Positions 1 through 64,000 of a stretch of DNA of 64,000 nt are shown piece by piece (position 1 is the first letter of the stretch; the number at the start of each line of letters is the position of its first letter). The notes beneath the pieces were generated by a model. The model had not been told where the DNA came from, did not search any database, and saw nothing but the letters and a program-made list of their open reading frames with translations. The stretch is from Escherichia phage UPEC01. A program made the translations under genes and the position numbers. The stretch is taken from the sequence record MW233709. One strand, given 5' to 3'.

Positions 1-2
1 TG

Positions 3-191
3 TGTGGCGATTACGAAGGCGATGCAGCGTTTAAATTTATCATTAACAAACTGAACATGAAAATGATTCCGGCTGATTACCGTGTTATGCTTTGGGCGAA
101 AGATGATAAATTTGCTACGAAGTTTGAAGGCACACAAGCAAGCTATGTGATTGCAATGGAACAAGGCTCTAGCCACGAATTCCAAGATTAA
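3..191 (+). CDS. 45: sliding clamp gp45, C-terminal fragment (5' end lies outside window)
   Basis: Open frame from window edge ending ...KFEGTQASYVIAMEQGSSHEFQD, stop TAA 189-191; sits directly upstream of gp44 as in T4. Confidence 0.7.
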   Translation, partial: CGDYEGDAAFKFIINKLNMKMIPADYRVMLWAKDDKFATKFEGTQASYVIAMEQGSSHEFQD

Positions 192-249
192 TAAATGGGG
201 CTTCGGCCCCATGGAGTACAAAGTAGAAACTAATATGAGGAAAATAATA

Positions 250-1227
250 ATGGCAACAGTAATTAACGGTTTGACAGTCAACGAATCCGACTTCATGTGG
301 GAACAAAAATACCGCCCAGGTACATTATCAGAGTGTATTCTCCCGGCCCATGATAAAGAAACATTAGAGGCGATTGTTAAAAAAGGTTTGATTCCTAACT
401 TGATTCTGGTCAGTAGTTCCCCTGGTACTGGTAAGACAACAGTTGCAAAAGCTATGTGTGCAGATACGAATTCTGATATGCTGTTTGTTAACGGCTCCGA
501 TTGCCGAATTGACTTTGTGCGTAATGAATTGACTCGCTTTGCATCATCCAAATCAATCGAAGGTCGCCGCAAGGTAATCGTTATCGATGAGTTTGACCGT
601 GCAGGTCTGGCTGAATCACAACGGCACCTCCGTAGCTTTATGGAAGCTTATTCGAGTAACTGTTCAATCATTATGACCGCGAACAATATTGATGGCATCA
701 TCACTCCGTTGCAGTCTCGTTGTCGCGTCATTAAGTTCGGTGAAGCAACTCCGGCTGACCAGACTACCATGATGAAAGAGATGATTCATCGTGCAGTTGC
801 GGTATGTAAAAATGAAGGCGTTGAAATCGAAGACCTGAAAGTTGTTGCTGCTCTGGTTAAGCATAACTTCCCGGACCTGCGTAAGACAATTAACGAGCTT
901 GACCGTTACTCTGCAAAGGGTGTTATCGATTCTGGTATTCTGAGTATCGTGACAAACAATCGCACGCCAATTGATGATGTGATTGATGCCCTTAAGGACC
1001 GTAATTTTAAAGTTCTCCGTGGTCTGGCTCCTAAGCATGCAAATGATTATTCAAGCTTCATTGCAAAGCTGGCTGATGAAATGTATGGCAAACTGACTGG
1101 TGCAAGTATCATCCGCATGTATGAGATTGTAGGTGAGAATAATCAGTATCATGGCATTGCGGCCAATACCGAAGTTCACTTGACTTATCTGTTTGCTCAA
1201 CTGGCTGGGGAAATGAAATGGCTGTAA
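250..1227 (+). CDS. 44: clamp loader large subunit gp44 (AAA+ ATPase)
   Basis: Walker A SPGTGKTT, EQKYRP, SRC motif (QSRCRV); start moved to ATG 250 (MATVINGL) with GAGG RBS; ORF track 151 start is an unlikely N-terminal extension. Confidence 0.95.
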   Translation: MATVINGLTVNESDFMWEQKYRPGTLSECILPAHDKETLEAIVKKGLIPNLILVSSSPGTGKTTVAKAMCADTNSDMLFVNGSDCRIDFVRNELTRFASSKSIEGRRKVIVIDEFDRAGLAESQRHLRSFMEAYSSNCSIIMTANNIDGIITPLQSRCRVIKFGEATPADQTTMMKEMIHRAVAVCKNEGVEIEDLKVVAALVKHNFPDLRKTINELDRYSAKGVIDSGILSIVTNNRTPIDDVIDALKDRNFKVLRGLAPKHANDYSSFIAKLADEMYGKLTGASIIRMYEIVGENNQYHGIAANTEVHLTYLFAQLAGEMKWL

Positions 1228-1796
1228 GTCTCTTTGATGATGACGTTCAATTAAACGAACATGAGGTTGCGTGGAAATCACGCGACTTTAACAAAATTCA
1301 GGAATTGTCCGATTCATACAAAGAGAAAGCAGAAAATGAATTGTTCGCGATTCTTAACGACATAACCGTTAGCAAAAAACCACGGAACCTGATTCAATCG
1401 GAAAACTACAATAAATTCTGGCTGGATAACGCATTGAGTCAACATGTTGATTGCATCATGCAGGTGAACGTGATGAACTTAATCGGTTCCGGGTTAACAG
1501 ACCAGCAGCATTATAATTATTTGCTGCATGCAGTTCCGCAAGGTAAGCGTTACGGCAAATGGGCGAAGGCTGAACCGGATGTAGTCAACGTCCAGCTTGT
1601 GCTCAAGCTTTTAATGAAATATTATACAATTAATGCAGATGATGCTTTGATGTATATGGAAACATTGAAAGTCAAAGGTAGTCTTAAAGATGTTTTGAAA
1701 AAGACAAAAGGTCTGGTAACGGATGAATTCTTAAAGACCGTTACCAGTAATGTGAAAGAACAAAAAGAAATTAAAAAACAAATATTGGAATGGTAA
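1218..1796 (+). CDS. 62: clamp loader small subunit gp62
   Basis: 192 aa, overlaps gp44 stop; strong similarity to T4 gp62 (NEHEVAW, AMNLIGSGL, GKRYGKWAK). Confidence 0.9.
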   Translation: MAVSLFDDDVQLNEHEVAWKSRDFNKIQELSDSYKEKAENELFAILNDITVSKKPRNLIQSENYNKFWLDNALSQHVDCIMQVNVMNLIGSGLTDQQHYNYLLHAVPQGKRYGKWAKAEPDVVNVQLVLKLLMKYYTINADDALMYMETLKVKGSLKDVLKKTKGLVTDEFLKTVTSNVKEQKEIKKQILEW

Positions 1797-1797
1797 A

Positions 1798-2166
1798 ATG
1801 ATTGAAATTACATTAAAGCAACCTGAAGACTTCCTGAAAGTTAAAGAAACTCTGACCCGTATGGGCATCGCAAATAATAAAGACCGTGTGCTGTACCAGA
1901 GCTGCCACATCCTCCAAAAGCAAGGTCGTTATTATATTGTTCACTTCAAAGAAATGCTGCGCATGGATGGTCGTCAGGTTGATATTGACGGTGAAGACTA
2001 TCAGCGCCGTGATTCCATCGCCCAACTGCTTGAAGACTGGGGCTTAATCGCTATCAAAGAAGAAGAGCATAATGAATTGTTCGCAGTAACAAATAACTTC
2101 CGTGTTATTTCATTCAAACAAAAAGACGACTGGAAGCTCGTAGCCAAATATACAATTGGTAATTGA
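1798..2166 (+). CDS. regA: translational repressor RegA
   Basis: 122 aa, near-identical to T4 RegA (MIEITLK.PEDFLKVKETLTRMGIANNKD). Confidence 0.95.
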   Translation: MIEITLKQPEDFLKVKETLTRMGIANNKDRVLYQSCHILQKQGRYYIVHFKEMLRMDGRQVDIDGEDYQRRDSIAQLLEDWGLIAIKEEEHNELFAVTNNFRVISFKQKDDWKLVAKYTIGN

Positions 2167-2167
2167 T

Positions 2168-2383
2168 ATGAAGCATGAAATTGAAACATGTGAACGCCTT
2201 AAAGAAGTATATGGACTTTCCCCAACTCAAACTATTTTTGACCTTTCCGAAGAACTTCAAATAGAATTTCAAAAGGAACTCAATAAATTATTGCATCCTG
2301 GACAGAGAGTCTTCCAGGCTATGGTTAGAACTAAAGATGAAAATGGTAATCCGACCATCGAACGTCGTACAATAGAAATTTAA
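2168..2383 (+). CDS. hypothetical protein (72 aa)
   Basis: ORF starting ATG 2168 overlapping regA stop (TGATATG); followed by terminator hairpin. Confidence 0.45.
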   Translation: MKHEIETCERLKEVYGLSPTQTIFDLSEELQIEFQKELNKLLHPGQRVFQAMVRTKDENGNPTIERRTIEI

Positions 2384-2387
2384 AGCA

Positions 2388-2408
2388 AAGGGACTTCGGT
2401 CCCTTTTG
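2388..2408 (+). terminator. intrinsic terminator hairpin (GGGAC-TTCG-GTCCC + T-run)
   Basis: agggacttcggtccctttt directly after ORF 2168-2383. Confidence 0.6.
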
Positions 2409-2438
2409 TAGTATAATAGCGTCAAGTCATAAAACAAA

Positions 2439-2468
2439 AGTCAATCACTCGACTATAAAGGAAATCAA
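2439..2468 (+). promoter_or_regulatory. candidate gp43 translational operator (small hairpin AGTC-aatcactc-GACT upstream of SD)
   Basis: Resembles the T4 gene 43 autogenous translational operator layout (hairpin then UAUAAAGGAAA then AUG). Confidence 0.4.
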
Positions 2469-5183
2469 ATGCAAGAATTTTATTTAACTATCGAACAAAT
2501 CGGTGACAACCTACTCGAACGATATATTGACAAGAATGGTCATGAACGTGTTCGTGAAATCCCTTATGCTCCATGCTTGTTTATGCACGCCCGCGAAGAC
2601 CAAGCTGCAAAGTATACAGACATCTATAATAAAGGTTGTGTGAAAAAAGAATTCGATTCCATGCGTGATGCATCCCAGTGGATGAAGCGAATGAATGACA
2701 TGGGTCTCGAAGCTATGGGTATGGACGACTTTAAACTCGCATACTTGTCCGACCGTTACCCACACGAAATCAAATATGATTCAAGTAAAATCCGTGTTGC
2801 TAACTTCGATATCGAGGTGACATCTCCTGATGGGTTCCCTGAACCGTCTGAAGCACGTCACCCTATTGACGCCCTGACGCACTATGATTCGGTAGACGAT
2901 AAATTCTATGTCTTTGACCTTTTGGGCTCACCATACGCCACTGTGGAGCAATGGTCTATTGATATTGCTGCTAAGCTGCAGGAAGACGGTGGTGATGAAG
3001 TCCCGGAAGAAATCCTGGAAAAAATTGTTTATATGGCTTTCGATTCAGAAGAAGAAATGCTCCAGCAGTATTTGGTATTCTGGAACGAGAAAACTCCGGT
3101 TATGTTAACTGGTTGGAACATCGAGAAGTTTGATATTCCATATATCTACAACCGCCTTAAAAATGTATTTGGTGAAGCTACAGCAAAACGTCTGAGCCCA
3201 CATCGTCGTACAAAAGTTAAGGTCATTAACAACGGCTTTGGCGAAGAACAAGAAATCATTCAGATTCTGGGTATCTCTGTTCTGGATTATCTGGACCTGT
3301 ATAAAAAGTTCAGCTTCACAAACCAACCGTCTTATTCGTTGGATTATGTTGCGGAATCTGAACTGGGTGTTGGTAAACTCCCGTATGATGGCCCGATTTC
3401 TAAACTGCGCGAATCAAATCACCAGCGGTATATTTCTTATAACATCATCGACGTTTATCGTGTTGTGCAGATTGACCGTAAGCGACAGTTTATTAACCTG
3501 AGTCAGTCAATGGGTTATTACGCAAAAATGCAGATTCAGTCTGTATTCAGCCCAATCAAAACTTGGGATGCGATTATCTTTAACAGCTTGAAGACTCAAA
3601 ACAAAGTTATTCCGGAAACCAAATCGCATGTTCGCCAATCGTTCCCTGGTGCATTTGTTAAGGAACCTATTCCGAACGCATACAAATATGTAATGAGCTG
3701 TGACTTAACATCTCTGTATCCGAGCATCATCCGACAGATTAACATCAGTCCAGAAACGATTGCCGGGTCATTTGCGCCAGCCCAGATGTATGAATACATC
3801 GCAGGAACTGCTGACCGTCCATCTGATACATTTAGTTGTGCTCCAAATGGTATGATGTATTTTAAAGATGTTGCGGGTATTATTCCGACAGAAGTCACCA
3901 AGGTGTTTAATCAGCGTAAAGAGCACAAAGGCTATATGCTTGCGGCTCAACGTAATGGTGAACTGATTAAGGAAGCTCTGCGTAATCCAGGAACTGGCAC
4001 AACCGAACCAGAAGTTGATTATCGTCATGACTTTGATGACAATATGAAAACGACCCTGCATGGTCTGAATCAAACAGTCCTAAATGGTATGCTGTACAAA
4101 GCGCAGATGGAAGAAGTTGCAGGCATGACCGCACAGATTAACCGTAAACTGCTTATCAACAGTTGTTATGGCGCTCTGGGTAATATCTGGTTCCGTTACT
4201 TTGACCTGCGAAATGCAACCGCGATTACATCTTTCGGACAACTTGCACTGCAGTGGATTGAGCGTAAAGTTAACGAATACTTCGATAGTGTTTGTGGTAC
4301 AAGCGGTGAAACTTATGTGTTCTATGGCGATACTGACTCCATTTATATCCAGTGCGATAACCTGATTAAAAAGGTTGGTGGCGAATCTAAATTCCGCGAT
4401 ACAAACCACCTGGTTGACTTCATGGACAAGTTTGCGAAAGACCGTCTGGAACCGGCAATCGATAAAGCTTTCCGTGAGCTGGCTGAATACATGAACAACA
4501 AACAGCACCTTATGTTTATGGACCGTGAGGCGATTGCATGTCCTCCGCTGGGTTCGAAGGGTGTGGGTGGATTCTGGACGGCGAAGAAGCGTTATGCGTT
4601 GAACGTGTACGATATGGAAGGCACACGTTATGCTGTTCCAAAATTGAAAATCATGGGTCTGGAAACTCAAAAGTCGAGTACTCCAAAGGCATGTCAGAAA
4701 GCTCTGAAAGAATGCATCCGCCGTATGCTGCAAGAAGGTGAAGAATCTCTGCAGACATACTTCAAGGAATTCAATAAGGAATTTAATGAGCTTAACTACA
4801 TGACCATCGCAGGGGTATCATCGGTTAACAACATCCAGAAATATAATGAAGGTGGTTTCCCTGGATTTAAGTGCCCGGCTCATATCAAAGGTGTGCTTGC
4901 ATATATGCGTGCAACTAAAGGTCTGAAGACTGTTCCGCAAATCATGGAAGGGGAAAAGGTGTATGTACTTCCTCTTAAAGTCGGCAACCCATTTGGTGAA
5001 ACCGTGATTGCATGGCCATCAGGGATTGAACTCCCGATTGAAATTCGTGACCAAGTCTTGCAGTGGATGGACTACAACACACTGTTCCAGAAGACTTTTG
5101 TCAAACCGTTAACAGGTTTCTCTGAAGCTGCAAAGGTTGATTACGAAAAGAAAGCAACTCTTTTTGATATGTTTGACTTTTAA
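2469..5183 (+). CDS. 43: DNA polymerase gp43 (family B)
   Basis: 904 aa; exonuclease and polymerase motifs incl. YGDTDS, KKRYA, SLYPSII. Confidence 0.97.
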   Translation: MQEFYLTIEQIGDNLLERYIDKNGHERVREIPYAPCLFMHAREDQAAKYTDIYNKGCVKKEFDSMRDASQWMKRMNDMGLEAMGMDDFKLAYLSDRYPHEIKYDSSKIRVANFDIEVTSPDGFPEPSEARHPIDALTHYDSVDDKFYVFDLLGSPYATVEQWSIDIAAKLQEDGGDEVPEEILEKIVYMAFDSEEEMLQQYLVFWNEKTPVMLTGWNIEKFDIPYIYNRLKNVFGEATAKRLSPHRRTKVKVINNGFGEEQEIIQILGISVLDYLDLYKKFSFTNQPSYSLDYVAESELGVGKLPYDGPISKLRESNHQRYISYNIIDVYRVVQIDRKRQFINLSQSMGYYAKMQIQSVFSPIKTWDAIIFNSLKTQNKVIPETKSHVRQSFPGAFVKEPIPNAYKYVMSCDLTSLYPSIIRQINISPETIAGSFAPAQMYEYIAGTADRPSDTFSCAPNGMMYFKDVAGIIPTEVTKVFNQRKEHKGYMLAAQRNGELIKEALRNPGTGTTEPEVDYRHDFDDNMKTTLHGLNQTVLNGMLYKAQMEEVAGMTAQINRKLLINSCYGALGNIWFRYFDLRNATAITSFGQLALQWIERKVNEYFDSVCGTSGETYVFYGDTDSIYIQCDNLIKKVGGESKFRDTNHLVDFMDKFAKDRLEPAIDKAFRELAEYMNNKQHLMFMDREAIACPPLGSKGVGGFWTAKKRYALNVYDMEGTRYAVPKLKIMGLETQKSSTPKACQKALKECIRRMLQEGEESLQTYFKEFNKEFNELNYMTIAGVSSVNNIQKYNEGGFPGFKCPAHIKGVLAYMRATKGLKTVPQIMEGEKVYVLPLKVGNPFGETVIAWPSGIELPIEIRDQVLQWMDYNTLFQKTFVKPLTGFSEAAKVDYEKKATLFDMFDF

Positions 5184-5216
5184 GTGTTTACAACGGCAAT
5201 GGATTGCCGTATGATT
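5184..5216 (+). promoter_or_regulatory. early-type promoter (GTGTTTACAA ... TATGATTA)
   Basis: -35-like GTTTACA and -10-like element with ~17 bp spacer upstream of imm-like ORF. Confidence 0.45.
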
Positions 5217-5252
5217 ACCCCATCAACTGATGAATAACTTGAGGATATTAAA

Positions 5253-5495
5253 ATGGAAACATTAATTGCGGGTACTGTTGTTCTTGGTGCAGGTTCTTTC
5301 TTCCTGGCTGCACTGGCATATTTTCTGCCGTGGATTATCGCGCTACTGCGTGGAACCAAAAGTAATTGCGGAATCTTCTTTGTTAACCTCCTGTTAGGTT
5401 GGACAATGGTCGGATGGTTTATTGCATTTATCTGGGCACTCGTTGCTGAACGTAAATCAAACGCACAAGTAATTATCATCAAGGAATCAAAATGA
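5253..5495 (+). CDS. imm: superinfection-immunity-like small membrane protein (Imm-like)
   Basis: 80 aa, two hydrophobic segments, motif LLLGWTMVGWFIAFIWAL typical of superinfection immunity family; T4 imm position next to gene 43. Confidence 0.55.
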   Translation: METLIAGTVVLGAGSFFLAALAYFLPWIIALLRGTKSNCGIFFVNLLLGWTMVGWFIAFIWALVAERKSNAQVIIIKESK

Positions 5496-5554
5496 AGATA
5501 ATTACAATTATTGTATTGATTGCATTTTTAGTATGTCAATCTATTGGGCAATAA
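5492..5554 (+). CDS. tiny hydrophobic ORF (20 aa)
   Basis: ATGA overlap with previous stop; MKIITIIVLIAFLVCQSIGQ. Confidence 0.25.
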   Translation: MKIITIIVLIAFLVCQSIGQ

Positions 5555-5642
5555 TGACTCCACATATGATTCCAACTTTAATTTTGGGTTGGGTATTTTT
5601 GGGGCTCCAAGCCCGCTATGAATGTTTTAATTAGGAAGCAAA

Positions 5643-6146
5643 ATGAAAAAGTTAGCTATCGCAGCTGTTATGCTGCTATCTGGTTGTGCTTACCAGGGTG
5701 ATGTTGTTAATGCCAACGAGATTGGTAAAGCGCGAATTGCTGCAGACCGTCAGGTGCATAATGGTTCCTTTGATTTCAAAGGTGGTACTGGACTTATCTA
5801 CAAACGCGACAACAATCAATGTGGAAACAACTGCGCGAAATATGCTCAACAAGAAATTGAGTACAAACGCGAGCAAGCTGCGAAGCATGACGAAATCATT
5901 GCCAAGCTGGAAGCAGAAACCAAGCGACAAAATGACCTGGACACTGTTAACCAGATTTCACAGGTCTGCATGTCATACATCAATATGCAGATAAACATCA
6001 TGCGCGCAGAAGCTTATCAGGCAGCGGAGATGGGTTCTCCAAAAGCTAATGAGTACCGCGATATGTATCAGCGTTCTGCTCAAAACCGTCTGAGCTATAT
6101 TAATAAATGTGTAGCTAAAGAGAAAGCACGCCAAGGTATTAACTGA
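5643..6146 (+). CDS. putative lipoprotein
   Basis: Signal peptide with lipobox LLSGC (MKKLAIAAVMLLSGCAYQ), 167 aa. Confidence 0.6.
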   Translation: MKKLAIAAVMLLSGCAYQGDVVNANEIGKARIAADRQVHNGSFDFKGGTGLIYKRDNNQCGNNCAKYAQQEIEYKREQAAKHDEIIAKLEAETKRQNDLDTVNQISQVCMSYINMQINIMRAEAYQAAEMGSPKANEYRDMYQRSAQNRLSYINKCVAKEKARQGIN

Positions 6147-6253
6147 TGTTATTATTACTTCTGATTGTTGTAACAGTAATTGGTTTGCTGCTATTAGAAA
6201 AGCGTAATAAGCATTTGGCTGAAGAAAACTGGAAATGTGGTAACGTTTACTGA
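6146..6253 (+). CDS. small membrane protein (35 aa)
   Basis: ATGA overlap with lipoprotein stop; MLLLLLIVVTVIGLLLLEKRNK... Confidence 0.3.
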   Translation: MLLLLLIVVTVIGLLLLEKRNKHLAEENWKCGNVY

Positions 6254-6337
6254 GTTAATTGCTCTAAAAATACAGTGATATAATTATCCTATCTTAAACC
6301 TGTGAGAAAAATATAATGGTGCCTATGGAAAAAATGA

Positions 6338-7516
6338 ATGTCTATTGCAGATTTGAAATCCCGTTTGATTAAAGCTTCTACATCCAAAATGACTGCGACT
6401 CTTACCAAGTCCAAGTTCTTTAATGATAAAGATGTAGTTCGTACAAAAATCCCGATGCTGAACATTGCAATCAGCGGTGCACTAGATGGTGGTATGCAGT
6501 CAGGTTTGACTATTTTTGCTGGTCCGTCAAAACACTTTAAATCCAATATGGGTTTAACGATGGTCTCTGCATATATGAACAAATACCCCGATGCAATCTG
6601 TTTGTTCTATGATTCAGAATTTGGTATCACAGAAGCATATCTTCGTGCAATGAAAGTTGACCCGGAACGTGTTATCCATACACCAATCCAGTCGGTTGAA
6701 CAATTGAAAGTTGATATGGTTAACCAGCTTGAAGCAATTGAGCGTGGTGAAAAAGTCATTATCTTTATTGACTCAATCGGTAACATGGCGTCGAAAAAAG
6801 AAACAGAAGATGCGATGAACGAAAAAGTTGTTGGTGATATGACTCGCGCTAAATCCCTGAAATCTCTGTTCCGTATTGTTACCCCATATTTTAGTATCAA
6901 GGATATTCCTTGTGTCGCGGTTAACCATACAATTGAGACGATTGAGATGTACAGCAAAACCGTTATGACCGGTGGCACAGGTGTTATGTATTCCGCAGAC
7001 ACCGTATTCATTATCGGCAAACGCCAGATTAAAGAAACTGGTAAAGAACTTGAAGGCTTCCAATTTGTTCTGAACGCCGAAAAATCTCGTATGGTCAAAG
7101 AGAAAAGTAAATTCTTCATTGATGTAAAATTCGATGGGGGTATTGACCCGTATTCTGGCCTGCTTGATATGGCAATGGAAATCGGATTTGTGGTGAAACC
7201 AAAAGTTGGTTGGTATAACCGTGAATATCTTGATGTTGAGACCGGCGAAATGGTCCGCGAAGAAAAATCATGGCGCGCAAAAGATACTAACTGCACCGAA
7301 TTCTGGGGTCCGCTGTTCAAGCACGAACCTTTCCGTGATGCAATTAAACGCCATTACCAACTGGGTGCAATCGATAGCAATGCTGTTGTTGATGCTGAAG
7401 TTGATGCGCTTATTGCCTCCAAGGTTGAAAAATACTCTGCTCCTGAAGGTAAGACAAAACCGTCCGCTGCAGATATCGAAAACGATTTAGATATGATGGA
7501 AGACCTTGATGAATGA
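6338..7516 (+). CDS. uvsX: recombinase UvsX (RecA-like)
   Basis: 392 aa, very high similarity to T4 UvsX (FAGPSKHFKSN Walker A, KDTNCTEFWGPLFKH). Confidence 0.97.
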   Translation: MSIADLKSRLIKASTSKMTATLTKSKFFNDKDVVRTKIPMLNIAISGALDGGMQSGLTIFAGPSKHFKSNMGLTMVSAYMNKYPDAICLFYDSEFGITEAYLRAMKVDPERVIHTPIQSVEQLKVDMVNQLEAIERGEKVIIFIDSIGNMASKKETEDAMNEKVVGDMTRAKSLKSLFRIVTPYFSIKDIPCVAVNHTIETIEMYSKTVMTGGTGVMYSADTVFIIGKRQIKETGKELEGFQFVLNAEKSRMVKEKSKFFIDVKFDGGIDPYSGLLDMAMEIGFVVKPKVGWYNREYLDVETGEMVREEKSWRAKDTNCTEFWGPLFKHEPFRDAIKRHYQLGAIDSNAVVDAEVDALIASKVEKYSAPEGKTKPSAADIENDLDMMEDLDE

Positions 7517-7850
7517 TATCGATTTATCTGATTTAGATAATTTCGAGAAAGATGCGGAGGGAGCTAAGGCTCCTTCTGTACCTTACTACGAAAAAAGTTT
7601 GGAGATTATCCGGCAATCCATGGGAACCGTACGACAGGAAATTCTGTTATCACTCCCTGATGGGTCCAGTCACATTGTGTACGTAACCGGAATTAAAATT
7701 GAACCATCTGGAAAAGTTTCAGTTGATTTCGGCACCCCTTCTGAAGACCGCAAAGCGGAGCTTGCAGTGCATGTAGAAAAGTGTGTTACAATGCAAATAC
7801 AAGATGAAATTGATAAGATTAAAATGAAAAAGAGGTGGTGGAAGTGGTAG
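7506..7850 (+). CDS. 40: gp40-like protein (head vertex assembly chaperone position)
   Basis: 114 aa ORF between uvsX and 41 exactly as T4 gene 40; no sequence motif verified. Confidence 0.55.
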   Translation: MMNDIDLSDLDNFEKDAEGAKAPSVPYYEKSLEIIRQSMGTVRQEILLSLPDGSSHIVYVTGIKIEPSGKVSVDFGTPSEDRKAELAVHVEKCVTMQIQDEIDKIKMKKRWWKW

Positions 7851-9274
7851 AAACTATTTTATCCCAGCTACTCTTTAACAAGGAATATTTTGTTAAAGTC
7901 TGGCCATATCTGAATAACACATATTTTGAAAAGGGTCCAGCAAAGACCCTTTTTAATACGATTAACGAACACGTAAAAGAATATCAAGCGGTACCAACTA
8001 AGACTGCACTTGATATCGCGCTCGACAGTTCTGACCTTTCTGAAGTCGAATATGAAGGCACAAAGAAACTCTTAGGAGTCCTGGCCGATACTCCAGAAGA
8101 CCAGGAATGGTTGGTTAAAGAAACCGAGAAGTATGTACAGAAGTCTGCGATGTTCAATGCCACATCCAGGATTATCGAAATCCAGAGCAATGCCGAACTT
8201 CCGAAAGATAAACGTGATAAACGAATCCCGGATATTGGTGCTATCCCTGACATCATGCGCGATGCATTGTCTATCTGTTTTGACTCTGCTCTGGGCCATG
8301 ACTGGTTAAACGATTACGAAGCTCGATTCCAGACTTATCTGAACAAATCGAAGAAGGTTCCGTTCCGTATTAACATCCTGAATAAAATCACGAAGGGCGG
8401 GGTTGAGTACGGTACAGAGAACGTTTTACTGGCCGGGACGAACGTCGGCAAATCCCTTGGACTTTGTTCGCTGGCGGCTGACTATCTTCAGACTGGTCAT
8501 AATGTGCTTTATATAAGCATGGAAATGGCTGAAGAAGTATGTGCCAAACGTATTGATGCCAACTTGCTGGATGTGTCTCTGGATGATATTGATGAAGGTC
8601 ATGTGTCATGGGCGGAATACAAAAGTAAGATGGAAAAATGGCGTGCAGCCGGGACCCTTGGGACTCTGAAGATAAAACAATATCCAACTGGCGGTGCTCA
8701 TGCGGATACCTTCCGTGCATTGCTGAATGAATACAAACTGAAGCAAGGGTTTGTGCCGGATGTGATTATTGTTGACTACCTGGCAATCTGTGCAAGCTCA
8801 AGACTGAAAACGTTTACCGAAAACAGTTACGGCCTGATTAAGATGGTTGCAGAAGAACTTCGTGGTCTGGCGGTCGAGAAAAATGTGGTCCTGTGGACTG
8901 CAGCGCAGACAACCAGGGGTGCGAACGTTGCAGCTGAGATTGATATGGCTGACATCGCTGAATCTTTTGGTATTGCTCACACGGCCGACTTTATGTTGGG
9001 TGTTGTTGAGACCGAAGAATTCGCTCAAATGGGACTACAGTTAATCAAACAGCTTAAGTCTCGTTACGGCGATAAGAACTACTATAATAAATTCAAGATG
9101 GGTGTTAAGAAAGGTAATCAGCGCTGGTACGAGGTTGATGATGATTCAGCTCCTAAACAAGGCCCTACGGTTAAAGAAGCCACTGGTGAGATGAATCGCC
9201 AGGCTGAAATGAATAGACAAACCAGGGTCAACAGGAGCGACCTGGACGACCTTGCTGCTCAAATGAAATTCTAA
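7835..9274 (+). CDS. 41: replicative helicase gp41 (DnaB-like)
   Basis: 479 aa, Walker A GTNVGKS, similarity to T4 gp41 N-terminus; start codon is GTG-type, exact start uncertain (7835/7838/7844). Confidence 0.93.
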   Translation: MVEVVETILSQLLFNKEYFVKVWPYLNNTYFEKGPAKTLFNTINEHVKEYQAVPTKTALDIALDSSDLSEVEYEGTKKLLGVLADTPEDQEWLVKETEKYVQKSAMFNATSRIIEIQSNAELPKDKRDKRIPDIGAIPDIMRDALSICFDSALGHDWLNDYEARFQTYLNKSKKVPFRINILNKITKGGVEYGTENVLLAGTNVGKSLGLCSLAADYLQTGHNVLYISMEMAEEVCAKRIDANLLDVSLDDIDEGHVSWAEYKSKMEKWRAAGTLGTLKIKQYPTGGAHADTFRALLNEYKLKQGFVPDVIIVDYLAICASSRLKTFTENSYGLIKMVAEELRGLAVEKNVVLWTAAQTTRGANVAAEIDMADIAESFGIAHTADFMLGVVETEEFAQMGLQLIKQLKSRYGDKNYYNKFKMGVKKGNQRWYEVDDDSAPKQGPTVKEATGEMNRQAEMNRQTRVNRSDLDDLAAQMKF

Positions 9275-9295
9275 AGACCTTCGGGTCTTTTTCAT
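9275..9295 (+). terminator. intrinsic terminator hairpin
   Basis: aagaccttcgggtctttttc after gene 41. Confidence 0.6.
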
Positions 9296-9300
9296 TTAGA

Positions 9301-9334
9301 GGTTTACAACACCATAAAAAGGGTGTACTATTAT
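9301..9334 (+). promoter_or_regulatory. early-type promoter
   Basis: GGTTTACAAC ... TATTAT followed by conserved leader CATCAACTACTGATGAGGATAATAAAATG. Confidence 0.5.
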
Positions 9335-9362
9335 CCCATCAACTACTGATGAGGATAATAAA

Positions 9363-9611
9363 ATGTTATTAGTTAATGTGCAGTACCAGTTCAAATCTGA
9401 AGAAGCTCTCCAAAAGTATGCTGATATTTGTGAGCATAATAAAAGAACAGCTGCCATTGTTGGTCTGAAGCCTTTTAAAATTTTGGATTGCTCCTTGAAC
9501 AGAGCAAGACGCTGGTGTAGTGTTGCCTGTCATGCTTCAGTTGAAGGGAATGATTATTTTTTCATTACTTTCAATGCACAAGATTTTCATTTAATTAATG
9601 AATTAAAATAG
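9363..9611 (+). CDS. hypothetical protein (82 aa)
   Basis: ORF with GAGGA RBS in conserved leader. Confidence 0.55.
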   Translation: MLLVNVQYQFKSEEALQKYADICEHNKRTAAIVGLKPFKILDCSLNRARRWCSVACHASVEGNDYFFITFNAQDFHLINELK

Positions 9612-9640
9612 TGTACAAGCCCCTTGTCTTAGGACATAAT
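9611..9640 (+). promoter_or_regulatory. early-type promoter
   Basis: GTGTACAA-N16-CATAAT followed by conserved leader GATTCCATACTGAGTTAC. Confidence 0.5.
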
Positions 9641-9689
9641 GATTCCATACTGAGTTACACAATAAACCAACTGTTAAAAGGAAAACCAT

Positions 9690-9992
9690 ATGTTTAATCA
9701 AACCGATATGAACCGTTACTATTTTGGTCAGTTCGCTCGCCGTGATGAAAACTGTGCTGCTCTTATCGCATCAGGCATTCAAACTGGTAAATTAATAAAG
9801 CTCAAAAGCGATGTTCAACCTTCATCTGTTCGCAGCTCTCTTCGTGAGTATCTGCTTGCAGGCGGGGCAGTATATGTTATCGCTGAACCTTTTGTTAACG
9901 TGTGCGACGATTACACAATTAGTGTGACTGTTATGCACCCAACTACTGGGAAAATTCGTTGTCTGACTATGCACAACTATGAGTTGGCGTAA
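9690..9992 (+). CDS. hypothetical protein (100 aa)
   Basis: ORF with AGGAAAA RBS. Confidence 0.55.
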   Translation: MFNQTDMNRYYFGQFARRDENCAALIASGIQTGKLIKLKSDVQPSSVRSSLREYLLAGGAVYVIAEPFVNVCDDYTISVTVMHPTTGKIRCLTMHNYELA

Positions 9993-10000
9993 GTGAATAA

Positions 10001-10021
10001 AGGGGCTTACAGCCCCTTTTT
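10001..10021 (+). terminator. intrinsic terminator hairpin
   Basis: aggggcttacagcccctttt. Confidence 0.6.
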
Positions 10022-10060
10022 CTTATGTTATAATGACTCTATCAACTACTGGAGAATAAA

Positions 10061-10378
10061 ATGAAAACCATTGATTGCAAGGCAGAATACAAAGTTTATT
10101 ATCATGGGTCAAGTTCTAATGCTGGAATCCAAAATATGCTTTGTCCTCCTGATGCAACTGGTGTTCTGTCAGAAGTTGGGCGTAAGAAAAATTTAGGGCG
10201 TGTGTTTTTTACTGAAGATATTGGTTTGGCGCGTATCTATGCAGGAAGAGCAGCTCGCTCATATGGAGGAGAACCCCGTCTTTATCGTGTGATTGCACCT
10301 GTTGACGTGGTTTGTTTAAATGATACTAAAGGCGCAACAGTTTATCACGCTGACTGGGCCTTCTGTGAGGAAATCTAA
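10061..10378 (+). CDS. hypothetical protein with HGS-like motif (candidate mini ADP-ribosyltransferase)
   Basis: 105 aa; KVYYHGSSSNAG resembles the H-G-S/T NAD-binding motif of H-Y-E class ARTs; assignment is speculative. Confidence 0.5.
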   Translation: MKTIDCKAEYKVYYHGSSSNAGIQNMLCPPDATGVLSEVGRKKNLGRVFFTEDIGLARIYAGRAARSYGGEPRLYRVIAPVDVVCLNDTKGATVYHADWAFCEEI

Positions 10379-10582
10379 ATGTATAAATTAGAGAACGTAG
10401 TATTTATTGGTTGGTTTGAAAATGGTAATATGTTTACCAAAGAAACCGCGCTGGATGTCAGTGACAAAAATATGATTGAATGGGTTACAGTGCAGTATGC
10501 GGAAGTGAATAATGCGCTGGTTAAAGCCTTTGTTAATGACAATAAAGTTTTTGAATATGATGCCCGCATTGAGGAAATCTAA
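10379..10582 (+). CDS. dmd: Dmd-like small protein (candidate antitoxin against RnlA/LsoA-type toxins)
   Basis: 67 aa, position between 41 and 61 as T4 dmd; GWF...MFTKE...YAEVN..ALVKAF recalled as Dmd-like; not database verified. Confidence 0.45.
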   Translation: MYKLENVVFIGWFENGNMFTKETALDVSDKNMIEWVTVQYAEVNNALVKAFVNDNKVFEYDARIEEI

Positions 10583-10924
10583 ATGACTTTTAATCCAGAA
10601 GACCGCGTAAAAGTAACAATCAAAGTGAGTGCCGTTGGCGTTCCATCTTTTGAGCGCTCAAGTATGTTCCATCCCGCAGGTATTCACTGGTATGTTCAGA
10701 AGACTGCTGATAACTATAATGCGCTGGTTGAAGCTTTTGTTGATGACAAGCTAATTCATAAAGTAGACATGCGTAAGGGTACTGCATTGCGTAATCTGAT
10801 TTTGACCGTTGAAGCGCAACTGGTAAATGAAGAAATCTGCCTTACTGATATTGAAGCAGCTCTTCATATTGCACGTGCTGAATATTACAAATTGACTGGT
10901 TTTTCAGTTGAAGGTGAAAAATAA
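10583..10924 (+). CDS. hypothetical protein, tandem paralog of the Dmd-like protein
   Basis: 113 aa; shares YNALVEAFVDDK/NNALVKAFVNDNK segment with preceding ORF. Confidence 0.55.
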   Translation: MTFNPEDRVKVTIKVSAVGVPSFERSSMFHPAGIHWYVQKTADNYNALVEAFVDDKLIHKVDMRKGTALRNLILTVEAQLVNEEICLTDIEAALHIARAEYYKLTGFSVEGEK

Positions 10925-10925
10925 G

Positions 10926-10956
10926 TGTACATCAAAGGGGTAATGCAGTATATTAT
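10926..10956 (+). promoter_or_regulatory. early-type promoter
   Basis: GTGTACA ... TATATTAT then leader CCTATCAACTACTGAGGAG. Confidence 0.45.
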
Positions 10957-10982
10957 CCCTATCAACTACTGAGGAGATTGAA

Positions 10983-11276
10983 ATGAAAAAGTTATTAATC
11001 GCAGCAATTCTTACCGTAGCATCATGTGGTACAGCCCCAGTTACTGCTGGGCTTGATAAAGACCTTTGTGAGTGGTCCATGACTGCGGACCAGACTGATG
11101 TTGAACACCAGATTTATGCTGACATCATGAACATTACTAAACGTGACCACCCAGATATGGTTAAAGAAGTATCTGACCAACTGGCTTCTGGTGACGTTAT
11201 GCAGTATAACTATGTTCTGTATTGCGATGCTTCATTTGACAACAGCAAGATTGTTCAATGGGTTACAGGTGAATAA
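10983..11276 (+). CDS. secreted/lipoprotein, spackle (Sp)-like by position and size
   Basis: 97 aa with signal peptide MKKLLIAAILTVASCG; T4 sp sits between dmd and 61 and is 97 aa. Confidence 0.45.
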   Translation: MKKLLIAAILTVASCGTAPVTAGLDKDLCEWSMTADQTDVEHQIYADIMNITKRDHPDMVKEVSDQLASGDVMQYNYVLYCDASFDNSKIVQWVTGE

Positions 11277-11277
11277 A

Positions 11278-11718
11278 ATGATTAACAGAAATTTAGTTAT
11301 CAAAAAACTTCGTTGTAAAAATCAAAATGCACAAGCATACAGGATGTTTTGGAGCGACGAACCCATTCAATACCTGGGTTATTTTCTTGTTGATAGTGAT
11401 AATAGAATTACGTTTGCTCATAAACTTCTTAACAAAGAATTAAACCATTGGCAAGAACTTATTGCGGTCAAGTCTAAATTATTTTCGCGCAATACAATGC
11501 ACCAATTGGTTTATTTTTTCGCTGACGGTATTCCTGACAAGGTTGAGTTTGATGGGTTTGAATTTAAAGACATCACCCCTGATAATGAATTGAATGACAG
11601 TATTGTTAATATGGGTATCCCGGGTAAGTACATCAAAAACAGTCTTTTGAAACTTCTGGAAACCCCTGTATATTCAGTTGACGACCAGATTTTTAATGCC
11701 TTCATGAAGCGAGATTAG
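11278..11718 (+). CDS. hypothetical protein (146 aa)
   Basis: Start ATG 11278 (MINRNLVIKK) chosen over track start 11143, which overlaps previous gene in another frame. Confidence 0.5.
   Translation: MINRNLVIKKLRCKNQNAQAYRMFWSDEPIQYLGYFLVDSDNRITFAHKLLNKELNHWQELIAVKSKLFSRNTMHQLVYFFADGIPDKVEFDGFEFKDITPDNELNDSIVNMGIPGKYIKNSLLKLLETPVYSVDDQIFNAFMKRD
11677..11713 (+). repeat. 37-bp direct repeat copy 1 (encodes VDDQIFNAFMKR tail)
   Basis: gttgacgaccagatttttaatgccttcatgaagcgag, identical to 12032-12068. Confidence 0.9.
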
Positions 11719-11719
11719 T

Positions 11720-12073
11720 ATGAGTTATTATAATTTTCTGAATTTTGAACTGGCGAGCAATAATGATGGTAATGCTCATTATGAATTTCGTGAGCCACGG
11801 TTTAATCAAGCGATTGGTTATATTATCGTCAAAGATGATGTTATCATAAAGGCTCGCTCATTTATGGTAATGAATGGACCTTATGAAGATACTCGCGGCT
11901 ATCCATTTGATAAAAAGAATGTGCGCGATTGTGCAGCATGGATAACCGGAAACCCCGAAATTGGGGTCATGATATCTACTGAAGCGAATGACATTCTGGA
12001 AGGGGCTTGGGTCAAAGCTCAAGAACAGTCTGTTGACGACCAGATTTTTAATGCCTTCATGAAGCGAGGTTAA
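11720..12073 (+). CDS. hypothetical protein (117 aa)
   Basis: ORF; C-terminal 13 aa identical to that of the preceding ORF. Confidence 0.5.
   Translation: MSYYNFLNFELASNNDGNAHYEFREPRFNQAIGYIIVKDDVIIKARSFMVMNGPYEDTRGYPFDKKNVRDCAAWITGNPEIGVMISTEANDILEGAWVKAQEQSVDDQIFNAFMKRG
12032..12068 (+). repeat. 37-bp direct repeat copy 2
   Basis: identical to 11677-11713. Confidence 0.9.
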
Positions 12074-12074
12074 T

Positions 12075-12296
12075 ATGTTTGTTTTGACCCAATTCTCTAA
12101 AGCAATATATAGTTACTCTTGCCAGTGGGAAGTCTTTATTGATACGCCGTCTCCCAAGTATGGAGTTTTTGGACGAGTAACTACTCAAGCTTATGTTGCG
12201 CGACCGACTAAACGTCAGATTCGTAAACTTAAAAAGGCACATCGTCAACTGATTAAAAGAAGGGAACAATATGAGTGCAATGTGTACGGGCTCTAA
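12075..12296 (+). CDS. hypothetical protein (73 aa), basic C-terminus
   Basis: ORF with lysine/arginine-rich tail (RQIRKLKKAHRQLIKRR). Confidence 0.45.
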   Translation: MFVLTQFSKAIYSYSCQWEVFIDTPSPKYGVFGRVTTQAYVARPTKRQIRKLKKAHRQLIKRREQYECNVYGL

Positions 12297-12462
12297 GATT
12301 TCCGTCTTCCAGATTTTTGAAGAATATGAAATCGTGTCGCAAGACCAAGAAGCAATCCATGCTATCGCTGATGATGGGGTTACCTGGATTATTCCGTTGT
12401 ATCATGAAGACACTTATGAAGTGACTGATGCAAATGGTGATAAAGCTATCTTCGTTGTATAA
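12271..12462 (+). CDS. hypothetical protein (63 aa)
   Basis: ORF overlapping previous by 26 nt. Confidence 0.4.
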   Translation: MSAMCTGSKISVFQIFEEYEIVSQDQEAIHAIADDGVTWIIPLYHEDTYEVTDANGDKAIFVV

Positions 12463-12465
12463 ATA
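12458..12465 (+). promoter_or_regulatory. late promoter TATAAATA
   Basis: Exact T4 late -10 consensus 18 nt upstream of ORF 12483. Confidence 0.5.
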
Positions 12466-12482
12466 GCGGAAAGGGGGGTGTT

Positions 12483-12650
12483 ATGAAAACATTCAAAGAT
12501 TTTATCAACGAAGATATGGTTGCTGGTGATGCAGGTGGAAACCCAACTAATATCGCAACAGGTACCACTTCCGGGGCAGTTGTCAATAAAGGCCCTGAAC
12601 AAATCCCATCAAAAAAGCGTAAGAACAAAGACGATAAACCTACAGTATAA
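12483..12650 (+). CDS. hypothetical protein (55 aa)
   Basis: ORF with strong RBS AAGGGGGG. Confidence 0.4.
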   Translation: MKTFKDFINEDMVAGDAGGNPTNIATGTTSGAVVNKGPEQIPSKKRKNKDDKPTV

Positions 12651-12682
12651 TGGTCCTCCGGGACCATTGAAATGAGGAAACT

Positions 12683-13711
12683 ATGTCATATATTGATAGA
12701 GAATTTGCAGTCAGAGCTTTATCGTATCAACCACGTTATAGAGAAGTCACCGGGAGCACATTTAAAGCAAACTGTCGTTGCAAGGTTTGTGGGGACTCCC
12801 AGAAAGATTCACACAAGGCTCGATTCTGGGCGTATACTAATCCGGCCGATGGCGCGGTTTACGTGAAATGTTTTAACTGTGACTACTCCACGCATATAAG
12901 CAAATACATAAAAGAGTTTGAGCCGGATTTACACCGGGAATATATGGTTGAGAAGTATAAGGAGAATGCCTTTGGGCGACAACGCAATGAAGTCATTGAA
13001 ACTCCGAAAGAACCAGAAAAAACTCCGGTTATCGAACAGCTTGCTTTTTGTGAAAGACTCGATACTTTACCAGAAGCACATCCGATAATTAAGTATGTAA
13101 AAAGTCGATGTATTCCAAGCAATGTTTGGAATCGACTATGGTTTACAAACCAATGGCCCACATTAGTTAACTCCGTTAATCCTGGGACGTATAAGAATGA
13201 AACGAATGAACCACGCTTGGTTATTCCTATCTTCAACGGCAAAAAAGAAATCGAATCTTTCCAAGGACGAGCTCTTCGCAAAGATGCACCACAAAAATAT
13301 ATCACAATCAAAGCTCACCCAGAAGCTTCCAAAGTCTATGGCGTAGACAAGATTGATGAGCGTAAACGCGTATGGGTAATGGAAGGTCCGATTGATAGTT
13401 TGTTTATCCCTAACAGCATTGCGATAACTGGTGGAACATTGTCATTGGAAGCCGTTCCTTATCCAGAAACCAGAGTATGGGTAATGGACAACGAACCAAG
13501 ACATCCGGATACGATTAAACGTATGAAGAAGCTCGTTGAAGCTGGCGAAGCTGTTATGTTCTGGGACAATGCACCATGGCATACGAAAGACATAAATGAG
13601 ATGGTTAAATCAGAAGGAGCAACCCCTGAACAAATCGAATCATATATGGCTGATAACGTTGCCCAAGGATTGATGGCGAGAATGCGACTTTCGAAGTACG
13701 CAAAAGTTTAG
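12683..13711 (+). CDS. 61: DNA primase gp61
   Basis: 342 aa, zinc-binding CxxC...CxNC N-terminus, TOPRIM region, strong similarity to T4 gp61 (PIIKYVK.RCIP, DNEPRHPDTIKRM). Confidence 0.93.
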   Translation: MSYIDREFAVRALSYQPRYREVTGSTFKANCRCKVCGDSQKDSHKARFWAYTNPADGAVYVKCFNCDYSTHISKYIKEFEPDLHREYMVEKYKENAFGRQRNEVIETPKEPEKTPVIEQLAFCERLDTLPEAHPIIKYVKSRCIPSNVWNRLWFTNQWPTLVNSVNPGTYKNETNEPRLVIPIFNGKKEIESFQGRALRKDAPQKYITIKAHPEASKVYGVDKIDERKRVWVMEGPIDSLFIPNSIAITGGTLSLEAVPYPETRVWVMDNEPRHPDTIKRMKKLVEAGEAVMFWDNAPWHTKDINEMVKSEGATPEQIESYMADNVAQGLMARMRLSKYAKV

Positions 13712-13908
13712 GAAGGGATTCCGGTAAAGTAACCAATAATAGAATGGATATGTTCCATTGTGACCTGAGGTAAGTGCACCCCTTGTGTTGCGGCGATGGG
13801 TACAACCAGTAAGTTCCACAGGAAAACATCAAGAGCTAAAAAGCCCATGATGAGCTTCTTGTCTTTCTTACTGGTTAATTTCCAAATCTGATAGAATAAT
13901 GTTCCCAT
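13708..13908 (-). CDS. small membrane protein (66 aa), paralog B
   Basis: Minus-strand ORF with GGTGG RBS; one hydrophobic helix; paralogous to 13917-14114. Confidence 0.5.
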   Translation of the reverse strand: MGTLFYQIWKLTSKKDKKLIMGFLALDVFLWNLLVVPIAATQGVHLPQVTMEHIHSIIGYFTGIPS

Positions 13909-13916
13909 AGTTCCAC

Positions 13917-14114
13917 CTATATAAGGCCGATTAATGCCAGTGAAACATCTACAACTGATTCGAGCGCGACGACTGGTAATATAACACCATGTGCCAATGC
14001 AATAGGGGCAACAATGAAATTCCAGAGTAGAACTAAACAGAGTACCGAAAGGACCAGAATCGTTCGCTTACGACTGCCTTTGATGGCTTGAATTAGACTA
14101 GATAGTTTTAGCAT
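13917..14114 (-). CDS. small membrane protein (65 aa), paralog A
   Basis: Minus-strand ORF with strong AGGAGG RBS; motif LWNFIVAPIALAHGVILPVV shared with neighbour. Confidence 0.55.
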   Translation of the reverse strand: MLKLSSLIQAIKGSRKRTILVLSVLCLVLLWNFIVAPIALAHGVILPVVALESVVDVSLALIGLI

Positions 14115-14198
14115 ACATCCTCCTTTCTTGTATTTATGCTTTAAACCAATACGATATAATTAACATACAAACAACATGAATTGATAAGGAAAAATATA

Positions 14199-14717
14199 AT
14201 GGCACATTTTAACGAATGTTCTCAACTGATTGCTGGTGTTGATAAAGCTCAAGGCGCTTATGATAATGCAATTTTTGAAGGCACTGACCCACTGCAAATT
14301 ATGCTTGATATGCAGAAATCGTTGCAGGTTCGTCTGGCTAAAGAAAAACCAGAATATAACGAACATCCTGATAACCTGGCGACTGCTGGTGAAGTTGTTA
14401 CCTGGCTCCGCAACCAGAAAGATTATATTGATGATGAATTCCGTGAACTGATTACTGCATTAGGTGGCATGTCCAATGGCGAGAAAGCTGCCTCGGCCGT
14501 ATGGAAGCCTTGGAAAGCACAACATGGCGAAATGCAGCAAACCCTAATTAATGATTTATCTCCTGAAGACCAGCTCGAAATTAAATTTGAGATGATTGAT
14601 ATCCTGCACTTTGTTCTGAATATGTTCCATGGCCTTGGACTGACTGCAGAAGAAATCTTTAAATTGTATTACCTGAAAAATGCTGAGAACTTTGCTCGTC
14701 AAGACCGAGGTTATTAA
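14199..14717 (+). CDS. 56: dCTP pyrophosphatase gp56 (MazG-like dCTPase/dUTPase)
   Basis: 172 aa; MAHFNEC...EIFKLYYLKNAENFARQDRGY strongly T4 gp56-like; track start 14181 is a TTG. Confidence 0.85.
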   Translation: MAHFNECSQLIAGVDKAQGAYDNAIFEGTDPLQIMLDMQKSLQVRLAKEKPEYNEHPDNLATAGEVVTWLRNQKDYIDDEFRELITALGGMSNGEKAASAVWKPWKAQHGEMQQTLINDLSPEDQLEIKFEMIDILHFVLNMFHGLGLTAEEIFKLYYLKNAENFARQDRGY

Positions 14718-14998
14718 TGGCTCGTTTAAATAAACGTCAGCTTAAGAAAGCTCGCAAGAAATATATTAACGATATAATTGAAAATGTTAATACCGAAATC
14801 TTCGTAGAACTCTTATCTAATCAACTAAAACATTTATCTAAACATGAAATTGATATGAATACTGAAAATGCTAAAAATGTAATTGAAACTCATAATGCTT
14901 TTGCTAATGCAACAGCAGAATGGATGGCGAATCCTACTGCTGAAAATCTAGCTAAAATGACTGAAGCCAATAAAGCAGTTCAAGCCATCAAATTGTAA
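14717..14998 (+). CDS. hypothetical protein (93 aa)
   Basis: ORF overlapping gp56 stop (TAATG). Confidence 0.5.
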   Translation: MARLNKRQLKKARKKYINDIIENVNTEIFVELLSNQLKHLSKHEIDMNTENAKNVIETHNAFANATAEWMANPTAENLAKMTEANKAVQAIKL

Positions 14999-15000
14999 GT

Positions 15001-15008
15001 TATAAATA
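15001..15008 (+). promoter_or_regulatory. late promoter TATAAATA (soc)
   Basis: Exact consensus ~30 nt upstream of soc ATG. Confidence 0.6.
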
Positions 15009-15039
15009 CACCTGTAATTAAACAACAAAGGAGTTAATT

Positions 15040-15273
15040 ATGGGTGGTTTCGTTAATATCAAAACCTTTACGCATCCAGCTGGTGAAGGTAAAGAAGTTA
15101 AAGGTGTTGAAGTATCTGTTCCGTTTGAAATCTATTCAAATGAGCACCGTATTGCCAATGCTCATTATCAGACTTTTCCTTCCGAAAAGGCCGCTTATGT
15201 CACCGTAGCGTCTAGTGCAGCTGATTGGCGAACTAAGAACGCGGCGATGTTTACGCCTACCCCAGTAGTTTAA
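15040..15273 (+). CDS. soc: small outer capsid protein Soc
   Basis: 77 aa; GYVNIKTF...HYQTFPSEKAAY matches T4 Soc. Confidence 0.85.
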   Translation: MGGFVNIKTFTHPAGEGKEVKGVEVSVPFEIYSNEHRIANAHYQTFPSEKAAYVTVASSAADWRTKNAAMFTPTPVV

Positions 15274-15277
15274 TTAT

Positions 15278-15301
15278 AGGGAACCTTCGGGTTCCCTTTT
15301 T
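15278..15301 (+). terminator. intrinsic terminator hairpin
   Basis: agggaaccttcgggttcccttttt after soc. Confidence 0.65.
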
Positions 15302-15324
15302 GCTTTTAATAGAAGCGGTATAAT
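15298..15324 (+). promoter_or_regulatory. candidate middle promoter (MotA-box-like TTGCTTTTA + TATAAT)
   Basis: TGCTT 13 nt upstream of TATAAT, immediately after terminator. Confidence 0.4.
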
Positions 15325-15349
15325 TATTTCAATTACAGAGGAGAATACT

Positions 15350-15547
15350 ATGTTAAACCGTTGGATTAAACCAAATAAAACTTTAGATGAAGTTATTGCC
15401 CATGATGTCCATTTTAAGTATGGTCTGGGTGTGTTTGATGAGGTTGTCGTACATTCATTCATGATGCACGATGATGATTCTTTAGAATTCAATATTGAAA
15501 TCCGTTGTGATGATGGTAAAGTTGAATTTAAACGAGGTTTTCTATGA
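15350..15547 (+). CDS. hypothetical protein (65 aa)
   Basis: ORF with GAGGAG RBS. Confidence 0.45.
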   Translation: MLNRWIKPNKTLDEVIAHDVHFKYGLGVFDEVVVHSFMMHDDDSLEFNIEIRCDDGKVEFKRGFL

Positions 15548-15885
15548 TTAGTTGGCTCAAGAATTTATTCAAGACCAAACCGAATGAAGGTGTGGTTCCC
15601 GTTAGCCTACCGGATGTTAAGCTAAGAGAATATGTTTACATGGGCGATGGCATGATGGAAGAAGTGGTCAAATCAAAATCAAAAGACCTATATTCTACAA
15701 TGTCAGAAGAAGACTTACAAAAACGTTTAACTCGACTGCAAGAACAAAGAGCTCAAGCCCAAAGCAGTATCGATACTACTTCGATTGTGGTTACCGCTGC
15801 TGCAGTTAGTTCGTGGACTGGTGATTCGTCTTATTCCTCCTATGATTCAGGAAGCTGCGATTCGTCTTCCAGCTCGTGTGATTAA
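15544..15885 (+). CDS. hypothetical protein with Ser/Cys-rich C-terminal tail
   Basis: 113 aa ending SSYSSYDSGSCDSSSSSCD. Confidence 0.5.
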   Translation: MISWLKNLFKTKPNEGVVPVSLPDVKLREYVYMGDGMMEEVVKSKSKDLYSTMSEEDLQKRLTRLQEQRAQAQSSIDTTSIVVTAAAVSSWTGDSSYSSYDSGSCDSSSSSCD

Positions 15886-16080
15886 ATGAGAATTACAAGT
15901 TGGCTTAAAGATTGGTTGGTTACTCCAGGGATTGATGATTCCTGGGTGGCCAGAGCCGAGGAAGAAATGCAGCGCGAAGCTGAAGAATGGGCTGCTACAG
16001 GGCTTAAAGCTATGCAGGAAAAGAAGACCGAACGAGCTGCGCTTAAACTGATGCGTGATATCTACGGAGATAAATCATGA
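15886..16080 (+). CDS. hypothetical protein (64 aa)
   Basis: ORF, TAAATG overlap. Confidence 0.45.
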
Positions 16081-16226
16081 CACAAGAAGAAGCTGAACGC
16101 CGGGCAAAAGAAGCACTGGATTTGCTTTTGAAAATTGGCAGTAAAATGATGGAAGAAAATGAAAAGTACATCAAGGAAAATAAAGTTCCTGATGGTCCAT
16201 TAGTTGGTAAGAGGAAAACATTATGA
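16077..16226 (+). CDS. hypothetical protein (49 aa)
   Basis: ATGA-coupled small ORF. Confidence 0.3.
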
Positions 16227-16711
16227 AAGTATATGAATTAGAATTCTATGTCCGTGATTCTGCTGGGCAAACACGACCTTACGATGCAACAGCCTGTCTT
16301 ATCTTTGCATATAATGGCATGGATTCGGTTACTGAGTTGGAAACAAAATTAATGAACCTGACGATGCCAGAAAACGTTATGCTGAAGGTATTTCATAGAA
16401 AAAACGTTAATGTGGCTGAAGGGTGTCCGTTTACTGTTTCCGAAGCTCTGCATATCAAAGGCTATCGTCACCCGGACCCATATGCAGAAGGTACTGCGGA
16501 TATTTTCTATAAAGATAGAGATAAAATGGCCACTGAACGTCTCCAAGGTCGCACATATCTGATTTCCACTACCGACGACCTTGCTGAAGTTGAACGTCAG
16601 ATTTGGAAGCACTTTGATATCGGCTTGCGCTTTACTTTAACAGAAGAAGCTATTCAAGATACTAAAATGCGTGCTCGTATGTATGGTTACGGTCCTATCG
16701 GTGGCTACTAA
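16223..16711 (+). CDS. hypothetical protein (162 aa; occupies T4 mrh position)
   Basis: ORF with GAGGAAAA RBS; size and position match T4 mrh but sequence not verified. Confidence 0.5.
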
Positions 16712-16890
16712 TGGATTTATTTGAACTTTTTGAAGAGCCTAAAGCTCCTACGGAAGCCCGTGTGGACCTAGTTGACGAACTTGATGCGATTATACAGAAG
16801 CACGGTTTTAGTCTCCCAATGGAAGTTCTGCGCGACCTGGCCTCATATTACGACGACCCACCTCCATGGGCACCGTGGGTGAAACAATGA
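16711..16890 (+). CDS. hypothetical protein (59 aa)
   Basis: TAATG-coupled ORF. Confidence 0.35.
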   Translation: MDLFELFEEPKAPTEARVDLVDELDAIIQKHGFSLPMEVLRDLASYYDDPPPWAPWVKQ

Positions 16891-17120
16891 ACTGGTTAAC
16901 AAATATCCCTACATCGGCGCTGGATATCGACCGGAAATACGCTCATAAGGAAGTCGAGCAACAAAAAATTAATCGCTTGCAAAGGCTTAAGACTGAATCC
17001 GAGACAATTAAAGTCGAAACCCCGATAAAATCGAAAAGTTCTTACTCATCATATCAATCTCCTATTGGCATGGCCACAGACATCGCTATCTTCGGCGTCC
17101 CACTTGGAGTATTTAAGTAG
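16887..17120 (+). CDS. hypothetical protein (77 aa)
   Basis: ATGA-coupled start (MNWLTN) preferred over track start 16866. Confidence 0.4.
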   Translation: MNWLTNIPTSALDIDRKYAHKEVEQQKINRLQRLKTESETIKVETPIKSKSSYSSYQSPIGMATDIAIFGVPLGVFK

Positions 17121-17176
17121 TTTACTTACTTCCCTCCTAATGACATAATGGTCTTTCTTACAACAGAGAGGCCATT

Positions 17177-17737
17177 ATGAACATCATCAAATCTGATACC
17201 GAACCCAACCAGTTAAAATTTAGTGAAATGGAGATAGCTTCATTATTTGAATGCCGTACATCAAAGGTTGATAAAACCTTGCATTCAAACATCAACTCAA
17301 TTATCAAGCCAAGGTTGTCTATACCCGATACAGTCTTGTGGCGCGGGGTAACCCAGCAAGAGATTGATTTGTTAGATGAAGCAAAAGAATCAATGCAACC
17401 TTTTGAATTTGGACGGATAACCTCCTTTACAGAAGACTATGGTATTGCCAGGGATTTTGCTGCAATGGAATATGCATCAAGGACTATCGTCAGATTGAAT
17501 CAGACAAAAGCTTTTTGTTACCATGATGCGATGCGCAAAATCGCGCTTGATGTTCCGCTGGAATTCTTCAATACAGTTTCTGGTTCCGAACAGGCAGCAA
17601 CGTTAAGACGTGAAGAATACATGGACATGATTGATTCTGAGCTTGAATGGTTTGTTCCAGTTGACCAGAAATTCGTGGTGGTTGATGCTGGATTTGTTGG
17701 TGATTATTATGTTCTTGACTGTGTACAAGAGCAATAA
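17177..17737 (+). CDS. putative ADP-ribosyltransferase (ModA/ModB-like), copy 1
   Basis: 186 aa; R-S-E class signature candidates WRGV ... SFTEDY ... SELEWFVP; T4 modA/modB position. Confidence 0.45.
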   Translation: MNIIKSDTEPNQLKFSEMEIASLFECRTSKVDKTLHSNINSIIKPRLSIPDTVLWRGVTQQEIDLLDEAKESMQPFEFGRITSFTEDYGIARDFAAMEYASRTIVRLNQTKAFCYHDAMRKIALDVPLEFFNTVSGSEQAATLRREEYMDMIDSELEWFVPVDQKFVVVDAGFVGDYYVLDCVQEQ

Positions 17738-17781
17738 GACACGTTAAGATGCTCCTATCAACTACTGATGAGGATAATAAA

Positions 17782-18396
17782 ATGCTGTACACTGATGACG
17801 TTTTGAATGGAATTATTGACACTGCCGCTTCTAGTGAGTCTTTTCGTGACCAATGTCAAGCAGAGATTGATGCTCTTTATACAGATAATGAGCAATCAGT
17901 ACTCTGGCAGTGTATGGAAAATAAACCTGACCTGATTCAAGAAGACTTAACCAGGATTATCCGCAACAATCTGAATACTACACCGCCGGCAGCGTTGTTC
18001 CGCGGTATATCAAAGAAAACCATGGAATACCTGGAAGATTTAAGATATGTTGGTGCGACAATTGAGTTCAACCGTGTGATGAGTTTTTCCAGAGACTGGC
18101 AGGTTGCAAGAAATTTCGCATCATATAGTTTCTATGGCACAAGGAATATTTTCTGCATAAACAATGCACCTTATGCGTATAACTATCAGGAAGCAATCTT
18201 TAAAATGATTTGCGGTGCTCCTCCTGAAGAGTTCAATGGTGCATATCCAGAAGCAACCAGGAAGTCAAACTTACACCTAGTTAATGATGAGGATGAGTTT
18301 ATGTTTCCCGCTGGGACTACGCTTCGCGTAGATTTGATTGAGAAACACCCATTGAATAACCTTTATACTGTTTGGCATTTGACTGTTTTGAACTAA
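17782..18396 (+). CDS. putative ADP-ribosyltransferase (ModA/ModB-like), copy 2
   Basis: 204 aa from ATG 17782; FRGIS ... SFSRDW ... EDEFMFPAG (R, S-x-S, E-x-E candidates). Confidence 0.45.
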   Translation: MLYTDDVLNGIIDTAASSESFRDQCQAEIDALYTDNEQSVLWQCMENKPDLIQEDLTRIIRNNLNTTPPAALFRGISKKTMEYLEDLRYVGATIEFNRVMSFSRDWQVARNFASYSFYGTRNIFCINNAPYAYNYQEAIFKMICGAPPEEFNGAYPEATRKSNLHLVNDEDEFMFPAGTTLRVDLIEKHPLNNLYTVWHLTVLN

Positions 18397-18456
18397 CCAA
18401 AGACCTTAGAACCATTATACACGGTAAAAATAAAAGCGTTAAAGGCGAAAAAGTAG

Positions 18457-18484
18457 TGTACATGAAAGATGAATAGTGTATAAT
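18457..18484 (+). promoter_or_regulatory. early-type promoter
   Basis: AAAAAGTAGTGTACA ... TATAAT then leader AATTCCATACTGAGTTA. Confidence 0.5.
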
Positions 18485-18531
18485 AATTCCATACTGAGTT
18501 ATTTAATCGTCCGTAAGATGAGAAAAATATC

Positions 18532-19278
18532 ATGACTTTATCAAAAACCAAAACGCTGAAAGTTAAACGTCGCCTGGAACACACTCAAGCTTCTGCTAAA
18601 CGTCGTGGTAAGGACTTTAACCTGGATTTCAATTACCTGGTTAACATTCTTGACCAAAAAGTTTGTGCTTATTCTGGTGAAGCATTTAATAACTCTATTG
18701 AAGACGAGAAGTTATCATTAGAACGTTTTAACAATGATATTGGTTATATCAAGGGTAATGTTATTCCTGTTAAAAAGAAATACAATACCATGCGTTCTGA
18801 TTGGTCCTTGGATGAGCTTAAACAACGTCGCGATGATGTTGCTGTAAAAATTGCTCGCCCCTCTGCCAAGAAGATTGAAAAGTTAAATCTGACTTCAGAG
18901 AAATGGGAACAGATTAAAAAGTCATATACTCATATCAAGAACATCCAGCACAAACGTGATAATCGCGTTAAGCATTATGCTCAAATGAGTAAATCAGAGC
19001 AGTCCAAAGAAAACCAATTAAAAATGGTTGCTCTGAAGGCTCGCATTGATGGTTCCCGTGTTGCGGAAGGACATGAGCTTACTAAATTGAATGTCCTGCT
19101 CAAAGGTAATGACTGGAAAGTTACCAAGAAATTAACTGATGCTGAAACGCTTTTTGATTGCTATGATAAAATCATTCAAGGTCTTGAGCGTTTTGAGAAG
19201 ATTGGTTTTATTGGTAAATTAAAACTGAAACGTGGTCTGCCTTTGAACGCGTCAATTTTTAAACTGATTAGAGGTTAA
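18532..19278 (+). CDS. Srd-like protein (by position and size)
   Basis: 248 aa between mod-like genes and dda as T4 srd; basic N-terminus; not sequence verified. Confidence 0.4.
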   Translation: MTLSKTKTLKVKRRLEHTQASAKRRGKDFNLDFNYLVNILDQKVCAYSGEAFNNSIEDEKLSLERFNNDIGYIKGNVIPVKKKYNTMRSDWSLDELKQRRDDVAVKIARPSAKKIEKLNLTSEKWEQIKKSYTHIKNIQHKRDNRVKHYAQMSKSEQSKENQLKMVALKARIDGSRVAEGHELTKLNVLLKGNDWKVTKKLTDAETLFDCYDKIIQGLERFEKIGFIGKLKLKRGLPLNASIFKLIRG

Positions 19279-19282
19279 TGTG

Positions 19283-19579
19283 ATGTACTACGCATATGTG
19301 CTGGTTCACAAAGATAAAGATGGTTTTGAACGCCCATTGGAGTATGATGGAAAGGTTACCTTATACACCACAAAACCGGGCGCAGAGTATGAACTTGCCA
19401 ACTATTTATATACTACAAACCGCTATTTACGCATGGGACGTATTGAAACACGGTATACTCCCAGAAAATGGTGGTTTGATAAGCGGGAAACAAAAACTGT
19501 TTTTCCTACTGAAGAACACGCACGAGAATTGAAATTAGTTTTAGATACTTTATATGTTAAGCGAGTAAAATTGGCATGA
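19283..19579 (+). CDS. hypothetical protein (98 aa; dda.1 position)
   Basis: ATG 19283; track start 19280 is GTG. Confidence 0.45.
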   Translation: MYYAYVLVHKDKDGFERPLEYDGKVTLYTTKPGAEYELANYLYTTNRYLRMGRIETRYTPRKWWFDKRETKTVFPTEEHARELKLVLDTLYVKRVKLA

Positions 19580-20904
19580 TTAAATTTGAAGACTTGAACA
19601 CAGGACAAAAAGAAGCTTTTGATTATATCACTGAAGCTATTCAGCGACGTTCAGGGGAATGTATCACTCTGAATGGTCCAGCTGGTACAGGTAAGACCAC
19701 TCTGACAAAATTTGTCATTGACCATCTAGTGCGTAATGGAGTTATGGGAATTGTGCTTGCTGCGCCAACTCACCAGGCGAAAAAAGTTTTATCTAAATTG
19801 TCTGGTCAAACCGCGAATACAATCCATAGTATCCTGAAGATTAACCCGACCACATATGAAGACCAAAACGTTTTTGAACAACGCGAAATGCCTGACATGT
19901 CAAAATGCAATGTTCTGGTTTGTGATGAAGCAAGTATGTATGACGGGTCTCTGTTTAAGATTATTCTTAACTCTGTTCCTGAATGGTGTACTATTCTTGG
20001 GATTGGTGATATGCACCAGCTGCAGCCAGTTGACCCAGGAAGCACACAACAAAAGATAAGCCCATTCTTTACGCATCCTAAGTTCAAACAGATTCATCTG
20101 ACTGAGGTCATGCGAAGCAATGCTCCTATCATTGAAGTGGCGACAGAAATTCGTAATGGTGGTTGGTTCCGTGACTGTATGTATGATGGTCATGGTGTAC
20201 AGGGTTTCACCTCACAAACCGCTTTAAAGGATTTCATGATAAACTATTTCAGTATTGTAAAAGATGCTGATATGTTGATGGAAAACAGGATGTATGCGTA
20301 CACGAATAAATCAGTTGAAAAACTGAACAATATTATTCGTCGCAAGCTCTATGAAACGGATAAAGCATTTTTACCGTATGAAGTCCTGGTTATGCAAGAG
20401 CCACACATGAAAGAGCTGGAATTTGAAGGCAAGAAATTCAGCGAAACCATTTTTAATAATGGTCAGTTGGTTCGCATCAAGGATTGCAAATACACTTCCA
20501 CAATTCTCCGTTGTAAAGGTGAATCGCACCAGTTAGTGATTAATTACTGGGACCTGGAAGTTGAGTCAATTGATGAAGATGAAGAATATCAGGTTGACCG
20601 CATCAAAGTTTTACCAGAAGACCAGCAACCGAAATTCCAGGCATATCTGGCTAAAGTTGCTGACACATACAAACAGATGAAAGCCGCTGGTAAACGTCCA
20701 GAGTGGAAAGACTTCTGGAAAGCTCGCCGGACCTTCTTGAAAGTTCGGGCTCTTCCGGTCAGTACAATCCACAAGGCCCAGGGCGTTTCAGTAGACAAAG
20801 CATTCATCTATACCCCATGCATCCATATGGCCGAAGCTTCATTAGCGAGCCAGTTGGCTTATGTTGGAATCACACGAGCGAGGTACGACGCATATTATGT
20901 ATAA
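19576..20904 (+). CDS. dda: Dda DNA helicase (SF1)
   Basis: 442 aa; NGPAGTGKTT Walker A, strong similarity to T4 Dda throughout. Confidence 0.95.
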   Translation: MIKFEDLNTGQKEAFDYITEAIQRRSGECITLNGPAGTGKTTLTKFVIDHLVRNGVMGIVLAAPTHQAKKVLSKLSGQTANTIHSILKINPTTYEDQNVFEQREMPDMSKCNVLVCDEASMYDGSLFKIILNSVPEWCTILGIGDMHQLQPVDPGSTQQKISPFFTHPKFKQIHLTEVMRSNAPIIEVATEIRNGGWFRDCMYDGHGVQGFTSQTALKDFMINYFSIVKDADMLMENRMYAYTNKSVEKLNNIIRRKLYETDKAFLPYEVLVMQEPHMKELEFEGKKFSETIFNNGQLVRIKDCKYTSTILRCKGESHQLVINYWDLEVESIDEDEEYQVDRIKVLPEDQQPKFQAYLAKVADTYKQMKAAGKRPEWKDFWKARRTFLKVRALPVSTIHKAQGVSVDKAFIYTPCIHMAEASLASQLAYVGITRARYDAYYV

Positions 20905-21142
20905 AGTACATAAAGAAGATTTAGATAATCTTATCTACGGTATTCAGGACGCGGTTGAATTTTTCGAAGATAATTCGACTATCGTCGTGCAGGGTAATTA
21001 CGTTTTACTGGAACTGAATCTTATTCGGAAACGTATGGCCGCGATTGAATATTTTAACAATGAAGAGCCAGGGATTTTTATCTCTGATTATGTTGCTGGT
21101 GAAATTCAGAAATTAAAAGAGATGTGCGATGGTTGCTGGTGA
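20897..21142 (+). CDS. hypothetical protein (81 aa); C-terminus altered by 40-bp tandem duplication
   Basis: Start ATG 20897 overlapping dda stop; alternative start 20861. Confidence 0.4.
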   Translation: MYKVHKEDLDNLIYGIQDAVEFFEDNSTIVVQGNYVLLELNLIRKRMAAIEYFNNEEPGIFISDYVAGEIQKLKEMCDGCW

Positions 21143-21172
21143 AATTCAGAAATTAAAAGAGATGTGTGATGA
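21093..21172 (+). repeat. 40-bp tandem duplication (2 copies, 1 mismatch)
   Basis: gttgctggtgaaattcagaaattaaaagagatgtg(c/t)gatg x2 at the ORF 20897 / dexA junction. Confidence 0.9.
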
Positions 21173-21852
21173 TTGATGCTATTATTGACTTTGAAACTCT
21201 GGGAAACGGCTCGAAGGGAGCCGTTATTGACCTGGCGCTGATTACATTCGAATCTGACCCTGCTATTGTGGAATCGTTCGAAACCCTGGTTAATCGCGGC
21301 AAACGCATTAAGTTTAGTCTCGAATACCAAAAAGGAAAACGTCTGTTTGATACAACAACCATGGGTTGGTGGAAAAAGCAATCAGCAGAAGCTCGTGTTA
21401 ACCTGACTCCTTCTGCACATGATGTTGATACTCTGACCGGTATCCAACAGGCGATTGACTATCTGAATGGTAATGGAATTAACAAATACGAAAGCCTTAT
21501 GTGGTGCCGTGGGATGTCTTTTGACTTCCCGTTGTTTGTTGACCTTATCCGCGACCTACAGCGCAATGAGGGGATTCCTGAGCGTGAATTGAATACCTAT
21601 AACCTGGAGCCGGTTGTATTCTGGAACCAGCGAGATATCAGGACAGCCATCGAAGCCTTGTCACTCGTCCGTAAGATGTGTGAAACCCCATTACCGAAAG
21701 GGACTTTAGATGGATTTGTGGCGCACGATTCGGTACATGACTGCGCGAAAGATATTTTGATGTTGAAGTATGCCCAGCGCTATGCTCTTGGTTTAGATGA
21801 AGTTCCTTCCGAAGAAGATGCAGACCCATTATCTTTGCCGAAAAAACGATAA
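21169..21852 (+). CDS. dexA: exonuclease A (DexA)
   Basis: 227 aa; IIDFETLG DEDD-type exonuclease start, size and position as T4 dexA. Confidence 0.8.
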   Translation: MIDAIIDFETLGNGSKGAVIDLALITFESDPAIVESFETLVNRGKRIKFSLEYQKGKRLFDTTTMGWWKKQSAEARVNLTPSAHDVDTLTGIQQAIDYLNGNGINKYESLMWCRGMSFDFPLFVDLIRDLQRNEGIPERELNTYNLEPVVFWNQRDIRTAIEALSLVRKMCETPLPKGTLDGFVAHDSVHDCAKDILMLKYAQRYALGLDEVPSEEDADPLSLPKKR

Positions 21853-21858
21853 AAAGTA

Positions 21859-21888
21859 GTGTACAAGGCCAATGGAAAGAGACATAAT
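21859..21888 (+). promoter_or_regulatory. early-type promoter
   Basis: AAAAAGTAGTGTACAA-N16-CATAAT then leader CATCAACTACTGATGAGGATAACAAAATG. Confidence 0.5.
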
Positions 21889-21919
21889 CATCTCATCAAC
21901 TACTGATGAGGATAACAAA

Positions 21920-22177
21920 ATGATTACTTCTTTTGAAATTGGCCAACAATATGAAATGTCCGCTCTTCAAGCTGCTGAAGCAGGTCTGACTAAAGCGTTT
22001 GAATGTGCATTTGCAAATATTCGTGGTAAAATCTTTACTGTCAATAAAATTGCGGTATATGATAAAGAAACTGATATGAACAAAGGCATCTACCTGAACG
22101 TGTCAAATGCAAAAGGTCGTCGTGAAATTATGGTTGTACAACCTAATCAACTGGCGATGTTCAATAAGGTTGCATAA
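21920..22177 (+). CDS. hypothetical protein (85 aa)
   Basis: Start ATG 21920 after conserved leader; track start 21872 lies inside the promoter/leader. Confidence 0.5.
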   Translation: MITSFEIGQQYEMSALQAAEAGLTKAFECAFANIRGKIFTVNKIAVYDKETDMNKGIYLNVSNAKGRREIMVVQPNQLAMFNKVA

Positions 22178-22932
22178 TGAAACCAGAATTTATTGACTTT
22201 GATGTTGTAAGTATGTATGTTCGCCCAATTAAACCATTAAAACTTGAGAAACAAAATATGACTATTGAAATTAACAAAACTTATCAACTGATTGAACCTA
22301 TTATTCAAAACGCAGCTATGGTTTCTGGGTATAATACTCTGACTGATGCTTTAGGTGAAGGTGAATTTATTGTTGAAACTTTTGTAAAAAGTAACTGGTT
22401 TGATAAAGCATATATTCTACATGCACGTCGCCTTGATACAAATGAAGTAGAAAAAATTATGGTTTATGAAGCTGAGATTGAACTCTTCAAAGAAGTTGAA
22501 GAAACTCCTATCAAAGTTGGTAAAACCTATCAGCTTATTGAAGATGATAGTCAGTTTGGAAAGACTGTCGCAATGCATGCTGGTTGGCGGGTACTGAAAG
22601 GTATTTTTGGATTTGCTCCATTTACCGTTAAAACAGTTAAGTACCACAATCACCAAAGCATCTTTGAATTTACTGCAGTCAATGAATCAGGTGACAATCT
22701 TGAAGCTATCCTTTATCCGCGTGAATCTGTGCTGCTGGAAGAAGTTAGCGAGCTTGGCGACCCTATTGACTTGCTATGTAAACCAGTTCAAATCAAACGC
22801 CCATTTAACAGTTCCATTTGTGGTTGGGTAACAGACCAGTGGATTGAAGATGGTGTTGAACTCCTGAACGTTGTTCATTGTGGTAGTTTTACTGTTGTAC
22901 CACGTTCCATGGTTGTTGAAATTTTTAATTAA
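22177..22932 (+). CDS. hypothetical protein (251 aa), paralog family with 23009
   Basis: Internal repeat (KTYQLIE twice); C-terminal ...TDQWIEDGVELLNVVH.GSFTVVP. Confidence 0.55.
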   Translation: MKPEFIDFDVVSMYVRPIKPLKLEKQNMTIEINKTYQLIEPIIQNAAMVSGYNTLTDALGEGEFIVETFVKSNWFDKAYILHARRLDTNEVEKIMVYEAEIELFKEVEETPIKVGKTYQLIEDDSQFGKTVAMHAGWRVLKGIFGFAPFTVKTVKYHNHQSIFEFTAVNESGDNLEAILYPRESVLLEEVSELGDPIDLLCKPVQIKRPFNSSICGWVTDQWIEDGVELLNVVHCGSFTVVPRSMVVEIFN

Positions 22933-22936
22933 ATTT

Positions 22937-22966
22937 GTGTACAAACTCGTGGGGCCAGAGTATAAT
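22937..22966 (+). promoter_or_regulatory. early-type promoter with -10 inside a palindrome
   Basis: GTGTACAA ... gtggggccagagTATAATggtcccac. Confidence 0.5.
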
Positions 22967-23008
22967 GGTCCCACTGGAGAATAAACTTATTAATCAAGAG
23001 AGAAAATT

Positions 23009-23500
23009 ATGAAAGTTGAAGCTGGTGATATTGTACGCGTTTCTAAAGAATCTCGTTCTAAAGCTGCTGGTCGTTTTGTTGAGGTTGTGGGTCTTCGCAC
23101 TAATTTAGTAGGTGGAATTAAAGAAGTTAAAGTGCGTATTATTCCTAAAAATGGCCAGACTGAAACTCAATTGGCTTATGTACATCCTAAATTCCTGGAA
23201 TCAACTGAATTTACTGGATATATCGCTCCTGTGGTTGAAGAAGTTGAAACCATTGACCAGTCTCATGTTGGGGTTGATTTTAAATGGAAATTAGGTAAAG
23301 GTGTCTTTTTCGTTTCACCTAAACCGTTTGAATACAATTGCAAGTATGGTCCGACTTATGAAACCACTAGCATGTCTGGTTATATCACAGACCAGTGGGT
23401 TGAAGAAGGGGTTAAACTGTATAATATTGTGTTCCTTGGAACCTTTAAGGTTGTTCCTGAAAGTTTTATCGTTGAGTATGCTGATATTCATTTTGCCTAA
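23009..23500 (+). CDS. hypothetical protein (163 aa), paralog of 22177 C-terminal domain
   Basis: ...TDQWVEEGVKLYNIVFLGTFKVVP. Confidence 0.55.
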   Translation: MKVEAGDIVRVSKESRSKAAGRFVEVVGLRTNLVGGIKEVKVRIIPKNGQTETQLAYVHPKFLESTEFTGYIAPVVEEVETIDQSHVGVDFKWKLGKGVFFVSPKPFEYNCKYGPTYETTSMSGYITDQWVEEGVKLYNIVFLGTFKVVPESFIVEYADIHFA

Positions 23501-23550
23501 ATTATAAAATAATGATAGGGTAATTTTGCCCTATCAATGAGGAGAATATT

Positions 23551-23781
23551 ATGTTTAATGAAGATTGCGTGACCACTTCCCTGACCGCTGAAGAGTTCTG
23601 GGAAACCGCTGAAAGTGATAAAGTGATTGTTAAGAAAAACATCAATGAATTTCTTTGCACCACTGATATCATTTATGTGTATGCGTATGAAGGCGCGGAA
23701 TTACCTAGCTATGCACTGTTCCGTGAAGAATCAGAAGATGGCACAGATTTTTGGAAGGAGACTTATCATGTTGAAATTTGA
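23551..23781 (+). CDS. hypothetical acidic protein (76 aa)
   Basis: ORF with GAGGAG RBS. Confidence 0.45.
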   Translation: MFNEDCVTTSLTAEEFWETAESDKVIVKKNINEFLCTTDIIYVYAYEGAELPSYALFREESEDGTDFWKETYHVEI

Positions 23782-24142
23782 AACTGATAAATGGTATTAT
23801 TTTAAAGATAATGTTGCTGAAAGCAGATTTCGTTTGTTATGCTCTGATAATGATAATATAGCTGATGCTATAATCAATGGTGAAGGATTTAGACCAGTCG
23901 GAATTGAAGGTGGTGATGTATATCGGATAGAATTTTCGACCGGTGGAATAGAGAGAATATTCATAAAGGAAGATGAGCGTCGTTTCTTTGAAGAAGAAAA
24001 AGATGACGATACTGAAGACGAATGCGAAGACGCTGATGAAGCATTTGAACCAAGCGAATTCCCTTTGACTAAAATCACCATTTCTAATAACTCTGAAGCC
24101 TGGACCGTTTACCAGATGTTGAAAGCACACTTTAAGGAATAA
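23768..24142 (+). CDS. hypothetical protein with strongly acidic C-terminal segment
   Basis: 124 aa from ATG 23768; EEEKDDDTEDECEDADEAFEPSEFP. Confidence 0.45.
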   Translation: MLKFETDKWYYFKDNVAESRFRLLCSDNDNIADAIINGEGFRPVGIEGGDVYRIEFSTGGIERIFIKEDERRFFEEEKDDDTEDECEDADEAFEPSEFPLTKITISNNSEAWTVYQMLKAHFKE

Positions 24143-24143
24143 C

Positions 24144-24320
24144 ATGCCACTTTATGATTACAAATGCCAATCCAATGACTGCGCGAAAGAATACGAAAAA
24201 ATCAAGAAAATCTCTGAAAGAGATAATGATGTTTGCCCTGATTGCCATCGGCTGGCTGTTCGGTTAGTCTCGGCTCCTAAACATGTTAATGGCGGTTTTT
24301 ACGACCTGCTGACTAAGTGA
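24144..24320 (+). CDS. zinc-ribbon protein (FmdB-like CxxC...CxxC)
   Basis: 58 aa MPLYDYKCQSNDC...CPDCH. Confidence 0.5.
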   Translation: MPLYDYKCQSNDCAKEYEKIKKISERDNDVCPDCHRLAVRLVSAPKHVNGGFYDLLTK

Positions 24321-24326
24321 GGAATT

Positions 24327-24587
24327 ATGAAATACATTAATCGTTCTATTGCAGCACTGGTACTGGCGGTTTCATTGGCTGGTTGTACTGATGCAGATAA
24401 TGCCATTCGTGTATTAGATGCAAACGGCTATGAGCAAATCCAAATCACCGGATATAATTGGTTCTCTTGCGGTAAAGATGATTTTCAACACACAGGTTTT
24501 ACAGCCGTGGGCCCAACTGGTAAGAAAGTTGAAGGAACCGTTTGTTCTGGATTGCTGTTTAAGAATTCAACCATCCGATTCGAATGA
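24327..24587 (+). CDS. putative lipoprotein (86 aa)
   Basis: Signal peptide and lipobox LAGC. Confidence 0.5.
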   Translation: MKYINRSIAALVLAVSLAGCTDADNAIRVLDANGYEQIQITGYNWFSCGKDDFQHTGFTAVGPTGKKVEGTVCSGLLFKNSTIRFE

Positions 24588-24594
24588 GGATATT

Positions 24595-24993
24595 ATGTTT
24601 AAAATTGGAAAGAGTTATTGCATTAAAGATTTAGATGGCTTCCTTAAACATGTCGGTATGCCTGGTAGCATTTTGAACCAACAAGGAACCTCTATCATTG
24701 ATTTGGTTACTACCAAAGAGTTTTCAGTCACTAAGATGGAAGCAAATGTTGTTACGGAATTTAGTACTATAGATGGAACTGGATTTTCTTTCCATAGTCG
24801 TAATGGAACCGGTCTTATTTTTGGTGATGAATTTAAATATTTTGAAGAAGTCCCGGAATGTGATTCTGAAATAACCGAACAGGAATCAAAAGAGGATATC
24901 GTTGTTACCGGCGGCGATGTTATTATTACGGTTAAAACTGAAGCCGGCCGTCTACAAGCTATTAAAATGTTAGAGCAGCTTCGATTCAAATAA
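24595..24993 (+). CDS. hypothetical protein (132 aa)
   Basis: Start ATG 24595 with GAGGA RBS; track start 24418 overlaps previous gene. Confidence 0.5.
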   Translation: MFKIGKSYCIKDLDGFLKHVGMPGSILNQQGTSIIDLVTTKEFSVTKMEANVVTEFSTIDGTGFSFHSRNGTGLIFGDEFKYFEEVPECDSEITEQESKEDIVVTGGDVIITVKTEAGRLQAIKMLEQLRFK

Positions 24994-25012
24994 AAGGCCT
25001 TCGGGCCTTTTT
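24993..25012 (+). terminator. intrinsic terminator hairpin
   Basis: aaaggccttcgggcctttttg. Confidence 0.65.
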
Positions 25013-25036
25013 GCTTTAAAATATGTGACTTATAAT
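25010..25036 (+). promoter_or_regulatory. candidate middle promoter (MotA box TTTGCTTTA + TATAAT) for gene 39
   Basis: TGCTT 14 nt upstream of TATAAT; T4 gene 39 is MotA-dependent. Confidence 0.5.
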
Positions 25037-25058
25037 ACCTCCATACACAAGAGGAAAG

Positions 25059-26891
25059 ATGATGATTAATAATGAAATTAAAGTACTCTCGGACGTCGAG
25101 CATATCAAAAAACGTTCCGGGATGTATATTGGTTCCAGTTCAAATGAAGCGCATGAGCGATTCTTGTTTGGTGAATATAAGTCTGTAAGCTATGTTCCTG
25201 GTATTGTAAAACTGATTGATGAAATTATCGATAACTCTGTTGATGAAGCAATTCGCACCAGTTTTAAATTTGCCAATAAAATTGATGTTCAAATTAAAGA
25301 TAATCAGATTTCGGTTTCTGATAATGGTCGTGGTATTCCTCAAGCAATGGTTACAGACCAAAACGGTGAACAAATCCCTGGCCCTGTTGCAGCATGGACT
25401 ATTCCAAAAGCCGGTGGCAACTTCGGTGATGATGCTGAACGTAAAACTGGCGGGATGAATGGTGTCGGGTCTTCTCTGACCAATATTTTCTCTGTATTGT
25501 TCACCGGGATTACCTCTGATGGAGCAAACGAAATTACTGTTAACTGCTCCAACGGTATGGAAAACAAAGGTTGGTCCACCAAGAAATCTAAGGGCAAAGG
25601 TACAACTGTTATATTTGTTCCAGATTTTAGTCACTTTGAAGAAAATAGTCTGTCCCAGATTTATCTGGATATTACATTGGACCGTTTACAGACTCTCGCG
25701 GTTGTTTATCCGGATATTCAGTTCACCTTTAATGGTAAAAAGGTTGATGGTAATTTCAAGAAGTTCTCCAAGCAATTCGGAACCGAAGTTGTTATCCAGG
25801 AAACTGATACAGTATCAATGGCTTTTACGACCAGCCCGGATGGTTTCCGTCAGTTGACTTATGTCAACAACATTCATACAAAGAATGGCGGACACCACGT
25901 TGAATGTGTTATGGATGATATCTGTGAACACCTTCAGCCTGCGATTAAGCGCAAATATAAAGGCATCGAGGTGACCAAGGCACGAGTTAAAGAATGCCTC
26001 ACCATGCTTATGTTCATCCGCGATATGAGCAACATGCGATTTGATTCCCAGACCAAGGAGCGATTGACTTCTCCGGCTGGTGAAATTCGAAATCACATTA
26101 AGATTGATGCTAAGAAAATCGCACAAGCTATTCTGAAAAATGAACCGCTGATTATGCCGATTGTTGAAGCTGCATTGGCTCGTAAATTGGCTGCAGAGAA
26201 AGCAGCAGAGACCAAGGCGAATAAGAAAGCTTCGAAGGCCAAGGTGCAGAAACACATCAAGGCAAACGAATGGGGCAATGATAAGCTGGAAACGACTCTA
26301 TTCCTGACCGAAGGGGATTCTGCAACTGGTCCATTTATCAAGGTTCGCGACCGTGAATTGCAAGGTGCTTATCCATTACGTGGTAAGTTTAAAAACACAT
26401 GGGGTCTGAAAGCTGTTGAAGTTATGAAGAACGCTGAAGCCTTTGATGTGTGTGCAATTACTGGGTTAACGATTGGACAACCGGCCGAGAATATGAATTA
26501 CCGAAACATTGCTATCATGACAGATGCGGATGTGGATGGTGTCGGTAGTATCTATCCATCGTTATTGGCGTTTTTCAGTAACTGGCCAGAGTTGTTCCAT
26601 GAAGGACGAATTCGCTTTGTGAAAACACCTGTTATTATTGCACAGCTCAAAGATAAACAAGAATGGTTCTATTCTCTTCCTGACTATGAAGAAGCTAAGG
26701 ATAAACTTCCGAAGCACACCATCCGATATATCAAGGGGCTTGGTTCTCTGGAAGATTCCGAGTACAAACGCGTATTGCTCGAACCGGTATTCGAAGTTGT
26801 TCAATTGCCCGACAACTGGAAAGAACTGTTCGAAATGCTATTCGGTAAAGATTCCCAGCAGCGTAAAGACTGGATGAATGCGACGCTATAA
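25059..26891 (+). CDS. 39: DNA topoisomerase II large subunit (gp39 fused with gp60 region; GyrB-like)
   Basis: 610 aa; GHKL ATPase motifs (IDNSVDEA, GMNGVGSS), TOPRIM region; continuous ORF without gene 60 split. Confidence 0.93.
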   Translation: MMINNEIKVLSDVEHIKKRSGMYIGSSSNEAHERFLFGEYKSVSYVPGIVKLIDEIIDNSVDEAIRTSFKFANKIDVQIKDNQISVSDNGRGIPQAMVTDQNGEQIPGPVAAWTIPKAGGNFGDDAERKTGGMNGVGSSLTNIFSVLFTGITSDGANEITVNCSNGMENKGWSTKKSKGKGTTVIFVPDFSHFEENSLSQIYLDITLDRLQTLAVVYPDIQFTFNGKKVDGNFKKFSKQFGTEVVIQETDTVSMAFTTSPDGFRQLTYVNNIHTKNGGHHVECVMDDICEHLQPAIKRKYKGIEVTKARVKECLTMLMFIRDMSNMRFDSQTKERLTSPAGEIRNHIKIDAKKIAQAILKNEPLIMPIVEAALARKLAAEKAAETKANKKASKAKVQKHIKANEWGNDKLETTLFLTEGDSATGPFIKVRDRELQGAYPLRGKFKNTWGLKAVEVMKNAEAFDVCAITGLTIGQPAENMNYRNIAIMTDADVDGVGSIYPSLLAFFSNWPELFHEGRIRFVKTPVIIAQLKDKQEWFYSLPDYEEAKDKLPKHTIRYIKGLGSLEDSEYKRVLLEPVFEVVQLPDNWKELFEMLFGKDSQQRKDWMNATL

Positions 26892-26894
26892 ATA
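26887..26894 (+). promoter_or_regulatory. late promoter TATAAATA
   Basis: Exact consensus overlapping gene 39 stop, followed by 20-bp palindrome. Confidence 0.45.
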
Positions 26895-26933
26895 GATACG
26901 GGAGAATATTCTCCCGTCTTATAGGAGAAGTCC

Positions 26934-27086
26934 ATGAAAAAGTGGTGGGTTACGTTGTCAAATGGCGAATACGGTTATCTGTGGGCCGATACTAAACCCC
27001 TGTTTGCATCCTTTGTCACCATTATGTGCGAGACCTGGGATGGTGAATACTATACCGCGTATGGGCAAGTCTATAAAGTTGAGTAG
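26934..27086 (+). CDS. hypothetical protein (50 aa)
   Basis: ORF with AGGAGAAG RBS. Confidence 0.35.
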   Translation: MKKWWVTLSNGEYGYLWADTKPLFASFVTIMCETWDGEYYTAYGQVYKVE

Positions 27087-27088
27087 CC

Positions 27089-27112
27089 AAAAGGACCTTC
27101 GGGTCCTTTTTT
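27089..27112 (+). terminator. intrinsic terminator hairpin
   Basis: aaaaggaccttcgggtcctttttt. Confidence 0.65.
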
Positions 27113-27288
27113 ATTATGTACAAGCCATAAAAATTGCGTTAAGATGTCCTTGAGGTGAAAATATGATTATGTCTGACGGAAGTTTAGTTAATCTACATTT
27201 TTTATTATGTACAAGCCATAAAAATTGCGTTAAGATGTCCTTGAGGTGAAAATATGATTATGTCTGACGGAAGTTTAGTTAATCTACA
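27107..27288 (+). repeat. perfect 91-bp tandem duplication (2 copies) covering promoter, RBS and first 12 codons
   Basis: 27107-27197 identical to 27198-27288. Confidence 0.95.
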
Positions 27289-27538
27289 GAATGTTGCTCG
27301 TTGTATTATGGAAGCAGGCCTGAGGAAGGTGCAGGAGCTCCCAGATAGCGACAGGAAGCGAAGTTACTTGTTGGCTGTAAGAGCATCAGCCATGAGCATT
27401 AAGGCTGGCCAGAAGGTTCCTGAGGAGCGAATTGAAGCACTCCTTGCATTGATATACCATGGCCAAGAACATAAAGCTACCATGCGTAGTATGAGAAAAA
27501 TATTACAGGAGATTGGAAATGACGAACTTCAAAGTTAA
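27254..27538 (+). CDS. hypothetical protein (94 aa)
   Basis: Starts in second copy of the 91-bp duplication; first copy gives a truncated 28-aa ORF (27163-27249). Confidence 0.5.
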   Translation: MIMSDGSLVNLQNVARCIMEAGLRKVQELPDSDRKRSYLLAVRASAMSIKAGQKVPEERIEALLALIYHGQEHKATMRSMRKILQEIGNDELQS

Positions 27539-27722
27539 TATGGAACTGTTTGATAAGGCTATCCATAAAGAGTACCGTGTTATCCAACGATTTTTTGATA
27601 TAAGAGAAGCTGAAGAGTTTAAAGAACGCTTCAAAGAAATCCGTATTAAAATAGCTTCAGACACCGCAACAAAGGATGAACTTCTTGAAGTTGCAGAATT
27701 AATCAAACGTAACATAAAGTGA
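27513..27722 (+). CDS. hypothetical protein (69 aa)
   Basis: ORF with AGGAG RBS; alternative start 27540. Confidence 0.4.
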   Translation: MEMTNFKVNMELFDKAIHKEYRVIQRFFDIREAEEFKERFKEIRIKIASDTATKDELLEVAELIKRNIK

Positions 27723-27729
27723 GAAAAAC

Positions 27730-29964
27730 ATGATTTTAGAAACTGAAAAGGAAACAATCCTTGGTAATGGTGCCAAGGCATCAGCATTCACAATCCAGGC
27801 ATCTCCAAAGGTGTTTAAGATTCTGACCAGCGACCTTTATACAAACAAGGTGCGTGCGGTTGTTCGTGAGCTGATTACCAATATGATTGATGCTCATATG
27901 CTCAATGGTTGTCAGGATAAATTCATTGTGCAAGCTCCTGGTGAACTGGACCCACGTTTTGTATGCCGTGACTTTGGTCCGGGTATGAGTGATTTCCAGA
28001 TTCGTGGTGATGAAAATACCCCAGGTCTGTATAACAGTTTCTTTGCATCATCCAAGGCTGAATCCAACGATTTTATTGGCGGCTTTGGTCTGGGCTCTAA
28101 ATCTCCGTTCAGTTATACAGAGACGTTTAGCCTGATTTCATATCACGATGGTCAAGTTAATGGTTATGTCGCTTATATGGACGGCGATGGCCCACAGATT
28201 AAACCAACCTTTAGCGAACCAATGAAACCTGGTGACCGCACGGGGATTGAAGTTGTTGTCCCGGTTGATAGTAATGATTTTGGTAAGTTCCGCTACGAGA
28301 TTGCATATATCATGCGTCCATTTGCTGGACTGGCTGAAGTGCAAGGCGTAAGCGAAATTGAATACTTCCCGGAATTTGATGATTATTATGCTCCAGAGCG
28401 TATTAATTATAGCAGCCCAGAACGTTATGGTCTTTATGCAATTTACGGTGGAATTGTTTATCCAATTGCCGACGGTTATACAAAGAAAACCTGGATGACT
28501 GCCAAAAACGATGTTGTCTTTATTAAGTTCCCGATGGGTTCGTTGGATATTGCACCTTCTCGCGAAGCATTATCACTGGATAAACGTACGGTCGCAAATA
28601 TCGTTGAACGTATTGAATCCCTTGATAAGAAAGTCATGGAAGATGATTGTAAGAAATGGCAGGAATCAGAATGTATCCGCCACACGTATCGCGAATTACA
28701 GAGTCTGAGTTATGAAGCTCGTAATTTTCTGAAAGCTCGTAATGCTGAAACGAAATTTACGAAATCGCAATTGACCTTTAACCAGATGTATGAAATGTTC
28801 GAGCTGGACAAAGACCTTATTAATGCCGGGGTTGTCTATGATATCTATAGCACTACCCGTCTGAAACGTCTGCGTAACTCAAGCTCGAACACGAATACTG
28901 CAAGTCTGACGAGCATGTTTGGTATTCAGAATAATACCTTGAACATTGTTATTGACGATGCTAAAGGGCGAATTGCGATGATTCGTGGTATCAGTTCAAT
29001 GCTATATGACACCAGCGCGAAAGCCAAAAAGCTCAAAGCATCTGGTAAAGTCCCGACTGTACAAGGTAGTAGTCTATTGTTCGTTGACCCAACCAGCGAA
29101 ATTCAAACACGTCTGATGGTTCAACTTCAAGAACGATTTAAAGGCGATACAGTTAATATCTATCGTACGTCTGAACTGACCGCCCTTGTAAAAGACTGGA
29201 TTCCGGTTGCTGACCCGAAAGCGCGCGTTAAGTCAAAGACTCCATCATTGATTCGTTGGACTAAAACTAATGGCAAATGGCAGTCTGTTGAAGAATTTAC
29301 ATGTGCAGCTGATGCAGAGGAAATCGATGGTTATGCTGTATTCATTAACCGCAGTAGCATTTCCCCGTTGAATCAAGAATATGGCACCACGACCTTCGGG
29401 ACCCAGACATTGTGTAAACTGGCAAACCTGTTGGAAATCAATGAATTCTGTGTTATTCGTCCACAGCTTCAGAAAAAGATTACCAAGCTGGCGCAGTGTG
29501 ATTGTCTGATTGAAGCTGCAGTCAATCGTTATGTGGAATTGATTGATGCGGTTGATGCGGACCAGTACATTGCCGCTTCAAGCCGTTCGCGTTATTATAT
29601 TCCTATCCTGTCTGAATATGCAGAACTGAATTTTATGTTCAAGTATTTTTATGCAAAAGATGTTCAGAAAGATGTGAATACTGACTATGCCGAATTAATG
29701 CAGTTCAATAAGTTCTTTGCTTATAACGCATATAACAGTGGAACAGTTGATAAGACCATGCAGGAAACTCTGGTCCTTTGTAATAAGATTTATGACGACC
29801 TGACCAAAAACGCTTCGGTAACAAGCGATAAAATGGTTTTTGAATTTGAAAAGAATCACCCGATTGTTTCACACTTTTTATATAACCGTAACGCCATGTC
29901 AACTGAACAAGTACAGAACGTTGCTCAAATCATGAAGGCCGTGGAAGCGGCCAATAAGGAATAA
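27730..29964 (+). CDS. rIIA: rIIA protein (GHKL-ATPase-like N-terminus)
   Basis: 744 aa; Bergerat-fold motifs ELITNMIDA, DFGPGMS, GGFGLGSKS; position between 39 and rIIB as T4. Confidence 0.8.
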   Translation: MILETEKETILGNGAKASAFTIQASPKVFKILTSDLYTNKVRAVVRELITNMIDAHMLNGCQDKFIVQAPGELDPRFVCRDFGPGMSDFQIRGDENTPGLYNSFFASSKAESNDFIGGFGLGSKSPFSYTETFSLISYHDGQVNGYVAYMDGDGPQIKPTFSEPMKPGDRTGIEVVVPVDSNDFGKFRYEIAYIMRPFAGLAEVQGVSEIEYFPEFDDYYAPERINYSSPERYGLYAIYGGIVYPIADGYTKKTWMTAKNDVVFIKFPMGSLDIAPSREALSLDKRTVANIVERIESLDKKVMEDDCKKWQESECIRHTYRELQSLSYEARNFLKARNAETKFTKSQLTFNQMYEMFELDKDLINAGVVYDIYSTTRLKRLRNSSSNTNTASLTSMFGIQNNTLNIVIDDAKGRIAMIRGISSMLYDTSAKAKKLKASGKVPTVQGSSLLFVDPTSEIQTRLMVQLQERFKGDTVNIYRTSELTALVKDWIPVADPKARVKSKTPSLIRWTKTNGKWQSVEEFTCAADAEEIDGYAVFINRSSISPLNQEYGTTTFGTQTLCKLANLLEINEFCVIRPQLQKKITKLAQCDCLIEAAVNRYVELIDAVDADQYIAASSRSRYYIPILSEYAELNFMFKYFYAKDVQKDVNTDYAELMQFNKFFAYNAYNSGTVDKTMQETLVLCNKIYDDLTKNASVTSDKMVFEFEKNHPIVSHFLYNRNAMSTEQVQNVAQIMKAVEAANKE

Positions 29965-29965
29965 T

Positions 29966-30940
29966 ATGTTTAATATCAAATGTATGTCTAAAGCCGAACA
30001 AGCTGATGTGGTCCAGATGTATTCAACGGGCAATTATACCCAGCCTGAATTGGCAGAATATTTTGCTGTGTCCGTTGACACCATTCGCCGCGTTTTGAAA
30101 AATGATAAAGAATCAAAATTAGCTAAAACCATTTCTGCATCACTGAAAGCAGCTGTTGGTGTGGCGATTAATGCTCCGGTGACAGTAACGGTTGAAGTCC
30201 CGGTTGTTGAAGATACAATCGGTGGAAGCCGCCCGGAAATCGTATGGAACGCATCGAGTAAATTCGTTTCCATCACTGAAGGCCGTACAGTCTGGAACGC
30301 AACAAAAGACCATAAACACTTTGATGATATTATTCAGGCATTGATTGAATTCCGTTATGAAGATGCTATTGAGTATATCTCAATCAAAGCCGCGGTGCAA
30401 AAATATGTGAAAGGTGATGTGCGTATTGAAGGTGGTAGTCTGTTCTATCAGGGAATTGAACTGCGCTCTGGTTTGGTTACTCGTATCATCGATTCAATGC
30501 AAAATGGCGAAGACTTTGAATTCTATCTGCCATTCCTTGAAAATCTCCTTGAGAACCCAAGCGAAAAAGCAGTACAACGTTTGTTTGACTTCCTGGTTGC
30601 GAATGATATCGAAATCACCGAAGACGGTCATTTCATCGCATGGAAAATGGTTCGTTCAACCTACAAAGATTGTCACTCAAACACATTCGACAACAGTCCT
30701 GGTCAATATGTTAAAATGCCACGCTCTCGTGTGAATGACAATGACGAACAGACCTGTTCAACTGGGCTGCACGTTTGTTCTAAAGGTTATATCGGAAGTG
30801 GTTTTGGTCATGGTGATGGGCGCATCGTATCCTGTAAAGTTCACCCGCGTGATGTTGTAAGTATCCCGGTAGATTATAACGATTCCAAAATGAGGGTCTG
30901 TGGTTACCTGGTTCTTGATGATGTAACTGAACAATTTTAA
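29966..30940 (+). CDS. rIIB: rIIB protein
   Basis: 324 aa; N-terminus MFNIKCMSKAEQADVVQMYSTGNYTQPELAEYFAVSVDTIRRVLKN matches T4 rIIB. Confidence 0.85.
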   Translation: MFNIKCMSKAEQADVVQMYSTGNYTQPELAEYFAVSVDTIRRVLKNDKESKLAKTISASLKAAVGVAINAPVTVTVEVPVVEDTIGGSRPEIVWNASSKFVSITEGRTVWNATKDHKHFDDIIQALIEFRYEDAIEYISIKAAVQKYVKGDVRIEGGSLFYQGIELRSGLVTRIIDSMQNGEDFEFYLPFLENLLENPSEKAVQRLFDFLVANDIEITEDGHFIAWKMVRSTYKDCHSNTFDNSPGQYVKMPRSRVNDNDEQTCSTGLHVCSKGYIGSGFGHGDGRIVSCKVHPRDVVSIPVDYNDSKMRVCGYLVLDDVTEQF

Positions 30941-30973
30941 ATTAATCGGGGCTTCGGCCCCTAATGAGGCTTT

Positions 30974-31171
30974 ATGTTAGGTTTCCAAGCACGTGTAGTT
31001 GAAGAGTATGACCAGCTGGTTTTGAAAATTAACGCTCTTGAAGAGTTTATTAAGGGTGGAGTTTTTGAAACTCTCGATGCTCGTCAACAAGGTCTTTTGA
31101 ATGCCCAGTTAGATGCAATGAGTGCTTATGCTCATGTACTGGCAATTCGTATCTCTTATTTTGGTGAATAA
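30974..31171 (+). CDS. hypothetical protein (65 aa)
   Basis: ORF after GGGGCTTCGGCCCC hairpin. Confidence 0.45.
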   Translation: MLGFQARVVEEYDQLVLKINALEEFIKGGVFETLDARQQGLLNAQLDAMSAYAHVLAIRISYFGE

Positions 31172-31174
31172 ATT

Positions 31175-31444
31175 ATGATTAAGCATTTCAATGTGTCAGA
31201 CCGTGACATCAAAGTTTCAAATCTCCGGGGTCACCATTACGCAGGAATAGTTTACTGTGGTAAGCTCATTAAGCATGAAGGTGATGTTCACTATGGCTGG
31301 TTGGAATGTGATGAAGTAGTTGTTGGGGAATTCCCTGACCCGGATTCTGATACATTTGATGCTAATGACCGTTTGTACTATGGCGAGCTTCATATCCGAG
31401 GAATCGTCGGTATCGATGAGGTTCAAGATGATTCAGAAGAGTAA
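31175..31444 (+). CDS. hypothetical protein (89 aa)
   Basis: ORF. Confidence 0.45.
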   Translation: MIKHFNVSDRDIKVSNLRGHHYAGIVYCGKLIKHEGDVHYGWLECDEVVVGEFPDPDSDTFDANDRLYYGELHIRGIVGIDEVQDDSEE

Positions 31445-32021
31445 AACATGGGAGCATCTGAAAAAGATGCCCTCCTTTCTTTATACAAAGGAAGACTTAA
31501 CCCCCGAATCCCTGCAAAAGATTGTAGATACAGCCAGGTATTCATTGCGTAAAGACCCGGGTCAGGACCGTGAGCAAGTCATGCAAAGATGTATGGTGGC
31601 TACAATGGCTGAACAAGCTATTGCTAAATGGACTTCAGGTTTTTTATGCGGCGGCGACGAAGATTACGATAATCCTTATTCCTTTGCATTTGATGTAGTT
31701 TCGAAAGAAGGGGTGAGAATCGAAGTCAAGACACATCAATCTGGCTCCAAATGGATATCCGTGCATACTGGTCACCAGGGTGATTATCCACATGGTTACG
31801 GGGTCAATCTTGGTCCTTTTATGCAACACAAGCTTGCCGACCTTATGATTATGTTCAATGTAAAAGAGACTATCAAAGGGTATAGATTTAAACCAAAATT
31901 CCTTGCTGGACCTGGTGCTTTCGTTCCTGAGTCTGGTCTTGTGCAGAAGTCACAAGGGGATGGCTGGTACCTCCGTTCTTGTTCAGAAGAAAAATTTCCC
32001 TATCACCGGTTTACAAGCTGA
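31428..32021 (+). CDS. putative PD-(D/E)xK-like nuclease (DenB/endonuclease IV candidate by position)
   Basis: 197 aa from ATG 31428; FAFDVVSKEGVRIEVKTHQ resembles D...E.K motif; T4 denB lies next to rIIB. Confidence 0.4.
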   Translation: MIQKSKTWEHLKKMPSFLYTKEDLTPESLQKIVDTARYSLRKDPGQDREQVMQRCMVATMAEQAIAKWTSGFLCGGDEDYDNPYSFAFDVVSKEGVRIEVKTHQSGSKWISVHTGHQGDYPHGYGVNLGPFMQHKLADLMIMFNVKETIKGYRFKPKFLAGPGAFVPESGLVQKSQGDGWYLRSCSEEKFPYHRFTS

Positions 32022-32068
32022 ACCAACCATGTAATAATGTCCTCATACCAACAAATGAGGACATTATC

Positions 32069-32344
32069 ATGGAACACGTTACTACTCATCACATCAAACA
32101 AATTCTTATTCAAGCACTCAAAAACAACAACATCAATTTTCCAACCCATGAAATTTTTGATGTGTTATTCAACGAAGTCCAGGGTCAAGTTGCATATTAT
32201 GACGTTATCGTTTATCTTTCAGAATTTGAAGTCTACCACCTGACTGAAATTGCTTTCTATCTCTATCGTGGGACTGCAGATTTTACTGGGGTCGTGAATG
32301 CAGTTGGCGCATATAAAGAAGTTAAAGAACAAATGCACAATTAA
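32069..32344 (+). CDS. hypothetical protein (91 aa)
   Basis: ATG 32069; SD lies within a 13-bp inverted repeat. Confidence 0.45.
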   Translation: MEHVTTHHIKQILIQALKNNNINFPTHEIFDVLFNEVQGQVAYYDVIVYLSEFEVYHLTEIAFYLYRGTADFTGVVNAVGAYKEVKEQMHN

Positions 32345-32354
32345 TTAAAAAGTA

Positions 32355-32384
32355 GTGTACATCAGTATGGAGTCTATGTATAAT
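32355..32384 (+). promoter_or_regulatory. early-type promoter
   Basis: AAAAAGTAGTGTACA ... TATAAT then leader GATTCCATACTGAGTTAC. Confidence 0.5.
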
Positions 32385-32418
32385 GATTCCATACTGAGTT
32401 ACCAAACTGGAGAATAAA

Positions 32419-32574
32419 ATGAAACCTGCTCAATATGCAATGACTTTATACCTTGAAGTTAATGGCGATATTACTGAATTTTTTAAATTAATGCAACAGC
32501 GCGGAAAAAGTTTTGCAGTTACTGAGCGTCAATTTTACGCTTGCCGTAAAAATACATACAATCGTTATGCGTGA
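32419..32574 (+). CDS. hypothetical protein (51 aa)
   Basis: ORF with GGAGAATAAAATG leader. Confidence 0.35.
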   Translation: MKPAQYAMTLYLEVNGDITEFFKLMQQRGKSFAVTERQFYACRKNTYNRYA

Positions 32575-32584
32575 GGAAAACAGA

Positions 32585-32851
32585 ATGGATATTAAATTAT
32601 ACTACGCCAAACACAAAGTTACAGGTATGGTTGTTGCTGCTATGTATGATGCGTCAGGTGATGGTGATGATATTACTACAGAATTGTCTCTTTCTGAATG
32701 TAAATTTCTTCGCCCGCTAGTTGCCTCAAAGCGTGATTTAAAAAAGCTTATTGATGGAAAACTGGATAATGTTGATGGCATAGATATTCTTTATGACCTT
32801 CGCACCGCATTGCACAGGGGTCTGATTGAAATAAAAGAGGTGATATTTTGA
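32585..32851 (+). CDS. hypothetical protein (88 aa)
   Basis: ATG 32585 with AGGAAAA RBS. Confidence 0.45.
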   Translation: MDIKLYYAKHKVTGMVVAAMYDASGDGDDITTELSLSECKFLRPLVASKRDLKKLIDGKLDNVDGIDILYDLRTALHRGLIEIKEVIF

Positions 32852-32942
32852 GCAGCAAAACCTGGTGTCTTATCTGGATGTTGTGTATCCCAGTAATTTG
32901 CGTTTGTTTTAGTTTATTATTAATGAAACTTGCATAAAAGAG

Positions 32943-32970
32943 TGTACATCTCCGGTGGTTGTAGTATAAT
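32943..32970 (+). promoter_or_regulatory. early-type promoter
   Basis: AGTGTACA ... TATAAT then CCTATCAACTACTGGAG leader. Confidence 0.5.
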
Positions 32971-32996
32971 GAACCTATCAACTACTGGAGATGATT

Positions 32997-33113
32997 ATGA
33001 AAAAGTTACTTAAAGCCATTTGGAACATGTTTGTACTGTTTGTTGTCCTGAGCATTTTCCCAATTGTTTTTATGATTGACCATGTACGCGTTTACTTTAA
33101 CTATTTCTTTTGA
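32997..33113 (+). CDS. small membrane protein (38 aa)
   Basis: MKKLLKAIWNMFVLFVVLSIFPIVFMI... Confidence 0.3.
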   Translation: MKKLLKAIWNMFVLFVVLSIFPIVFMIDHVRVYFNYFF

Positions 33114-33123
33114 GGATAATATT

Positions 33124-33330
33124 ATGAATTACAATTCACAATTTCAGAAATCTAATCGTCGCTTTGACTTTATGTTCAAGTTTATTGTGGCAATGATTAT
33201 CCTGATTTTCATTGGTGCCATTGCAATGATTGGTTTCCAGCTCTGGATTGCTGCTGAAGTGTTCACACAAATCCAGGATAATGGTTTGAAGTCTGTTGTT
33301 GATGTAATTTGGAATGGTGCTAAGCAATGA
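33124..33330 (+). CDS. small membrane protein (68 aa)
   Basis: ATG 33124 with GAGGA RBS; one TM helix. Confidence 0.45.
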   Translation: MNYNSQFQKSNRRFDFMFKFIVAMIILIFIGAIAMIGFQLWIAAEVFTQIQDNGLKSVVDVIWNGAKQ

Positions 33331-33572
33331 AACTTTTTAAAGACATTGCAGTTGGTGAAAAATTTGTCCTGGGTAATGGTCAACAACTGATTCGCATTTC
33401 GCCTTTAATGGATAACAGTGAGCGCCCTGTGCGTACTGAAAACTGTTTGGATTATCCTTTTTATCAGAAACGTTTTGCAATTGAAAATAATACTGAGTGC
33501 TTCACAGTTGATGAACTGATGGAATCATCAGAAGAAGTTGACTTGTGGGATGGCGCGGTAGATGTAGAATAG
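33327..33572 (+). CDS. hypothetical protein (81 aa)
   Basis: ATGA-coupled ORF. Confidence 0.45.
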   Translation: MKLFKDIAVGEKFVLGNGQQLIRISPLMDNSERPVRTENCLDYPFYQKRFAIENNTECFTVDELMESSEEVDLWDGAVDVE

Positions 33573-33601
33573 TGTACAAACTCATGGGAGCAGAGTATAA
33601 T
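33572..33601 (+). promoter_or_regulatory. early-type promoter
   Basis: GTGTACAA ... gggagcagagTATAATgttccc. Confidence 0.5.
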
Positions 33602-33639
33602 GTTCCCGTGGATAATAAAATTTAATTGAGGAAAATATT

Positions 33640-33984
33640 ATGTCTAAAGTATTTTTTGGTAATCGCAACATTATGTTCTTTAAACAGATTAGCATATCAG
33701 AAGCATTTGATTTAAGTTATTCAGGTGGTACAAAAGCTGTTAACCTTAAAAATTTGATGTCTGCAGAATTTGCATTCTATCAGGACCCTGAAACTGGTTT
33801 CTATAAATTTATTAAGTTCCGCATGACTATGGACCGCGATTATCGCGATGTTTATTATACAAGTTATGAAAGTGTTGTGAATGCAATTCGTGAAGCTTAT
33901 GGGTTGGATTCGTTGTCTCTTGACCGTCTGTATAATGCAAGCCTTTACACCAGTGGATTTATTTTAGAACAACTACAAAAATAG
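33640..33984 (+). CDS. hypothetical protein (114 aa)
   Basis: ORF with GAGGAAAA RBS. Confidence 0.5.
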   Translation: MSKVFFGNRNIMFFKQISISEAFDLSYSGGTKAVNLKNLMSAEFAFYQDPETGFYKFIKFRMTMDRDYRDVYYTSYESVVNAIREAYGLDSLSLDRLYNASLYTSGFILEQLQK

Positions 33985-34013
33985 TGTACAAACTCTTGGG
34001 GTCAGAGTATAAT
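33984..34013 (+). promoter_or_regulatory. early-type promoter with -10 inside palindrome
   Basis: GTGTACAA ... ggggtcagagTATAATgacccc. Confidence 0.5.
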
Positions 34014-34057
34014 GACCCCACTGGAGCACAAAACTTTAACTTACTGAGGAAATTAAT

Positions 34058-34507
34058 ATGACTACTTACATGACCCGTCGTGACGTACTGAATGCTGGTG
34101 CTACCACTGTTGCTTATATCCATAATGGTAATTATGTTGCCGGTCGCCCAACTAAAGAAGCTATCGCTCAACCAGGTTTTTATTTCGTGGTTAAAGGTGA
34201 AGGCGAATCACGTATTGTTGCTGCACGTTTTTATGTTGGTAACCAACGTTCACAACAAGGGTTTGACACTGTATTAAGTCACATCCGCAAACAACGTTCA
34301 CAATTGTCTCGCACAATGGCGAACAATGGTGTTATCTATGAAGTCCTGTTTGTTCCAGTTTCTAAAATGAAACCCCTGACAACTGGTTATGGTAAAGGTC
34401 AAATTGCGATGGCGTTCACTCGCTCACATAGTTCTGATTGCCAGACCCTTTCAGAAATGAATCGCATGCTTGCTGATAACTTTAAATTCATTCTGCAGAG
34501 CTATTAA
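34058..34507 (+). CDS. hypothetical protein (149 aa; Ndd candidate by size/position)
   Basis: T4 ndd (151 aa) lies between denB and stp/ac; sequence not verified. Confidence 0.4.
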
Positions 34508-34508
34508 T

Positions 34509-34682
34509 ATGAGACATTTCTTTACAATGGGTTACCTATTTGTTTTAGCCCTATTTGTTATTACAGGAGCCTTTATAGCCTTTGGTGCTCCATTTAATGA
34601 TAAAGTTGCTGTTACTATGTGCTTTAGTGGTGGGTATATCTGTTTTGAACGCTTATGCAAAATGTGTGGTATATATGAGTAA
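34509..34682 (+). CDS. small membrane protein (57 aa)
   Basis: ATG 34509 ([25 protein letters not shown]). Confidence 0.35.
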
Positions 34683-34755
34683 TTTCCATAACGAACATGT
34701 GATGCAATGGCATCGTCATAATCTGAAATTAACCGGCGTCTTCGGACGTCCTTGA
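34675..34755 (+). CDS. stp: Stp-like 26-aa peptide
   Basis: [26 protein letters not shown]; matches my recollection of T4 Stp (26 aa) in sequence, length and position next to ac/52. Confidence 0.55.
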
Positions 34756-34762
34756 GGAAAAT

Positions 34763-34918
34763 ATGAATAAATTTGTTCATGGTGTAGCTTTTTTCTGCTG
34801 GTCATTTTTATTTGTTGGAACATTAATAACTGGTGAAACTTCAGTATTTCTGCAGTCAACAGCTCAAGGTGTATTAGCAGTTTTATCACTATTTAAATTA
34901 TTGGATAAAAATGATTAA
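34763..34918 (+). CDS. small membrane protein (51 aa; ac-like by size/position)
   Basis: GAGGAAAA RBS; hydrophobic. Confidence 0.4.
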   Translation: MNKFVHGVAFFCWSFLFVGTLITGETSVFLQSTAQGVLAVLSLFKLLDKND

Positions 34919-35051
34919 GAAAATCCTGGGCTACTCGTTAGCCCTTGCTGCCTTATTGGTGGCGCTGTATTACGGAGTTGTGTTTGCGTTAGTGCAGGTT
35001 GTGCTTTTTATTTCTGATGCTATAATGGCGGTACATTCGTTAATCTGGTAA
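34911..35051 (+). CDS. small membrane protein (46 aa)
   Basis: overlapping ORF, hydrophobic. Confidence 0.3.
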   Translation: MIKKILGYSLALAALLVALYYGVVFALVQVVLFISDAIMAVHSLIW

Positions 35052-35059
35052 GGTGATAT

Positions 35060-36439
35060 ATGTCTGACGTTTTAAGTATGATGTCCAAACAGTTCAGTGA
35101 TTCCATGGGGACCCTTAACCCCCGCAGTCTAAAAGACATTATTGATGTGGAAGCATTGTCATATGCTATCTACACTGTGGAAGGTCGCGCCATCCCAAAC
35201 ATGATTGATGGTTTTAAACCAGTTCACAGATTTGTTATGGCGAGAGCATTAGACCTGGCGCGTGGTGATAAGAATAAATTCCATAAGGTTGCCTCCATTG
35301 CAGGTGGCGTAGCTGATTATGGTTATCACCATGGCGAAGCATCAGCGGAAGAAGCAACTTCTGGTCTGGTCGCAACATATAAAAATGAATACCCCATGTT
35401 TGATGGGCAAGGCAACTTTGGTTCCAGAATGGTGCCAGAAGCATCATCAGCTCGTTATGTATTCGCACGGGTTTCAAAGAACTTTTATAACTTGTTTAAG
35501 GATACAGAATATGCTCCGGTCCATCCTGATGAAGAACATAAGCCTCCTGCTTTTTATCTTCCTGTTATTCCTACTGTATTACTTAACGCCACTTCTGGGA
35601 TTGCTGTTGGCTTCGCTACTGATATTCTTCCTCATTCGTTCCAGGACGTCAAGGAAGCTGTTAAAGCTATCGTGGAAGGTCGTGAGCCGGTTGCTCCGAA
35701 AGTAAAATATCCAGAATTCCGCGGTAAAGTGGTTGAGCTGGAAGAGCCTGGTAAGTATGAACTTCATGGCACATACAAAATGACCTCCAGGACCCAAATG
35801 GAAATTACTGAAATCCCGGTCCAATGGAACCTGGAAAAGTATACAAGTAAAATCCTGGACCCGCTGGAAGAGAAAGGTTTTATCACCTGGAAAGATAACT
35901 GCGGCGAGCATGGTTTTGGGTTTAAGATTAAATTCCGCAAAGAATACAAGTTGGATGGTACCGAAGAAGAAAATCATGAAAAAATCATGAAAGACTTTGG
36001 TCTGATTGAGAAGCTCTCCCAGAACTTAACAGTGCTTAATCACAAAGGCAAGCTGGCTGAATACACCAACACGCTTGACCTGATTCGCGATTTCGTTGAT
36101 GTCCGTAAGACTTATGTTCAAGTGCGAATTGACAGTAAGATTAAAGAAACTGAAGCAGCATTTAAACTGGCCCGGGCAAAAGTCTTCTTTATTAAAGAAG
36201 TGATTGACGGTAAGGTTGTTATCCAGGGGAAACCTCGTAAGAAGTTGATTGAGGAACTCCAGGCGAGTGAAATATATGGCGATTATGCAGAGAAGTTAGT
36301 GGCGATGAACATCTACCATATGACCTCTGATGAAGCCAAGAAGCTTGCAGACGAAGCAAAGGCTAAGAAAGCTGAGCATGAGTACTGGAAGACAACTGAT
36401 GTTAAAACTGAATACCTTAATGATTTGGAGGCTCTATGA
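35060..36439 (+). CDS. 52: DNA topoisomerase II medium subunit gp52 (GyrA-like)
   Basis: 459 aa; KPVHRFVMARALDL breakage-reunion region with catalytic Tyr context. Confidence 0.93.
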   Translation: MSDVLSMMSKQFSDSMGTLNPRSLKDIIDVEALSYAIYTVEGRAIPNMIDGFKPVHRFVMARALDLARGDKNKFHKVASIAGGVADYGYHHGEASAEEATSGLVATYKNEYPMFDGQGNFGSRMVPEASSARYVFARVSKNFYNLFKDTEYAPVHPDEEHKPPAFYLPVIPTVLLNATSGIAVGFATDILPHSFQDVKEAVKAIVEGREPVAPKVKYPEFRGKVVELEEPGKYELHGTYKMTSRTQMEITEIPVQWNLEKYTSKILDPLEEKGFITWKDNCGEHGFGFKIKFRKEYKLDGTEEENHEKIMKDFGLIEKLSQNLTVLNHKGKLAEYTNTLDLIRDFVDVRKTYVQVRIDSKIKETEAAFKLARAKVFFIKEVIDGKVVIQGKPRKKLIEELQASEIYGDYAEKLVAMNIYHMTSDEAKKLADEAKAKKAEHEYWKTTDVKTEYLNDLEAL

Positions 36440-36534
36440 GTTTTGGAGTTGAGTTTGCATTGCTTTGTATTTTCGCGGCAATCGCAGGTGTGATTGTTGG
36501 TATGTTTATTGGTAATAAGATAGATAAAGACTAG
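36436..36534 (+). CDS. small membrane protein (32 aa)
   Basis: ATGA-coupled to gp52 stop. Confidence 0.3.
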   Translation: MSFGVEFALLCIFAAIAGVIVGMFIGNKIDKD

Positions 36535-36555
36535 GACCCTTCGGGGTCCTTTTTT
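36533..36555 (+). terminator. intrinsic terminator hairpin
   Basis: aggacccttcggggtcctttttt. Confidence 0.65.
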
Positions 36556-36569
36556 ATTTTAAAAAAGTA

Positions 36570-36599
36570 GTGTACAAACCCCTTGTCTTAGGACATAAT
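36570..36599 (+). promoter_or_regulatory. early-type promoter
   Basis: AAAAAAGTAGTGTACAA-N16-CATAAT then GATTCCATACTGAGTTAC. Confidence 0.5.
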
Positions 36600-36648
36600 G
36601 ATTCCATACTGAGTTACACAATGAATCACAAAAACTTTGGAGAATAAA

Positions 36649-36864
36649 ATGTTTACTGCACAACAGAATGAAGGTCAAGAATACATCAACGCTAAATTCA
36701 AATCTAACAAAGAAGCTTGCTATTATTACTTTGACATGTTCAAACTGGCAAACTCTAAAGAAGAACGTAAACAAGCAATTGATGTGATTGTTTCTACTTC
36801 CCATATGAAACGTACTGTGGTACAATCATATGCATCAAATTATATGAAATCTATTAAGGGATAA
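36649..36864 (+). CDS. hypothetical protein (71 aa)
   Basis: ATG 36649 after GGAGAATAAAATG leader. Confidence 0.45.
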   Translation: MFTAQQNEGQEYINAKFKSNKEACYYYFDMFKLANSKEERKQAIDVIVSTSHMKRTVVQSYASNYMKSIKG

Positions 36865-36866
36865 TT

Positions 36867-37475
36867 GTGAACAAGTTAAATTATATCGTTAAATGCTCCC
36901 AGAATGCGCTGCATGAGACTGATGTCAATGCTTTGGTGTTTGTATACAAAAACAACTTCGTGAGTCCAGAGGTTGTTTTAGACCAGCAGAACACATCAAT
37001 TGATAGCGTACAGACATTGTTGAATAACAACTATGTTGAAGCTTCTGGTGATGGTTTGATGATTACAGAAAAGGGTGTTGACCTTATTCTGGATGCAGCT
37101 GAACTTTGGGCGAATGAAAATAATCCTGACCTTCTGGAAGTGAAGAAGACAAGAACAAAACGCGGTGTGACTGATGAAATGGAAGCGACTGCAGAATATA
37201 TCAAAGAGCAATTGTTGTCTATTGGTATTGACTTTAAGAGCATTTCAGAAGACCGCAGCAATCTGATTGTGAAGTTCAAGCGTATCAAGACATTAAAACA
37301 GATTGATGTTCGTCGTGATGGTCAGATTCGCGTACATGCGTATAATACTGAACAAAAGATAGTAAAACAGTTTACAGACGTGGGATTTAGCGTTAAAGTA
37401 GGTGGATTGAATACCTACATTGACAACGTTATGTCAACTGAAAACATTCAACATGTTATTAACATCTTAAAGTGA
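36867..37475 (+). CDS. motA: middle transcription activator MotA
   Basis: 202 aa (GTG start); SGDGLMITEKG and KQFTDVGFSVKV...ENIQHVINIL align with T4 MotA domains. Confidence 0.75.
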   Translation: MNKLNYIVKCSQNALHETDVNALVFVYKNNFVSPEVVLDQQNTSIDSVQTLLNNNYVEASGDGLMITEKGVDLILDAAELWANENNPDLLEVKKTRTKRGVTDEMEATAEYIKEQLLSIGIDFKSISEDRSNLIVKFKRIKTLKQIDVRRDGQIRVHAYNTEQKIVKQFTDVGFSVKVGGLNTYIDNVMSTENIQHVINILK

Positions 37476-37485
37476 GGAAATTGTT

Positions 37486-37662
37486 ATGAACATCTATCTG
37501 ATTAAGTACCTAAAAGATGGTAAAGAACGTGATTACCAAATCCCCGCAAAAAATGAATATGATGCGTGTGTTCGCCTTGGTCAGATTCATGGTGATGACC
37601 GTGAATATCGCAATGATGTTGAAATTGAAATCCAATCTGTAACTTTGAAAGTGAGAGGCTAA
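37486..37662 (+). CDS. hypothetical protein (58 aa)
   Basis: ORF with GAGGAAA RBS. Confidence 0.35.
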   Translation: MNIYLIKYLKDGKERDYQIPAKNEYDACVRLGQIHGDDREYRNDVEIEIQSVTLKVRG

Positions 37663-37664
37663 TC

Positions 37665-37997
37665 ATGAATAAGCTGAATATTGTTAATGAATTGCGCGCT
37701 TGTGTAGAACCTACTCAAGAGGGTTGGGATGTTTGGTATCATGGCGCTTACCTTGGAACTATTGTCAAGGTCAAAGCTGGTCAGTATCTTATCCATCGTC
37801 AGGATGATGCAGTAGCTCCGTTTGGTGCACGCAAGAACTTCATGGCAGCGATTGGTGCCTTTGTTCCAGCAGCATATGAAGTATATAAAGCTGACTATAA
37901 AGAATACCAGGAATCACAACCAGTTATTCGCTCAATTGGTGTTAATAAAGCTCAACAGAAAAGTCTGTGGCAACGTGTTAAAGGTTGGTTCAAATGA
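37665..37997 (+). CDS. hypothetical protein (110 aa)
   Basis: ORF. Confidence 0.45.
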   Translation: MNKLNIVNELRACVEPTQEGWDVWYHGAYLGTIVKVKAGQYLIHRQDDAVAPFGARKNFMAAIGAFVPAAYEVYKADYKEYQESQPVIRSIGVNKAQQKSLWQRVKGWFK

Positions 37998-38332
37998 TTC
38001 CTATGGAACTAAACTGGGATGGCGAAGGCCATTCCCTTAAATTGATTGAAGAGCAACGTAACGCTTGGGATGAGCGCTGTGCCTTGGTGAATGGTATTAA
38101 GGTAATTTATAACCTTCATCTCCAGATTGATAATGTTCCTCTTGAGTTTGGTATGCAGTTATCACGTTTTCTTGAGATTATTACTATAGAAAAAGTATCC
38201 ATAACTTCGTATGGTGTATGCCAAACAGTTGATATCAAATTGACTTCTTCTGACAAAGGCGAGTTGATTGGTATTGGTGATAAAATTCATGAATTCGTGA
38301 AATATAATGGTTATAAGGTGATTATCAAATGA
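37994..38332 (+). CDS. hypothetical protein (112 aa)
   Basis: ATGA-coupled start. Confidence 0.45.
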
Positions 38333-38817
38333 ATCCATTAAAAGGTAAAGCATTATCCTTTAAAGAACGGATGACCTTGTTAGATAAAGCTCTTTCTCGT
38401 GAGACTCCTGAAAGTCTCGCTGCTAAATTACAGGCATATGGTGATTACACTGAATATACCGAAGAAGACGTTCTGAAAGAAGTCCCAGAAATCTGTTGGC
38501 AGATTGCACATTGGAATAACAATGAAAAATATCAGCGACGGATTGTATGTGCAGCTAACCGCTTTAAGCTAAAAGATGGTGGGACTCTGGTTATTCCTGG
38601 AGCCAGACATTATTCAAAAGATATGGCAGAAGTGCTTGACCAGGTAAGTGATAAACTTGTGTCAGACCATGTTTGTGGTGATAATCAAGGATTTATTGAC
38701 CAATACAGCAATTACTGGACCCGCGAAGAAGCAATGATTATTGCGACTTATGCAAATCAGGTGCGCATTGAACGTGGCGGTAGTGAGAAAGAACTTTATT
38801 CAGAGGACCTTTACTAA
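38329..38817 (+). CDS. hypothetical protein (162 aa)
   Basis: ATGA-coupled ORF. Confidence 0.5.
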
Positions 38818-39095
38818 TGAATCTTAAGCAACTCCAGATTGATGCAATCGAAAACCATATTAATCATATCAAACGTCTGAACACCATGATGGAAGACAAT
38901 TGGGGAACTTATGTCAACCAACCCGGTTGGGATGCTTTAGACCATGAATATATAAAGGATATTAGTGATAACACATATAGAGTTAGAGAAGGCCTGAAAC
39001 CCTTCCTGCGTGATATGTATATTGCAACAAATAAAGCAATTATTAACTATCTTGAATACCAATTAAGGGAATTGCATGAACAATCTTGTAGCTAA
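38817..39095 (+). CDS. hypothetical protein (92 aa; arn-position candidate)
   Basis: Same length as T4 Arn and located between motA and asiA; only mildly acidic, unverified. Confidence 0.4.
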   Translation: MNLKQLQIDAIENHINHIKRLNTMMEDNWGTYVNQPGWDALDHEYIKDISDNTYRVREGLKPFLRDMYIATNKAIINYLEYQLRELHEQSCS

Positions 39096-39184
39096 ACACG
39101 ATTTCAATAAGGCGTCTGTCCATAAGGACAAGAAGAAAACAGAAATGCAGTCCAAACGTAAGCAGAAGCACAAGGGGAATCACT

Positions 39185-39349
39185 ATGAGTCATAATTTAG
39201 AGAACGCCATCACTGGTCAGCGTATACGCGAGCAAGAGTGCTTTGATGAATTCCTTGGGGCTGATTTTAAGTTCCAGGAACCAATTGAAGATATGTATCA
39301 GACATATGCTGCACAGATGGAAAATCATGTGTACAACCCAGAGGAATAA
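39185..39349 (+). CDS. hypothetical protein (54 aa)
   Basis: small ORF. Confidence 0.3.
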   Translation: MSHNLENAITGQRIREQECFDEFLGADFKFQEPIEDMYQTYAAQMENHVYNPEE

Positions 39350-39407
39350 TAGTACAATATCCTTACTGAATAATTGAATGTCTTATTGAATACTTGAGTA
39401 AATTAAA

Positions 39408-39683
39408 ATGACTAAATTTGAAATCGTTTCTGAAATTGTTACTGTAACTTCAATTTTGATTAAAACCGACCGGGAAGATATTACGATGAAGCGTGATGTG
39501 TTTATCGCGTTTTTGAATGAGTTGGGATTGAGGAATGAGAATGGGAATGAGTTAAACAACGTATCGTTTAACAAGTTGTTTAAAAGTTTATCTGAAGATG
39601 AAATTGAACAAATCATTGAACAATTTAACGAAGGATTCGAAGATATACATCGTTATCTTATGATGTATACCTCCGGATTCTAA
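39408..39683 (+). CDS. asiA: anti-sigma70 factor AsiA
   Basis: 91 aa; VTSILIKTDREDI...FIAFLNELG...FNEGFEDIHRYLMMYT aligns with T4 AsiA. Confidence 0.85.
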   Translation: MTKFEIVSEIVTVTSILIKTDREDITMKRDVFIAFLNELGLRNENGNELNNVSFNKLFKSLSEDEIEQIIEQFNEGFEDIHRYLMMYTSGF

Positions 39684-40333
39684 CGTGTACGTCCGAGCGT
39701 ACGACCTGCTTGTCCACACATAGCAGAAAGCCTATCAAAACCAAGGTTAGGTTTTTGCTTATACCAGTACAGTGAGACTGTACCTGCATAAACGTTCTCT
39801 AGATTAAAGAATGGGCAGCTGAACATATATTCGAAGCTGCTTTTTTTCTTTGTTGGTAAGAATACAGATTCCGTACCGGATTCAAAATAATTACCATTAA
39901 CCCCTGCCAAATATTCCGCTGAAGTCTTATCTATTGGAAACCCACCCAAATTTTTCTCGTCGACTGATTCAGGTAATATCCCCTCGTACCCCACCATATC
40001 CACGAAGTAGTTAAGGTTAGTTGGTCTAAAAGAATATATCGCTGTAAAGTCAGCTCCGCTTGATGAGTGAACTATCTGGATTTGCTCGATAGCTGCAATT
40101 TTAAATCTGTTATCCTGGTCTTGCCTTATCATTTCTGTGTACGAGGCATATGAAGCATCCCTATACGCATCTAAAATTGCATCACCTTTATACCAGATTA
40201 CCGCCATTAAAAATAATAGAACAATAACTAGTACCCGGGAAAAGACAACTTTCCCGGTCGCATTATCTTTAAAAATTCTATCAAGAAGTCCAAAAAGTAG
40301 GTCGGGGATTGAGATTCCTACTTTTGGTTCCAT
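39680..40333 (-). CDS. t: holin T
   Basis: 217 aa; LLFGLLDRIFKDNATGKV, single N-terminal TM, C-terminal ...CGQAGRTLGR as T4 holin. Confidence 0.9.
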   Translation of the reverse strand: MEPKVGISIPDLLFGLLDRIFKDNATGKVVFSRVLVIVLLFLMAVIWYKGDAILDAYRDASYASYTEMIRQDQDNRFKIAAIEQIQIVHSSSGADFTAIYSFRPTNLNYFVDMVGYEGILPESVDEKNLGGFPIDKTSAEYLAGVNGNYFESGTESVFLPTKKKSSFEYMFSCPFFNLENVYAGTVSLYWYKQKPNLGFDRLSAMCGQAGRTLGRTR

Positions 40334-40351
40334 ACTTTTCTCCTTTAAAGA

Positions 40352-40359
40352 TATTTATA
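40352..40359 (-). promoter_or_regulatory. late promoter TATAAATA (minus strand) for t
   Basis: tatttata on + strand 20 nt upstream of t start. Confidence 0.5.
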
Positions 40360-40370
40360 GCGCAAAAGTA

Positions 40371-41144
40371 TTATAGCCAGGAGCCATAGATAGTGCCTGT
40401 AGCACCCCATGTCGGTGAACTTCCGAATACTGCTCTACCAGGAGCACCACCCCCCGACCTGGATAAGTGATTGCCCCATCCGTCGCCACCAGCGCCACCT
40501 GCATCACCTCCATTACCACCGCCAAATTGACTTGTATTACCACCACCACCTGGGCCGTCATAACTAGCATTACCGCCAGGCCAATTAACGCCACCGCCGC
40601 CGAGACCAAATGGTCGACCGCCTCCCCCACCTGCGGTAGAATTTGCAGGCCAACTATTCTGTAATGATACGGCACCGCCGCCGCCACCACCAGAGGCTAT
40701 CACACCATAATTCCAAATGCGAAGTCGTCCACCAATATCATTTTGGATTACGTCGCCACCATTAGTGCCTGGGCTTCCATTTACGCTACCATTACCACCA
40801 CGGCCCCACATATGAACGCCACCATGAATATTCAAAGTAACATATTCGTTAGGGGTATCACCGTACATAAAGAACAACGGAACATCTTTAGTATATGATA
40901 CTAAGTTGCCTGTGATATTAAACACTATAGGAGCACCGCCGGCTTCAAAACAACGGTCACGGAACCATTGACCATTAAAGTTATGGTCAGCTCCAAGAGT
41001 GTGAATTACTTCAACAGAACGGCCGTTCATATTGCTCATCCAAAACGGAATGCTCATTCTTAATCGTTGGGCCGCTCCACCCATCCAATTTTGTCCTGTA
41101 TTAGCTACTGCAGACCCTCCAACCCACGGTCCTACTACTGCCAT
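40371..41144 (-). CDS. 38: gp38 tail-fibre adhesin, T2-type with glycine-rich motifs
   Basis: 257 aa from MAVVGPW; conserved N-terminus ([22 protein letters not shown]) plus multiple poly-Gly motifs separated by variable segments. Confidence 0.85.
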
Positions 41145-41175
41145 ATAAACCTCCAAGGGGCCGAAGCCCCTCTTA

Positions 41176-44100
41176 TTATTTCAACAATGATTTAACTAAT
41201 TTTTTAAGCTCTTCAATCTCTGATTTAAGTTCTGCAATTTCTGCAGTATGCTCGTTGATTGCAGCTGTATTTAAACCAATTACACCGTTATAGTTCAAAC
41301 GAAGTAAAGCTTCACCATCCAGGTCGCCTTCAACTAATTCTGGTAAAATAGCTTGAACTTCTTGAGCTATCAAACCAGCGTTAGGTTCCCATTTCTGATT
41401 ACCTTCTTCATCTGTTCCACGTTTCTGCATATAAGTGTAACCGTTAATTTTAGAAAGCTTCTCAGAAGCATTTTCAAATTTAACGAGGTTCTTTTTAACA
41501 CGAATATCAGAGCGGACATAAACATCACGGACATACGTTGAATAGCTGTCATTCGCCTGAACTAAATGACCATGAGAAACGATAGCTCTTCCGGTTTCTG
41601 TCCAAAAAGCACCAGTTGAATCCCAAAGTCCAGGATGAGATTGATAGCCTGCGCCCCAGCTTGCAATATGTATACTATTGGCAACCATGTTAATTCGACC
41701 ATCACCACCGTGTGATAAGCCTGTATCGTTGTCACCGATGGCGATACTCGGAGTGCCAAGTCCGTTAACAGTACCAACACCGATTGCAGGAGTTTGAATC
41801 AAAGTAGGGCTATAGAATAGTCCAGACGAATGGAATTCAAAAATACCTACAGGCCCATCGCCGCGCTCGGCATTACCTACTCGAATTATAGCTTGTCCCC
41901 AGGCTTGTGGTGTACGTCTAATACCAAGGTCAACAGAAGTAGTATATCCTTGACCAGTAATTACAGAACGGCCTTTAATAATAGGATAATAACTATCTTC
42001 GCCAACGCTACCAAAATCAAGGAAATAAGGTGCTTCTAAGCCCCATTGGTCGCCCCACGCACCAGATTTACGCGCAACCCAGTGAGCACCGTTCATATGA
42101 ATTCGGTCACGGTTTATATTGAATATACTAGTGCCCTGTGGAGATAGAATAACTTCACCGTTAGGGTTGATATTAATACCGCCTTGAGATTGGAAACTCC
42201 AGAAGGCAAGTCCGTTATCAGCACCGCCATTACCGACATACCAGTTATCAGCACCACCTTTTTTACCCTTAACATAGCCCGCTTCATCTGCTGGATAATC
42301 AATAACAACAGCATCCGAGTTGGTTTTAAGAGTTAAACGTCCGGTCATCGTGTCGCCTTCTTTTGAAACACGAGTAGCTATTGCATCGCGAATATTTGTA
42401 GTGTCTCCTGCTGAAGTGAACGTTTTCCAGATATCAGAGAAGATGTTACCATTTTTAGCAATAGTAGCTTCACCACCACCAACCTGAACATTATCGGGGA
42501 AGTTAACTGTACCATCAGCATTAAATCTTGAGGTATGGGCTTGTGTTCCATCTTCTTTAAGATGATGAATAACGAATGTACCTGAATTAATTTCAGTACC
42601 TAAAGACCAAACAGCTTTACCGTTTAAAAACTTCTGTTTGACAATCGGATAATATTTACTTACAGCGTCATCATCAATTTCTTGGAAAATAGGAGCAGCC
42701 TGGCCGTATTGAATATCATATCCACCTGCGCCTGCGCCGTGTCCACCAAATTTAATAAAACCATTTTCAGCAAAAGTTGTATGGCTCAAATCTAGGTCCG
42801 GAATAACCACCTTACCAGTATCTAAAGCCAAACTAAACGGGCGAAGTGGACCGATGTCCCCGGTTTTACCCTCACCAAAGGCTGTTGGAATAATATGAAG
42901 ACTTCCTTCTGAACGACGGAAAATAGCGGCGTAATCGTCGTTCCAAATTCTAAGAGCATTGACCGCATTACCAGCAATAGTGCCGGAGACGTTAACTTCC
43001 TGACCGACATTTATACTTTCGTTTACGCCCAAAGTTCCATTTAAATGGCTTTGAATAGAACCTGAAGTCAGACGTTGATAATATTGAATCCAGCTAGTGT
43101 CATCAGATATTTCCATTACGTTTTTACGGTCGCCATCAACATTAGCAAAGGTATTACCCCAAACGCTGATAGTCATATTATCAACTGAACTATTTCCTGT
43201 AGTATTTCCTTTGAACAACAGAGTAGATGCATTGTTGCGGCCGTCGATATTAACCGAACCGCCGATAACATTAATATCACCTGGAGTAACTAACAATCCG
43301 CCAGCGGTGTTAACGTTTGTAGTGCCTTTACCACGGAAATAGTGGTGGTAATTACCGCCTTGGTAATAACCCAAAAGAGTTTGACCATCACCGTATGCGT
43401 TATTATCATGGTAAGTAACTACAGTTGCCAGAGCATAGTTTTCAGCCGGAGGAGTAGTCAAATCAGTACCATTTACAGAATAACCCATAACCATTTTTCT
43501 AAGACTAGTAGTTTCCGCCGGACCGGAAAGGAAAGTTTTTGTACCGTTGTTTACCGTAAAAAAATATCCATCTTGATGCCATTTAAATCCGGTGTCATTA
43601 TCACCGAGGGCAATTGAAGCTGTTCCTAATTCAGAATATCCTTTGGGGCCGCCTGGGGTGCCTATAGAAATGGAATGGCCCGCTTTCAATCCACCAGACC
43701 ATGTAAACGACCATAGATAGGCCTCTAACCCGTCGCCAGCGTACCAAGTTATTCCATCATTATCTTTAACTTCATGGAAAATACCAGCTCCTACCGCATT
43801 GCGCATCGAACGAAGATGGTTAATTGCTGTTTCGCTTTCGGTTAAAGGAGTGTTGTCAGCCATTGAATAGATATCATAATCACCATCTTTCTTAGCATTG
43901 GTAATAACTTTATCAGTCATAACTGTCGGCGATGAAATAGATTTCCAAGCATTAACTATAGGAGAGGTCAAAATACCATCACCGGAGAAAGAATAGCTGT
44001 GCTCACCGCCTGCTGCGTAATCTTGTACTCGAATATTAACTACCTGGGTTGTCAAACCGGCATTATTTGGAGAAAAGATAATCCCACGTTCACGGTCATT

Positions 44101-44478
44101 GCCATCAAAGAAACGAAGGTGCGAAGTAGAAGCGCTCTTAGAAATCAGTTCGCCACCTTCAGTCATTATCTGACCTGCTGCAATAATATCACGAGTTACA
44201 CGAGCAATTCCAGTTAAATTAAAATTACCTGTCTGGGTAAATGTGCCATTGATGGTATAATCACCGGTTTGATTATAATTGCCTTTATGAATAACGTTAC
44301 CATCGATATTGCCACCCTTAGCAAAACCAAGGTCAATAATAGCTCCGGTATCATCCTTTGTGAATAACAAGCGGTCTTTCAAGTTAATTGCGAGTTCACC
44401 TTCAGCCAATACAGTTGGGGTTGGGCGGACACCAGCAATTTTACTTCTTTTAAATTGTATTTGTTTTAAAGTAGCCAT
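41176..44478 (-). CDS. 37: long tail fibre distal subunit gp37
   Basis: 1100 aa; N-terminal [14 protein letters not shown]-terminal intramolecular-chaperone-like domain ending in coiled coil. Confidence 0.9.
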
Positions 44479-44486
44479 AATGCCTC

Positions 44487-45134
44487 TTAATAATATCCAA
44501 AGTCTTGTACGGAGTCTTTAAGAACGATTTGGTCAAAACGAGGCACGTGAGCCGGGTCTGATGCAGGGTTCCTAGAGAAAAAATTGGGCGCTGACAAGTT
44601 TCCTGTCATTGATTGTAATGTACTATTATTTAGTTCCACCTGTTGCTGGTTAGTTACGTTTCCTAAACCAACTTGAGCTTTCGACGGAGTGTTCCCTGGA
44701 GAAAATACACGACCCGAATCATCATAAACTTGACGAGCCAGCGTATCACCCATAACCGTGAATCTTTTGGCTCCGGTTGTAGTATCAGGGTCAAAAATAA
44801 TAAATGGCGTGCCTGTTTCGGTTTCGAAACCAAACGGACCTTTTATACGGAATGAAGCCGTAAATGGTGCACCACCAGTTCTTGCTCCCAACTTAATCCC
44901 ATAACCATTTGTATCGTTAAAGGTCAGACCTTGTTCGAAATATACGTTTGCTTTATAATTACCACCAAGAGCCTTTGAAACGAAATCGTTATCTACTGCC
45001 TGCGGCTTATTATATTCGGAATAAATTTTATAAGTTTTGTAATATACATCATTACTAACTGGTGTTAAAGGGAAATTACCCTGATGCCAAAGGACTGAAC
45101 CTCCAGCGGTTGAACCTAATTTTAAATCAGCCAT
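44487..45134 (-). CDS. 36: long tail fibre distal connector gp36
   Basis: 215 aa; MADLK.GST.GGSV.WHQGNFPL ... NFFS.NPAS.P.HVPRFDQIV.KDSVQDFGYY. Confidence 0.9.
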   Translation of the reverse strand: MADLKLGSTAGGSVLWHQGNFPLTPVSNDVYYKTYKIYSEYNKPQAVDNDFVSKALGGNYKANVYFEQGLTFNDTNGYGIKLGARTGGAPFTASFRIKGPFGFETETGTPFIIFDPDTTTGAKRFTVMGDTLARQVYDDSGRVFSPGNTPSKAQVGLGNVTNQQQVELNNSTLQSMTGNLSAPNFFSRNPASDPAHVPRFDQIVLKDSVQDFGYY

Positions 45135-45170
45135 TTCAAATCCTCTTCGGTCAGCTTATTCATTATTCAA

Positions 45171-45178
45171 TATTTATA
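45171..45178 (-). promoter_or_regulatory. late promoter TATAAATA (minus strand) for gene 36
   Basis: tatttata on + strand; T4 has a late promoter before gene 36. Confidence 0.55.
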
Positions 45179-45181
45179 ACG

Positions 45182-45204
45182 AAAAAAGGACCCGAAGGTC
45201 CTTA
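45182..45204 (-). terminator. intrinsic terminator hairpin after gene 35 (minus strand)
   Basis: aaaaaaggacccgaaggtcctt on + strand = hairpin + U-run on minus transcript. Confidence 0.5.
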
Positions 45205-46332
45205 TTGTTTTTCTCGAAGTTCGGCTGCATAAATCTTGCCTGCACGTGGAGCTTGTGCATCCGGGAATGTTACAATTGTATTGCCTGTATTTGTTGCATC
45301 GTTTGCATATGACATCCTTATGCCGTTGACACCAAATTCAGCTGGTTTGAACGCTGAGTCACCTCTGGTTATCTCACCAATAACAATATTACGTATTGAC
45401 CCTGTTCCAGTAGCTACAGTTCTTGATGTTACTACCGTAAAGCCATCAGCTCCTGCTGGAATCTCGACATATCTTTCAAAACTCGCCCATGCACCAGCTG
45501 GAACGTTTGTTGCAATATCGATGTTTGTATTTGATATAGGAGAAGTGCTAGGGCTTTTAAAGAATCGAACCGAAGTCCTTACAGTCCCGGCGGCTTTCAG
45601 AGCAGCATCAAATGACATCTGAAACTTCAGATAAAGCATATCCAAAGGCAAAAGGTTATAGCCAGTCATAGGAGTCACCAGGTCCTCTGTGGGGAACCTT
45701 TTAATTGTGGTTGGTGTTCCATCACCTGTTGATGAATACGTGCTCTCGTCTTCCGTTATGCGCACAGGATAGCCTGTTGCTCCTATATCACTAAAGGTAT
45801 CATAAACAACTTCGAGCGGTGTTGAAACATCTTCAACCAACTTCCCGTCATTATACTTAACGTGCTCCGAAACAATTACGTTCCTGCCAGTTATGTAAAA
45901 AGCCGAGTATGATGTGTCAACTTTATCAATCAACCATTTCTCGGGGAATGCTTTTGACCCCTTTAATCGCATCCAGTCAATTAATGTCTGTGAAGCGTTT
46001 AGTTTCCCAGAAGAAATAAAAGCAATCAATCTTCCGGCTGGAACAGATTCCACAAAGGTAATTAATGCCTGACTGATTGCATCATGTGTGCTAGTTAATG
46101 AATAGTTTTTCGTGTTAACAATTTTATTCGTAGTTGTATCAATTTCCAATAGAGTCAGACCATTACCAAAAGTAGTTGGTCCAATTCGTTCATCCTGAAA
46201 TTTGATATACGATTTCACCGTGGAAAGAGTACAGCTCCCTGCTATACTCATTTTAAATTTAACGGCATTATTTTCTGATATAACTGGCGTTTGGACGTAT
46301 CCTTGTCCAAACTCTGCCATAAATTTTTCCAT
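45202..46332 (-). CDS. 35: long tail fibre hinge connector gp35
   Basis: 376 aa ORF between 34 and 36 in the conserved late operon; size as T4 gp35. Confidence 0.8.
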   Translation of the reverse strand: MEKFMAEFGQGYVQTPVISENNAVKFKMSIAGSCTLSTVKSYIKFQDERIGPTTFGNGLTLLEIDTTTNKIVNTKNYSLTSTHDAISQALITFVESVPAGRLIAFISSGKLNASQTLIDWMRLKGSKAFPEKWLIDKVDTSYSAFYITGRNVIVSEHVKYNDGKLVEDVSTPLEVVYDTFSDIGATGYPVRITEDESTYSSTGDGTPTTIKRFPTEDLVTPMTGYNLLPLDMLYLKFQMSFDAALKAAGTVRTSVRFFKSPSTSPISNTNIDIATNVPAGAWASFERYVEIPAGADGFTVVTSRTVATGTGSIRNIVIGEITRGDSAFKPAEFGVNGIRMSYANDATNTGNTIVTFPDAQAPRAGKIYAAELREKQ

Positions 46333-46340
46333 ATTACCTC

Positions 46341-49300
46341 TTATTCAATCCATTCAAACTTAACGGATTTAGTGGTCGGGTCTGGGATGATACGCACGTT
46401 ACCGATACGCAACCAATCAAGAATGGTTAAGTTCCCCATCGTTGTGTTGTCAGCCGGTAATGCACCAACATCCTCTGCAGACGGAGGGTTATCCGCGGTA
46501 TAAACCATTGCGAAAGTCGTCCATGCTGATTTATTTTTCTGCCATGTACGAGTATAACGAATAGTACCACCGTTCAATCCAGTTGGATAACAAACCCAAT
46601 CTTGATAGCACGAATCCAGCGTATTACCAAACTGAGTTAATGTACCAGGATATTTAATTTGTTTATCACGAACAGAATAGTCAAACCATGTACCACGAAG
46701 TTTTTGCCCAGAACTACCCAAAACCTCATCGCCGAAAGAACCATCATCCAAACGATAACGAATAGCAGGAGAAGCAAAAGTTCCGTTTTCGGTTAACCAA
46801 CCAGAGGCATTCCAAACTTCATCAGTCACCCCAGCAGGTTTGGTTTGAACTGTATCAATGTTTACCTGACGTTTTAACTTCATTGTCCAATAGCCAGGGA
46901 ACTGACTATAAGTCGGTTCATCATTAATATCAACAGACCAGAAGCCGACAGTATCAGCAGTTGGGGCTTGTGCGATAAGACTTGGTTTCGTACCGAATAC
47001 ACGGACCGGAGCATTCACACGGAGCACACCAGACATTGTATCGCCCGCTTGGTTAACAAAGTTTCTATCAACAATCTCAACAGCGTTTTTCTCGGTCAGG
47101 ACTTTAAATGCACCGCCACCATTTGCTATGATATTACCAGCATCAAGAGTTTTGAGCACCAAATTCTGCGAGTTATCACCCAGGGCTAGAGTTGCGCCAG
47201 AAGCTTCACCCGTCGTGGTTGCAATAGTACGACCATTTAGAACGTAATTATTTTTGGCTTGAACATCGTTTCCGGCACTAAGGTTGTTCAGTACAGCAAC
47301 ATTACCCGAGGCGGTGTTTAATGTCAATACGTTAGTCGTATCACCAATAGTCATTGTCGTTCCGGTGGAAGGAGCAGTGATTTTCCACTTGTTAGTTCCA
47401 TTAACAACATTCACAGTTCCGAACGTCGAAGTACCAGCCGTTACATCAGTAAACACCGCAGTGCTCGTCGATACAACCGGAGCAGAGATATTTGTCTGCT
47501 TAGTAAGGGTTAATACACCTTCAACAGTCTGAGCAATATCACGACGAATAAACTGGGTCGAATCGAGGTTATCCAGTTTTTCAGCATTAACAGCCATCGC
47601 ATTTATCGGTAAGAAGTTTTGCAATACGCGGTTTAATTCGTAAGGCGAAACTGCATATCCAGATTTCGCATAGCTAACCAGTTTACTTGGGTCCGGGGTA
47701 TATACACCACCCTCATATGTAAATCCTGCACCGGTCGTTGTAGTTGCGGCCGAAGTAGCTGTGCCAGAAGATAAACGAACAAATCCGCGCAGTGTTTCAG
47801 ATGCTTCCCAAGTTGTTTCTGTTTGTGCAATATATTTCAGCGCAGACGGACTGATGGCCAAGACTTTTGATGTGCCTGCTGTTGCTTCTGCGTTTGTCGC
47901 GATGCGAACAATACCTTCGGCATTTTCAGTAGCTTTTTTCGACATCAATTTAAGCGGGGTAACGATTGTTTTATCGTCAGTGCCGGTATTGACTTCACCC
48001 TGAGTTGCTAATCTTGCTGTACCACGTTGAGTCTCATTTGCTTCAAGAATATTCAGGCTATAATGGTCCCAGAGCGTCCCTGTTTCTACTAAACCACTTA
48101 ATGCATTAACAGAAGTACGAGCAGTATTATTAAATCTAGTTTTAATTTTTAATGGAGTTGAGATACGAGTATCATCAGTTCCAGTATCAAATTCTGATTG
48201 CGTAGCAATCTCGGCTATGCCGGTTAACGTTTCTGATGCTTTACGGTCATTTAACGTTTTAGGAGTCACAGCTCTGGTATAATCGGTTCCTGCATTTGTT
48301 TCTGTCTGAGTGGCAATCTCGATTAAACCAATACGAGAATCAAGAGCTGTTTTACGATGCAACATCTCCGGAGTAACAACAGCGTTTGACCAGCCAGCTT
48401 GTGATGTACCTGCAATTACTTCACTTTCAACGGCCAGAATAACTGCGCCCTGTTGAGTGTAAGTAGCTTTGTATTGGTCAAGAGCTTTCGGAGAAATTAC
48501 CAGATTAGTGGTATTCTTATTATAAACGTTTGTACCATTTAATTCACGCGAAGCAGCTGGAGTTGCACCAGTGGTCGGGACGTAAGTCACGATACCGGAC
48601 AGCGATTCTGAGCCCTGACGCGCTTGCAGTTTCTTTGGAGTGATAATTGTGGTATCATCTACACCTGCATCAGTTTCTTGCTGTGTGGCGAGTTCTGCGA
48701 GCCCACGTCTCGTTTCTGTTGCCGTACGTTCATTGAGTTTTTTCGGAGAAATAATTACATCGTCAACAAATGCAAAATCACTGTTCTGATTTACCTGGGC
48801 AGTCGTTGCGATTCTGGCAATGCCTCGTTGGTTCTCTTTAGCAACACGGTTGGCCAAAGTCTGAGGAGTAATTGCTAGTTCTTTTTCTGGGTTATTTTCA
48901 TGGTCAACGTTTGCCTGAGTCTGGTTTGCCAGGGCAATAACACCAAGACGAGCACGCGTGGAATCATTTAATGAGTCAACTCGTTCAACAGTCGGAACGT
49001 TTTGAGCAACAACCCAATAACTTGTTCCAGACACTTTATCTTCTGCATAAGACAATTCAATAACCGGAGTATAACTGATGTCACCATTAAAGGTCAATGA
49101 ATCAACAAATACCCAAGTTGTATCTGGTGGATACTCGGAGCGTTTAGGGAATTGCAACAATTTAATGTCGGATGCAATCTTATCACCAGCAGCAGCTCTT
49201 ATATTAACAGTCTGTGATTTGCGGAGATAGTTCAGTGCAATTTTAACAATGTCACCTTGCAAAACATCCGTTGGCAAATCGATATTAATCGTCGCTGGAG

Positions 49301-50297
49301 TTGAGTTATCTTCACCAAATACAATGACACTTTCGTTCGGTAAAAGTTTAACGTTATCACGAATAACGCGAAGACGAGTTTTAAAATCACCGTCCCAAAC
49401 ATACCAAAGTTTTTCGGCGGCATTATAAACAAAGAAGCCATCACCTGTGGTGCGGAATTCCATTTGATGCTGTCCAGCTTTACCAAGACTGGAACTGGAG
49501 TCAAAGGTTTCAACCATCAGGTGGAATGTTGGTCCCAGGCCATCGATATCAACAGATTTGACAATATCACCCTGATTCGCATACTTAGGAAGAATGAAAG
49601 TAATCGGTGCACCAGTTGTATAACGACGCATAATAAAGTCGCCGGCTTGTGCATGGAAACGACCAGTTGATGGTTCTACTCTGATGCCACGTTCTTCGTT
49701 GCCAGCTTCCCAAAATTGCCATAAGCGGTTTGAAAAGATAAGCATGTTATAAGAGAATGGTTTGGTAATTAAAACTTCTGAATACTGATTACCAAAACGA
49801 ACAATCTTTTGGTTACCGCCGCCTGGTACGTTGCTTGACTGCACTTTAATTTCGTTGTAACCAACATTGCCGCCGATATCTTTAATAACGATGGTATCGC
49901 CATCGACCGGGTTTGTAGGTAATGTAAATGTGGTAAAGCTTGCAGCTGAGTCGACTGCGATAAATTCACCGGAGCTAAGCTGACGAGTTGGAGATGCAAC
50001 AGTTTCCCATTTAGGGTCAGTACGAGTTGCCAACCAATACTGAGGGGTAAATGCTCCTGCTGGAGCATCAATATCACGTTGAGCAACCCAAATACGGTTA
50101 TCATTAATAACTGCGAAGTTCTTTTTGTATCCACGCGTTGCATCATATTGTTGAACTGTGTTTTCTTCTATAAAGAAATCTACGTTAACGCCGTCTGACA
50201 AAACTGAGTAATCAGCTTTCGCGACATTAATGACTTTCTCACCAGCAGCATCGAGACCGGATGTTGCTCTGAATGCTGGTTTTAAAATATCGGCCAT
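46341..50297 (-). CDS. 34: long tail fibre proximal subunit gp34
   Basis: 1318 aa; first gene of the 34-38 late operon, repeated beta-rich segments. Confidence 0.9.
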   Translation of the reverse strand: MADILKPAFRATSGLDAAGEKVINVAKADYSVLSDGVNVDFFIEENTVQQYDATRGYKKNFAVINDNRIWVAQRDIDAPAGAFTPQYWLATRTDPKWETVASPTRQLSSGEFIAVDSAASFTTFTLPTNPVDGDTIVIKDIGGNVGYNEIKVQSSNVPGGGNQKIVRFGNQYSEVLITKPFSYNMLIFSNRLWQFWEAGNEERGIRVEPSTGRFHAQAGDFIMRRYTTGAPITFILPKYANQGDIVKSVDIDGLGPTFHLMVETFDSSSSLGKAGQHQMEFRTTGDGFFVYNAAEKLWYVWDGDFKTRLRVIRDNVKLLPNESVIVFGEDNSTPATINIDLPTDVLQGDIVKIALNYLRKSQTVNIRAAAGDKIASDIKLLQFPKRSEYPPDTTWVFVDSLTFNGDISYTPVIELSYAEDKVSGTSYWVVAQNVPTVERVDSLNDSTRARLGVIALANQTQANVDHENNPEKELAITPQTLANRVAKENQRGIARIATTAQVNQNSDFAFVDDVIISPKKLNERTATETRRGLAELATQQETDAGVDDTTIITPKKLQARQGSESLSGIVTYVPTTGATPAASRELNGTNVYNKNTTNLVISPKALDQYKATYTQQGAVILAVESEVIAGTSQAGWSNAVVTPEMLHRKTALDSRIGLIEIATQTETNAGTDYTRAVTPKTLNDRKASETLTGIAEIATQSEFDTGTDDTRISTPLKIKTRFNNTARTSVNALSGLVETGTLWDHYSLNILEANETQRGTARLATQGEVNTGTDDKTIVTPLKLMSKKATENAEGIVRIATNAEATAGTSKVLAISPSALKYIAQTETTWEASETLRGFVRLSSGTATSAATTTTGAGFTYEGGVYTPDPSKLVSYAKSGYAVSPYELNRVLQNFLPINAMAVNAEKLDNLDSTQFIRRDIAQTVEGVLTLTKQTNISAPVVSTSTAVFTDVTAGTSTFGTVNVVNGTNKWKITAPSTGTTMTIGDTTNVLTLNTASGNVAVLNNLSAGNDVQAKNNYVLNGRTIATTTGEASGATLALGDNSQNLVLKTLDAGNIIANGGGAFKVLTEKNAVEIVDRNFVNQAGDTMSGVLRVNAPVRVFGTKPSLIAQAPTADTVGFWSVDINDEPTYSQFPGYWTMKLKRQVNIDTVQTKPAGVTDEVWNASGWLTENGTFASPAIRYRLDDGSFGDEVLGSSGQKLRGTWFDYSVRDKQIKYPGTLTQFGNTLDSCYQDWVCYPTGLNGGTIRYTRTWQKNKSAWTTFAMVYTADNPPSAEDVGALPADNTTMGNLTILDWLRIGNVRIIPDPTTKSVKFEWIE

Positions 50298-50328
50298 GTG
50301 CTTTATCCTTATTGATTTGGTATATGTG

Positions 50329-50336
50329 TATTTATA
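50329..50336 (-). promoter_or_regulatory. late promoter TATAAATA (minus strand) for gene 34
   Basis: tatttata on + strand 32 nt upstream of gene 34 start. Confidence 0.6.
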
Positions 50337-50365
50337 TTGCTTTAAAATTTTTATGCTAATATAAT
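50337..50365 (+). promoter_or_regulatory. candidate middle promoter (MotA box ATTGCTTTA + TATAAT) for rnh
   Basis: TGCTT at 50338-50342, -10 TATAAT at 50360-50365. Confidence 0.4.
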
Positions 50366-50393
50366 CGAGTCAACTAATTGAACAGAGGTTCAT

Positions 50394-51338
50394 ATGAATT
50401 TAGATTTTTTACTCCCTGAAGAAGACCGTCAAAAAGAAGGTTTTCAGTTACTCGATTTTAGTCAGCTCATCATGGCTGCAGCCTTCCAGGAATTCGGCAA
50501 AGACGCTGGTTATCCAAAGGTAACAACCGCAATGACCCGGCACCTGGTTCTGAACTCCATCAGAAAAAATATTGTGCAGTTCAAGAAGCTCGGTTATACG
50601 ATTCCAATTATTTGTGTTGATAACTCGAAGAATGGCTATTGGCGCCGGACGAAATCTTATTATTATAAGAAAAACCGTGCGAAAGCTCGTGAAGAGTCTC
50701 AATTCGATTGGGAAGGTCTACATGCTGCCATGCACATCATCATCGATGAAATGGAAAAACATATGCCTTACATCGTGATGAATATAGATAAAGTCGAGGC
50801 TGATGACCATATTGCGGTATTAACGAAGTTGCTCACCGGTCTAGGGCATCCGGTTATGATTGTTTCTTCGGATGGTGACTTTACCCAGTTGCATAAATTC
50901 CCTGGGGTAAAACAATGGTCCCCGATGCAGAAAAAATATGTAAAAACAAAATCTGGCGATGCCCTTATGGATTGCGTAACAAAAGTTGTTAAAGGCGACA
51001 AAAAAGATAACGTGTCAAGCATCAAAGTTCGTGGTGATTTTTATTACACTCACGAAGAAGGTGAACGTACTCCACCGACCCGTGCTGCTGAGCTTGAACA
51101 AATTGCGCTCAACTATTACGACCACGACGTCTTGAAAACGCTTTTAACAGAAGAGCAATATAATAGATTCTGTGAAAACCAATTGCTGATTGATATGGAC
51201 TTTATCCCAACGGAAATATCCGCTTCAATCTTAGAACGATATAATAACTACGTTATTCCAGCAAAAAGTAAAGTTTATCCTTACTTTGTTAAGTCTGGTC
51301 TGTCTAAACTAACTGCAAATATTGCTGAATTTTATTAA
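50394..51338 (+). CDS. rnh: RNase H / 5'-3' exonuclease (FEN family)
   Basis: 314 aa; GYWRR..YYYKKNR.KAREES, SSDGDFTQLHK, KGDKKDNV match T4 RNase H. Confidence 0.93.
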   Translation: MNLDFLLPEEDRQKEGFQLLDFSQLIMAAAFQEFGKDAGYPKVTTAMTRHLVLNSIRKNIVQFKKLGYTIPIICVDNSKNGYWRRTKSYYYKKNRAKAREESQFDWEGLHAAMHIIIDEMEKHMPYIVMNIDKVEADDHIAVLTKLLTGLGHPVMIVSSDGDFTQLHKFPGVKQWSPMQKKYVKTKSGDALMDCVTKVVKGDKKDNVSSIKVRGDFYYTHEEGERTPPTRAAELEQIALNYYDHDVLKTLLTEEQYNRFCENQLLIDMDFIPTEISASILERYNNYVIPAKSKVYPYFVKSGLSKLTANIAEFY

Positions 51339-51346
51339 GGTATATT

Positions 51347-51616
51347 ATGAAAGAGAAAAAAGTGAAAGTTGAATTTTGTCCTGATACCCACGGCGCTGAA
51401 CTGGCCAAGCTGATTAAAGCTGCTTCCGATACTAAATTAAAAATGGAAGCATACGCGGACGAAATTAAAGACCTTAAAGATAAGGCAAAAACTGAATTAG
51501 GTGTTGACGGCAAGATGTTCAATACGCAGCTCGGCCTGTATCATAAAGGCACTCGTGAACGTTTTGAAGATGAAAAAACCGAAGCTGTGGAGCTCTATGA
51601 TGTCCTCTTTAGTTAA
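51347..51616 (+). CDS. dsbA: DsbA-like dsDNA-binding protein
   Basis: 89 aa, position between rnh and 33 as T4 dsbA. Confidence 0.7.
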   Translation: MKEKKVKVEFCPDTHGAELAKLIKAASDTKLKMEAYADEIKDLKDKAKTELGVDGKMFNTQLGLYHKGTRERFEDEKTEAVELYDVLFS

Positions 51617-51890
51617 TTTCGATACACAGAAAACTGAATCGCCTTCCGGGGCGATTAGTAAACAGCAAAACGGGCTTGATATTGAAGCCATGGTTGAGTC
51701 AACTGAAATGTCTTATCTGGAAGCTACGACTGCCTGGTTGGAAGAACGTGGTGTTCCTGAGGGTAATTTTGCTCGATATATCCCGGCAGGAATCATTGAT
51801 AAGATTATGAACGAAGCATATGATGATAACTTGCTTCGTCCGAGTATGTCTCGTACACAGAAAACTAATACGCTGGACTTTTTGTTATGA
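51597..51890 (+). CDS. 33: late transcription co-activator gp33
   Basis: 97 aa from ATG 51597; MSYLEATTAWLEE ... LLRPS..R..KTNTLDFLL matches T4 gp33 C-terminus. Confidence 0.8.
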   Translation: MMSSLVNFDTQKTESPSGAISKQQNGLDIEAMVESTEMSYLEATTAWLEERGVPEGNFARYIPAGIIDKIMNEAYDDNLLRPSMSRTQKTNTLDFLL

Positions 51891-52555
51891 TTACGATTCG
51901 CATGCCTCCAAATAACAACCGATATATAAATGGTAAATCAGTATACCAACTGTACTTATCCATCAAACAGCATTTTTCGGGTCGTTATGATATTATCAAA
52001 TATAACTGGACCATGCGAATCTCCGATAGTGCTTATCAAAAACGTCGCGATAAGTATTTTTTCGAAAAGCTTAGCGATAAGTACACTCTCAAAGAATTAA
52101 CGTTAATATTCATGTCAAACCTGGTTGCGAACCAGGATGCATGGATAGGCGATATAAGTGATGCCGATGCTCTGATATTTTATAGAGAATACATTGGTAG
52201 ACTTAAAAGAATTAGACAAGTATACGAAGATGATATAAAGAACATCTATTACTTCAGTAAGAAAGTCGAAGTCAAATCGCTCCAAGAGATTTTCGAGTAT
52301 AATACTAAAGTGAACACAAGTTATATTTTCAAACTTCTCCAATCGAATGTTATCTCATTTGAAACGTTTTGTTTGCTTGATTCATTTTTAGGTATTATAA
52401 ATAAACATGATGAACAGACTAACGACTTGGTTTGGGAAAAGTATTCAACCAAACTAAATGCCTATAAGAAAATCTTAAATATAGATTCTCTTGAAGCTCG
52501 TAAATTGTTCATCGAGACCGTTAAAAACTGTCAAATAACGCTTCAATCACTTTGA
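51887..52555 (+). CDS. 59: helicase loader gp59
   Basis: 222 aa; MITIRMPP..RYINGKSVY.LY..IKQH ... FMSNLVANQDAWIGDISDADAL as T4 gp59. Confidence 0.9.
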   Translation: MITIRMPPNNNRYINGKSVYQLYLSIKQHFSGRYDIIKYNWTMRISDSAYQKRRDKYFFEKLSDKYTLKELTLIFMSNLVANQDAWIGDISDADALIFYREYIGRLKRIRQVYEDDIKNIYYFSKKVEVKSLQEIFEYNTKVNTSYIFKLLQSNVISFETFCLLDSFLGIINKHDEQTNDLVWEKYSTKLNAYKKILNIDSLEARKLFIETVKNCQITLQSL

Positions 52556-52615
52556 AGTATAATTAATACGTAATCAAAACAACTGCTAAAAATCAAATAA
52601 TCTAAGGAAAATCAT

Positions 52616-53527
52616 ATGTCTATGTTTAAACGTAAAAACCCTGCTGACCTGGCTGCTTCCCTTAACGCTCTGAAAGGTGGTGCTGGTTTCTCTTCTGACG
52701 ATAAAAAAGAATGGAAACTGAAAGATACTGATGGTGTCGGCTCTGCGGTTATTCGTTTCCTGCCTTCTAAGAATGAAGAAAATCCATCTCCGTTCATCAA
52801 GCTCGTTAACCACGGCTTTAAAAACGCGGGTCAATGGTATATTGAAAACTGTACTTCTACTCACGGTGATTATGAAAACTGTCCTGTGTGTGCGTACATG
52901 AATAAGAATGACCTGTACAATACAAACGAATCCGAATATCGTAAACTGAAGCGTAATACTTCTTACTGGGCTAACATCCTGGTCATTAAAGACCCTGCTG
53001 TTCCGTCTAATGAAGGTCAAGTATTCAAATACCGCTTCGGCAAGAAAATCATGGACAAAATCAACCAGATGGTTGAAGTCGATGTTGACATGGGTGAAAC
53101 TGCTATCGATGTAACTTGTCCGTTTGAAGGTGCGAACTTCGTACTGAAATCTAAAATGGTTTCCGGTTATAAAAACTACGATGATTCCAAATTCATGAAC
53201 CAGTCTGAAATCGCTGGTATCAATGATGAAGCATTCCAGAAAAAACTTTGGGACGAAATGTCTGACCTGAATGAATTGCTGGTATTTAAATCTCTTGAAG
53301 AGAATCAGAAGAAATTCTCTAAAGTAATGGGTACGGCTGCTCTCGGTGGTGCTGCTTCTAAAGCTGCTGCGCAAGCCGATAAACTGGGCGCTGACCTGGA
53401 CGATTTTGATAAAGATATGGAAGACTTCACTTCCAGCAAACCTGCTAAGTCTGAACGCACTGCGACTGCTCCAAGCACTCCAGAGCCTTCTGATGATGGT
53501 CTTGACGACCTTCTGGCTGGCCTTTAA
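52616..53527 (+). CDS. 32: single-stranded DNA-binding protein gp32
   Basis: 303 aa; FLPSKN, zinc site C..H..C..C ([14 protein letters not shown]), acidic C-terminus DDLLAGL. Confidence 0.95.
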
Positions 53528-53530
53528 TAT

Positions 53531-53556
53531 AAGGGGACCTTCGGGTCCCTTTTTTA
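53531..53556 (+). terminator. intrinsic terminator hairpin
   Basis: aaggggaccttcgggtcccttttttatttt. Confidence 0.7.
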
Positions 53557-53569
53557 TTTTCAAAAAGTA

Positions 53570-53599
53570 GTGTACAAGTCCCTTGAGCTAAGGCATAAT
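53570..53599 (+). promoter_or_regulatory. early-type promoter
   Basis: AAAAAGTAGTGTACAA-N16-CATAAT then GATTCCATCAACTACTGA leader. Confidence 0.5.
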
Positions 53600-53637
53600 G
53601 ATTCCATCAACTACTGATAACAACTGAGGAAATAAAA

Positions 53638-54000
53638 ATGGAAATCGGCAAAAAATATGAGTTCAATCCACATCGTATTAAATCTTTCATTGATATTAGT
53701 TCATCGAATGCTAGTATGGTTGACATCATCCAAGAAAATGGCGGTTGGTTTGAAGTTAAATCAATATCAAGTGCAGACGGCTATGATTATGTAACCGAAA
53801 TCATTTGTGCTAATGGTGCAATCTATAATGATGATGGCATGGGTGATGATTATTTTGAACTTAGTGAAGAAGAGTTTTATTGCTTCCGTGAATACTCTAG
53901 TTATACAAAAACACCTTCAGGGGCGGTTTCTATTAATTGTGTTGTAGATGTTAATAACGTCGACCAAATCATTGAACTTCTACAAAAAGCTTTCAAATAG
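53638..54000 (+). CDS. hypothetical protein (120 aa), paralog family with 54350
   Basis: DGYDY...DDYFELSEEEF. Confidence 0.5.
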   Translation: MEIGKKYEFNPHRIKSFIDISSSNASMVDIIQENGGWFEVKSISSADGYDYVTEIICANGAIYNDDGMGDDYFELSEEEFYCFREYSSYTKTPSGAVSINCVVDVNNVDQIIELLQKAFK

Positions 54001-54002
54001 CA

Positions 54003-54033
54003 GTTTACAACGGGTCTATGATTATGTTATTAT
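54003..54033 (+). promoter_or_regulatory. early-type promoter
   Basis: AGTTTACAA ... TATTAT then CCTATCAACTACATGAGGAAAATAAAATG. Confidence 0.45.
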
Positions 54034-54062
54034 AGACCTATCAACTACATGAGGAAAATAAA

Positions 54063-54290
54063 ATGGCTAAGGTTAATATTGATATCGTTGATTTTGAATA
54101 CACTTACGAAGTTATTCGTAATCGGTATCCTTCTTTGTGTATGACTTACATTAAAGATACTGAAGTCTTTGGTATTCAAATTGAAGTCCAAGGTCCTCTT
54201 GAAGATATTACCCGCTTTATGCAAAATGAATATTGTGACGGTATGTACCCAGAAGACGCTGAATTTTATATGGGTTTGATTCAAGCTTAG
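54063..54290 (+). CDS. hypothetical protein (75 aa)
   Basis: ORF. Confidence 0.45.
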
Positions 54291-54319
54291 TATACAAACC
54301 AACTGGAACATGATAATAT
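54290..54319 (+). promoter_or_regulatory. early-type promoter with -10 inside palindrome
   Basis: GTATACAA ... ggaacatgaTAATATgttcc. Confidence 0.45.
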
Positions 54320-54349
54320 GTTCCCTCAATTGAATATGAGGAAATTAAA

Positions 54350-54718
54350 ATGATGGAAACTGGTAAATTTTACGTATTAGACCCTGCTGCCAAAAAACAA
54401 TTCATCGCTGGTAGTCCTGATGACAATTCGCGTATGATTAAGTTGATGGAACAACATGGTAGTTCCTTCAAAGTCCTGGACATGTGCTTTATTGATGGCG
54501 ATTATTTTGTTGAAAAAGTTGAAATGAAAGATGGCACCATCCTGGATAGTATGGATGGTGCTGATGAGTACTTTGAACTCGCTGAATGGGAATTCCGTCA
54601 CTTCATAGAAGTAGATGGTGATGCTCCTGATGTTGATACCCAAACCATTCATGTGCAAGTCAATCACAAAAATGCAGCAGAAGTCATTGCACTGATTAAA
54701 GCAACTTTTGGGGTCTAA
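54350..54718 (+). CDS. hypothetical protein (122 aa), paralog of 53638
   Basis: DGDYFVEKV...DEYFELAEWEF. Confidence 0.5.
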   Translation: MMETGKFYVLDPAAKKQFIAGSPDDNSRMIKLMEQHGSSFKVLDMCFIDGDYFVEKVEMKDGTILDSMDGADEYFELAEWEFRHFIEVDGDAPDVDTQTIHVQVNHKNAAEVIALIKATFGV

Positions 54719-54719
54719 C

Positions 54720-54974
54720 ATGACTAAAGATGATTTCCTGGATGCAGTAGAAAAAGCAAGCGAACAGTTTGAAGTAATGGGTGTACGAGTTCATAAAGAC
54801 AGAAATTATGGTCTGGATGTTCAAACATACTCATTATGGCTTGTTGGTGAGCACAGTCTTGCAACCAATCTGGTGATGGGTATGGATGTTCATCCTTTAT
54901 TAGTTAAGTTCAGAAGTATGGAAAAAGCCACCAAGGAAATGATTAAACTTGGCAAATGGCTTGATAAAATTTAA
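54720..54974 (+). CDS. hypothetical protein (84 aa)
   Basis: ATG 54720; track start 54708 is TTG. Confidence 0.45.
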   Translation: MTKDDFLDAVEKASEQFEVMGVRVHKDRNYGLDVQTYSLWLVGEHSLATNLVMGMDVHPLLVKFRSMEKATKEMIKLGKWLDKI

Positions 54975-54980
54975 AAAGTA

Positions 54981-55010
54981 GTGTACAACCAAATGGGGCT
55001 ATGACATAAT
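54981..55010 (+). promoter_or_regulatory. early-type promoter
   Basis: AAAAAGTAGTGTACAA-N16-CATAAT then GGTCCCATACTGAGTTA. Confidence 0.5.
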
Positions 55011-55051
55011 GGTCCCATACTGAGTTAACAACTAAAACCCTGGAGAATAAA

Positions 55052-55291
55052 ATGAAATTACAACGTGAGAGCATCAAAGATTCAGAAGTTAAAGGCAAAT
55101 GGTACTTCACAATCCAGGGTAACAATCCAGAAGCTCTGGAAAAAGCTGAAGAAACTTTATGCGCGATGGGTTGGAAAGATGAGTGCGATGGTTGCCCTCT
55201 TTATGAAGATGGTAGCTCATCTGGTTTCTGGATTCACCACTCTGACGTTGACCAATTTAAAGCTGACTGGAAAGTTGCTAAGAAAGCGTGA
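55052..55291 (+). CDS. hypothetical protein (79 aa)
   Basis: ORF after GGAGAATAAAATG leader. Confidence 0.45.
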   Translation: MKLQRESIKDSEVKGKWYFTIQGNNPEALEKAEETLCAMGWKDECDGCPLYEDGSSSGFWIHHSDVDQFKADWKVAKKA

Positions 55292-55301
55292 GGAAAATAT
55301 A

Positions 55302-57077
<1,776 letters not shown>

Positions 57078-57078
<1 letters not shown>

Positions 57079-57275
57079 TGAATATTCGTATAGTAAACAA
57101 TAGATACGGCACCAATGAGGTGCTGTTTGAAAAAATGAACATAAGTCTCGATGAACTGCCTAAAGAGAAAACAACGATTTTTGTCCAGGGTAAAGAACTT
57201 TATGTTATGCGTGTTATTAAATCGTATGAATATGATGATTTCAATCGGTCTATCTGGTTTATTGTCGAGGTATAA
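57078..57275 (+). CDS. hypothetical protein (65 aa)
   Basis: TAATG-coupled ORF. Confidence 0.45.
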
Positions 57276-57336
57276 TGAAAATTCAAATTGCCGGTATTTT
57301 ATTTCTGGCCGTAATGGTCGGGCTTAACTTCCTACT

Positions 57337-57636
57337 ATGAAAGCCTGTCGGGTTGTTAACAAATATCAATCCGACTTTGATGTGAATATTCAACGGGGTA
57401 CCATGTGGGGAAATCCATATAAAGATGGTACCCGAGAAGAAAACATAAAGAACTTTAAAGAATATTTCATAGCAAAGATTAAATCGGGTGAAATCAAAAG
57501 AGAACATCTTGAAACTCTCCGCGGAATGCGATTAGCCTGCACATGCAAACCGAAGTCATGTCATGGCGACGTTATCGCTCTGGTCGTTAACAAACTTTTC
57601 AAAGACACCTTTTCGCTCGAGGATTTGGGTACATAA
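57337..57636 (+). CDS. DUF4326-like protein
   Basis: 99 aa; MWGNPY ... ACTCKP.SCHGDV pattern recalled for DUF4326 family; unverified. Confidence 0.4.
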   Translation: MKACRVVNKYQSDFDVNIQRGTMWGNPYKDGTREENIKNFKEYFIAKIKSGEIKREHLETLRGMRLACTCKPKSCHGDVIALVVNKLFKDTFSLEDLGT

Positions 57637-57695
57637 ATACGATTCCGCTTCAGGGCACTGTGATATAATTATTTAAAATTTAATGAGAGGAAATT

Positions 57696-57941
57696 ATGAA
57701 TTTACGATTTAAACGCCAGTCAGGCGAAGTCATTTTTGAAATGCCACAATTTACCGAACAGGATTTACCTGCACCAAATTCTTATATCACTATTGACGGA
57801 ATCAAATTTCTGGCCAAACGACATGAACGTGTCTACTGTCATGATTCAGCCGGTGATGTCCAGTCATATTTTGACATCACTGTCCAGTCAGAAGAAGAAT
57901 ATAATGATGAAATGACTTCGGAACTACCAGAGACAATTTAA
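57696..57941 (+). CDS. hypothetical protein (81 aa)
   Basis: ORF with GAGAGGAAA RBS. Confidence 0.45.
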   Translation: MNLRFKRQSGEVIFEMPQFTEQDLPAPNSYITIDGIKFLAKRHERVYCHDSAGDVQSYFDITVQSEEEYNDEMTSELPETI

Positions 57942-57974
57942 GGTTCCCAACCCTTTTGAACTATAGAGGAAAAC

Positions 57975-60230
57975 ATGCAAGTACAAAAAAGTAGTGGTGT
58001 ATCCCAAGATTTTGATGGCCAGAAAATTATTAAAGTTCTTTCTTGGTCATGTGAAGGAACCAATATCGACCCATACGAATTATACGAAACAATCAAACCA
58101 CATCTGCGCGATGGCATGACTACTCGCGATATTCAGACGGTTATCATCAAAGTGTCTGCTGGGCTTATCTCGGTTGAAGAACCAGATTACCAATATGTTG
58201 CAGCCAAAGCTACGATGTTTGCTCTGCGTAAAGATGTTTACGGACAATTTGAGCCGCGTTCTTTTATTGACCAGATTTCTTATTGTGTTAATGAAGGCAA
58301 ATACGACCCGGAGCTGTTGTCAAGCTACTCCGCCGAAGAGATTACTTATCTGGAATCTCGTATCAAACACGAACGTGATTTTGACTTGACTTATGCAGGC
58401 GCGATGCAGCTTAAAGAAAAATACCTGGTTAAAGATAAAACCACTGGGAAAATCTACGAGACTCCGCAATTCGCTATCATGGCTATCGGCATGGCACTGC
58501 ACCAGGATGAACCAACGGACCGCCTGAAGCACGTTTGCCGTTTTTATGATGCAGTATCCACCCGACAGGTTTCGTTGCCCACACCTATCATGGCGGGCGC
58601 CAGAACACCTACCAGGCAGTTCAGTTCATGTGTGGTTATCGAAGCGGCTGACTCCCTGAAGTCAATTAATAAGACTGCTAATTCAATCATCGAATATATC
58701 AGTAAGCGTGCAGGTATCGGTATCAACGTTGGCATGATTCGTGCTGAAGGTTCGAAAATCGGTATGGGCGAAGTCAAGCATACTGGTGTTATTCCGTTCT
58801 GGAAACATTTCCAAACGGCTGTTAAATCATGTTCACAAGGTGGAATCCGTGGCGGCGCTGCTACTGCTTATTATCCTATTTGGCATTTGGAAGTTGAAAA
58901 TTTACTCGTTCTGAAGAACAACAAGGGCGTTGAAGAAAACCGCATCAGACATATGGACTATGGTGTCCAGCTGAATAACCTGATGATGGAACGACTGGCT
59001 AAGAATGATTACATCACTCTGTTTAGTCCACACGAAGCTGGCGGTGAATTGTATTATTCATATTTTGATAACCCGGATAAATTCCGCGAGTTATATGAAG
59101 CCTTAGAAAAAGACCCGACAGTTCGCAAGAAACGTATCAAAGCAAAAGATGTATTTGAATTATTCATGACCGAACGTTCCGGTACGGCCAGGGTTTATCC
59201 GCAGTTCGTCGATAACGTGAATGACTACACTCCGTTCATCCGTGACAAGGCTCCGATTCGTCAATCAAACCTTTGCTGCGAAATTGCAATCCCGACTACT
59301 GATGTGAACAGCGAAGACGCTGAAATCGGATTGTGCACATTGTCCGCATTTGTTCTGGATAGTTTTGACTGGCAGGACCAAGATAAGATTAATGAACTGG
59401 CCGAAGTTCAAGTTCGGGCTCTTGACAACCTGTTGGACTATCAGGGTTATCCGGTTAAAGAAGCTCTGAAAGCCAAAAAACGCCGCAACCTGGGTGTTGG
59501 GGTTACTAACTATGCTGCATGGTTGGCAAGCAATTTCGCTTCCTACGCTGATGCAAACGATTTAACGCATGAACTGTTTGAGAGATTACAATATGGCCTT
59601 ATCCGTGCATCAATCAAGCTCGCCAAAGAAAAAGGACCTTGCGAATATTATTCAGACACTCGTTGGGCTCGAGGCGAATTACCTATCGACTGGTACAATA
59701 AAAAGATTGACCAAATCGCAGCTCCAAACTACGTTTGTGACTGGGCGCAGTTGCGGGAAGACCTGGTTGAACATGGCATCCGTAATAGCACATTATCAGC
59801 ACTTATGCCTTGTGAGTCATCTTCCCAAGTTTCTAACAGTACAAACGGTATCGAACCTCCGCGTGGACCAGTCTCTATTAAAGAGTCAAAAGAGGGTTCC
59901 TTTAATCAAGTCGTGCCCAATATTGAGCACAATAAAGGATTGTACGATTACGCATGGGTGCTAGCTAAGCAAGGTAACAAACCTTATCTGACACAAGTCG
60001 CGATTATGCTGAAATGGGTATGTCAATCAGCTTCAGCGAATACATATTATGACCCGCAGAATTATCCGAAAGGAAAAGTTCCGATGTCTGTTATGCTTGA
60101 CGACCTGATGTACTTCTGGTATTTTGGTGGAAAAAACCTTTATTATCATAACACTCGAGATGGTTCCGGAACAGACGATTACGAAATCGAAGCTCCTAAA
60201 GCAGAAGACTGCTCCGCCTGTAAACTTTGA
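57975..60230 (+). CDS. nrdA: ribonucleotide reductase large subunit NrdA
   Basis: 751 aa; ATP-cone N-terminus, active-site NLCCEI and C-terminal CSAC redox pair. Confidence 0.95.
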   Translation: MQVQKSSGVSQDFDGQKIIKVLSWSCEGTNIDPYELYETIKPHLRDGMTTRDIQTVIIKVSAGLISVEEPDYQYVAAKATMFALRKDVYGQFEPRSFIDQISYCVNEGKYDPELLSSYSAEEITYLESRIKHERDFDLTYAGAMQLKEKYLVKDKTTGKIYETPQFAIMAIGMALHQDEPTDRLKHVCRFYDAVSTRQVSLPTPIMAGARTPTRQFSSCVVIEAADSLKSINKTANSIIEYISKRAGIGINVGMIRAEGSKIGMGEVKHTGVIPFWKHFQTAVKSCSQGGIRGGAATAYYPIWHLEVENLLVLKNNKGVEENRIRHMDYGVQLNNLMMERLAKNDYITLFSPHEAGGELYYSYFDNPDKFRELYEALEKDPTVRKKRIKAKDVFELFMTERSGTARVYPQFVDNVNDYTPFIRDKAPIRQSNLCCEIAIPTTDVNSEDAEIGLCTLSAFVLDSFDWQDQDKINELAEVQVRALDNLLDYQGYPVKEALKAKKRRNLGVGVTNYAAWLASNFASYADANDLTHELFERLQYGLIRASIKLAKEKGPCEYYSDTRWARGELPIDWYNKKIDQIAAPNYVCDWAQLREDLVEHGIRNSTLSALMPCESSSQVSNSTNGIEPPRGPVSIKESKEGSFNQVVPNIEHNKGLYDYAWVLAKQGNKPYLTQVAIMLKWVCQSASANTYYDPQNYPKGKVPMSVMLDDLMYFWYFGGKNLYYHNTRDGSGTDDYEIEAPKAEDCSACKL

Positions 60231-60268
60231 TATAATTATGCTCATGGATGAGCTATTGAGGAAATAAA

Positions 60269-61447
60269 ATGAGTACAGTTTTTAATACCACTCCAGTGGA
60301 TGTTTTAGCCGAGCCGATGTTCTTCGGTTCTGGATTGGGGATTGCACGTTATGATATCCAGCGCCATAAAGTTTTCGAAGAATTAACAGAAAAGCAATTA
60401 TCATTCTTCTGGCGACCTGAGGAAGTCAACCTGATGATGGATGGAGCTCAATTTAATAAGCTTCCTGAACATCAACAAAATATTTTTACCAACAACCTGA
60501 AATACCAATCACTTCTGGATAGTATCCAGGGTCGTGCTCCAGCTGCAGCATTAGCCGCATTAGTTTCTGACCCGAGTCTTGATACATGGATTCAGACCTG
60601 GACATTCAGCGAGACAATTCACTCTCGTTCTTATACGCACATCATGCGAAATCTCTATACGGACCCGGCGAAGGTATTCGACGAAATCCTGTTAGATGAT
60701 GCAATCATGAAGCGCGCAGAATCCATTGGTCATTACTATGATGATGTTCTGAATAAAACTCGTCAATGGCAAAACCAGATTGCTTTTGTTGAACTGGCCA
60801 AAGAAACTCCCGAAGCGGACGAACGTTTGGAACGAGCTATCAAACAAGAAGCTATCGCCAAACGAGCATTGATGAAGTCTCTTTATCTCTGCCTGCATGT
60901 TATTAACGCCCTGGAAGCTATTCGTTTTTATGTATCTTTTGCATGTACTTTCAACTTCCATAAGAACATGGAAATCATGGAAGGTAATGCGAAGATAATG
61001 AAGTTCATCGCCCGTGATGAACAGCTCCACCTTAAGGGGACCCAATATATTCTTCGTCAGCTGCAAACTGGTGTTGACGGTGACGAATGGGTTAAAATCG
61101 CACACGAATGTGAAGCAGAAGCCGCAGCCATTTTCATGGAAGTTAATCGCCAGGAAAAAGAATGGGCCGTGCATCTGTTTAAAGATGGTGGGCTCCCTGG
61201 GTTGAGCGTCGAGATTCTTAACCGGTTCATCGATTACCTGACGGTTTCTCGTATGAAGCAATGTGGTCTCCCTTGTGAAATCGTGTTAGAATCTACTAAG
61301 CACCCGATTCCATGGATTCGCGAATATCTTAACTCTGATAATGTGCAATCTGCACCACAAGAAGTTGAGTTGTCTGCTTACCTGGTAGCCCAGATTGACA
61401 ATGACGTCGATGAGAATGTTCTTGCTGGTTTCCGTAAATATCTATAA
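60269..61447 (+). CDS. nrdB: ribonucleotide reductase small subunit NrdB (intronless)
   Basis: 392 aa continuous ORF with di-iron/tyrosyl radical motifs (FSETIHSRSY, EGNAKIM.FIARDEQLH). Confidence 0.95.
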   Translation: MSTVFNTTPVDVLAEPMFFGSGLGIARYDIQRHKVFEELTEKQLSFFWRPEEVNLMMDGAQFNKLPEHQQNIFTNNLKYQSLLDSIQGRAPAAALAALVSDPSLDTWIQTWTFSETIHSRSYTHIMRNLYTDPAKVFDEILLDDAIMKRAESIGHYYDDVLNKTRQWQNQIAFVELAKETPEADERLERAIKQEAIAKRALMKSLYLCLHVINALEAIRFYVSFACTFNFHKNMEIMEGNAKIMKFIARDEQLHLKGTQYILRQLQTGVDGDEWVKIAHECEAEAAAIFMEVNRQEKEWAVHLFKDGGLPGLSVEILNRFIDYLTVSRMKQCGLPCEIVLESTKHPIPWIREYLNSDNVQSAPQEVELSAYLVAQIDNDVDENVLAGFRKYL

Positions 61448-61449
61448 GG

Positions 61450-61469
61450 AAAGGGCTTCGGCCCTTTTT
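61450..61469 (+). terminator. intrinsic terminator hairpin
   Basis: aaagggcttcggccctttttg. Confidence 0.6.
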
Positions 61470-61473
61470 GCCC

Positions 61474-61884
61474 ATGAAACAAATCGCTGATGAATACAGT
61501 TTTATAAAATACGCGGAGTTAGAGTTAGTCGATGGTAAAATCCCTATTCTTACTCTCGCGAACAAGAAAAATGTTATCTATGCTATTTCAGTTGATGATG
61601 AACTAGTGTATATTGGTAAGACGAACAACCTTAAGAAGCGTATCAACTATTACCGGACTGCGATTAACCGAATCGACCAGACGAGCGATTCAAACAAATC
61701 CCGGATGATACATGAAGCTTTACAAGAAGGTAAAAAGGTGGTATTCTATGCACGACAATGTTTCAATCTGTCAATGACCAATGAACTTGGCACAATGTCA
61801 GTCGAAACGATGTCTCTGGAAGAGCCGATGTTCATCAAGCTTTTTAATCCCCCGTGGAATTACCAACATAAGGTGAAGAAATGA
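61474..61884 (+). CDS. denA: endonuclease II (DenA), GIY-YIG family
   Basis: 136 aa from ATG 61474; VIYAI...VYIGKT (GIY-x9-YIG), ...ARQCFNLSMTNELGTM...FIKLFNPPWN as T4 DenA. Confidence 0.8.
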   Translation: MKQIADEYSFIKYAELELVDGKIPILTLANKKNVIYAISVDDELVYIGKTNNLKKRINYYRTAINRIDQTSDSNKSRMIHEALQEGKKVVFYARQCFNLSMTNELGTMSVETMSLEEPMFIKLFNPPWNYQHKVKK

Positions 61885-63017
61885 TTGAATTATATGATAA
61901 CTTAATGAAGCTTTGCGCCGAATCCGATAAAGGTAAGTTTTTCTATACGGATTTTGTTTCTCCATTTGAAACTAAGTTCCGCATCTTTAGCTATAACTAT
62001 GCTTCCTATAGTGATTGGCTTCTTGATGATGCGCTGGAGTGTCGTGGCATTATGTTTGAAATGGATGACAATGGTCCAGTTCGCATTGCCGCCCGTCCTA
62101 TGGAAAAATTCTTTAATCTGGGTGAGAATCCAATGACCATGGACCTTAACCTTGATGAGGTTGTCCTGGTTACTGCAAAAGCTGATGGTAGCTTGGTTTC
62201 TACTTATATGGACCAGACTAATATCGCCTTTAAATCCAAAGGGTCAATCAAAAGCTCCCAAGCTGCTGAATCCTTGCAGGTGTTTAAACAAGAGCATCGC
62301 AGTGCATTCAGGGCTCGCGTAACTGAAATCACTGAAGCTGGTTATACATGCAATATGGAATATGTTGCACCAACCAACCGCATTGTTTTGCCTTACCAGG
62401 AACGTGACCTGATTTTACTGAACGTTCGCCATAATGAAACTGGTGAATATATTCCTTATCAGGAACTGTTCAAAGATGCTGCGCTCCGTCCTTTCCTGGT
62501 TGAAGCATATGACCCGGCGAGCATTGAGAATGTTCGTGGTATGAAAGAGATTGAAGGCTTCGTCTATGAGCTGGCAAGTGGTCAGAAGTTCAAGATGAAA
62601 ACAGAATGGTATTGTGCTCTGCATCATACTAAAGACTCCATTAATAATAATGAGCGACTGTTTGAAGTTGTTGTTGCTGGCGGGGCAGATGATGTTATTG
62701 CCATGTTTACTGGCGATACTTATGCTCGCGAAAAAGTTAATGCCTTTACTGTAACGCATCTGGATTATCTGTCCAATACATTGGGATTGTTGCTTGATGC
62801 TCAGAAACAACTGGCAGGAAAAGACCGACGCGAGTTTGCGATTAAAGGTCAAGAGTTGTGCAAACCATACCCGGGATTGTTCTCCGTATTAATGAACACC
62901 TATCAACGCCCACAGGAAACTGAACAAACGATTGCTCAAATCAATAAAGTTTTCCTTAAAAATCATAAACTTTACATTCCGTCGGACTACCAAGCGGAAG
63001 TAATCCTTCCTGAATAA
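61881..63017 (+). CDS. 63: RNA ligase 1 / tail fibre attachment protein gp63
   Basis: 378 aa; FRIFSYNYASYSDWLL.DALECRGIMFEMD, nucleotidyltransferase lysine motif KADGSL. Confidence 0.9.
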   Translation: MIELYDNLMKLCAESDKGKFFYTDFVSPFETKFRIFSYNYASYSDWLLDDALECRGIMFEMDDNGPVRIAARPMEKFFNLGENPMTMDLNLDEVVLVTAKADGSLVSTYMDQTNIAFKSKGSIKSSQAAESLQVFKQEHRSAFRARVTEITEAGYTCNMEYVAPTNRIVLPYQERDLILLNVRHNETGEYIPYQELFKDAALRPFLVEAYDPASIENVRGMKEIEGFVYELASGQKFKMKTEWYCALHHTKDSINNNERLFEVVVAGGADDVIAMFTGDTYAREKVNAFTVTHLDYLSNTLGLLLDAQKQLAGKDRREFAIKGQELCKPYPGLFSVLMNTYQRPQETEQTIAQINKVFLKNHKLYIPSDYQAEVILPE

Positions 63018-63027
63018 TAAAAAAGGG

Positions 63028-63056
63028 GTGTACAAGCCCCTCCTTTCTATACATAA
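63028..63056 (+). promoter_or_regulatory. early-type promoter
   Basis: GGGGTGTACAA ... CATAAT then GGTTCCATCAACTACTGATGAGGA leader. Confidence 0.45.
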
Positions 63057-63088
63057 TGGTTCCATCAACTACTGATGAGGACTAAAAC

Positions 63089-63322
63089 ATGTTAAACTTA
63101 ATTACAAATGAAAGAGTTACACAGGCATATGGTGACAGTAATGACGGAATCTATGTCTACAAGGGAGACCGCCGGATTGGTTTCATTACTGACCTGAAGG
63201 CCAAATTGTTAAAAGAACTGAAAGCTCAAACAGGTGATTCTGGGTTTAGAGCAAGAGCCAAAAAGAAAGATGAACGCCTGGGTGCCAACTCTTTTGGTCC
63301 CCGGGGTTACAACCGCTACTAA
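63089..63322 (+). CDS. hypothetical protein (77 aa), paralog of N-terminus of next ORF
   Basis: YGDSNDGIYVYKGDRRIGFITDLKAKL vs YGDRHDGIYVYKGTKKIGLMTDLRKKL. Confidence 0.45.
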   Translation: MLNLITNERVTQAYGDSNDGIYVYKGDRRIGFITDLKAKLLKELKAQTGDSGFRARAKKKDERLGANSFGPRGYNRY

Positions 63323-63335
63323 TGAGGAAAATATT

Positions 63336-63839
63336 ATGGATATGCAACTGATTTCAAATGAAATGATTGTCAATGAATATGGTGACCGTCATGACGGAAT
63401 TTATGTCTATAAAGGGACCAAGAAAATTGGTCTCATGACTGACTTGCGGAAAAAACTCGCCTCCGATAAAAAGTTGAAGGCGAAACAAAAAGAATATCGT
63501 GATAAAAAATCAGAAGAGCGGAAAGAAGCACTGCATGAATCTGTTCCTGAAATGGTTGACTTCTTAAAGAACCATTTGGTTAAATATGATGCAGAAGTGT
63601 TCATCAATCAGACCCAACCTAATGTGCATATCAATGGATGTGTTTGTTATGTTGTGGTTGAACCCCTGACACTTCAACACCGTCTGGGAATTAAACACCC
63701 AGTGTTGACCCAGGATGATATGGCGGATGAAGTTGGTAATCAGTTCCGCATTTCAGCATCTGACAGTACAAATCACATCCTCCTGAATGGTTTATCCCAG
63801 GATGATATTGTTGAGGTAATCATCAAGTTATGCAAATAA
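63336..63839 (+). CDS. Alc-like protein (by size and position)
   Basis: 167 aa from ATG 63336 (same length as T4 Alc), directly after gene 63 as in T4; sequence unverified. Confidence 0.45.
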   Translation: MDMQLISNEMIVNEYGDRHDGIYVYKGTKKIGLMTDLRKKLASDKKLKAKQKEYRDKKSEERKEALHESVPEMVDFLKNHLVKYDAEVFINQTQPNVHINGCVCYVVVEPLTLQHRLGIKHPVLTQDDMADEVGNQFRISASDSTNHILLNGLSQDDIVEVIIKLCK

Positions 63840-64000
63840 GTAATCTCACTGCAGGGCTTATGCTCGCCCTGGTAGTAACTGCTGGTAGTGGTTTCTATCT
63901 AAAAGCAAAAGTGGATAATCTCAAGACAGCGGTGGCGGAAGTCACCAAAGTCGCAGAAGATAATGCGAAAAATCTACAATCAGTAAAAGACCAGGTTAAT
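63830..64000 (+). CDS. i-spanin-like protein, N-terminal fragment (3' end outside window)
   Basis: N-terminal TM helix LTAGLMLALVVTAGSGFYL followed by coiled-coil-like sequence; T4 pseT.3 position. Confidence 0.35.
   Translation, partial: MQISNLTAGLMLALVVTAGSGFYLKAKVDNLKTAVAEVTKVAEDNAKNLQSVKDQVN

Follow-up and report, generated by a model that had tools for sequence, protein, structure and literature searches.

Two head-to-tail copies of a 40-bp unit lie across the junction between a DexA.2-like gene and dexA in Escherichia phage UPEC01 (MW233709), and this two-copy state is a segregating polymorphism with a frequency of roughly one third in the sequenced genus Gaprivervirus. We consider it likely that the duplication had a single origin, is neutral or nearly neutral, has been shuffled among haplotypes by recombination and has occasionally collapsed to one copy. 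The window denotes the whole 64,000-nt stretch of UPEC01 DNA that was analysed, and coordinates are those of its plus strand. The features of the locus are collected in Table 1.

Table 1. Features of the dda to dexA locus in the window.
Feature	Position	Strand	Description
dda helicase gene	19576..20904	+	first gene in the run of 8-nt overlaps
DexA.2-like ORF, 81 aa	20897..21142	+	phrog_5263, PF26837, position after dda
Copy 1, GTTGCTGGTGAAATTCAGAAATTAAAAGAGATGTGCGATG	21092..21131	+	wholly within the DexA.2-like ORF; ends ..TGCGATG; ancestral T9, G18, C36
New junction GATG/GTTG	21128..21135	+	between 21131 and 21132; blunt, microhomology-free
Putative mini-ORF, 15 codons, MVAGEIQKLKEMCDD and stop	21129..21176	+	copy-1 image of the dexA ATG as start
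Copy 2, T36 (21167)	21132..21171	+	ends ..TGTGATG; holds the upstream ORF stop, the working dexA Shine-Dalgarno and the dexA ATG
New spacer, 26 nt	21143..21168	+	upstream stop to dexA ATG; 8-nt overlap in single-copy phages
dexA Shine-Dalgarno-like AAGAGA	21157..21162	+	in copy 2, 6 nt before the ATG; copy-1 duplicate at 21117-21122
dexA, exonuclease A, 227 aa	21169..21852	+	PF16473, phrog_255

Genes of the locus

The window comes from a T4-like phage of the genus Gaprivervirus (SP18/VR7 group), and the nearest genome in the phage collection is that of DK-13, with 95.1% identity over 22 kb. The dexA product matches PF16473 of Pfam at 3e-16 and phrog_255 (exonuclease) at 1e-74, and the same gene is annotated as dexA in the relatives. 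The ORF upstream of it matches phrog_5263 (E=8e-32), and a precomputed match to PF26837 (Phage_T4_Y00H_G) exists for its protein and those of the relatives; a search of the protein against a local Pfam copy gave no match. Aligned with T4 DexA.2, the DexA.2-like protein shows 34% identity, with the DYVxGEI motif and a terminal acidic residue in common. The small ORF at 20897-21142 is the orthologue of T4 DexA.2. A homolog search with the 81-aa protein returned only four clusters, all Gaprivervirus-like and all ending in DD, and the terminal acidic residue (..DD or ..ND) is conserved from Gaprivervirus to T4 in the single-copy proteins.

The gene order in T4 is dda, dexA.2, dexA.1, dexA, and in Gaprivervirus the T4 gene dexA.1 is missing from between the DexA.2-like gene and dexA. 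The early-gene run of dda, the DexA.2-like gene and dexA is joined by 8-nt start/stop overlaps, the last of these links being that of the single-copy phages. The start of the DexA.2-like ORF overlaps the dda stop at 20897-20904 (ATGTATAA), and dexA.2 and dexA.1 of T4 likewise overlap by 8 nt (L031 2644-2651).

On the 3' side of dexA, the start of the next ORF (21872-22177) is disputed, and the annotations of the relatives give either a 101-aa product (ATG 21872) or an 85-aa product (ATG 21920). The latter start has a much better Shine-Dalgarno match (-6.1 kcal/mol, compared to -3.0 kcal/mol for ATG 21872).

A 40-bp tandem duplication beyond chance

The duplicated unit occupies 21092-21171 as GTTGCTGGTGAAATTCAGAAATTAAAAGAGATGTG(C/T)GATG, with no spacer between its copies, and the sole difference between them lies at position 36 of the unit, where 21127 has C and 21167 has T. 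Tandem Repeats Finder reports a period of 40, 2.1 copies, 95% matches, no indels and a score of 154 at 21092-21175. A pattern search finds exactly two adjacent matches, and none of 100 dinucleotide-preserving shuffles contains a match. These results confirm that the tandem duplication is real, and they agree with the first-pass annotation, made from the letters of the window, which had described two copies with one mismatch. The sequence string quoted there is also correct, while the coordinates given for it, 21093-21172, are shifted rightward by one base relative to the sole phase with a single mismatch.

Distribution among Gaprivervirus phages

A megablast search with positions 20850-21400 as the query matched 33 records, which represent 27 distinct phages, all Gaprivervirus-like. 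The matches span 551 nt (two copies) in 10 records from 9 phages and 511 nt (one copy) in the other 23 records, and the junction was read directly in 24 retrieved loci. Two copies are thus found in 9 of the 27 distinct GenBank genomes (TH22, TH55, UPEC07, ECML-359, TH41, MN01, VR20, TH54, and TH57), and one copy in the other 18; the countries of origin recorded for the two-copy phages are the USA, Uganda, Lithuania, and Bangladesh. Looking up the exact 81-aa product brought in another two contigs with two copies, from assemblies of the public runs ERR11172839 and DRR831849. The window, the nine GenBank phages and the two run contigs are referred to below as the 12 two-copy sequences. More carriers were sought in IMG/VR and the JGI metagenomes; the viral scans yielded only VR20, VR25, and VR26 again, and the metagenome scan gave one contig, which is single-copy and carries T36. 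The two-copy state, whose conservation among homologs had been named in the first-pass annotation as the observation that would speak against its reading, is therefore shared with other phages (9 of 27 genomes and two contigs) but not conserved.

One of the matching records differs from the rest in another respect. The record of Escherichia phage DCP80 (PQ671644.1) has only 140,978 bp, and its annotation passes from the ORF after dexA directly to 'terminase large subunit' and 'tail sheath protein', with rIIA upstream of srd. This gene order is unlike that of all other Gaprivervirus records and suggests that the record is misassembled or rearranged.

A sequencing or assembly artefact, or a recent mutation private to UPEC01, could also place two copies in a single record. 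None of the analyses speaks for this explanation, although the window does hold a second tandem duplication that is private to this phage, described below. The 40-bp allele occurs in nine other distinct genomes in GenBank, which come from different laboratories, and in two sequencing runs that were assembled independently, and its copies are already one or two substitutions apart. The sharing of the allele refutes both an artefact and a private origin and makes the read-level verification proposed in the first-pass annotation unnecessary; we regard this explanation as extremely improbable.

The second duplication is a perfect (100%) 91-bp tandem repeat at 27107-27288 (Tandem Repeats Finder score 364). 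Its unit starts in the T-tail of a terminator hairpin (27089-27110) and holds a promoter-like stretch, the Shine-Dalgarno sequence GAGGTG and the beginning of a 94-aa ORF (27254-27538), namely its ATG and initial ~13 codons. Because the first copy carries the start and ~13 codons, it gives rise to a truncated 28-aa ORF (27163-27249). The unit is single in all 33 Gaprivervirus records, including that of TH41, whose sequence is 100% identical apart from the repeat. This second repeat either arose very recently or is an artefact of the assembly.

Ancestral state and origin of the junction

In single-copy phages the upstream ORF reads ...GAG ATG TGC GAT GAT TGA and ends in EMCDD, and it overlaps dexA by 8 nt (ATGATTGA). 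The annotation of DK-13 gives the same arrangement, with the ORF at 3048-3287 and dexA at 3280-3963. VR7, VR25, VR26, and TH40, which form the deepest clade in the trees of both flanks, have one copy; beyond the genus, DNA similarity is limited to dexA, and no orthologous junction is found further out. Because the deepest clade is single-copy, one copy is the ancestral state; in keeping with this, dexA.2 of T4 also follows dda and shares an 8-nt overlap with its next gene. The single-copy ancestor implied by the first-pass annotation is supported in this way, including its EMCDD end, while the ATGA-type overlap assigned to it there is not: the single-copy overlap is of the 8-nt ATGATTGA type (-8) and not of the 4-nt type.

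The 12 two-copy sequences all have one and the same junction between the copies, ...GCGATG/GTTGCTGG.... Copy 1 is preceded by T, whereas the unit ends in G, and copy 2 is followed by A, whereas the unit begins with G. These mismatches leave zero microhomology and define a unique phase for the junction. The sole microhomology available is the ATG shared by 21090-21092 and the dexA start, and slippage there would give an in-frame repeat of 39 bp. Such a 39-bp allele was found in none of the 12 carriers and in none of the single-copy genomes. A two-step route, in which 39-bp in-frame slippage is followed by insertion of one G, is not favoured, as neither the carriers nor the single-copy genomes hold the 39-bp allele. 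From these comparisons we infer that the duplication arose once, because the repeated appearance of an identical blunt junction is improbable. It is the identical junction that argues for a single origin; no shared haplotype is linked to the two-copy alleles.

Recombination around the duplication

Neighbour-joining trees were built from 1.5 kb of the left flank and 0.7 kb of the right flank, and one- and two-copy phages are interleaved in both. EAWsc9, with one copy, is the same as the two-copy phages TH22, UPEC07, and TH55 at all 131 variable sites scored, 420 bp on each side, and the flanks of the window are closest to those of the single-copy phages DK-13 and TH44. No SNP exclusive to the two-copy alleles was found in the flanks. 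The closest positions that do not fit a single tree are 21088 to the left and 21246 to the right, and under a single origin the left crossover for the window must lie in a stretch of about 43 bp (21089-21131).

By the four-gamete test, at least 34 recombination events have taken place over 840 bp in the 25 sequences compared, about one per 25 bp, and at this density the movement of an 80-bp segment between haplotypes is expected. More generally, recombination or homoplasy is extremely dense among the Gaprivervirus phages in the region compared (window 20673-21585 and the aligned loci). The locus is a natural illustration of how recombination in T4-like phages wipes out linkage around a variant down to tens of bases.

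Substitutions within the copies serve as further markers. In ERR11172839 and the nine GenBank carriers, copy 1 is ancestral and does not differ from the allele that the outgroup clade has in single copy. Copy 2 carries T36 in the window and VR20, and A18 in the other eight GenBank two-copy phages and both run contigs; in DRR831849, copy 1 differs as well, with C9. Each of these variants also exists as a single-copy allele on the nearest haplotypes: T36 in the metagenome contig and in DK-13, the sister of the window in the left flank; A18 in M719-6WT.2, the sister of TH22; and C9 in SP18, P479, and RZ. Recombination between the copies (collapse) or exchange with single-copy alleles would produce this pattern, with either direction possible for any one event.

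The same observations can be read as repeated origin at a mutational hotspot, with separate events at least on the window/DK-13-like, VR20-like, and TH22-like haplotypes. Two-copy alleles do sit on at least three flanking haplotypes, with no shared linked SNP down to 4 bp leftward, and the copy-distinguishing variants are found as single-copy alleles (T36 in DK-13, A18 in M719-6WT.2, C9 in SP18, RZ, and P479), so that unequal exchange between two differing single-copy alleles could create each type. However, the same blunt junction is present in 12 of 12 sequences with no microhomology to direct it, and the product that slippage would favour (39 bp via the ATG) is never seen. In addition, no two-copy allele has identical copies, as fresh duplications would show, and recombination at a density of at least one event per ~25 bp of alignment suffices for the spread over haplotypes. 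Repeated origin is thus decidedly unlikely, and a single origin followed by recombination is the reading that we carry forward.

The altered C-terminus and gene spacing

The unit length of 40 is no multiple of 3, and the upstream ORF therefore changes frame at the junction. With two copies it ends GAT GGT TGC TGG TGA, giving ...EMCDGCW and 81 aa instead of ...EMCDD and 79 aa. Only the last residue is replaced, the terminal Asp giving way to Gly-Cys-Trp. This shift had been described correctly in the first-pass annotation, as had the 26-nt distance between the upstream stop (21140-21142) and the dexA ATG at 21169. For annotation, the 81-aa and 79-aa forms now listed as 'hypothetical protein' are alleles of one DexA.2-like gene.

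The start/stop overlap of the DexA.2-like gene and dexA, present in the single-copy relatives, is absent from the window. The dexA coding sequence is untouched, and an exact image of its upstream 37 nt is retained. The duplication is thus a natural illustration of how one out-of-frame duplication at a junction can part overlapping genes with neither damaged and with the downstream ribosome site kept.

With -2.9 kcal/mol against the 16S rRNA tail, the Shine-Dalgarno sequence of dexA is a weak one and belongs to the weakest in a tested set of nine neighbouring starts; coupling to the upstream ORF may therefore matter for dexA. To compare the accessibility of this site, opening energies were calculated from the partition function for dexA positions -14 to +3 in 27 natural alleles and their in-silico converted counterparts. 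Opening the ribosome site costs 5.8 kcal/mol on average in the one-copy state and 6.0 kcal/mol in the two-copy state, and in this model the predicted accessibility is unchanged by the duplication. In the minimum-energy folds the upstream AUCUCU (21080-21085) pairs with AGAGAU of copy 1 and leaves copy 2 open; release of the dexA Shine-Dalgarno from a hairpin by the duplication was nevertheless rejected, because the ensemble opening energies are alike in both states. A scan of 20500-21900 found no promoter- or terminator-like site created by the repeat above shuffle expectation.

A mini-ORF that may relay coupling

In E. coli, reinitiation falls by 40-80% at a distance of +14 nt and is nearly abolished at +38 nt, and overlaps of -8 are among the three coupled classes that are common (PMC10666635). 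By analogy with these distances, the two-copy state should greatly weaken direct termination-reinitiation between the upstream ORF and dexA.

The duplicated start site has, however, left behind a putative mini-ORF, which the first-pass annotation does not mention. Its ATG at 21129 is preceded by the duplicated AAGAGA and lies 11 nt upstream of the DexA.2-like stop codon, and it reads copy 2 in the original upstream frame. Its stop codon (21174-21176) falls inside the original ATGATTGA, so that it overlaps the dexA ATG by 8 nt. A relay from the upstream ORF through the mini-ORF to dexA is geometrically possible, and coupling may be relayed rather than lost. The loss of the overlap claimed in the first-pass annotation stands, while the loss of coupling also claimed there is unproven because of this putative relay. 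The locus illustrates in this respect how, after duplication of a start site, a mini-ORF is left through which coupling could be maintained.

The mini-ORF is intact in all 12 two-copy sequences, solely through the way in which the duplication was built. Both copy-2 substitutions are synonymous in its frame, which may reflect either the build of the duplication or import from single-copy alleles.

Selection and the preferred explanation

Alternatively, the two-copy allele might be kept by selection because it uncouples synthesis of DexA from that of DexA.2, because the mini-ORF retunes that synthesis, or because the GCW tail alters DexA.2. Its frequency of about one third on four continents could also reflect selection, and the allele is old enough for its copies to have diverged and persists despite the chance to collapse. 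The terminal acidic residue that it replaces is conserved from Gaprivervirus to T4 in single-copy proteins, and, with so weak a dexA Shine-Dalgarno, DexA output should depend on coupling geometry; losing direct coupling could thus have more effect than a neutral account assumes. The synonymous nature of both copy-2 substitutions in the mini-ORF frame points the same way, but two such changes are not significant and may have come in from single-copy alleles, in which they are under the constraint of the real ORF. Further points weigh against selection: the ribosome site is predicted to be equally accessible with one copy and with two, close one- and two-copy phages coexist on the same haplotype, as expected under neutrality, and T4 dexA is dispensable in the laboratory. 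Efficient recombination in T4 is reported to need about 50 bp (Singer et al. 1982), and the 40-bp repeat falls below this length, so its persistence needs no selection. Taken together, we find maintenance by selection unlikely.

The most specific form of this idea is that the two-copy allele is a regulatory variant held as a balanced polymorphism, in which the 26-nt spacer and the 15-codon relay ORF reset the amount of DexA made per DexA.2. We give it the same low standing and treat it as a doubtful candidate. If true, it would be a natural case of an overlap resolved by duplicating it, with coupling preserved through a leader peptide.

The explanation that we prefer, a single and probably neutral duplication, would run as follows. 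The ancestor would have had one copy and the 8-nt ATGATTGA overlap between the DexA.2-like gene and dexA. One illegitimate, microhomology-free event would have duplicated a segment made up of the 35 nt of the upstream ORF that run up to the overlap and the first 5 nt of the overlap itself, so that the dexA ATG and the dexA ribosome site were included. Homologous recombination, frequent in T4-like phages, would then have moved the allele onto several flanking haplotypes, and the allele probably collapsed to one copy several times. Direct coupling by termination-reinitiation from the DexA.2-like ORF to dexA would be weakened, and the mini-ORF formed from the duplicated ribosome site and ATG would restore an 8-nt stop/start overlap and may relay ribosomes. 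The net effect on fitness would be small, leaving a neutral or nearly neutral polymorphism, although neutrality is assumed in this account. The duplication probably has little effect, and the finding matters little on its own, as it concerns a short indel polymorphism beside a gene that is dispensable in T4.

Comparison with known systems

A search of the literature on Gaprivervirus, and on tandem duplication together with gene overlap or coupling, found no description of the two-copy allele. The duplication is nevertheless an ordinary kind of variation. It resembles the short tandem-duplication (indel) polymorphisms of T4-like phages in being head-to-tail and without a spacer, in varying in presence among close relatives, in having copies one or two substitutions apart and in having a distribution scrambled by homologous recombination. 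Unlike those indels, it coincides exactly with a gene junction and takes in a start codon with its ribosome site, and for this reason one event alters a C-terminus, removes an overlap and creates a mini-ORF.

Compared to T4 DexA.2 and DexA, the genes of the window keep the same order after dda, and the DexA.2-like protein shares DYVxGEI and the terminal acidic residue of its T4 counterpart; unlike T4 DexA.2, the protein of the window ends in GCW instead of D, and dexA.1 is absent from Gaprivervirus. The single-copy DexA.2-like/dexA pair and the dda/DexA.2-like pair have the same geometry as the coupled -8 pairs described by Huber et al. (2019, 2023; PMC6728339, PMC10666635). In contrast to such pairs, the full-length upstream ORF and dexA are 26 nt apart in the window, where only the putative mini-ORF keeps the -8 geometry.

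Follow-up and report, generated by a model that had tools for sequence, protein, structure and literature searches.

T4-type phage genomes are circularly permuted, and a de Bruijn-graph assembler therefore yields a 'circular' contig from them, the last bases of which repeat the first. Untrimmed overlaps of k-mer length in such contigs, as produced by SPAdes and similar programs, are one of several described systems with which a 91-bp tandem repeat in Escherichia phage UPEC01 can be compared. The repeat lies at positions 27107–27288 of the window, that is, of the whole 64,000-nucleotide stretch of sequence record MW233709 that was analysed here. Like these overlaps, it is perfect, has no microhomology at its junction, and is found neither in relatives nor in an independent assembly. 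Unlike them, it is internal, lying at least 27 kb from the ends of the window, so that the comparison presupposes an extra re-linearisation step. A length set by the assembler fits the 91 bp found at the ends of a sister record, UPEC07, but 91 is not a default k of SPAdes, whose largest default value for 150-bp reads is 77.

A precedent for an internal repeat of this kind is available from the przondovirus 'Tokugawa', where a 79-bp repeat in a short-read-only assembly was proved to be an artefact (PMC10438801). The two cases are alike in that each repeat is short, exact, and internal, stems from a SPAdes-based short-read assembly, and is gone on independent assembly. They differ in phage family and in repeat length, and the 'Tokugawa' case was settled by hybrid assembly with long reads.

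The window also offers a tandem repeat of a different character. At 21092–21171, two copies of a 40-bp unit, distinguished by one C/T difference, span the region from the 3' end of a dexA.2-like open reading frame (ORF; 20861–21142) to the start of dexA (21166 onwards). In some relatives, which have two copies, the match to this region is a single piece of 601 nt; in others, which have one copy, it consists of two pieces and covers 561 nt. The repeat has the look of a genuine tandem duplication, established at the boundary between two genes. Like the 91-bp repeat, it is arranged head-to-tail and takes in a gene boundary. However, the 40-bp repeat occurs in several independent genomes, shows one base of divergence between its copies, and breaks an assembly made with k=31; none of these three things is true of the 91-bp repeat.

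Lastly, T4-type phages reportedly carry promoter-early stem-loop (PeSL) regulatory cassettes (described, it is said, by Arbiol et al. in 2010). The single-copy form of the present locus would resemble these, as it appears to consist of a terminator stem-loop followed by an early-type promoter, placed between early genes. This likeness concerns the underlying locus and not the duplication, for which PeSL-mediated recombination is neither needed nor indicated. A similar arrangement of a terminator and a TGTACA promoter recurs at 36540–36600 and 53540–53600.

Two dispersed repeats were also observed in the window. A 44-bp exact repeat, CCCCTTGTCTTAGGACATAATGATTCCATACTGAGTTACACAAT, is found at 9612–9663 and 36571–36622, directly after a TGTACA -35-like hexamer in both places. 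It comprises two copies of one early-promoter cassette with its leader, the second of which follows a terminator hairpin, and a mobile regulatory cassette of the PeSL type is a possible interpretation. The other, GTTGACGACCAGATTTTTAATGCCTTCATGAAGCGAG, is an exact direct repeat of 37 bp with copies at 11677–11713 and 12032–12068, 355 bp apart. Each copy ends just 5' of an ATG, and the pair seems to represent 3' ends conserved between two neighbouring small ORFs that are paralogues.

Genes and regulatory elements at the locus

The locus lies in the early region of a T4-type phage, genus Gaprivervirus. Three of its predicted proteins (the 50-aa, 94-aa, and rIIA products) exactly match proteins of UPEC01. 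The features around the repeat are as follows, all on the plus strand except the junction, which has no strand:

25059–26891, plus strand: gp39-type DNA topoisomerase II large subunit, 610 aa, unsplit (ORF list)
26934–27086, plus strand: 50-aa conserved hypothetical ORF (exact match to QQG30909.1 of UPEC01, also in other Gapriverviruses)
27089–27112, plus strand: intrinsic-terminator-like hairpin, AAAAGGACC-TTCG-GGTCCTTTT, with a T-run (terminator scan)
27107–27197, plus strand: copy 1 of the 91-bp unit (TRF, string identity, relatives, Logan contig, UPEC07 overlap)
27117–27145 and again 27208–27236, plus strand: predicted early-promoter-type element TGTACA-N17-TAAGAT (recurrent motif)
27163–27249, plus strand: 28-aa ORF, or 'decoy' (ORF list)
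27197..27198, no strand: novel junction, ...TTAATCTACA abutting TTTTTTATTA..., the presumed join of a contig end and a contig start
27198–27288, plus strand: copy 2 of the 91-bp unit, running on into the rest of the DUF7367 gene
27254–27538, plus strand: gene for a 94-aa DUF7367 protein (exact match to QQG30911.1 of UPEC01)
27513–27722, plus strand: rIIA.1 homologue, PF24210 T4_RIIA1 (ORF list, Pfam)
27730–29964, plus strand: rIIA, 744 aa (exact match to QQG30913.1 of UPEC01)

The order is thus topoisomerase large subunit, 50-aa ORF, hairpin, repeat, DUF7367 gene, rIIA.1, rIIA, and rIIB. The product of the first gene carries the precomputed Pfam domains HATPase_c, DNA_gyraseB, and TOPRIM_C, and relatives annotate it as the topoisomerase large subunit. 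It is encoded by a single 610-aa ORF without the T4-style gene 39/60 split, and therefore there is no gene-60 bypass element. Without the second copy, the locus is, judging from its sequence, an ordinary and conserved one: a hairpin with its T-run, one early-type promoter, and one Shine–Dalgarno (SD) sequence, followed by the DUF7367 gene, rIIA.1, rIIA, and rIIB. The hairpin stem is maintained across the alignment through compensatory changes, reading GGACC-TTCG-GGTCC in one group and GGTCTCC-TTCG-GGAGACC in VR7, SP18, and P896. Its T-run (27107–27112) is also the opening 6 nt of the 91-bp unit.

The promoter element at the locus, which stands with the SD sequence GAGGTG, is near-invariant across the genus in the alignment. 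It belongs to a set of -35-like and -10-like hexamers, spaced by 16–18 nt, that recur upstream of early genes on the transcribed strand. The general motif, TGTACA-N16-18-(T/C)AtAAT, has 18 plus-strand sites in the window, and 21 when both strands are counted, against 3.6 expected from shuffled sequences. The sites are usually preceded directly by an A-rich stretch. On the strength of these motif counts and of its conservation in the genus, this is evidently the early-promoter type of Gaprivervirus, and the preliminary description was reasonable in calling the element 'early-promoter-like'. A generic sigma-70 scan passed over TGTACA-N17-TAAGAT, which scores 8/12 against a cut-off of 9/12. The scan picked in its place a less plausible pair, TTAAGA-17-TATGAT, which overlaps the start codon. 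The genome-specific motif count is more informative.

Plus-strand examples of the fuller form, (A-rich)GTAG-TGTACA-N16/17-(T/C)ATAAT, were observed at 9612, 10926, 17722, 18457, 21860, 22938, 27117, 32356, 32943, 33573, 33985, 36571, 39330, 53571, 54982, and 63029. The TGTACA motif is often followed by one of two conserved leaders, gattccatactgagtta... or tcctatcaactactga....

Several annotations in and around this region are recorded here in their own right. In Yersinia phage vB_YenM_P8, the 94-aa DUF7367 protein goes by the name 'RecA-like recombination protein', and 'zapA' is annotated under the match in EAWsc9. In vB_EcoM_RZ, rIIA is a truncated 424-aa CDS followed by another CDS annotated 'protector from prophage-induced early lysis'. 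Within the window, at about 22177–23500 and upstream of cef, lie two adjoining motB-family paralogues of 251 aa and 163 aa, both PF17613.

The repeat in the deposited sequence

In the deposited sequence, 27107–27288 has a period of 91, 2.0 copies, 100% matches, 0 indels, and a score of 364 (TRF). Direct string comparison of the two 91-mers shows that 27107–27197 and 27198–27288 are the same letter for letter; the identity given in the preliminary description is thus confirmed, and the concern that mismatches might have been overlooked is removed. A 39-nt probe derived from the unit occurs in only two places, both in the repeat, where shuffled sequences lead one to expect none. The borders of the repeat are exact: the left flank ends in ...GGGTCC, the unit runs from TTTTTTATTA to TTAATCTACA, and the right flank begins with GAATGTT. 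There is no microhomology at the junction of the copies, which the 40-mer GGAAGTTTAGTTAATCTACATTTTTTATTATGTACAAGCC would mark.

Each copy contains the TGTACA-N17-TAAGAT element, the SD sequence GAGGTG, and an ATG with 11 further codons (MIMSDGSLVNLH/Q), as had been described. The 28-aa ORF that runs from the first copy into the second is likewise present in the deposited string. It starts at an ATG at 27163 and ends at a TGA at 27247–27249, within the second SD sequence and 4 nt 5' of the ATG at 27254. No counterpart of this ORF is seen in the single-copy relatives in the alignment. A gap in accession numbers at QQG30910, between the 50-aa and 94-aa ORFs, was considered as a trace of an annotated decoy ORF, and this was rejected: in the single-copy UPEC07, too, PHANOTATE places an additional small CDS there.

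Related phages and public collections

A comparison with related phage genomes had been proposed as a check, and it returned the single-copy state in all 33 records, which match about 810 of the 901 nt of the query, in two pieces. TH41 is 100% identical at the locus, yet has a single copy. Direct alignment of TH41 and RZ with the window shows a clean 91-nt gap with flanks identical to those of the window, and VR7, SP18, VR26, DK-13, P896, and UPEC07 are likewise single-copy in the alignment. Occurrence in other isolates and divergence between copies are typical, though not strictly defining, of genuine duplications; here, the count among relatives is 0/33 and the divergence is zero. A sequence search for the junction found no match in IMG/VR, JGI metagenomes, or GTDB genomes. 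This means that there is no independent occurrence in those collections, a result that is uninformative about the reads themselves.

Source phage and an independent assembly of its reads

The announcement of UPEC01 reports a genome of 169,801 bp under MW233709, with SRA experiment SRX12305553 (PMC8928767). The stock had gone through three rounds of plaque purification, libraries were prepared with Nextera XT, and 151-bp paired MiSeq reads were processed with Trim Galore and then assembled with SPAdes 3.11.1, for which default settings are stated and the nominal k is left unstated; PhageTerm was used for the termini (PMC8928767). The BioProject is PRJNA765519.

Exact protein look-ups led to three Logan contigs (k=31) of the run SRR16018663. 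Contigs _163, _171, and _173 correspond to window positions 1–9346, 21137–36562, and 54988–64000, respectively, with 0 mismatches over a total of about 33.7 kb. In comparison, the closest database phages are about 98.4–98.7% identical to the window, and SRR16018663 therefore contains this very phage. The 100% identity, together with the proximity of the accessions, indicates that the run is very probably UPEC01's own read set (SRX12305553).

Contig _171 passes unbroken over the site and holds one copy of the 91-bp unit. The complete set of repeated 31-mers in the window comprises 9620/36579, 11677/12032, 21092/21132, and the 91-bp unit; within the stretch covered by contig _171, only the pair at 21092/21132, at its 5' end, and the 91-bp unit are found. 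The contig starts at 21137, which is the first unique 31-mer past a 35-nt exact tandem repeat (21092–21166), 6 kb upstream of the site. It follows that the k=31 assembly breaks at genuine tandem repeats longer than k. Given the behaviour of de Bruijn-graph assemblers, and with this one repeat as internal control, a fixed perfect 91-bp duplication would likewise have forced a contig break. Since contig _171 has no break at the site, the junction k-mers would be missing from the reads or rare in them. Logan/Minia is expected to keep a loop junction that is present at full coverage. Thus, the independent assembly gives the junction no support, as is expected of an artefact, and it argues, indirectly, against junction molecules being present at about full frequency in the phage DNA.

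The single-copy contig also bears on the idea that the duplication is fixed and very recent, and provides the DUF7367/rIIA operon with a tandem pair of early promoters and with a 28-codon leader ORF. Such a leader, ending inside the SD sequence of the real gene, would permit translational coupling. All of this anatomy is present in the deposited sequence, and the promoter-type motif is a real one that recurs in the genome. However, an assembly that matches the window without a mismatch over 33.7 kb is single-copy here and broken at a genuine tandem repeat 6 kb from the site, each of the 33 relatives has one copy, the junction is without a match in the three collections, and the length is that of the overlap seen in the pipeline. 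A fixed duplication is consequently highly improbable. The proposal in the preliminary description that the real gene has two tandem promoters and a decoy ORF is not supported, on the same evidence, namely the Logan assembly, the 33 single-copy relatives, and the identity in length with the UPEC07 overlap.

End overlaps in sister records

UPEC07 (MW250787.1) comes from the same authors, type of sequencing run, and pipeline as UPEC01, and is a linear 'partial genome' record. The same 91 bp stand, without a mismatch, at its beginning and at its end, and no other length gives an exact match of suffix and prefix. The record starts and ends inside one zinc-ribbon gene, which is hence annotated twice as partial CDSs. 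In the window, the sequence of this overlap is single-copy, at 24210–24300, with 3 substitutions. A naive joining of the end of UPEC07 to its start produces, in comparison with the window, a spurious 91-bp tandem repeat; once the overlap is trimmed, the join and the window are collinear. The pipeline therefore gives circular contigs with a 91-bp overlap, which the authors left untrimmed.

The length of the internal repeat in UPEC01 is thus that of the end overlap in UPEC07, 91 bp, and it is very unlikely that this exact match arose by chance. Elsewhere in the series, UPEC03 has no end overlap and UPEC06 has one of 462 bp, also exact, so the 91-bp signature of the pipeline rests on one sister record, UPEC07. 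The figure of 91 is unexplained by default settings and would appear to be an empirical property of the pipeline, as seen in UPEC07. As for UPEC06 (MW250786.1), its 462-bp exact repeat at both ends could be either a real Vequintavirinae direct terminal repeat or an assembly overlap.

Origin of the second copy

In all likelihood, the second 91-bp copy does not reflect a biological duplication but is the end overlap of a circular contig, assembled from short reads and left untrimmed. In outline, the UPEC pipeline would have produced a contig with an end overlap of 91 bp, and this contig would then have been re-linearised elsewhere without trimming of the overlap, for instance, through re-ordering after PhageTerm, or through manual rotation or joining. 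The old contig end and the old start would thereby have come to lie head-to-tail inside the record as a perfect 91-bp tandem repeat. We infer the rotation or re-linearisation step itself from the internal position of the repeat. One of the copies would then be surplus, and the choice between them is arbitrary, since they are identical. An untrimmed overlap accounts for the zero divergence, the zero microhomology, the exact length of 91 bp, and the absence of the repeat from relatives, from the Logan assembly, and from the collections. Among the causes that the preliminary description had offered for the lack of divergence, an assembly artefact is therefore the one favoured by the UPEC07 overlap and the Logan assembly, while a very recent duplication is disfavoured. 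The artefact almost certainly also gave rise, in the deposited string alone, to the 28-aa 'decoy ORF' and the 'two tandem promoters'.

It is improbable that any part of the UPEC01 stock truly carries the duplication. Such a duplication would have had to arise de novo and without microhomology, to double an early promoter, and to match the UPEC07 overlap in length by coincidence. One form of this idea is a real duplication in a minority of the population, where SPAdes traversed a graph loop once and the k=31 Logan assembly pruned a low-coverage junction. The single-copy Logan contig speaks against a fixed duplication and not against a low-frequency one, and T4-type phages do make short tandem duplications, as the 40-bp repeat at 21092–21171, polymorphic in the genus, illustrates. 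Nevertheless, a minority variant would share the exact 91-bp length of the UPEC07 end overlap by mere coincidence, its junction shows no microhomology, and the stock was plaque-purified three times; it is, therefore, very unlikely. PeSL-mediated recombination and topoisomerase-mediated illegitimate recombination beside gene 39 were considered as mechanisms of a real duplication and set aside given the evidence for an artefact.

Another kind of artefact, in which two contigs with a common 91-bp terminal edge were put together manually or through reference-guided scaffolding with the overlap unmerged, would have the same outcome, a perfect head-to-tail repeat of overlap length, but its likelihood is minimal, as UPEC07 is one contig with a 91-bp overlap between its own two ends, and a circular overlap with rotation is simpler. 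Whether two contigs were joined or one circular contig was rotated is immaterial to the biology.

Implications for the records and for the phage

If the second copy is an untrimmed overlap, then MW233709 (UPEC01) probably exceeds the true length by 91 bp and includes a 28-aa ORF that is spurious. MW250787 (UPEC07) has the same 91 bp at both of its ends and is likewise 91 bp too long. More generally, when a phage genome assembled from short reads shows a perfect, microhomology-free tandem repeat, the first step should be to check it against the end overlaps of sister records produced by the same pipeline and against independent assemblies of its sequencing run. As for the phage itself, it almost certainly has a single promoter and a single gene start at this locus; the repeat is thus without biological weight, and what is flagged here is an error in the public record.

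Follow-up and report, generated by a model that had tools for sequence, protein, structure and literature searches.

The stp locus and its neighbours

The sequence analysed here is a 64,000-nt stretch of Escherichia phage UPEC01 (MW233709), given as one strand and referred to below as the window. Its stp gene occupies 34675..34755 on the + strand and consists of 26 codons plus a stop, with the ATG at 34675 and the TGA at 34753..34755. The gene belongs to a block in the order ndd, ORF57, stp, ac, 52.1, 52, all on the + strand. This arrangement is syntenic with T4 (which is read on the opposite strand): stp has the same place, between ndd and ac/52.1/52, and the same orientation in the early gene block. 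UPEC01 differs from T4 in having one added gene, ORF57, between ndd and stp.

Immediately upstream, ndd (34058..34507, +) encodes the nucleoid disruption protein (PF06591, E 8.5e-69), which is 60.5% identical to T4 Ndd. It is followed by ORF57 (34509..34682, +), which encodes a small hydrophobic, Cys-rich protein matching phrog_5941 (E 1e-22). Downstream of stp, the ac homolog (34763..34918, +) encodes the acridine-resistance small membrane protein (BLASTP against T4 Ac 38%, E 3e-8; phrog_2501). The 52.1 homolog (34911..35051, +; PF24129, E 5e-20) is 87% identical to T4 gp52.1, and gene 52 (35060..36439, +), annotated in relatives as the topoisomerase II medium subunit, is 66.7% identical to T4 gp52.

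Upstream of ndd, 33985..34013 (+) is a promoter-like box of the T4 early type (TGTACA-17-TATAAT, 10/12, a consensus match only), which probably marks the start of an ndd-ORF57-stp-ac-52.1-52 transcript. A terminator-like hairpin with a T-run follows gene 52 and a small ORF at 36533..36550 (+). Both are consensus matches only, and together they fit the delayed-early expression reported for T4 stp (PMC3014915). On this model, stp would be transcribed early from the box upstream of ndd, as part of the ndd-ORF57-stp-ac-52.1-52 message. The box is also one of a set: a conserved box of roughly 50 nt, AAAAATAGTGTACAAACTC...GTATAATG, is present in five + strand copies (starts at 32356, 32943, 33573, 33985 and 36571), each of which is similar to T4 early promoters and stands ahead of a cluster of small genes, the 33985 copy being the one upstream of ndd.

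Around the stp ORF, the DNA shares 98.7% identity with Escherichia virus TH41 and 96-98% with other Gaprivervirus-type T-even phages, and the last 2.1 kb of the window (61881..64000) matches TH41 at 100%. The window phage is itself of the Gaprivervirus type, with TH41 as its closest relative.

Identity of the stp gene

Stp is a stand-alone peptide of about 26 aa, and the UPEC01 ORF has exactly this form. As a reference we used the annotated T4 stp gene (NC_000866, 165505..165585), whose product (NP_049878) belongs to PF08133, the 'Anticodon nuclease activator family'. The two peptides are of the same 26-aa length and are identical at 20 of 26 residues (77%), including all of residues 1-11 as well as R14, N16-K18 and G21-R25. 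The six substitutions from T4 to UPEC01 are F12W, Y13H, N15H, T19L, K20T and Q26P. UPEC01 Stp matches the PF08133 profile over residues 1-25 of 26 with 55.3 bits (cut-off 25, E 4.4e-15; T4 Stp itself scores 75.3 bits) and PHROG 6763 with E 2e-19. This similarity to T4 Stp far exceeds chance, and together with the syntenic position it identifies 34675..34755 as a true stp ortholog, i.e., a T4-type gene.

The gene is also already known. A tblastn search of the phage collection with Stp hit 969 phage records, with an identity of no less than 99% in 39, and the RefSeq peptide of the Gaprivervirus VR25 (YP_009210023.1), which is annotated as Stp, is 100% identical to that of UPEC01. The same holds for the other Gaprivervirus copies compared (VR20, VR26, TH41 and ECML-359), whose DNA differs at synonymous positions only. 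Family and phage lineage are thus both known for UPEC01 stp, and RefSeq already has an annotated copy that is identical.

An earlier note on this DNA had proposed a 26-codon ORF here that matched T4 Stp in length and sequence and lay next to ac and gene 52. Its ATG and TGA positions and its translation agree exactly with ours, the alignment and profile searches bear out the match (with residues 1-11 identical), and ac, 52.1 and 52 do follow stp in that order.

ORF57 and the translation of stp

Between the end of ndd and the ATG of stp, UPEC01 has 167 nt more than T4 and VR25, an insertion that encodes ORF57 (57 codons). The ORF57 product, a membrane protein, has a hydrophobic N-terminus and is rich in Cys, and phrog_5941 carries no assigned function. 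ORF57 homologs are found in 218 phage records, mostly those of Klebsiella T4-like phages, and in every locus inspected (six: the window, Sf24, Klebsiella phage EI, CHI14 and VR5, plus listed annotations) the gene directly follows ndd. The two small genes were seen in several combinations: stp alone (T4 and VR25), both genes (the window, TH41, ECML-359 and Tequatrovirus Sf24), and ORF57 without stp (Dhakavirus VR5, Klebsiella phage EI and Serratia phage CHI14). The insertion varies even among phages with an identical Stp peptide, being absent from VR25 and present in TH41 and ECML-359. For very small genes, the stretch from ndd to 52 is a presence/absence hotspot.

In T4 and VR25, stp begins right at the end of ndd, its ATG either abutting the ndd stop or overlapping it (overlapping it in T4). 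In the window and in Sf24, it is instead the ORF57 stop that overlaps the stp ATG (ATGAGTAA), the two genes sharing 8 nt. Because the start and stop overlap in this way, stp is probably translationally coupled to ORF57, in place of the probable coupling to ndd in T4: a ribosome that terminates on ORF57 would reinitiate at the ATGAGTAA overlap and so reach stp. No clear Shine-Dalgarno sequence was seen upstream of the stp ATG, so expression of the UPEC01 gene would depend on this coupling.

Coding constraint and alternatives to a working peptide

Stp is better conserved than its neighbours. Its 77% identity to T4 exceeds that of gp52 (66.7%), Ndd (60.5%) and Ac (41.5%), and codons 1-11 differ from T4 by two changes only, both synonymous. 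We recovered four distinct DNA versions of the UPEC01 allele, which vary at 7 sites, all of them synonymous third positions, and the search brought up no amino-acid variant of the allele. Note that our IMG/VR pattern search fixed codons 3-10, so synonymous-only variation within those codons was not counted; five of the seven variable sites lie outside them, and we used codons 11-26 and the comparison with T4. This pattern of substitution shows that stp is under purifying selection.

Of the other reading frames over stp, both sense frames are closed, as are two of the three antisense ones. The remaining antisense frame contains an 82-aa ORF (34532..34780), which we rejected as a gene: it matches no PHROG, and the sites with synonymous variation in stp alter its amino acids.

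Codons 21-25 of stp (GVFGR) can fold into a hairpin whose 6-bp stem is capped by a C(UUCG)G tetraloop (34735..34750, +). This hairpin appears in both the MFE and centroid folds, and its T4 counterpart is fully Watson-Crick.

Two alternatives were considered. One is that an RNA or DNA element, e.g., the UUCG hairpin or the translation initiation region of ac, is what has been conserved. The hairpin sits directly upstream of the ac ribosome-binding site, and synonymous variants in T-even alleles keep its stem paired via G.U. However, only third positions vary along the whole stp ORF, siphophage homologs retain GVFGK using codons that are unable to form the hairpin, an Rfam search of 33500..36700 found nothing, and the RNA fold of 34630..34770 is no better than that of shuffled sequence (z = 0.27). 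In T4, moreover, stp was defined genetically by missense mutations (PMC3014915). We rejected the RNA-element explanation on these grounds and give it next to no weight. The other alternative is that stp is a silent relic, left untranslated or decaying when the ORF57 insertion parted it from the ndd stop. It draws on the 167 nt that intervene where T4 and VR25 have an abutting or overlapping start, and on the lack of an obvious Shine-Dalgarno sequence ahead of the ATG. Against it, the ndd-ORF57-stp arrangement with the same 8-nt overlap has been kept in another genus, where Tequatrovirus Sf24 has an intact stp of the T4-type allele; two IMG/VR T-even contigs also hold ndd-ORF57-stp with stp intact in each; and variation within the UPEC01 allele is synonymous only. 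A relic is therefore very unlikely, although slightly less so than an RNA element.

Stp-like peptides in siphophages

Peptides resembling Stp also occur in siphophages, i.e., in other phage families and genome contexts than UPEC01. Examples are found in Raoultella phage RP180 (Kagunavirus; MK737937, 43056..43133), where the peptide is identical to T4 Stp at 24 of 25 residues and is unannotated; in PhiKpNIH-2, as gp32 (Webervirus; 2974..3081 of the extracted locus); in Seszw_1 (Skatevirus; 3001..3084 of the extracted locus); and in N5822 (Henuseptimavirus; 3001..3096 of the extracted locus). They share the core N-[FYW]-H-N-E-H-[VI]-M-[QR]-[FW]-[YHW], with W12 and/or H13 as in UPEC01, and differ from UPEC01 Stp in their C-terminal tails, with lengths of 25-35 aa. 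Three of the four exceed the PF08133 cut-off; the Webervirus form falls just below it (23.1 vs 25) and belongs to phrog_28068, 'unknown function'. Unlike UPEC01 stp, the siphophage genes whose starts were inspected (RP180-type and the 35-aa Webervirus-type) have a clear Shine-Dalgarno sequence.

A polynucleotide kinase gene is also present in N5822, about 500 bp downstream of the Stp-like gene, and in Stevie. Stp-like peptides accompanied by pnk were already noted in 2015 for the T1-like phages TLS and Stevie (PMC4319613), so the presence of such peptides in siphophages is not new. In one metagenomic contig (IMGVR_UViG_3300023038_000081), the Stp-like frame runs on into a 74-aa ORF (232..456 of the extracted locus), which suggests either that the stop codon was lost and the frame fused to the gene downstream or that the sequence contains an error.

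tRNA repair genes

In T4, the consequence of Stp activity is repaired by two phage enzymes, Pnkp and Rnl1, and we looked for both. RNA ligase 1 (gene 63, rnlA) lies at 61881..63017 (+), as the earlier note had claimed. It matches PF09511 (E 1e-23), PF20819 (T4_Rnl1_C; E 1.6e-41) and phrog_562 (E 1e-137), and its translation has a visible KADG motif I along with nucleotidyltransferase and Rnl1-specific C-terminal domains. The genes around it run frd, td, nrdA, nrdB, denA, 63, alc, which is the T4 order, with alc at 63336..63839 (+).

The same note reported that pseT is absent from the window. Indeed, none is present in the 64,000 nt, but this is due to where the window ends. In TH41, a 301-aa Pnkp ORF starts 952 nt past the position of the window end (Pnkp phosphatase domain PF25109, E 9.6e-57; PF13671, E 3.7e-20) and contains a kinase P-loop domain with GSGKST as well as a DLDGT motif. 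PSD2001 (99.7% identical) has a 3'-phosphatase/5'-polynucleotide kinase annotated at the same place. The search for pseT beyond the window, which the note had proposed, thus succeeded in near-identical relatives, and the copy in UPEC01 itself is predicted from them. Since TH41 shares the final 2.1 kb of the window at 100% identity and has a full Pnkp gene, the heal-and-seal pair (Pnkp plus Rnl1) is very likely complete in UPEC01.

As in T4, then, rnlA and (in close relatives) pseT occupy the equivalent positions, and the comparison indicates that the T4 63-alc-pseT block is conserved and merely cut by the window boundary. Between alc and pseT, TH41 has an Rz/Rz1-like spanin pair and a pseT.1-like ORF (block beyond the window end at 3461..5488 of the extracted locus). 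No tRNA genes were found in the window, so it provides no bypass by a phage tRNA-Lys.

Predicted function and allele differences

In prr+ E. coli, activation of the latent tRNA-Lys anticodon nuclease (ACNase) requires T4 Stp, which is also sufficient for it (PMC3014915). Stp relieves restriction by EcoprrI and EcoR124I, which are type IC enzymes, but leaves type IA restriction, and that by EcoKI or EcoBI, in force (PMC3014915, reviewing Penner et al. 1995). By inhibiting EcoprrI, Stp unmasks PrrC, and Pnkp and Rnl1 then repair the cut tRNA (PMC3014915, PMC1484252, PMC12707154). These sources agree with the pathway given in the earlier note, in which Stp inhibits EcoprrI and thereby triggers PrrC.

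We consider it highly probable that UPEC01 Stp works as T4 Stp does. Its expression, binding target and both activities are predicted from the T4 system, by analogy with which the peptide would attach to type IC restriction-modification complexes of the host (EcoprrI, EcoR124I), so blocking DNA restriction. In the minority of hosts with prrC in a type IC locus, this binding would also unmask the PrrC tRNA-Lys anticodon nuclease, and the resulting damage would be repaired by Rnl1 and by the phage Pnkp, which in the closest relative is encoded just outside the window. The note had gone further and taken the presence of stp to imply interaction with a host Prr system. What the gene shows, judging by its homology, is the capacity for that interaction and not its occurrence: stp is inherited with the T-even backbone, whereas prr is an optional locus of E. 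coli, with PrrC homologs occurring sporadically (PMC1484252).

The function of T4 Stp resides in its N-proximal 18 residues, and loss-of-function suppressor mutations cluster at residues 4-14; loss of the last 8 codons lowers activity only moderately (PMC3014915). Among nine T-even phages compared in 1995, this 18-residue core was nearly invariant (PMC3014915). UPEC01 Stp matches T4 at 15 of these 18 residues and differs at 12, 13 and 15, of which 12 and 13 are in the 4-14 segment. Because F12W, Y13H and N15H are all within the N-proximal 18 residues, full T4-like activity is not guaranteed. However, W12 and/or H13 recur in independently placed Stp-like peptides of Drexlerviridae and Skatevirus phages, as seen in Webervirus (...NYHNEHVMRWHWQKLK...), Henuseptimavirus N5822 and Skatevirus Seszw_1 (MINWHNEHIMQWYRRRIK...), so these positions form a naturally variable patch and are not signs of decay.

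A rival reading is that the W12/H13/H15 allele has shifted in specificity, still blocking a type I enzyme but with an altered target range or with weaker or no triggering of PrrC, as an escape in an arms race. The substitutions are in or beside residues 4-14, the segment in which mutations of T4 Stp abolish activation of ACNase (PMC3014915). Codons 12, 15, 19, 20 and 26 each have 2-3 nucleotide differences from T4, compared with only the two synonymous changes in codons 1-11, and variation in the Stp family is patterned at exactly positions 12-16 across phage lineages. Set against this, most residues that ACNase activation requires are also required for EcoprrI inhibition (Penner et al., as reviewed in PMC3014915), which makes the two activities hard to uncouple; both F-to-W and Y-to-H are conservative, exchanging one aromatic or ring residue for another; and the lineage retains rnlA and pseT, though both have other roles. 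We regard such a shift as improbable for UPEC01 and T4-like activity as the better prediction. The broader proposal would be that the Gaprivervirus-type allele is an arms-race variant, with a target range or triggering of PrrC-type guards unlike that of T4 Stp, and that positions 12-16 are a specificity patch diversified across T-even and T1-like phages. We hold this to be unlikely too, if by a hair less so. If it were true, type I restriction complexes and the guards that go with them would have shaped positions 12-16 in an arms race.

Significance and annotation

Stp is a textbook example of an anti-restriction factor that is sensed by a guard system (EcoprrI/PrrC), and the UPEC01 copy is a standard one, so its significance beyond correct annotation is small. 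The mechanism by which Stp inhibits its targets was still called unknown in a 2025 review (PMC12707154), and natural alleles vary inside the supposedly invariant 18-residue core, so that they offer a ready set of variants with which to map Stp binding to type IC enzymes.

Genes of this size are easily missed. Because stp is often unannotated (as in RefSeq Sf24 and RP180) or labelled 'hypothetical', small-ORF-aware annotation is needed. In Shigella phage Sf24 (NC_042078), an intact stp at 867..947 of the extracted locus is unannotated in RefSeq, and in many other phage records stp is labelled 'hypothetical protein' or only ndd is shown under the match.

Follow-up and report, generated by a model that had tools for sequence, protein, structure and literature searches.

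The tail-fiber locus and gene 38

The analyzed window is a stretch of 64,000 nucleotides from the genome of Escherichia phage UPEC01 (MW233709), a phage of 169.8 kb that comes from sewage in Kampala and has avian pathogenic E. coli as its host (PMC8928767), and that gp23 phylogeny places in Gaprivervirus (PMC9785759). On the minus strand of this window, the long-tail-fiber genes follow the canonical order g34 (1318 aa)-g35-g36-g37 (1100 aa)-g38-t, and gene 38 occupies exactly the interval that an earlier note on this DNA had assigned to it, the ORF map and the sequence adding the strand. The features of the locus are as follows.

45171..45178, minus strand: T4-type late-promoter motif TATAAATA, 5' of g36 (pattern search and ORF map)
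41176..44478, minus strand: gene 37, distal half-fiber subunit of 1100 aa, with Pfam Peptidase_S74, Gp34_trimer and gp37_trimer; identical to the deposited QQG30944.1
41512..41763, minus strand: tip of gp37, aa 906-989, with homology to the fragment of S16 gp37 that was crystallized with gp38
41179..41511, minus strand: gp37 C-terminal intramolecular chaperone, Peptidase_S74, aa 990-1100 (PF13884, 7.5e-13, aa 990-1049)
41155..41172, minus strand: GGGGC-UUCG-GCCCC tetraloop hairpin in the intercistronic gap, after the g37 stop and ahead of the g38 ribosome-binding site (RNA fold)
41150..41154, minus strand: Shine-Dalgarno sequence GGAGG, 5 nt 5' of the gene 38 ATG (read directly)
40371..41144, minus strand: gene 38, predicted T2/S16-type long-tail-fiber tip adhesin, an intact ORF of 257 aa with its TAA included
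40352-40359, minus strand: TATAAATA motif 5' of gene t (pattern search), kept in relatives
39680..40333, minus strand: gene t (holin), directly downstream of gene 38 (Pfam Phage_holin_T, 5.2e-66)

Gene 38 starts at the ATG at 41144-41142 and stops at the TAA at 40373-40371. The longer ORF from a TTG at 41156, which arises by mechanical extension in the ORF list, was rejected because this codon falls within the hairpin and ribosome-binding site that precede the gene, and because both Gp38_N and the S16 gp38 align from residue 1 of MAVVG. The upstream signals are conserved: the GGAGG is kept in RB69, FL31, JS10, MN01, and UGJNEcP4, and the intercistronic hairpin recurs in T4 and six related phages, UGJNEcP4 having a compensatory GGGCC/GGCCC stem. 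Other ORFs that overlap gene 38, in other frames or on the opposite strand, were taken as by-products of its GGN-rich coding sequence.

With regard to transcription, TATAAATA motifs precede g34, g36, and t, and, by analogy with T4, a late transcript covering g36-g37-g38 likely starts at the motif 5' of g36. The count of these motifs in the 64,000-nt window (8 found for 4.4 expected) is not significant, such that their positions alone are suggestive. A scan for sigma-70 promoters and terminators around gene 38 returned no enrichment over shuffled sequences; the sole terminator match near the gene was the UUCG hairpin read antisense.

The neighboring gp37 is itself informative about the type of fiber. 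Its last 195 residues (aa 906-1100) match the S16 gp37 chain 6F45_A (9.8e-46), and the Pfam search found the S74 domain and neither Collar nor Phage_fiber, whereas the T4 gp37 carries Collar and Phage_fiber domains, its own C-terminal needle being the receptor-binding tip, and lacks both S74 and an S16-like tip. Because gp37 thus has S74 and an S16-type tip, unlike its T4 counterpart, gp37 and gp38 both belong to the adhesin-bearing type. General knowledge of S74 domains and of the processing of T2 gp37 leads us to predict that UPEC01 gp37 undergoes auto-cleavage before S990 (between VYVR and SDIRVKK), which would remove about 111 residues.

Family and predicted fold of gp38

Over aa 45-257, the gene 38 product matches Pfam GP38 (PF05268; E 6.9e-82, 274.9 bits for a cut-off of 25) and, over aa 1-39, Pfam Gp38_N (PF21721; E 3.8e-20, 72 bits for a cut-off of 25). 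In PHROG, the protein falls in family 2056, "tail fiber protein; host specificity" (1.9e-105), and its only PDB matches are the two crystallized adhesins, namely the PP01 receptor-binding domain 9V85 (2.2e-75) and the S16 chain 6F45_D (1.6e-51), the latter being aligned over gp38 residues 1-257. In NCBIfam, no model was found for either adhesin-type or T4-type gp38. An AlphaFold2 model built on 64 homologs (mean pLDDT 85.3) superposes on 9V85_C with a TM of 0.92 and an rmsd of 1.4 Å at 65% identity, and on 6F45_D with a TMq of 0.87, no other PDB fold being better than E = 4. The predicted fold is a β-helix combined with a polyglycine-II sandwich, and the lowest-confidence stretch of the model, the only one with a pLDDT below 50, is aa 164-167 (loop B).

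The earlier note had described this protein as a T2-type adhesin, a description borne out by the two Pfam domains, PHROG 2056, the homology to S16 and PP01, and the matching predicted fold. Gene 38 almost certainly encodes a receptor-binding adhesin that sits as a monomer on top of the gp37 trimer, the distal tail fiber of a T-even-like coliphage; by analogy with its relatives, UPEC01 gp38 is predicted to sit at the tip of the fiber in the virion and to bind an outer-membrane receptor. The family is structurally characterized, UPEC01 gp38 being a textbook member of it, and an identical sequence is already public. The protein named "gp38" in a Rosemountvirus (PMC12946066) is unrelated to the GP38 adhesin family and was set aside. 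Along the protein, four parts can be delimited.

41013..41144, minus strand: N-terminal gp37-attachment module, aa 1-44 (Gp38_N over aa 1-39; three short helices, each after a conserved Trp)
40806..41012, minus strand: first part of the central β-helix, aa 45-113, strongly conserved (AlphaFold2 strands, pLDDT about 90)
40437..40805, minus strand: polyglycine-II sandwich region, aa 114-236, 39.8% Gly, in which conservation and entropy alternate and whose model fits the PP01 receptor-binding domain
40374..40436, minus strand: C-terminal strands that rejoin the β-helix, aa 237-257, with a conserved ...AV.GS.P.W...G.IYG.. pattern

The conserved N-terminal gp37-attachment domain announced by the earlier note is recovered through the Gp38_N match, through residues W7, W20, and W35, which are invariant across an alignment of 14 adhesin sequences, and through the modeled helices at 8-16, 21-27, and 36-39, its docking being proposed by analogy with S16, in which three equivalent Trp of gp38 fill three pockets of the gp37 trimer that are related by symmetry (PMC6851490). 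The β-helix domain is named as such in the studies of PP01 and S16 (PMC12892980; PMC6851490), and its first part is 97-100% identical between UPEC01 and RB69, JS10, 005, and UGJNEcP4; the C-terminal strands are modeled at 239-241, 245-248, and 251-253.

Taken together with the structures of relatives, these features suggest how the fiber tip may be built. The gp37 subunits would trimerize with the aid of their own C-terminal S74 chaperone, which would then be cut off before Ser990, and the first 44 residues of gp38 would insert W7, W20, and W35 into three equivalent pockets of the gp37 tip, as in the S16 structure. The remainder of gp38 would form a short β-helix with two long glycine-rich excursions (aa 114-236), predicted to pack as a three-layer lattice of polyglycine-II helices, and the five distal loops between these helices would, judging from relatives, contact the outer-membrane protein and set the choice of receptor. 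In T6, g38 amber mutants yield virions of normal appearance that have lost adsorption (PMC3157838).

The characterized adhesins resemble UPEC01 gp38 to varying degrees. With the S16 gp38 (6F45), from a phage of Salmonella, it shares 48-51% identity, the same three domains, the Trp plug, and the GGGGGRP core motif, and the S16 gp37 has a homologous tip and S74 domain; all five distal loops differ, however, and the first long poly-Gly helix counts 6 Gly in UPEC01 for 8 in S16. The best structural match is the gp38 of PP01, a phage of E. coli O157 (9V85), whose loop C and surroundings (GLGG..WPGGNAS) resemble those of UPEC01, whereas its loops A, B, D, and E differ, including the OmpC-contact residues G208/Y209 and Y230 (PMC12892980). 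Because these contact residues differ, OmpC binding is not transferable from PP01 to UPEC01. The gp38 proteins of the Tequatrovirus phages T2, T6, M1, and Ac3 (receptors OmpF+FadL, Tsx, OmpA) belong to the same family and share its modular plan at 63-67% identity, but the T6/M1 N-terminal module is of the G[IV]PGWIG type where UPEC01 has GPWVG, and their variable loops are unrelated to those of UPEC01.

Glycine motifs, variable segments, and a mosaic locus

Glycine makes up 39.8% of residues 114-236, compared with 11.6-15.9% in the N-terminal 113 residues, and the GC content over codons 114-236 reaches 56%, for 40.6% in the whole window. Given the E-value of 6.9e-82 for Pfam GP38, this glycine-rich pattern is not a product of chance. 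Four glycine motifs had been singled out by the earlier note, two of which are given here by their length.

40674-40691, minus strand: GGGGGG, aa 152-157
40590-40631, minus strand: second motif, 14 residues, aa 172-185
40536-40556, minus strand: GPGGGGN, aa 197-203
40479-40523, minus strand: fourth motif, 15 residues, aa 208-222

All four are present in the protein, but parts of the third and fourth (aa 201-210 and 219-222) fall in segments that vary within the family and are glycine-rich merely in the UPEC01 allele. The region holds two more conserved motifs rich in glycine, GRGGNG (aa 114-119) and SGGGAPGR (aa 230-237). That variable segments separate the glycine motifs, as the earlier note proposed, holds for the family: per-column conservation and entropy in the alignment of 64 homologs, a property that is not visible from one sequence, delimit five high-entropy segments between conserved glycine motifs, which we assigned to loops A-E by alignment to the published loop definitions of PP01 (PMC12892980).

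40764..40787, minus strand: variable segment 1, SVNGSPGT, aa 120-127, PP01 loop A (entropy; sites S120T, S124N)
40632..40670, minus strand: variable segment 2, aa 159-171, PP01 loop B (entropy; sites P166A, A167P, S169A)
40551..40598, minus strand: variable segment 3, aa 183-198, which includes the PP01 loop C equivalent (entropy)
40515..40544, minus strand: variable segment 4, aa 201-210, PP01 loop D (entropy; sites G201A, N203Y/H, T204A/I, S205N/G)
40446..40490, minus strand: variable segment 5, aa 219-233, PP01 loop E (entropy; sites D221N/A, N225K, H226N)

The third of these segments is nearly invariant inside the RB69/JS10 adhesin subtype, and the polymorphic residue A218 (R or W in relatives) lies directly upstream of the fifth. 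UPEC01 gp38 is set apart from RB69, JS10, MN04, and others by substitutions grouped at 120/124, 166/167/169, 197-205, 217/218, and 221-226. These sites lie in or beside loops A, B, D, and E as defined on PP01, at the positions by which that phage touches OmpC (PMC12892980). In PP01, residues of loop D cross-link to OmpC, loops D and E contact OmpC, and specificity is governed by loop E (PMC12892980).

From a comparative perspective, within the phage collection searched, the 20 kb flanking gene 38 share about 92-94% identity with Gaprivervirus and Dhakavirus genomes, and the best match of gene 38 itself in that collection is vB_EcoM_005 (92% in nucleotides, 96% in amino acids). UPEC01 gp38 has the same length and architecture as the RB69/JS10 subtype, which includes vB_EcoM_005, UGJNEcP4, and JS10/MN04 (Dhakavirus), RB69/RB51/FL31 (Mosigvirus), and Bp7. 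Over the whole protein, identity amounts to 96% with 005, 93% with JS10/MN04, 92% with UGJNEcP4, and 91-92% with RB69/FL31; over the receptor-binding part, it is about 91-93% with RB69/FL31.

Within this subtype, the locus is mosaic. The receptor-binding domain of UGJNEcP4 (aa 45-257) differs from that of UPEC01 at 3 positions, whereas its N-terminal module is T2/T6-like, with 20 differences in 44 residues, and its gp37 tip is different as well; conversely, RB69, FL31, JS10, and MN01 have the same type of N-terminal module and the same gp37 tip as UPEC01. The type of the N-terminal module thus co-varies with the type of the gp37 tip, and this module has been exchanged independently of the rest of the protein; its residues G10, S31, and N40 in UPEC01 are absent from six compared sequences. 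The gp37 is likewise a mosaic, its separate blocks being closest to separate phages. The modularity of gp38 adhesins is known from earlier work, and the presence of one receptor-binding domain on two attachment modules, each with its own gp37 tip, is an instance of the exchange of modules reported by Trojet et al. (PMC3157838).

At the level of the loops, UPEC01 has PANST in loop B, GGGNT in loop D, and A218, when RB69, FL31, and Bp7 have APNAT, GAGYT, and R218, and JS10 and MN04 have PANST, GAGYT, and W218. The UPEC01 combination is common only to vB_EcoM_005 and UGJNEcP4.

Receptor, host range, and the name of gene 38

Published work on relatives (PMC3157838; PMC12892980; PMC12032242; PMC6851490) suggests that the variable segments of gp38 would set receptor specificity, and gp38 phylogeny generally predicts the receptor (PMC12032242). 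The alignment to characterized gp38 proteins that the earlier note had recommended for this purpose places UPEC01 in the RB69/JS10 subtype, but no single receptor can be assigned from it because the reports for RB69, FL31, and Bp7 disagree. RB69, RB51, and SV76 require OmpF, FhuA, and a full LPS core (PMC3157838); FL31 drops by no more than 1 log on the ompF and tolC deletions and is placed by Lutz et al. among the OmpF users (PMC12032242); and the use of LamB and OmpC is attributed to Bp7 (Chen 2020, cited in PMC10987938). UPEC01 gp38 differs from all three at loop positions, and its glycine-motif/variable region, 92-93% identical to those of RB69 and FL31, carries loop substitutions within a subtype whose phenotypes conflict. 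In the literature, no receptor or adsorption report was found for UPEC01 (including its genome announcement, PMC8928767), vB_EcoM_005, or UGJNEcP4, and a search on Dhakavirus and Gaprivervirus receptors returned nothing usable. The OmpA/OmpC/OmpF-type list of the earlier note is generic for the family, none of its receptors being assignable to UPEC01 gp38 in particular. Its presentation of gene 38 as the primary host-range determinant is a standard statement for the family (PMC3157838), but an over-simplified one, because the short tail fibers and the LPS core also matter (PMC8594841).

Judged by similarity to RB69 and FL31, the receptor of UPEC01 gp38 is most likely a general porin. Among the porins, OmpF is marginally favored, a tentative proposal that we regard as slightly less apt to be right than wrong, OmpC or LamB being possible instead. 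Somewhat unlikely, by comparison, is an adhesin that would use OmpC and/or LamB rather than OmpF, as in the Dhakavirus Bp7. Such a preference would be in line with the gp38 of Bp7, which is of the same subtype and shares the motifs of the RB69 receptor-binding domain up to the point where a frameshift interrupts the deposited sequence, and with the LamB and OmpC use attributed to that phage in the secondary citation given above. It would also be in line with the next most similar distinct subtype, PP01/PSD2001 (65-72% identity, with a shared stretch of 19 residues), which binds OmpC (PMC12892980), and with FL31, whose receptor-binding domain is of the RB69 type and on which the ompF deletion has hardly any effect (PMC12032242). 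However, OmpF is reported as needed by RB69, RB51, and SV76 (PMC3157838) and FL31 is grouped with OmpF users (PMC12032242), while UPEC01 gp38 departs from Bp7 in loops A, B, and D and at position 218.

A target other than a porin, be it LPS or O-antigen sugars, or else Tsx, OmpA, FadL, or FhuA, appears very improbable. RB69 does depend on FhuA and a full LPS core as well, an S16-like phage is reported, in the title of PMC10175313, to recognize LPS via its long tail fibers, and UPEC01 was isolated on field strains of avian pathogenic E. coli that carry O-antigens (PMC8928767). Yet LPS may influence RB69 indirectly or by way of the short tail fibers (PMC3157838; PMC8594841), the receptor-binding domain is just 63-67% identical overall to the Tsx-type (T6) and OmpA-type (M1) adhesins, with unrelated variable loops, and the general agreement between gp38 phylogeny and receptor also speaks against such a target.

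Whatever the receptor, the name under which gp38 was deposited points to another function altogether. The record QQG30943.1 (genome MW233709), 100% identical to the protein studied here, bears the product name "distal long tail fiber assembly catalyst", as do many gp38 homologs, and the T4-type assembly chaperone that this name implies, which would aid the folding of gp37 and be absent from the virion, is effectively refuted by sequence and fold and retains next to no likelihood: its sole support is annotation transfer, to QQG30943.1 and several close homologs, with the Gaprivervirus paper likewise terming gp38 a chaperone (PMC9785759) and gene 38 lying between g37 and t just as it does in T4, whereas the T4 gp38 (NC_000866), which has this gene number and slot alone in common with UPEC01 gp38, shows no detectable similarity to it (BLASTP E = 0.92), lacks the GP38 Pfam domain, belongs to PHROG 105, "tail fiber assembly", with PHROG hits disjoint from those of UPEC01 gp38, which belongs to PHROG 2056, and serves a gp37 partner of different architecture, devoid of the S74 intramolecular chaperone that UPEC01 gp37 has of its own, and whereas UPEC01 gp38 aligns at full length with the S16 adhesin crystallized on the gp37 tip and the T6 g38 amber virions look normal while failing to adsorb. 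The statement of the earlier note that gp38 is not the T4-type chaperone was thereby upheld by the very alignment that it had named as a possible refutation.

The name "distal long tail fiber assembly catalyst" is a transferred, T4-derived misnomer that is functionally wrong, and reading gp38 as a receptor-binding adhesin corrects a misnaming propagated in GenBank, where many homologs that bear this name are likewise receptor-binding adhesins. UPEC01 being a candidate therapeutic phage against avian colibacillosis, the loop codons of gene 38 are also marked here for engineering, or for sequencing to follow changes in host range. The practical value is small, and the locus illustrates a known modular exchange rather than opening a new question.

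With regard to the loops themselves, it is conceivable, albeit unlikely, that the combination of PANST, GGGNT, and Ala218 gives UPEC01 a receptor preference unlike those of RB69, FL31, and Bp7, through a switch among OmpF, OmpC, and LamB or through the use of two porins. If this were true, the RB69/JS10 subtype would amount to a natural series of adhesins redirected from one receptor to another by a handful of changes in the loops.

Names and errors in deposited records

The product of g38 (window 40371-41144, minus strand), the tail-fibre tip adhesin gp38, is identical to the UPEC01 protein QQG30943.1, deposited under the product name "distal long tail fiber assembly catalyst", which many close homologues also bear, including those of JS10, IME281, vB_EcoM_005, ECP52, and RB69 (AY303349). 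This name describes the function of T4 gp38 and has been wrongly carried over to an unrelated adhesin. The deposited gp38 of Bp7 changes frame after about residue 220, within the G-rich region, and in vB_EcoM_005 both gp37 and the holin gene are broken into fragments (1746-4234 and 5317-6517 of its own locus); these anomalies are probably sequencing or assembly errors in the records.

Signals around g38 and the region beyond t

The 31-nt gap between the stop of g37, the distal half-fibre gene, and the ribosome-binding site of g38 is occupied by a tetraloop hairpin, and T4-type late-promoter motifs lie closely upstream of three genes of this strand, among them the holin gene t:

41155-41172, minus strand: hairpin GAGGGGC-UUCG-GCCCCUU
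40352-40359, minus strand: TATAAATA, closely upstream of t
45171-45178, minus strand: TATAAATA, closely upstream of g36
50329-50336, minus strand: TATAAATA, closely upstream of g34
36637-39683, plus strand: run of small ORFs on the strand opposite to t, downstream of that gene
35060-36439: homologue of topoisomerase gene 52, up to which this run extends

C(UUCG)G hairpins are known in T4 intercistronic regions, and the UPEC01 hairpin resembles them. It is kept in RB69, FL31, JS10 (with a UUAG loop), MN01, vB_EcoM_005, and also T4; in UGJNEcP4 the stem is compensatory (GGGCC/GGCCC). Read on the plus strand, the same element scores as terminator-like, with a T-run after it. The TATAAATA before t is likewise kept in relatives; across the window, the 8 occurrences of the motif do not significantly exceed the 4.4 expected. 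The small-ORF run probably corresponds to the asiA-arn-motA region annotated in related loci (RB69, JS10).

Mosaicism and C-terminal domain of gp37

By nearest relative, gp37 (window 41176-44478, minus strand) is a block mosaic; its C-terminal domain is given in the last line:

Residues 1-450: vB_EcoM_005 and UGJNEcP4
Residues 501-700: UGJNEcP4, RB69, and FL31 (82-96%)
Residues 701-950: JS10 (82-94%)
Residues 951-1100, tip and S74 domain: RB69, FL31, JS10, and MN01 (84-98%)
Window 41179-41511, minus strand: C-terminal Peptidase_S74 intramolecular chaperone domain

Over the tip and S74 domain, by contrast, UGJNEcP4 is just 32-72% identical to UPEC01. With this C-terminal domain and its conserved SDIRVKK motif, beginning at S990, gp37 is predicted to lose its final 111 residues through auto-cleavage. 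T4 gp37 is without a Peptidase_S74 domain.

The attachment module of gp38

Taken alone, the N-terminal attachment module of gp38 (aa 1-58, window 40971-41144) matches a separate family, PHROG 1121, "tail fiber adhesin" (9.6e-21), and many Klebsiella phage adhesins align with gp38 over aa 1-44 only, at about 64% identity. The module that docks gp38 onto gp37 is thus present also on adhesins with unrelated receptor-binding domains.

Follow-up and report, generated by a model that had tools for sequence, protein, structure and literature searches.

A conserved stand-alone paralog of the Alc N-terminal module lies directly upstream of alc in Gaprivervirus phages

The question at stake at the locus described here is how the 19-kDa Alc protein makes RNA polymerase terminate solely on unmodified cytosine DNA. 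Alc causes termination on cytosine DNA and spares modified DNA, and the host paf mutations affect R368 and P372 of the RNA polymerase beta subunit, at the mouth of the main channel (PMC2988021, PMC2939025); the mechanism of Alc has been stated as not known (PMC2988021). We analyzed a stretch of 64,000 nucleotides from Escherichia phage UPEC01 (record MW233709), referred to below as the window, whose last kilobase holds two open reading frames on the same strand, 63089-63322 (77 aa, ORF1) and 63336-63839 (167 aa, ORF2). The original prediction for this locus proposed that ORF2 is Alc, judging by its length and position, and that ORF1 is a stand-alone paralog of the Alc N-terminal domain. What, then, is ORF1, how did it arise, and what might the N-terminal module of Alc do by itself? 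The genes concerned are as follows.

63089 to 63322, plus strand: alcB-like gene (ORF1), 77 aa, 8.7 kDa, pI 9.9, with the C-terminal motif RLGANSFGPRGYNRY
63336 to 63839, plus strand: alc (ORF2), 167 aa, assigned from Pfam ALC, an AlphaFold2 model and synteny with RB51 and JS98
63830 to 64000, plus strand: start of a pseT.3-like i-spanin gene, which shares 10 nt with the end of alc, stop codon included, and continues beyond the window

Database searches found Alc homology in both ORFs. ORF2 gave an end-to-end match to the Pfam ALC family (PF17527; E=7e-49), scoring 166.3 bits where the cut-off is 25, with residues 1-166 aligned to profile positions 1-176 of 177, and it matched phrog_1253 at E=1e-73. 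Its position corresponds to that of T4 alc, the order in the window being rnlA (gene 63), ORF1, ORF2 and pseT.3, and that in RB51 and JS98 being rnlA, a 64-nt spacer, alc and pseT.3; the pseT.3-like assignment follows the annotation of the orthologous gene in SP18, VR7 and PSD2001. ORF2 shares with T4 Alc its length of 167 aa, the rnlA-alc-pseT.3 synteny and all conserved motifs, and its predicted identity as Alc is borne out. ORF1 aligned by BLASTP with residues 3-62 of ORF2 (48% identity over 64 aa, E=2e-16) and exceeded the Pfam ALC cut-off by itself (42.5 bits, E=7e-11), although only at profile positions 3-62 of 177; the BLASTP score and the passing of the cut-off place the resemblance between the two proteins far beyond chance. 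End to end, ORF1 also matched phrog_17715 ("inhibitor of host transcription", 77 positions) over residues 1-77 with E=2.9e-53. In an alignment of 24 family members, it retains all of the N-domain columns that are invariant (I6, G16, D20, G21, I22 and G32), as well as the near-invariant D36 and L37. By its sequence, ORF1 is a homolog of the Alc N-terminal module and not a full member of PF17527, in agreement with the paralogy that had been proposed.

The AlphaFold2 model of Alc was built with 24 family sequences and reached a pLDDT of 92.5. It consists of a predicted N-domain (aa 1-33, with a helix at 8-15 and a hairpin at 23-33), a predicted long charged helix (34-80) and an alpha/beta C-domain (87-166). 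The model of ORF1 has the same N-domain (aa 1-32) and a short helix (33 to ~46) at pLDDT above 90, and drops to low confidence (pLDDT ~50) after residue ~50, so that its tail is presumably disordered. Alignment and models agree that the C-terminal alpha/beta domain with its F-I-N-x-T-Q-P-N-V motif is present in ORF2 and absent from ORF1. Relative to T4 Alc, ORF1 has the N-terminal module (profile positions 3-62) with every invariant residue, but it lacks the C-terminal domain (FINxTQPNVHING... onward) and most of the long helix, and it carries a novel tail. No structural relatives of the Alc N-domain were found, nor any sequence relatives of Alc among solved structures. The predicted structure of the C-domain weakly resembles the C-terminal "double-wing" DNA-binding domain of T4 MotA (PDB 5jlt, 6k4y), at ~10% sequence identity and with modest scores, the Alc side of the comparison being a predicted structure only; the N-terminal domain of MotA is unrelated to the Alc N-domain. 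The modeled likeness weakly suggests that the C-domain may be the DNA-reading part of Alc. From its charged composition, the long helix appears unlikely to dimerize as a coiled coil.

The arrangement of ORF1 and alc has the anatomy of a tandem repeat with a unit of ~247 nt.

63057 to 63303, plus strand: repeat unit 1, the distal alc leader with its Shine-Dalgarno sequence plus about 70 codons; boundaries approximate
63304 to 63553, plus strand: repeat unit 2, a leader remnant followed by the first ~70 codons of alc; boundaries approximate

The 30 nt before alc (63306-63335) and the 30 nt before ORF1 (63059-63088) agree at 20 of 30 positions, and an ungapped 30-mer comparison of the two upstream regions gave at best 21 of 30, a score that none of 500 shuffles reached. 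The leader remnant in the second unit now encodes residues G73-Y77 of ORF1, the stop codon and the alc Shine-Dalgarno sequence. The same echo occurs in a divergent contig, L024 (described below), where AACAAGT..GAGG stands upstream of the ORF1 ortholog and again at its 3' end. The spacer that precedes ORF1 aligns as the ortholog of the leader, with promoter, found before alc in RB51 and JS98, and only its Shine-Dalgarno-proximal part recurs before alc; ORF1 in Gaprivervirus occupies the rnlA-alc gap found in T4-type (RB51) and JS98 genomes. Taken together, these comparisons indicate that ORF1 goes back to an old, partial tandem duplication in which the alc leader and ~70 codons were copied. 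The original prediction had ORF1 duplicate the first ~45 residues of Alc; a duplication is upheld, but its extent was underestimated, as homology continues to about residue 63-72 and takes in about 30 nt of leader. We regard the duplication as old because the copies are only ~60% identical and the N-terminal part of ORF1 is about equally close to the Alc of other genera, its identity being 41-61% with N-domains from many genera and 52% with the N-domain of its neighbor. These identities, together with the sharing of the arrangement by a distant lineage, rule out a recent local duplication. Recent gene conversion between the copies is likewise ruled out, since the in-register nucleotide identity of the coding parts is just 60-61% for both of the alc alleles found within the genus.

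The signals that might govern expression of the pair are listed below.

63024 to 63041, plus strand: terminator-like hairpin AGGGG-TGTACAAG-CCCCT with a T-rich run, just after the rnlA stop; consensus scan
63029 to 63057, plus strand: promoter-like site of sigma-70/T4-early type, TGTACA-17 nt-CATAAT; consensus scan, activity putative
63077 to 63081, plus strand: Shine-Dalgarno sequence GAGGA of ORF1, 7 nt ahead of the ATG; 20 of 21 genomes conserve it
63324 to 63328, plus strand: Shine-Dalgarno sequence GAGGA of alc, 7 nt upstream of its ATG and right after the TAA TGA double stop of ORF1

Counterparts of the promoter-like element are GTTTAC...TATAGT upstream of RB51 alc and GTTTAC...CATAAT upstream of the ORF1 ortholog in L024. 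The consensus scan found no promoter-like site on the plus strand between ORF1 and alc, and the 13-nt spacer between them is invariant among 21 genomes, which together point to a putative bicistronic early message with ORF1 as its first cistron. The hairpin is a pattern match only, with two terminator-like hairpins found in the region against 2.3 expected. Its loop encloses the -35 hexamer of the putative promoter, and it is not obvious in the leaders of RB51 and JS98.

Several public records (MW250787, PP693301, PQ671644) annotate Alc with an N-terminal extension of 20-34 residues that overlaps the small gene (188-201 aa in all; 63234-63839 in the window). A longer Alc of 189-201 aa, or a fusion of ORF1 and alc by programmed frameshift, was considered and rejected: the upstream extension of the alc frame is broken by a stop codon in one of the related genomes (L009) and amounts to only seven codons in L024, and substitutions that leave the ORF1 protein unchanged alter amino acids in that frame. 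As the extension is unconserved and interrupted in some genomes, the ATG at 63336 is the real start of alc.

Whether ORF1 is itself a functional gene was examined by aligning the window with 20 related loci (21 Gaprivervirus genomes in all), with changes counted as the minimum needed. The comparison with related phages suggested along with the original prediction finds the extra ORF intact, at 77 aa, in all 21. Over its whole length there are 16 synonymous and 7 non-synonymous changes (per-site ratio ~0.13; binomial P=2e-6), and in the tail alone (aa 46-77) the counts are 11 and 2 (per-site ratio ~0.06; P=8e-6), making the tail the most strongly constrained part of ORF1 within the genus; for alc the counts are 44 and 15 (omega ~0.09; P=8e-19). 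One double change in the tail, from CCC CGG to CCT AGA, leaves Pro-Arg in place. These counts indicate that ORF1 is a genuine gene under purifying selection, and we refer to it hereafter as alcB.

Two further features of the alignments deserve mention. In a metagenomic, Gaprivervirus-like ENA contig (L027, k141_9694, positions 1501-1728), alcB carries a 35-nt deletion equivalent to 63253-63287 of the window, which frameshifts the conserved tail, after which the ORF runs across the alc start; if the deletion is not an artifact of assembly, there may be conditions in which the tail is not needed. In addition, the first ~190 nt of alc (63300-63520 in the window) form a divergence hot spot within the genus when compared with SP18 (L004) and VR7 (L005). 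Two alleles of this 5' part exist, with 67-87% identity per 30-nt bin and dS of 0.6-1.1, whereas alcB and the remaining 3' part of alc are ~93-100% identical (dS ~0.06). By its pattern, the divergent segment looks like a short recombination patch, and the SP18-type allele is nearer to the outgroup L024.

The tail of AlcB consists of a basic stretch followed by a C-terminal motif, and the pattern RLGxNSFGPxGxNx[YF] is common to AlcB and its L024 ortholog. The family alignment shows no counterpart of this motif in Alc, no further copies occur elsewhere in the window, and no match was found among solved structures. The original prediction described a divergence into a basic tail; the tail is indeed basic (pI 9.9 for the protein), but it is not merely so, given a motif that is conserved in a distant ortholog. 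The strong conservation of this novel C-terminal motif argues that AlcB is more than a passive decoy.

The distant ortholog, P0042 (78 aa), comes from a metagenomic contig of 1.8 kb, L024, on which rnlA is followed by alcB and then alc. It shares 45% identity with AlcB, ungapped over the full length, and matches phrog_17715 at E=4.9e-20 (residues 3-78 on profile positions 2-77), which identifies it as a true ortholog; identities to the window are 55% for rnlA, 77% for Alc and 45% for AlcB. We found no isolate that represents this lineage. The retention of the same length and tail motif in L024 provides independent evidence for function. AlcB with its C-terminal motif thus stands directly upstream of full-length alc in all 21 Gaprivervirus loci, the window included, and in L024.

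When 1.84 billion representative proteins were searched exhaustively with an HMM, only 33 belonged to the Alc family, and the genuine stand-alone N-module genes among them are the AlcB cluster and P0042. Two other short hits were rejected: P0038 looks like a frameshifted T4-type alc, and P0052 is the N-terminal half of a split alc. In the latter case, on a single Logan contig (L025, SRR10769897, positions 2894-3431), an N-module ORF of 61 aa and a C-domain ORF of 111 aa, 16 nt apart and in different frames, together make up an alc homolog; sequencing may have introduced the frameshift, or the gene may be truly split or a pseudogene. In P0053 and P0055, and on an ENA contig (L026, positions 198-725), the Alc N-module and a basic helix are fused to an unrelated, low-complexity C-terminus, in a gene that lies two genes upstream of a dCMP deaminase gene. 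The P0053 fusion, and the occurrence of the module as a separate ORF beside a C-domain ORF in L025, indicate that the N-module is portable and is found in more than one architecture.

The gene pair as such is not new. Over 62900-64000, Escherichia virus TH41 shows 100% identity to the window, and about 33 further phages (VR7, VR20, VR25, VR26, SP18 and relatives) show 92-99%; their records assign these phages to Gaprivervirus of the Tevenvirinae, and the window belongs to this genus (the VR7/SP18 group). The record of Shigella phage SP18 (GQ981382, deposited in 2010) names the pair alcb/alca and describes alcb as "similar to N-terminal region of bacteriophage JS98 Alc", and the VR7 record names the small gene VR7ORF243c, "similar to T4 Alc". 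These two entries and phrog_17715 represent the same gene as ORF1, and the SP18 protein is 100% identical to it; their labels are based on similarity and carry no analysis of function, origin or selection. In many other records the small gene is a hypothetical protein, and in some it is mislabeled. In PQ765507 (Escherichia phage 212, L017), the product names in 75-2784 are displaced by one gene, an annotation error by which denA is called ribonucleotide reductase beta subunit, rnlA endonuclease, alcB RNA ligase and the spanin inhibitor of host transcription. In the literature library searched, no paper was found on the function of alcb and none on the structure of Alc, and no NCBIfam model matched. 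What the present analysis adds to these annotations is the anatomy of the duplication, the evidence for selection, the conserved tail motif, the second lineage and the domain model.

The distribution of alcB is narrow. In a translated search, the full 77-aa AlcB was found in only 34 phage records out of 50,697, each belonging to the VR7/SP18 group, while ~760 other T4-like records matched solely through the N-terminus of their own Alc; a word-indexed protein search returned AlcB as one 90% cluster (38 members) and one variant. This group differs from the setting in which T4 Alc acts, which is defined by the gene 42 hydroxymethylase. Gaprivervirus has no recognizable gene 42, the dCMP hydroxymethylase gene being reported missing with alc, denA, denB and gene 56 kept (PMC12115623, PMC8056088). 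The annotation of VR7 (L023, 1-45000) is consistent with this: gene 42 and beta-gt are missing between uvsX and imm, and alpha-gt is missing between genes 47 and 55 (22953-25345 and 34641-35676 inspected), whereas the gene 56 dCTPase is kept. Restriction analysis of VR7 DNA nonetheless indicates modified, unglycosylated cytosines (PMC6326788). Among isolates, then, AlcB is confined to the one genus of the Tevenvirinae with an unexplained cytosine modification; a link to the modification chemistry is suggestive, and only suggestive because the correlation comes from a single clade.

These observations lead us to favor, tentatively, the reading that AlcB may be an early gene product that docks on the partner of the Alc N-domain and modulates Alc or RNA polymerase. 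The duplicated gene would have kept the ancestral alc promoter and leader and would so have become the first cistron of an alcB-alc message, and the reading frame of the truncated copy enters the duplicated leader and stops in the alc ribosome-binding region. The resulting protein retains the predicted N-domain fold and the start of the helix and has lost the C-domain, the putative sensor of cytosine versus modified cytosine; new to it is a predicted disordered tail with a conserved peptide motif at its end. AlcB would then dock where the Alc N-domain does, with the host RNA polymerase beta subunit, at the paf site, as the most probable partner. Without a C-domain it would cause no termination itself, and might instead tune or compete with Alc at the polymerase, or place its tail motif there. 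Here we infer the promoter, the co-transcription, the binding partner and the direction of any effect on Alc. The original suggestion that ORF1 could modulate the interaction of Alc with RNA polymerase in a dominant fashion, or act as a decoy in it, is plausible on the same sequence grounds, and fits the retained N-domain residues, the missing C-domain, the putative co-transcription and the purifying selection. Some points sit less easily with docking and modulation, however. If AlcB were a pure competitor, producing it from the message that also yields Alc would seem self-defeating; the novel tail motif is strictly conserved, which points to an added role rather than to plain competition; the L027 deletion destroys the tail (if it is not an assembly error); and promoter and terminator are consensus matches only.

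Another reading, which we consider somewhat unlikely, is that AlcB would be a neofunctionalized effector independent of Alc, its N-domain serving only as a docking handle on RNA polymerase or another host protein. With a similar degree of doubt, the tail peptide would in that case be the active part and block or recruit some other host factor, for instance a defence sensor or a factor for elongation or termination. The excess of synonymous changes in the tail (omega ~0.06), the survival of the motif in L024 at 45% overall identity, the predicted disorder that is usual for short linear motifs, and the absence of the motif from Alc and from the rest of the window are all consistent with such an effector. 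However, the motif matches no solved structure that would point to a partner; the final five codons of alcB coincide in part with the alc ribosome-binding region, and their conservation may partly act at the RNA level; and the one natural variant, L027, is without the tail. A further reading, which we hold to be quite unlikely, is that of a specificity adaptor: AlcB would associate with Alc through the N-domain or helix and adjust which DNA Alc spares; just as improbably, the adjustment would fit Alc to the cytosine modification of Gaprivervirus, non-glucosylated and made without a gene 42 homolog. In its favor are the confinement of AlcB to the 34 Gaprivervirus records, the lack of gene 42, alpha-gt and beta-gt at the syntenic sites of VR7, the missing hydroxymethylase gene reported for the genus in two comparative papers (PMC12115623, PMC8056088), the modified yet unglycosylated cytosines of VR7 DNA (PMC6326788) and the hot spot of divergence in the segment encoding the Alc N-terminus (dS 0.6-1.1 against 0.06). 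The long Alc helix, however, is highly charged with few hydrophobic positions, atypical for a dimerizing coiled coil, AlcB haplotypes do not co-vary with the Alc N-terminal alleles, the same AlcB standing beside both, and the correlation derives from one clade. It is very unlikely that AlcB is a small basic nucleic-acid binder split off from Alc, akin to the nucleoid-unfolding function "unf", with a tail that binds DNA or RNA. The pI of 9.9-10.1, the 12 Lys/Arg in residues 33-77, the Arg, Gly and aromatic residues of the disordered tail and the historical mapping of the unf phenotype to T4 alc would suit such a protein (alc and unf are established as one T4 gene, for which PMC2939025 cites its reference 32), but no nucleic-acid-binding fold was detected. 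Finally, a truncated copy left by duplication, with a frameshifting deletion in one contig (L027), might be a non-functional relic, a 5' fragment of alc open by chance. This is extremely improbable and is effectively excluded by the selection data: the synonymous excess over the whole ORF is strong (P=2e-6), the ORF is intact in 21 of 21 genomes, its length and motif are retained in L024, where rnlA is only 55% identical, and it has a conserved Shine-Dalgarno sequence of its own.

A docking modulator of the kind that we favor has parallels among cellular regulators. Dominant-negative "microProteins", such as Id acting on bHLH factors and plant LITTLE ZIPPER acting on HD-ZIPIII factors, form dead-end dimers with their parent proteins. 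AlcB would resemble these in consisting of an interaction module only, in having arisen by duplication and truncation, and in being putatively co-expressed with its full-length relative; it differs in that no oligomerization of Alc is known, in that the likely shared partner would be RNA polymerase, and in that it has an extra conserved motif. A bolder version, which we think unlikely, is that AlcB would be a microprotein acting on the Alc site of RNA polymerase, with a conserved tail that re-tunes the Alc-type discrimination of host and phage DNA in a lineage whose cytosine is modified although it has neither the classical hydroxymethylase nor glucosylation. If true, this would establish the N-domain as the RNA polymerase handle and the MotA-like C-domain as the sensor of DNA modification, and would provide the first domain-level mechanism for Alc, whose action has been unexplained since 1993.

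As the gene is already annotated by similarity in public records, we regard the present findings as a modest, well-defined lead and not as a discovery. Their value is that a natural, selectively kept paralog with only the N-module amounts to a ready-made dissection of Alc. Should AlcB prove to contact RNA polymerase at the paf site, the N-domain would be the handle and the MotA-like C-domain the candidate DNA sensor.
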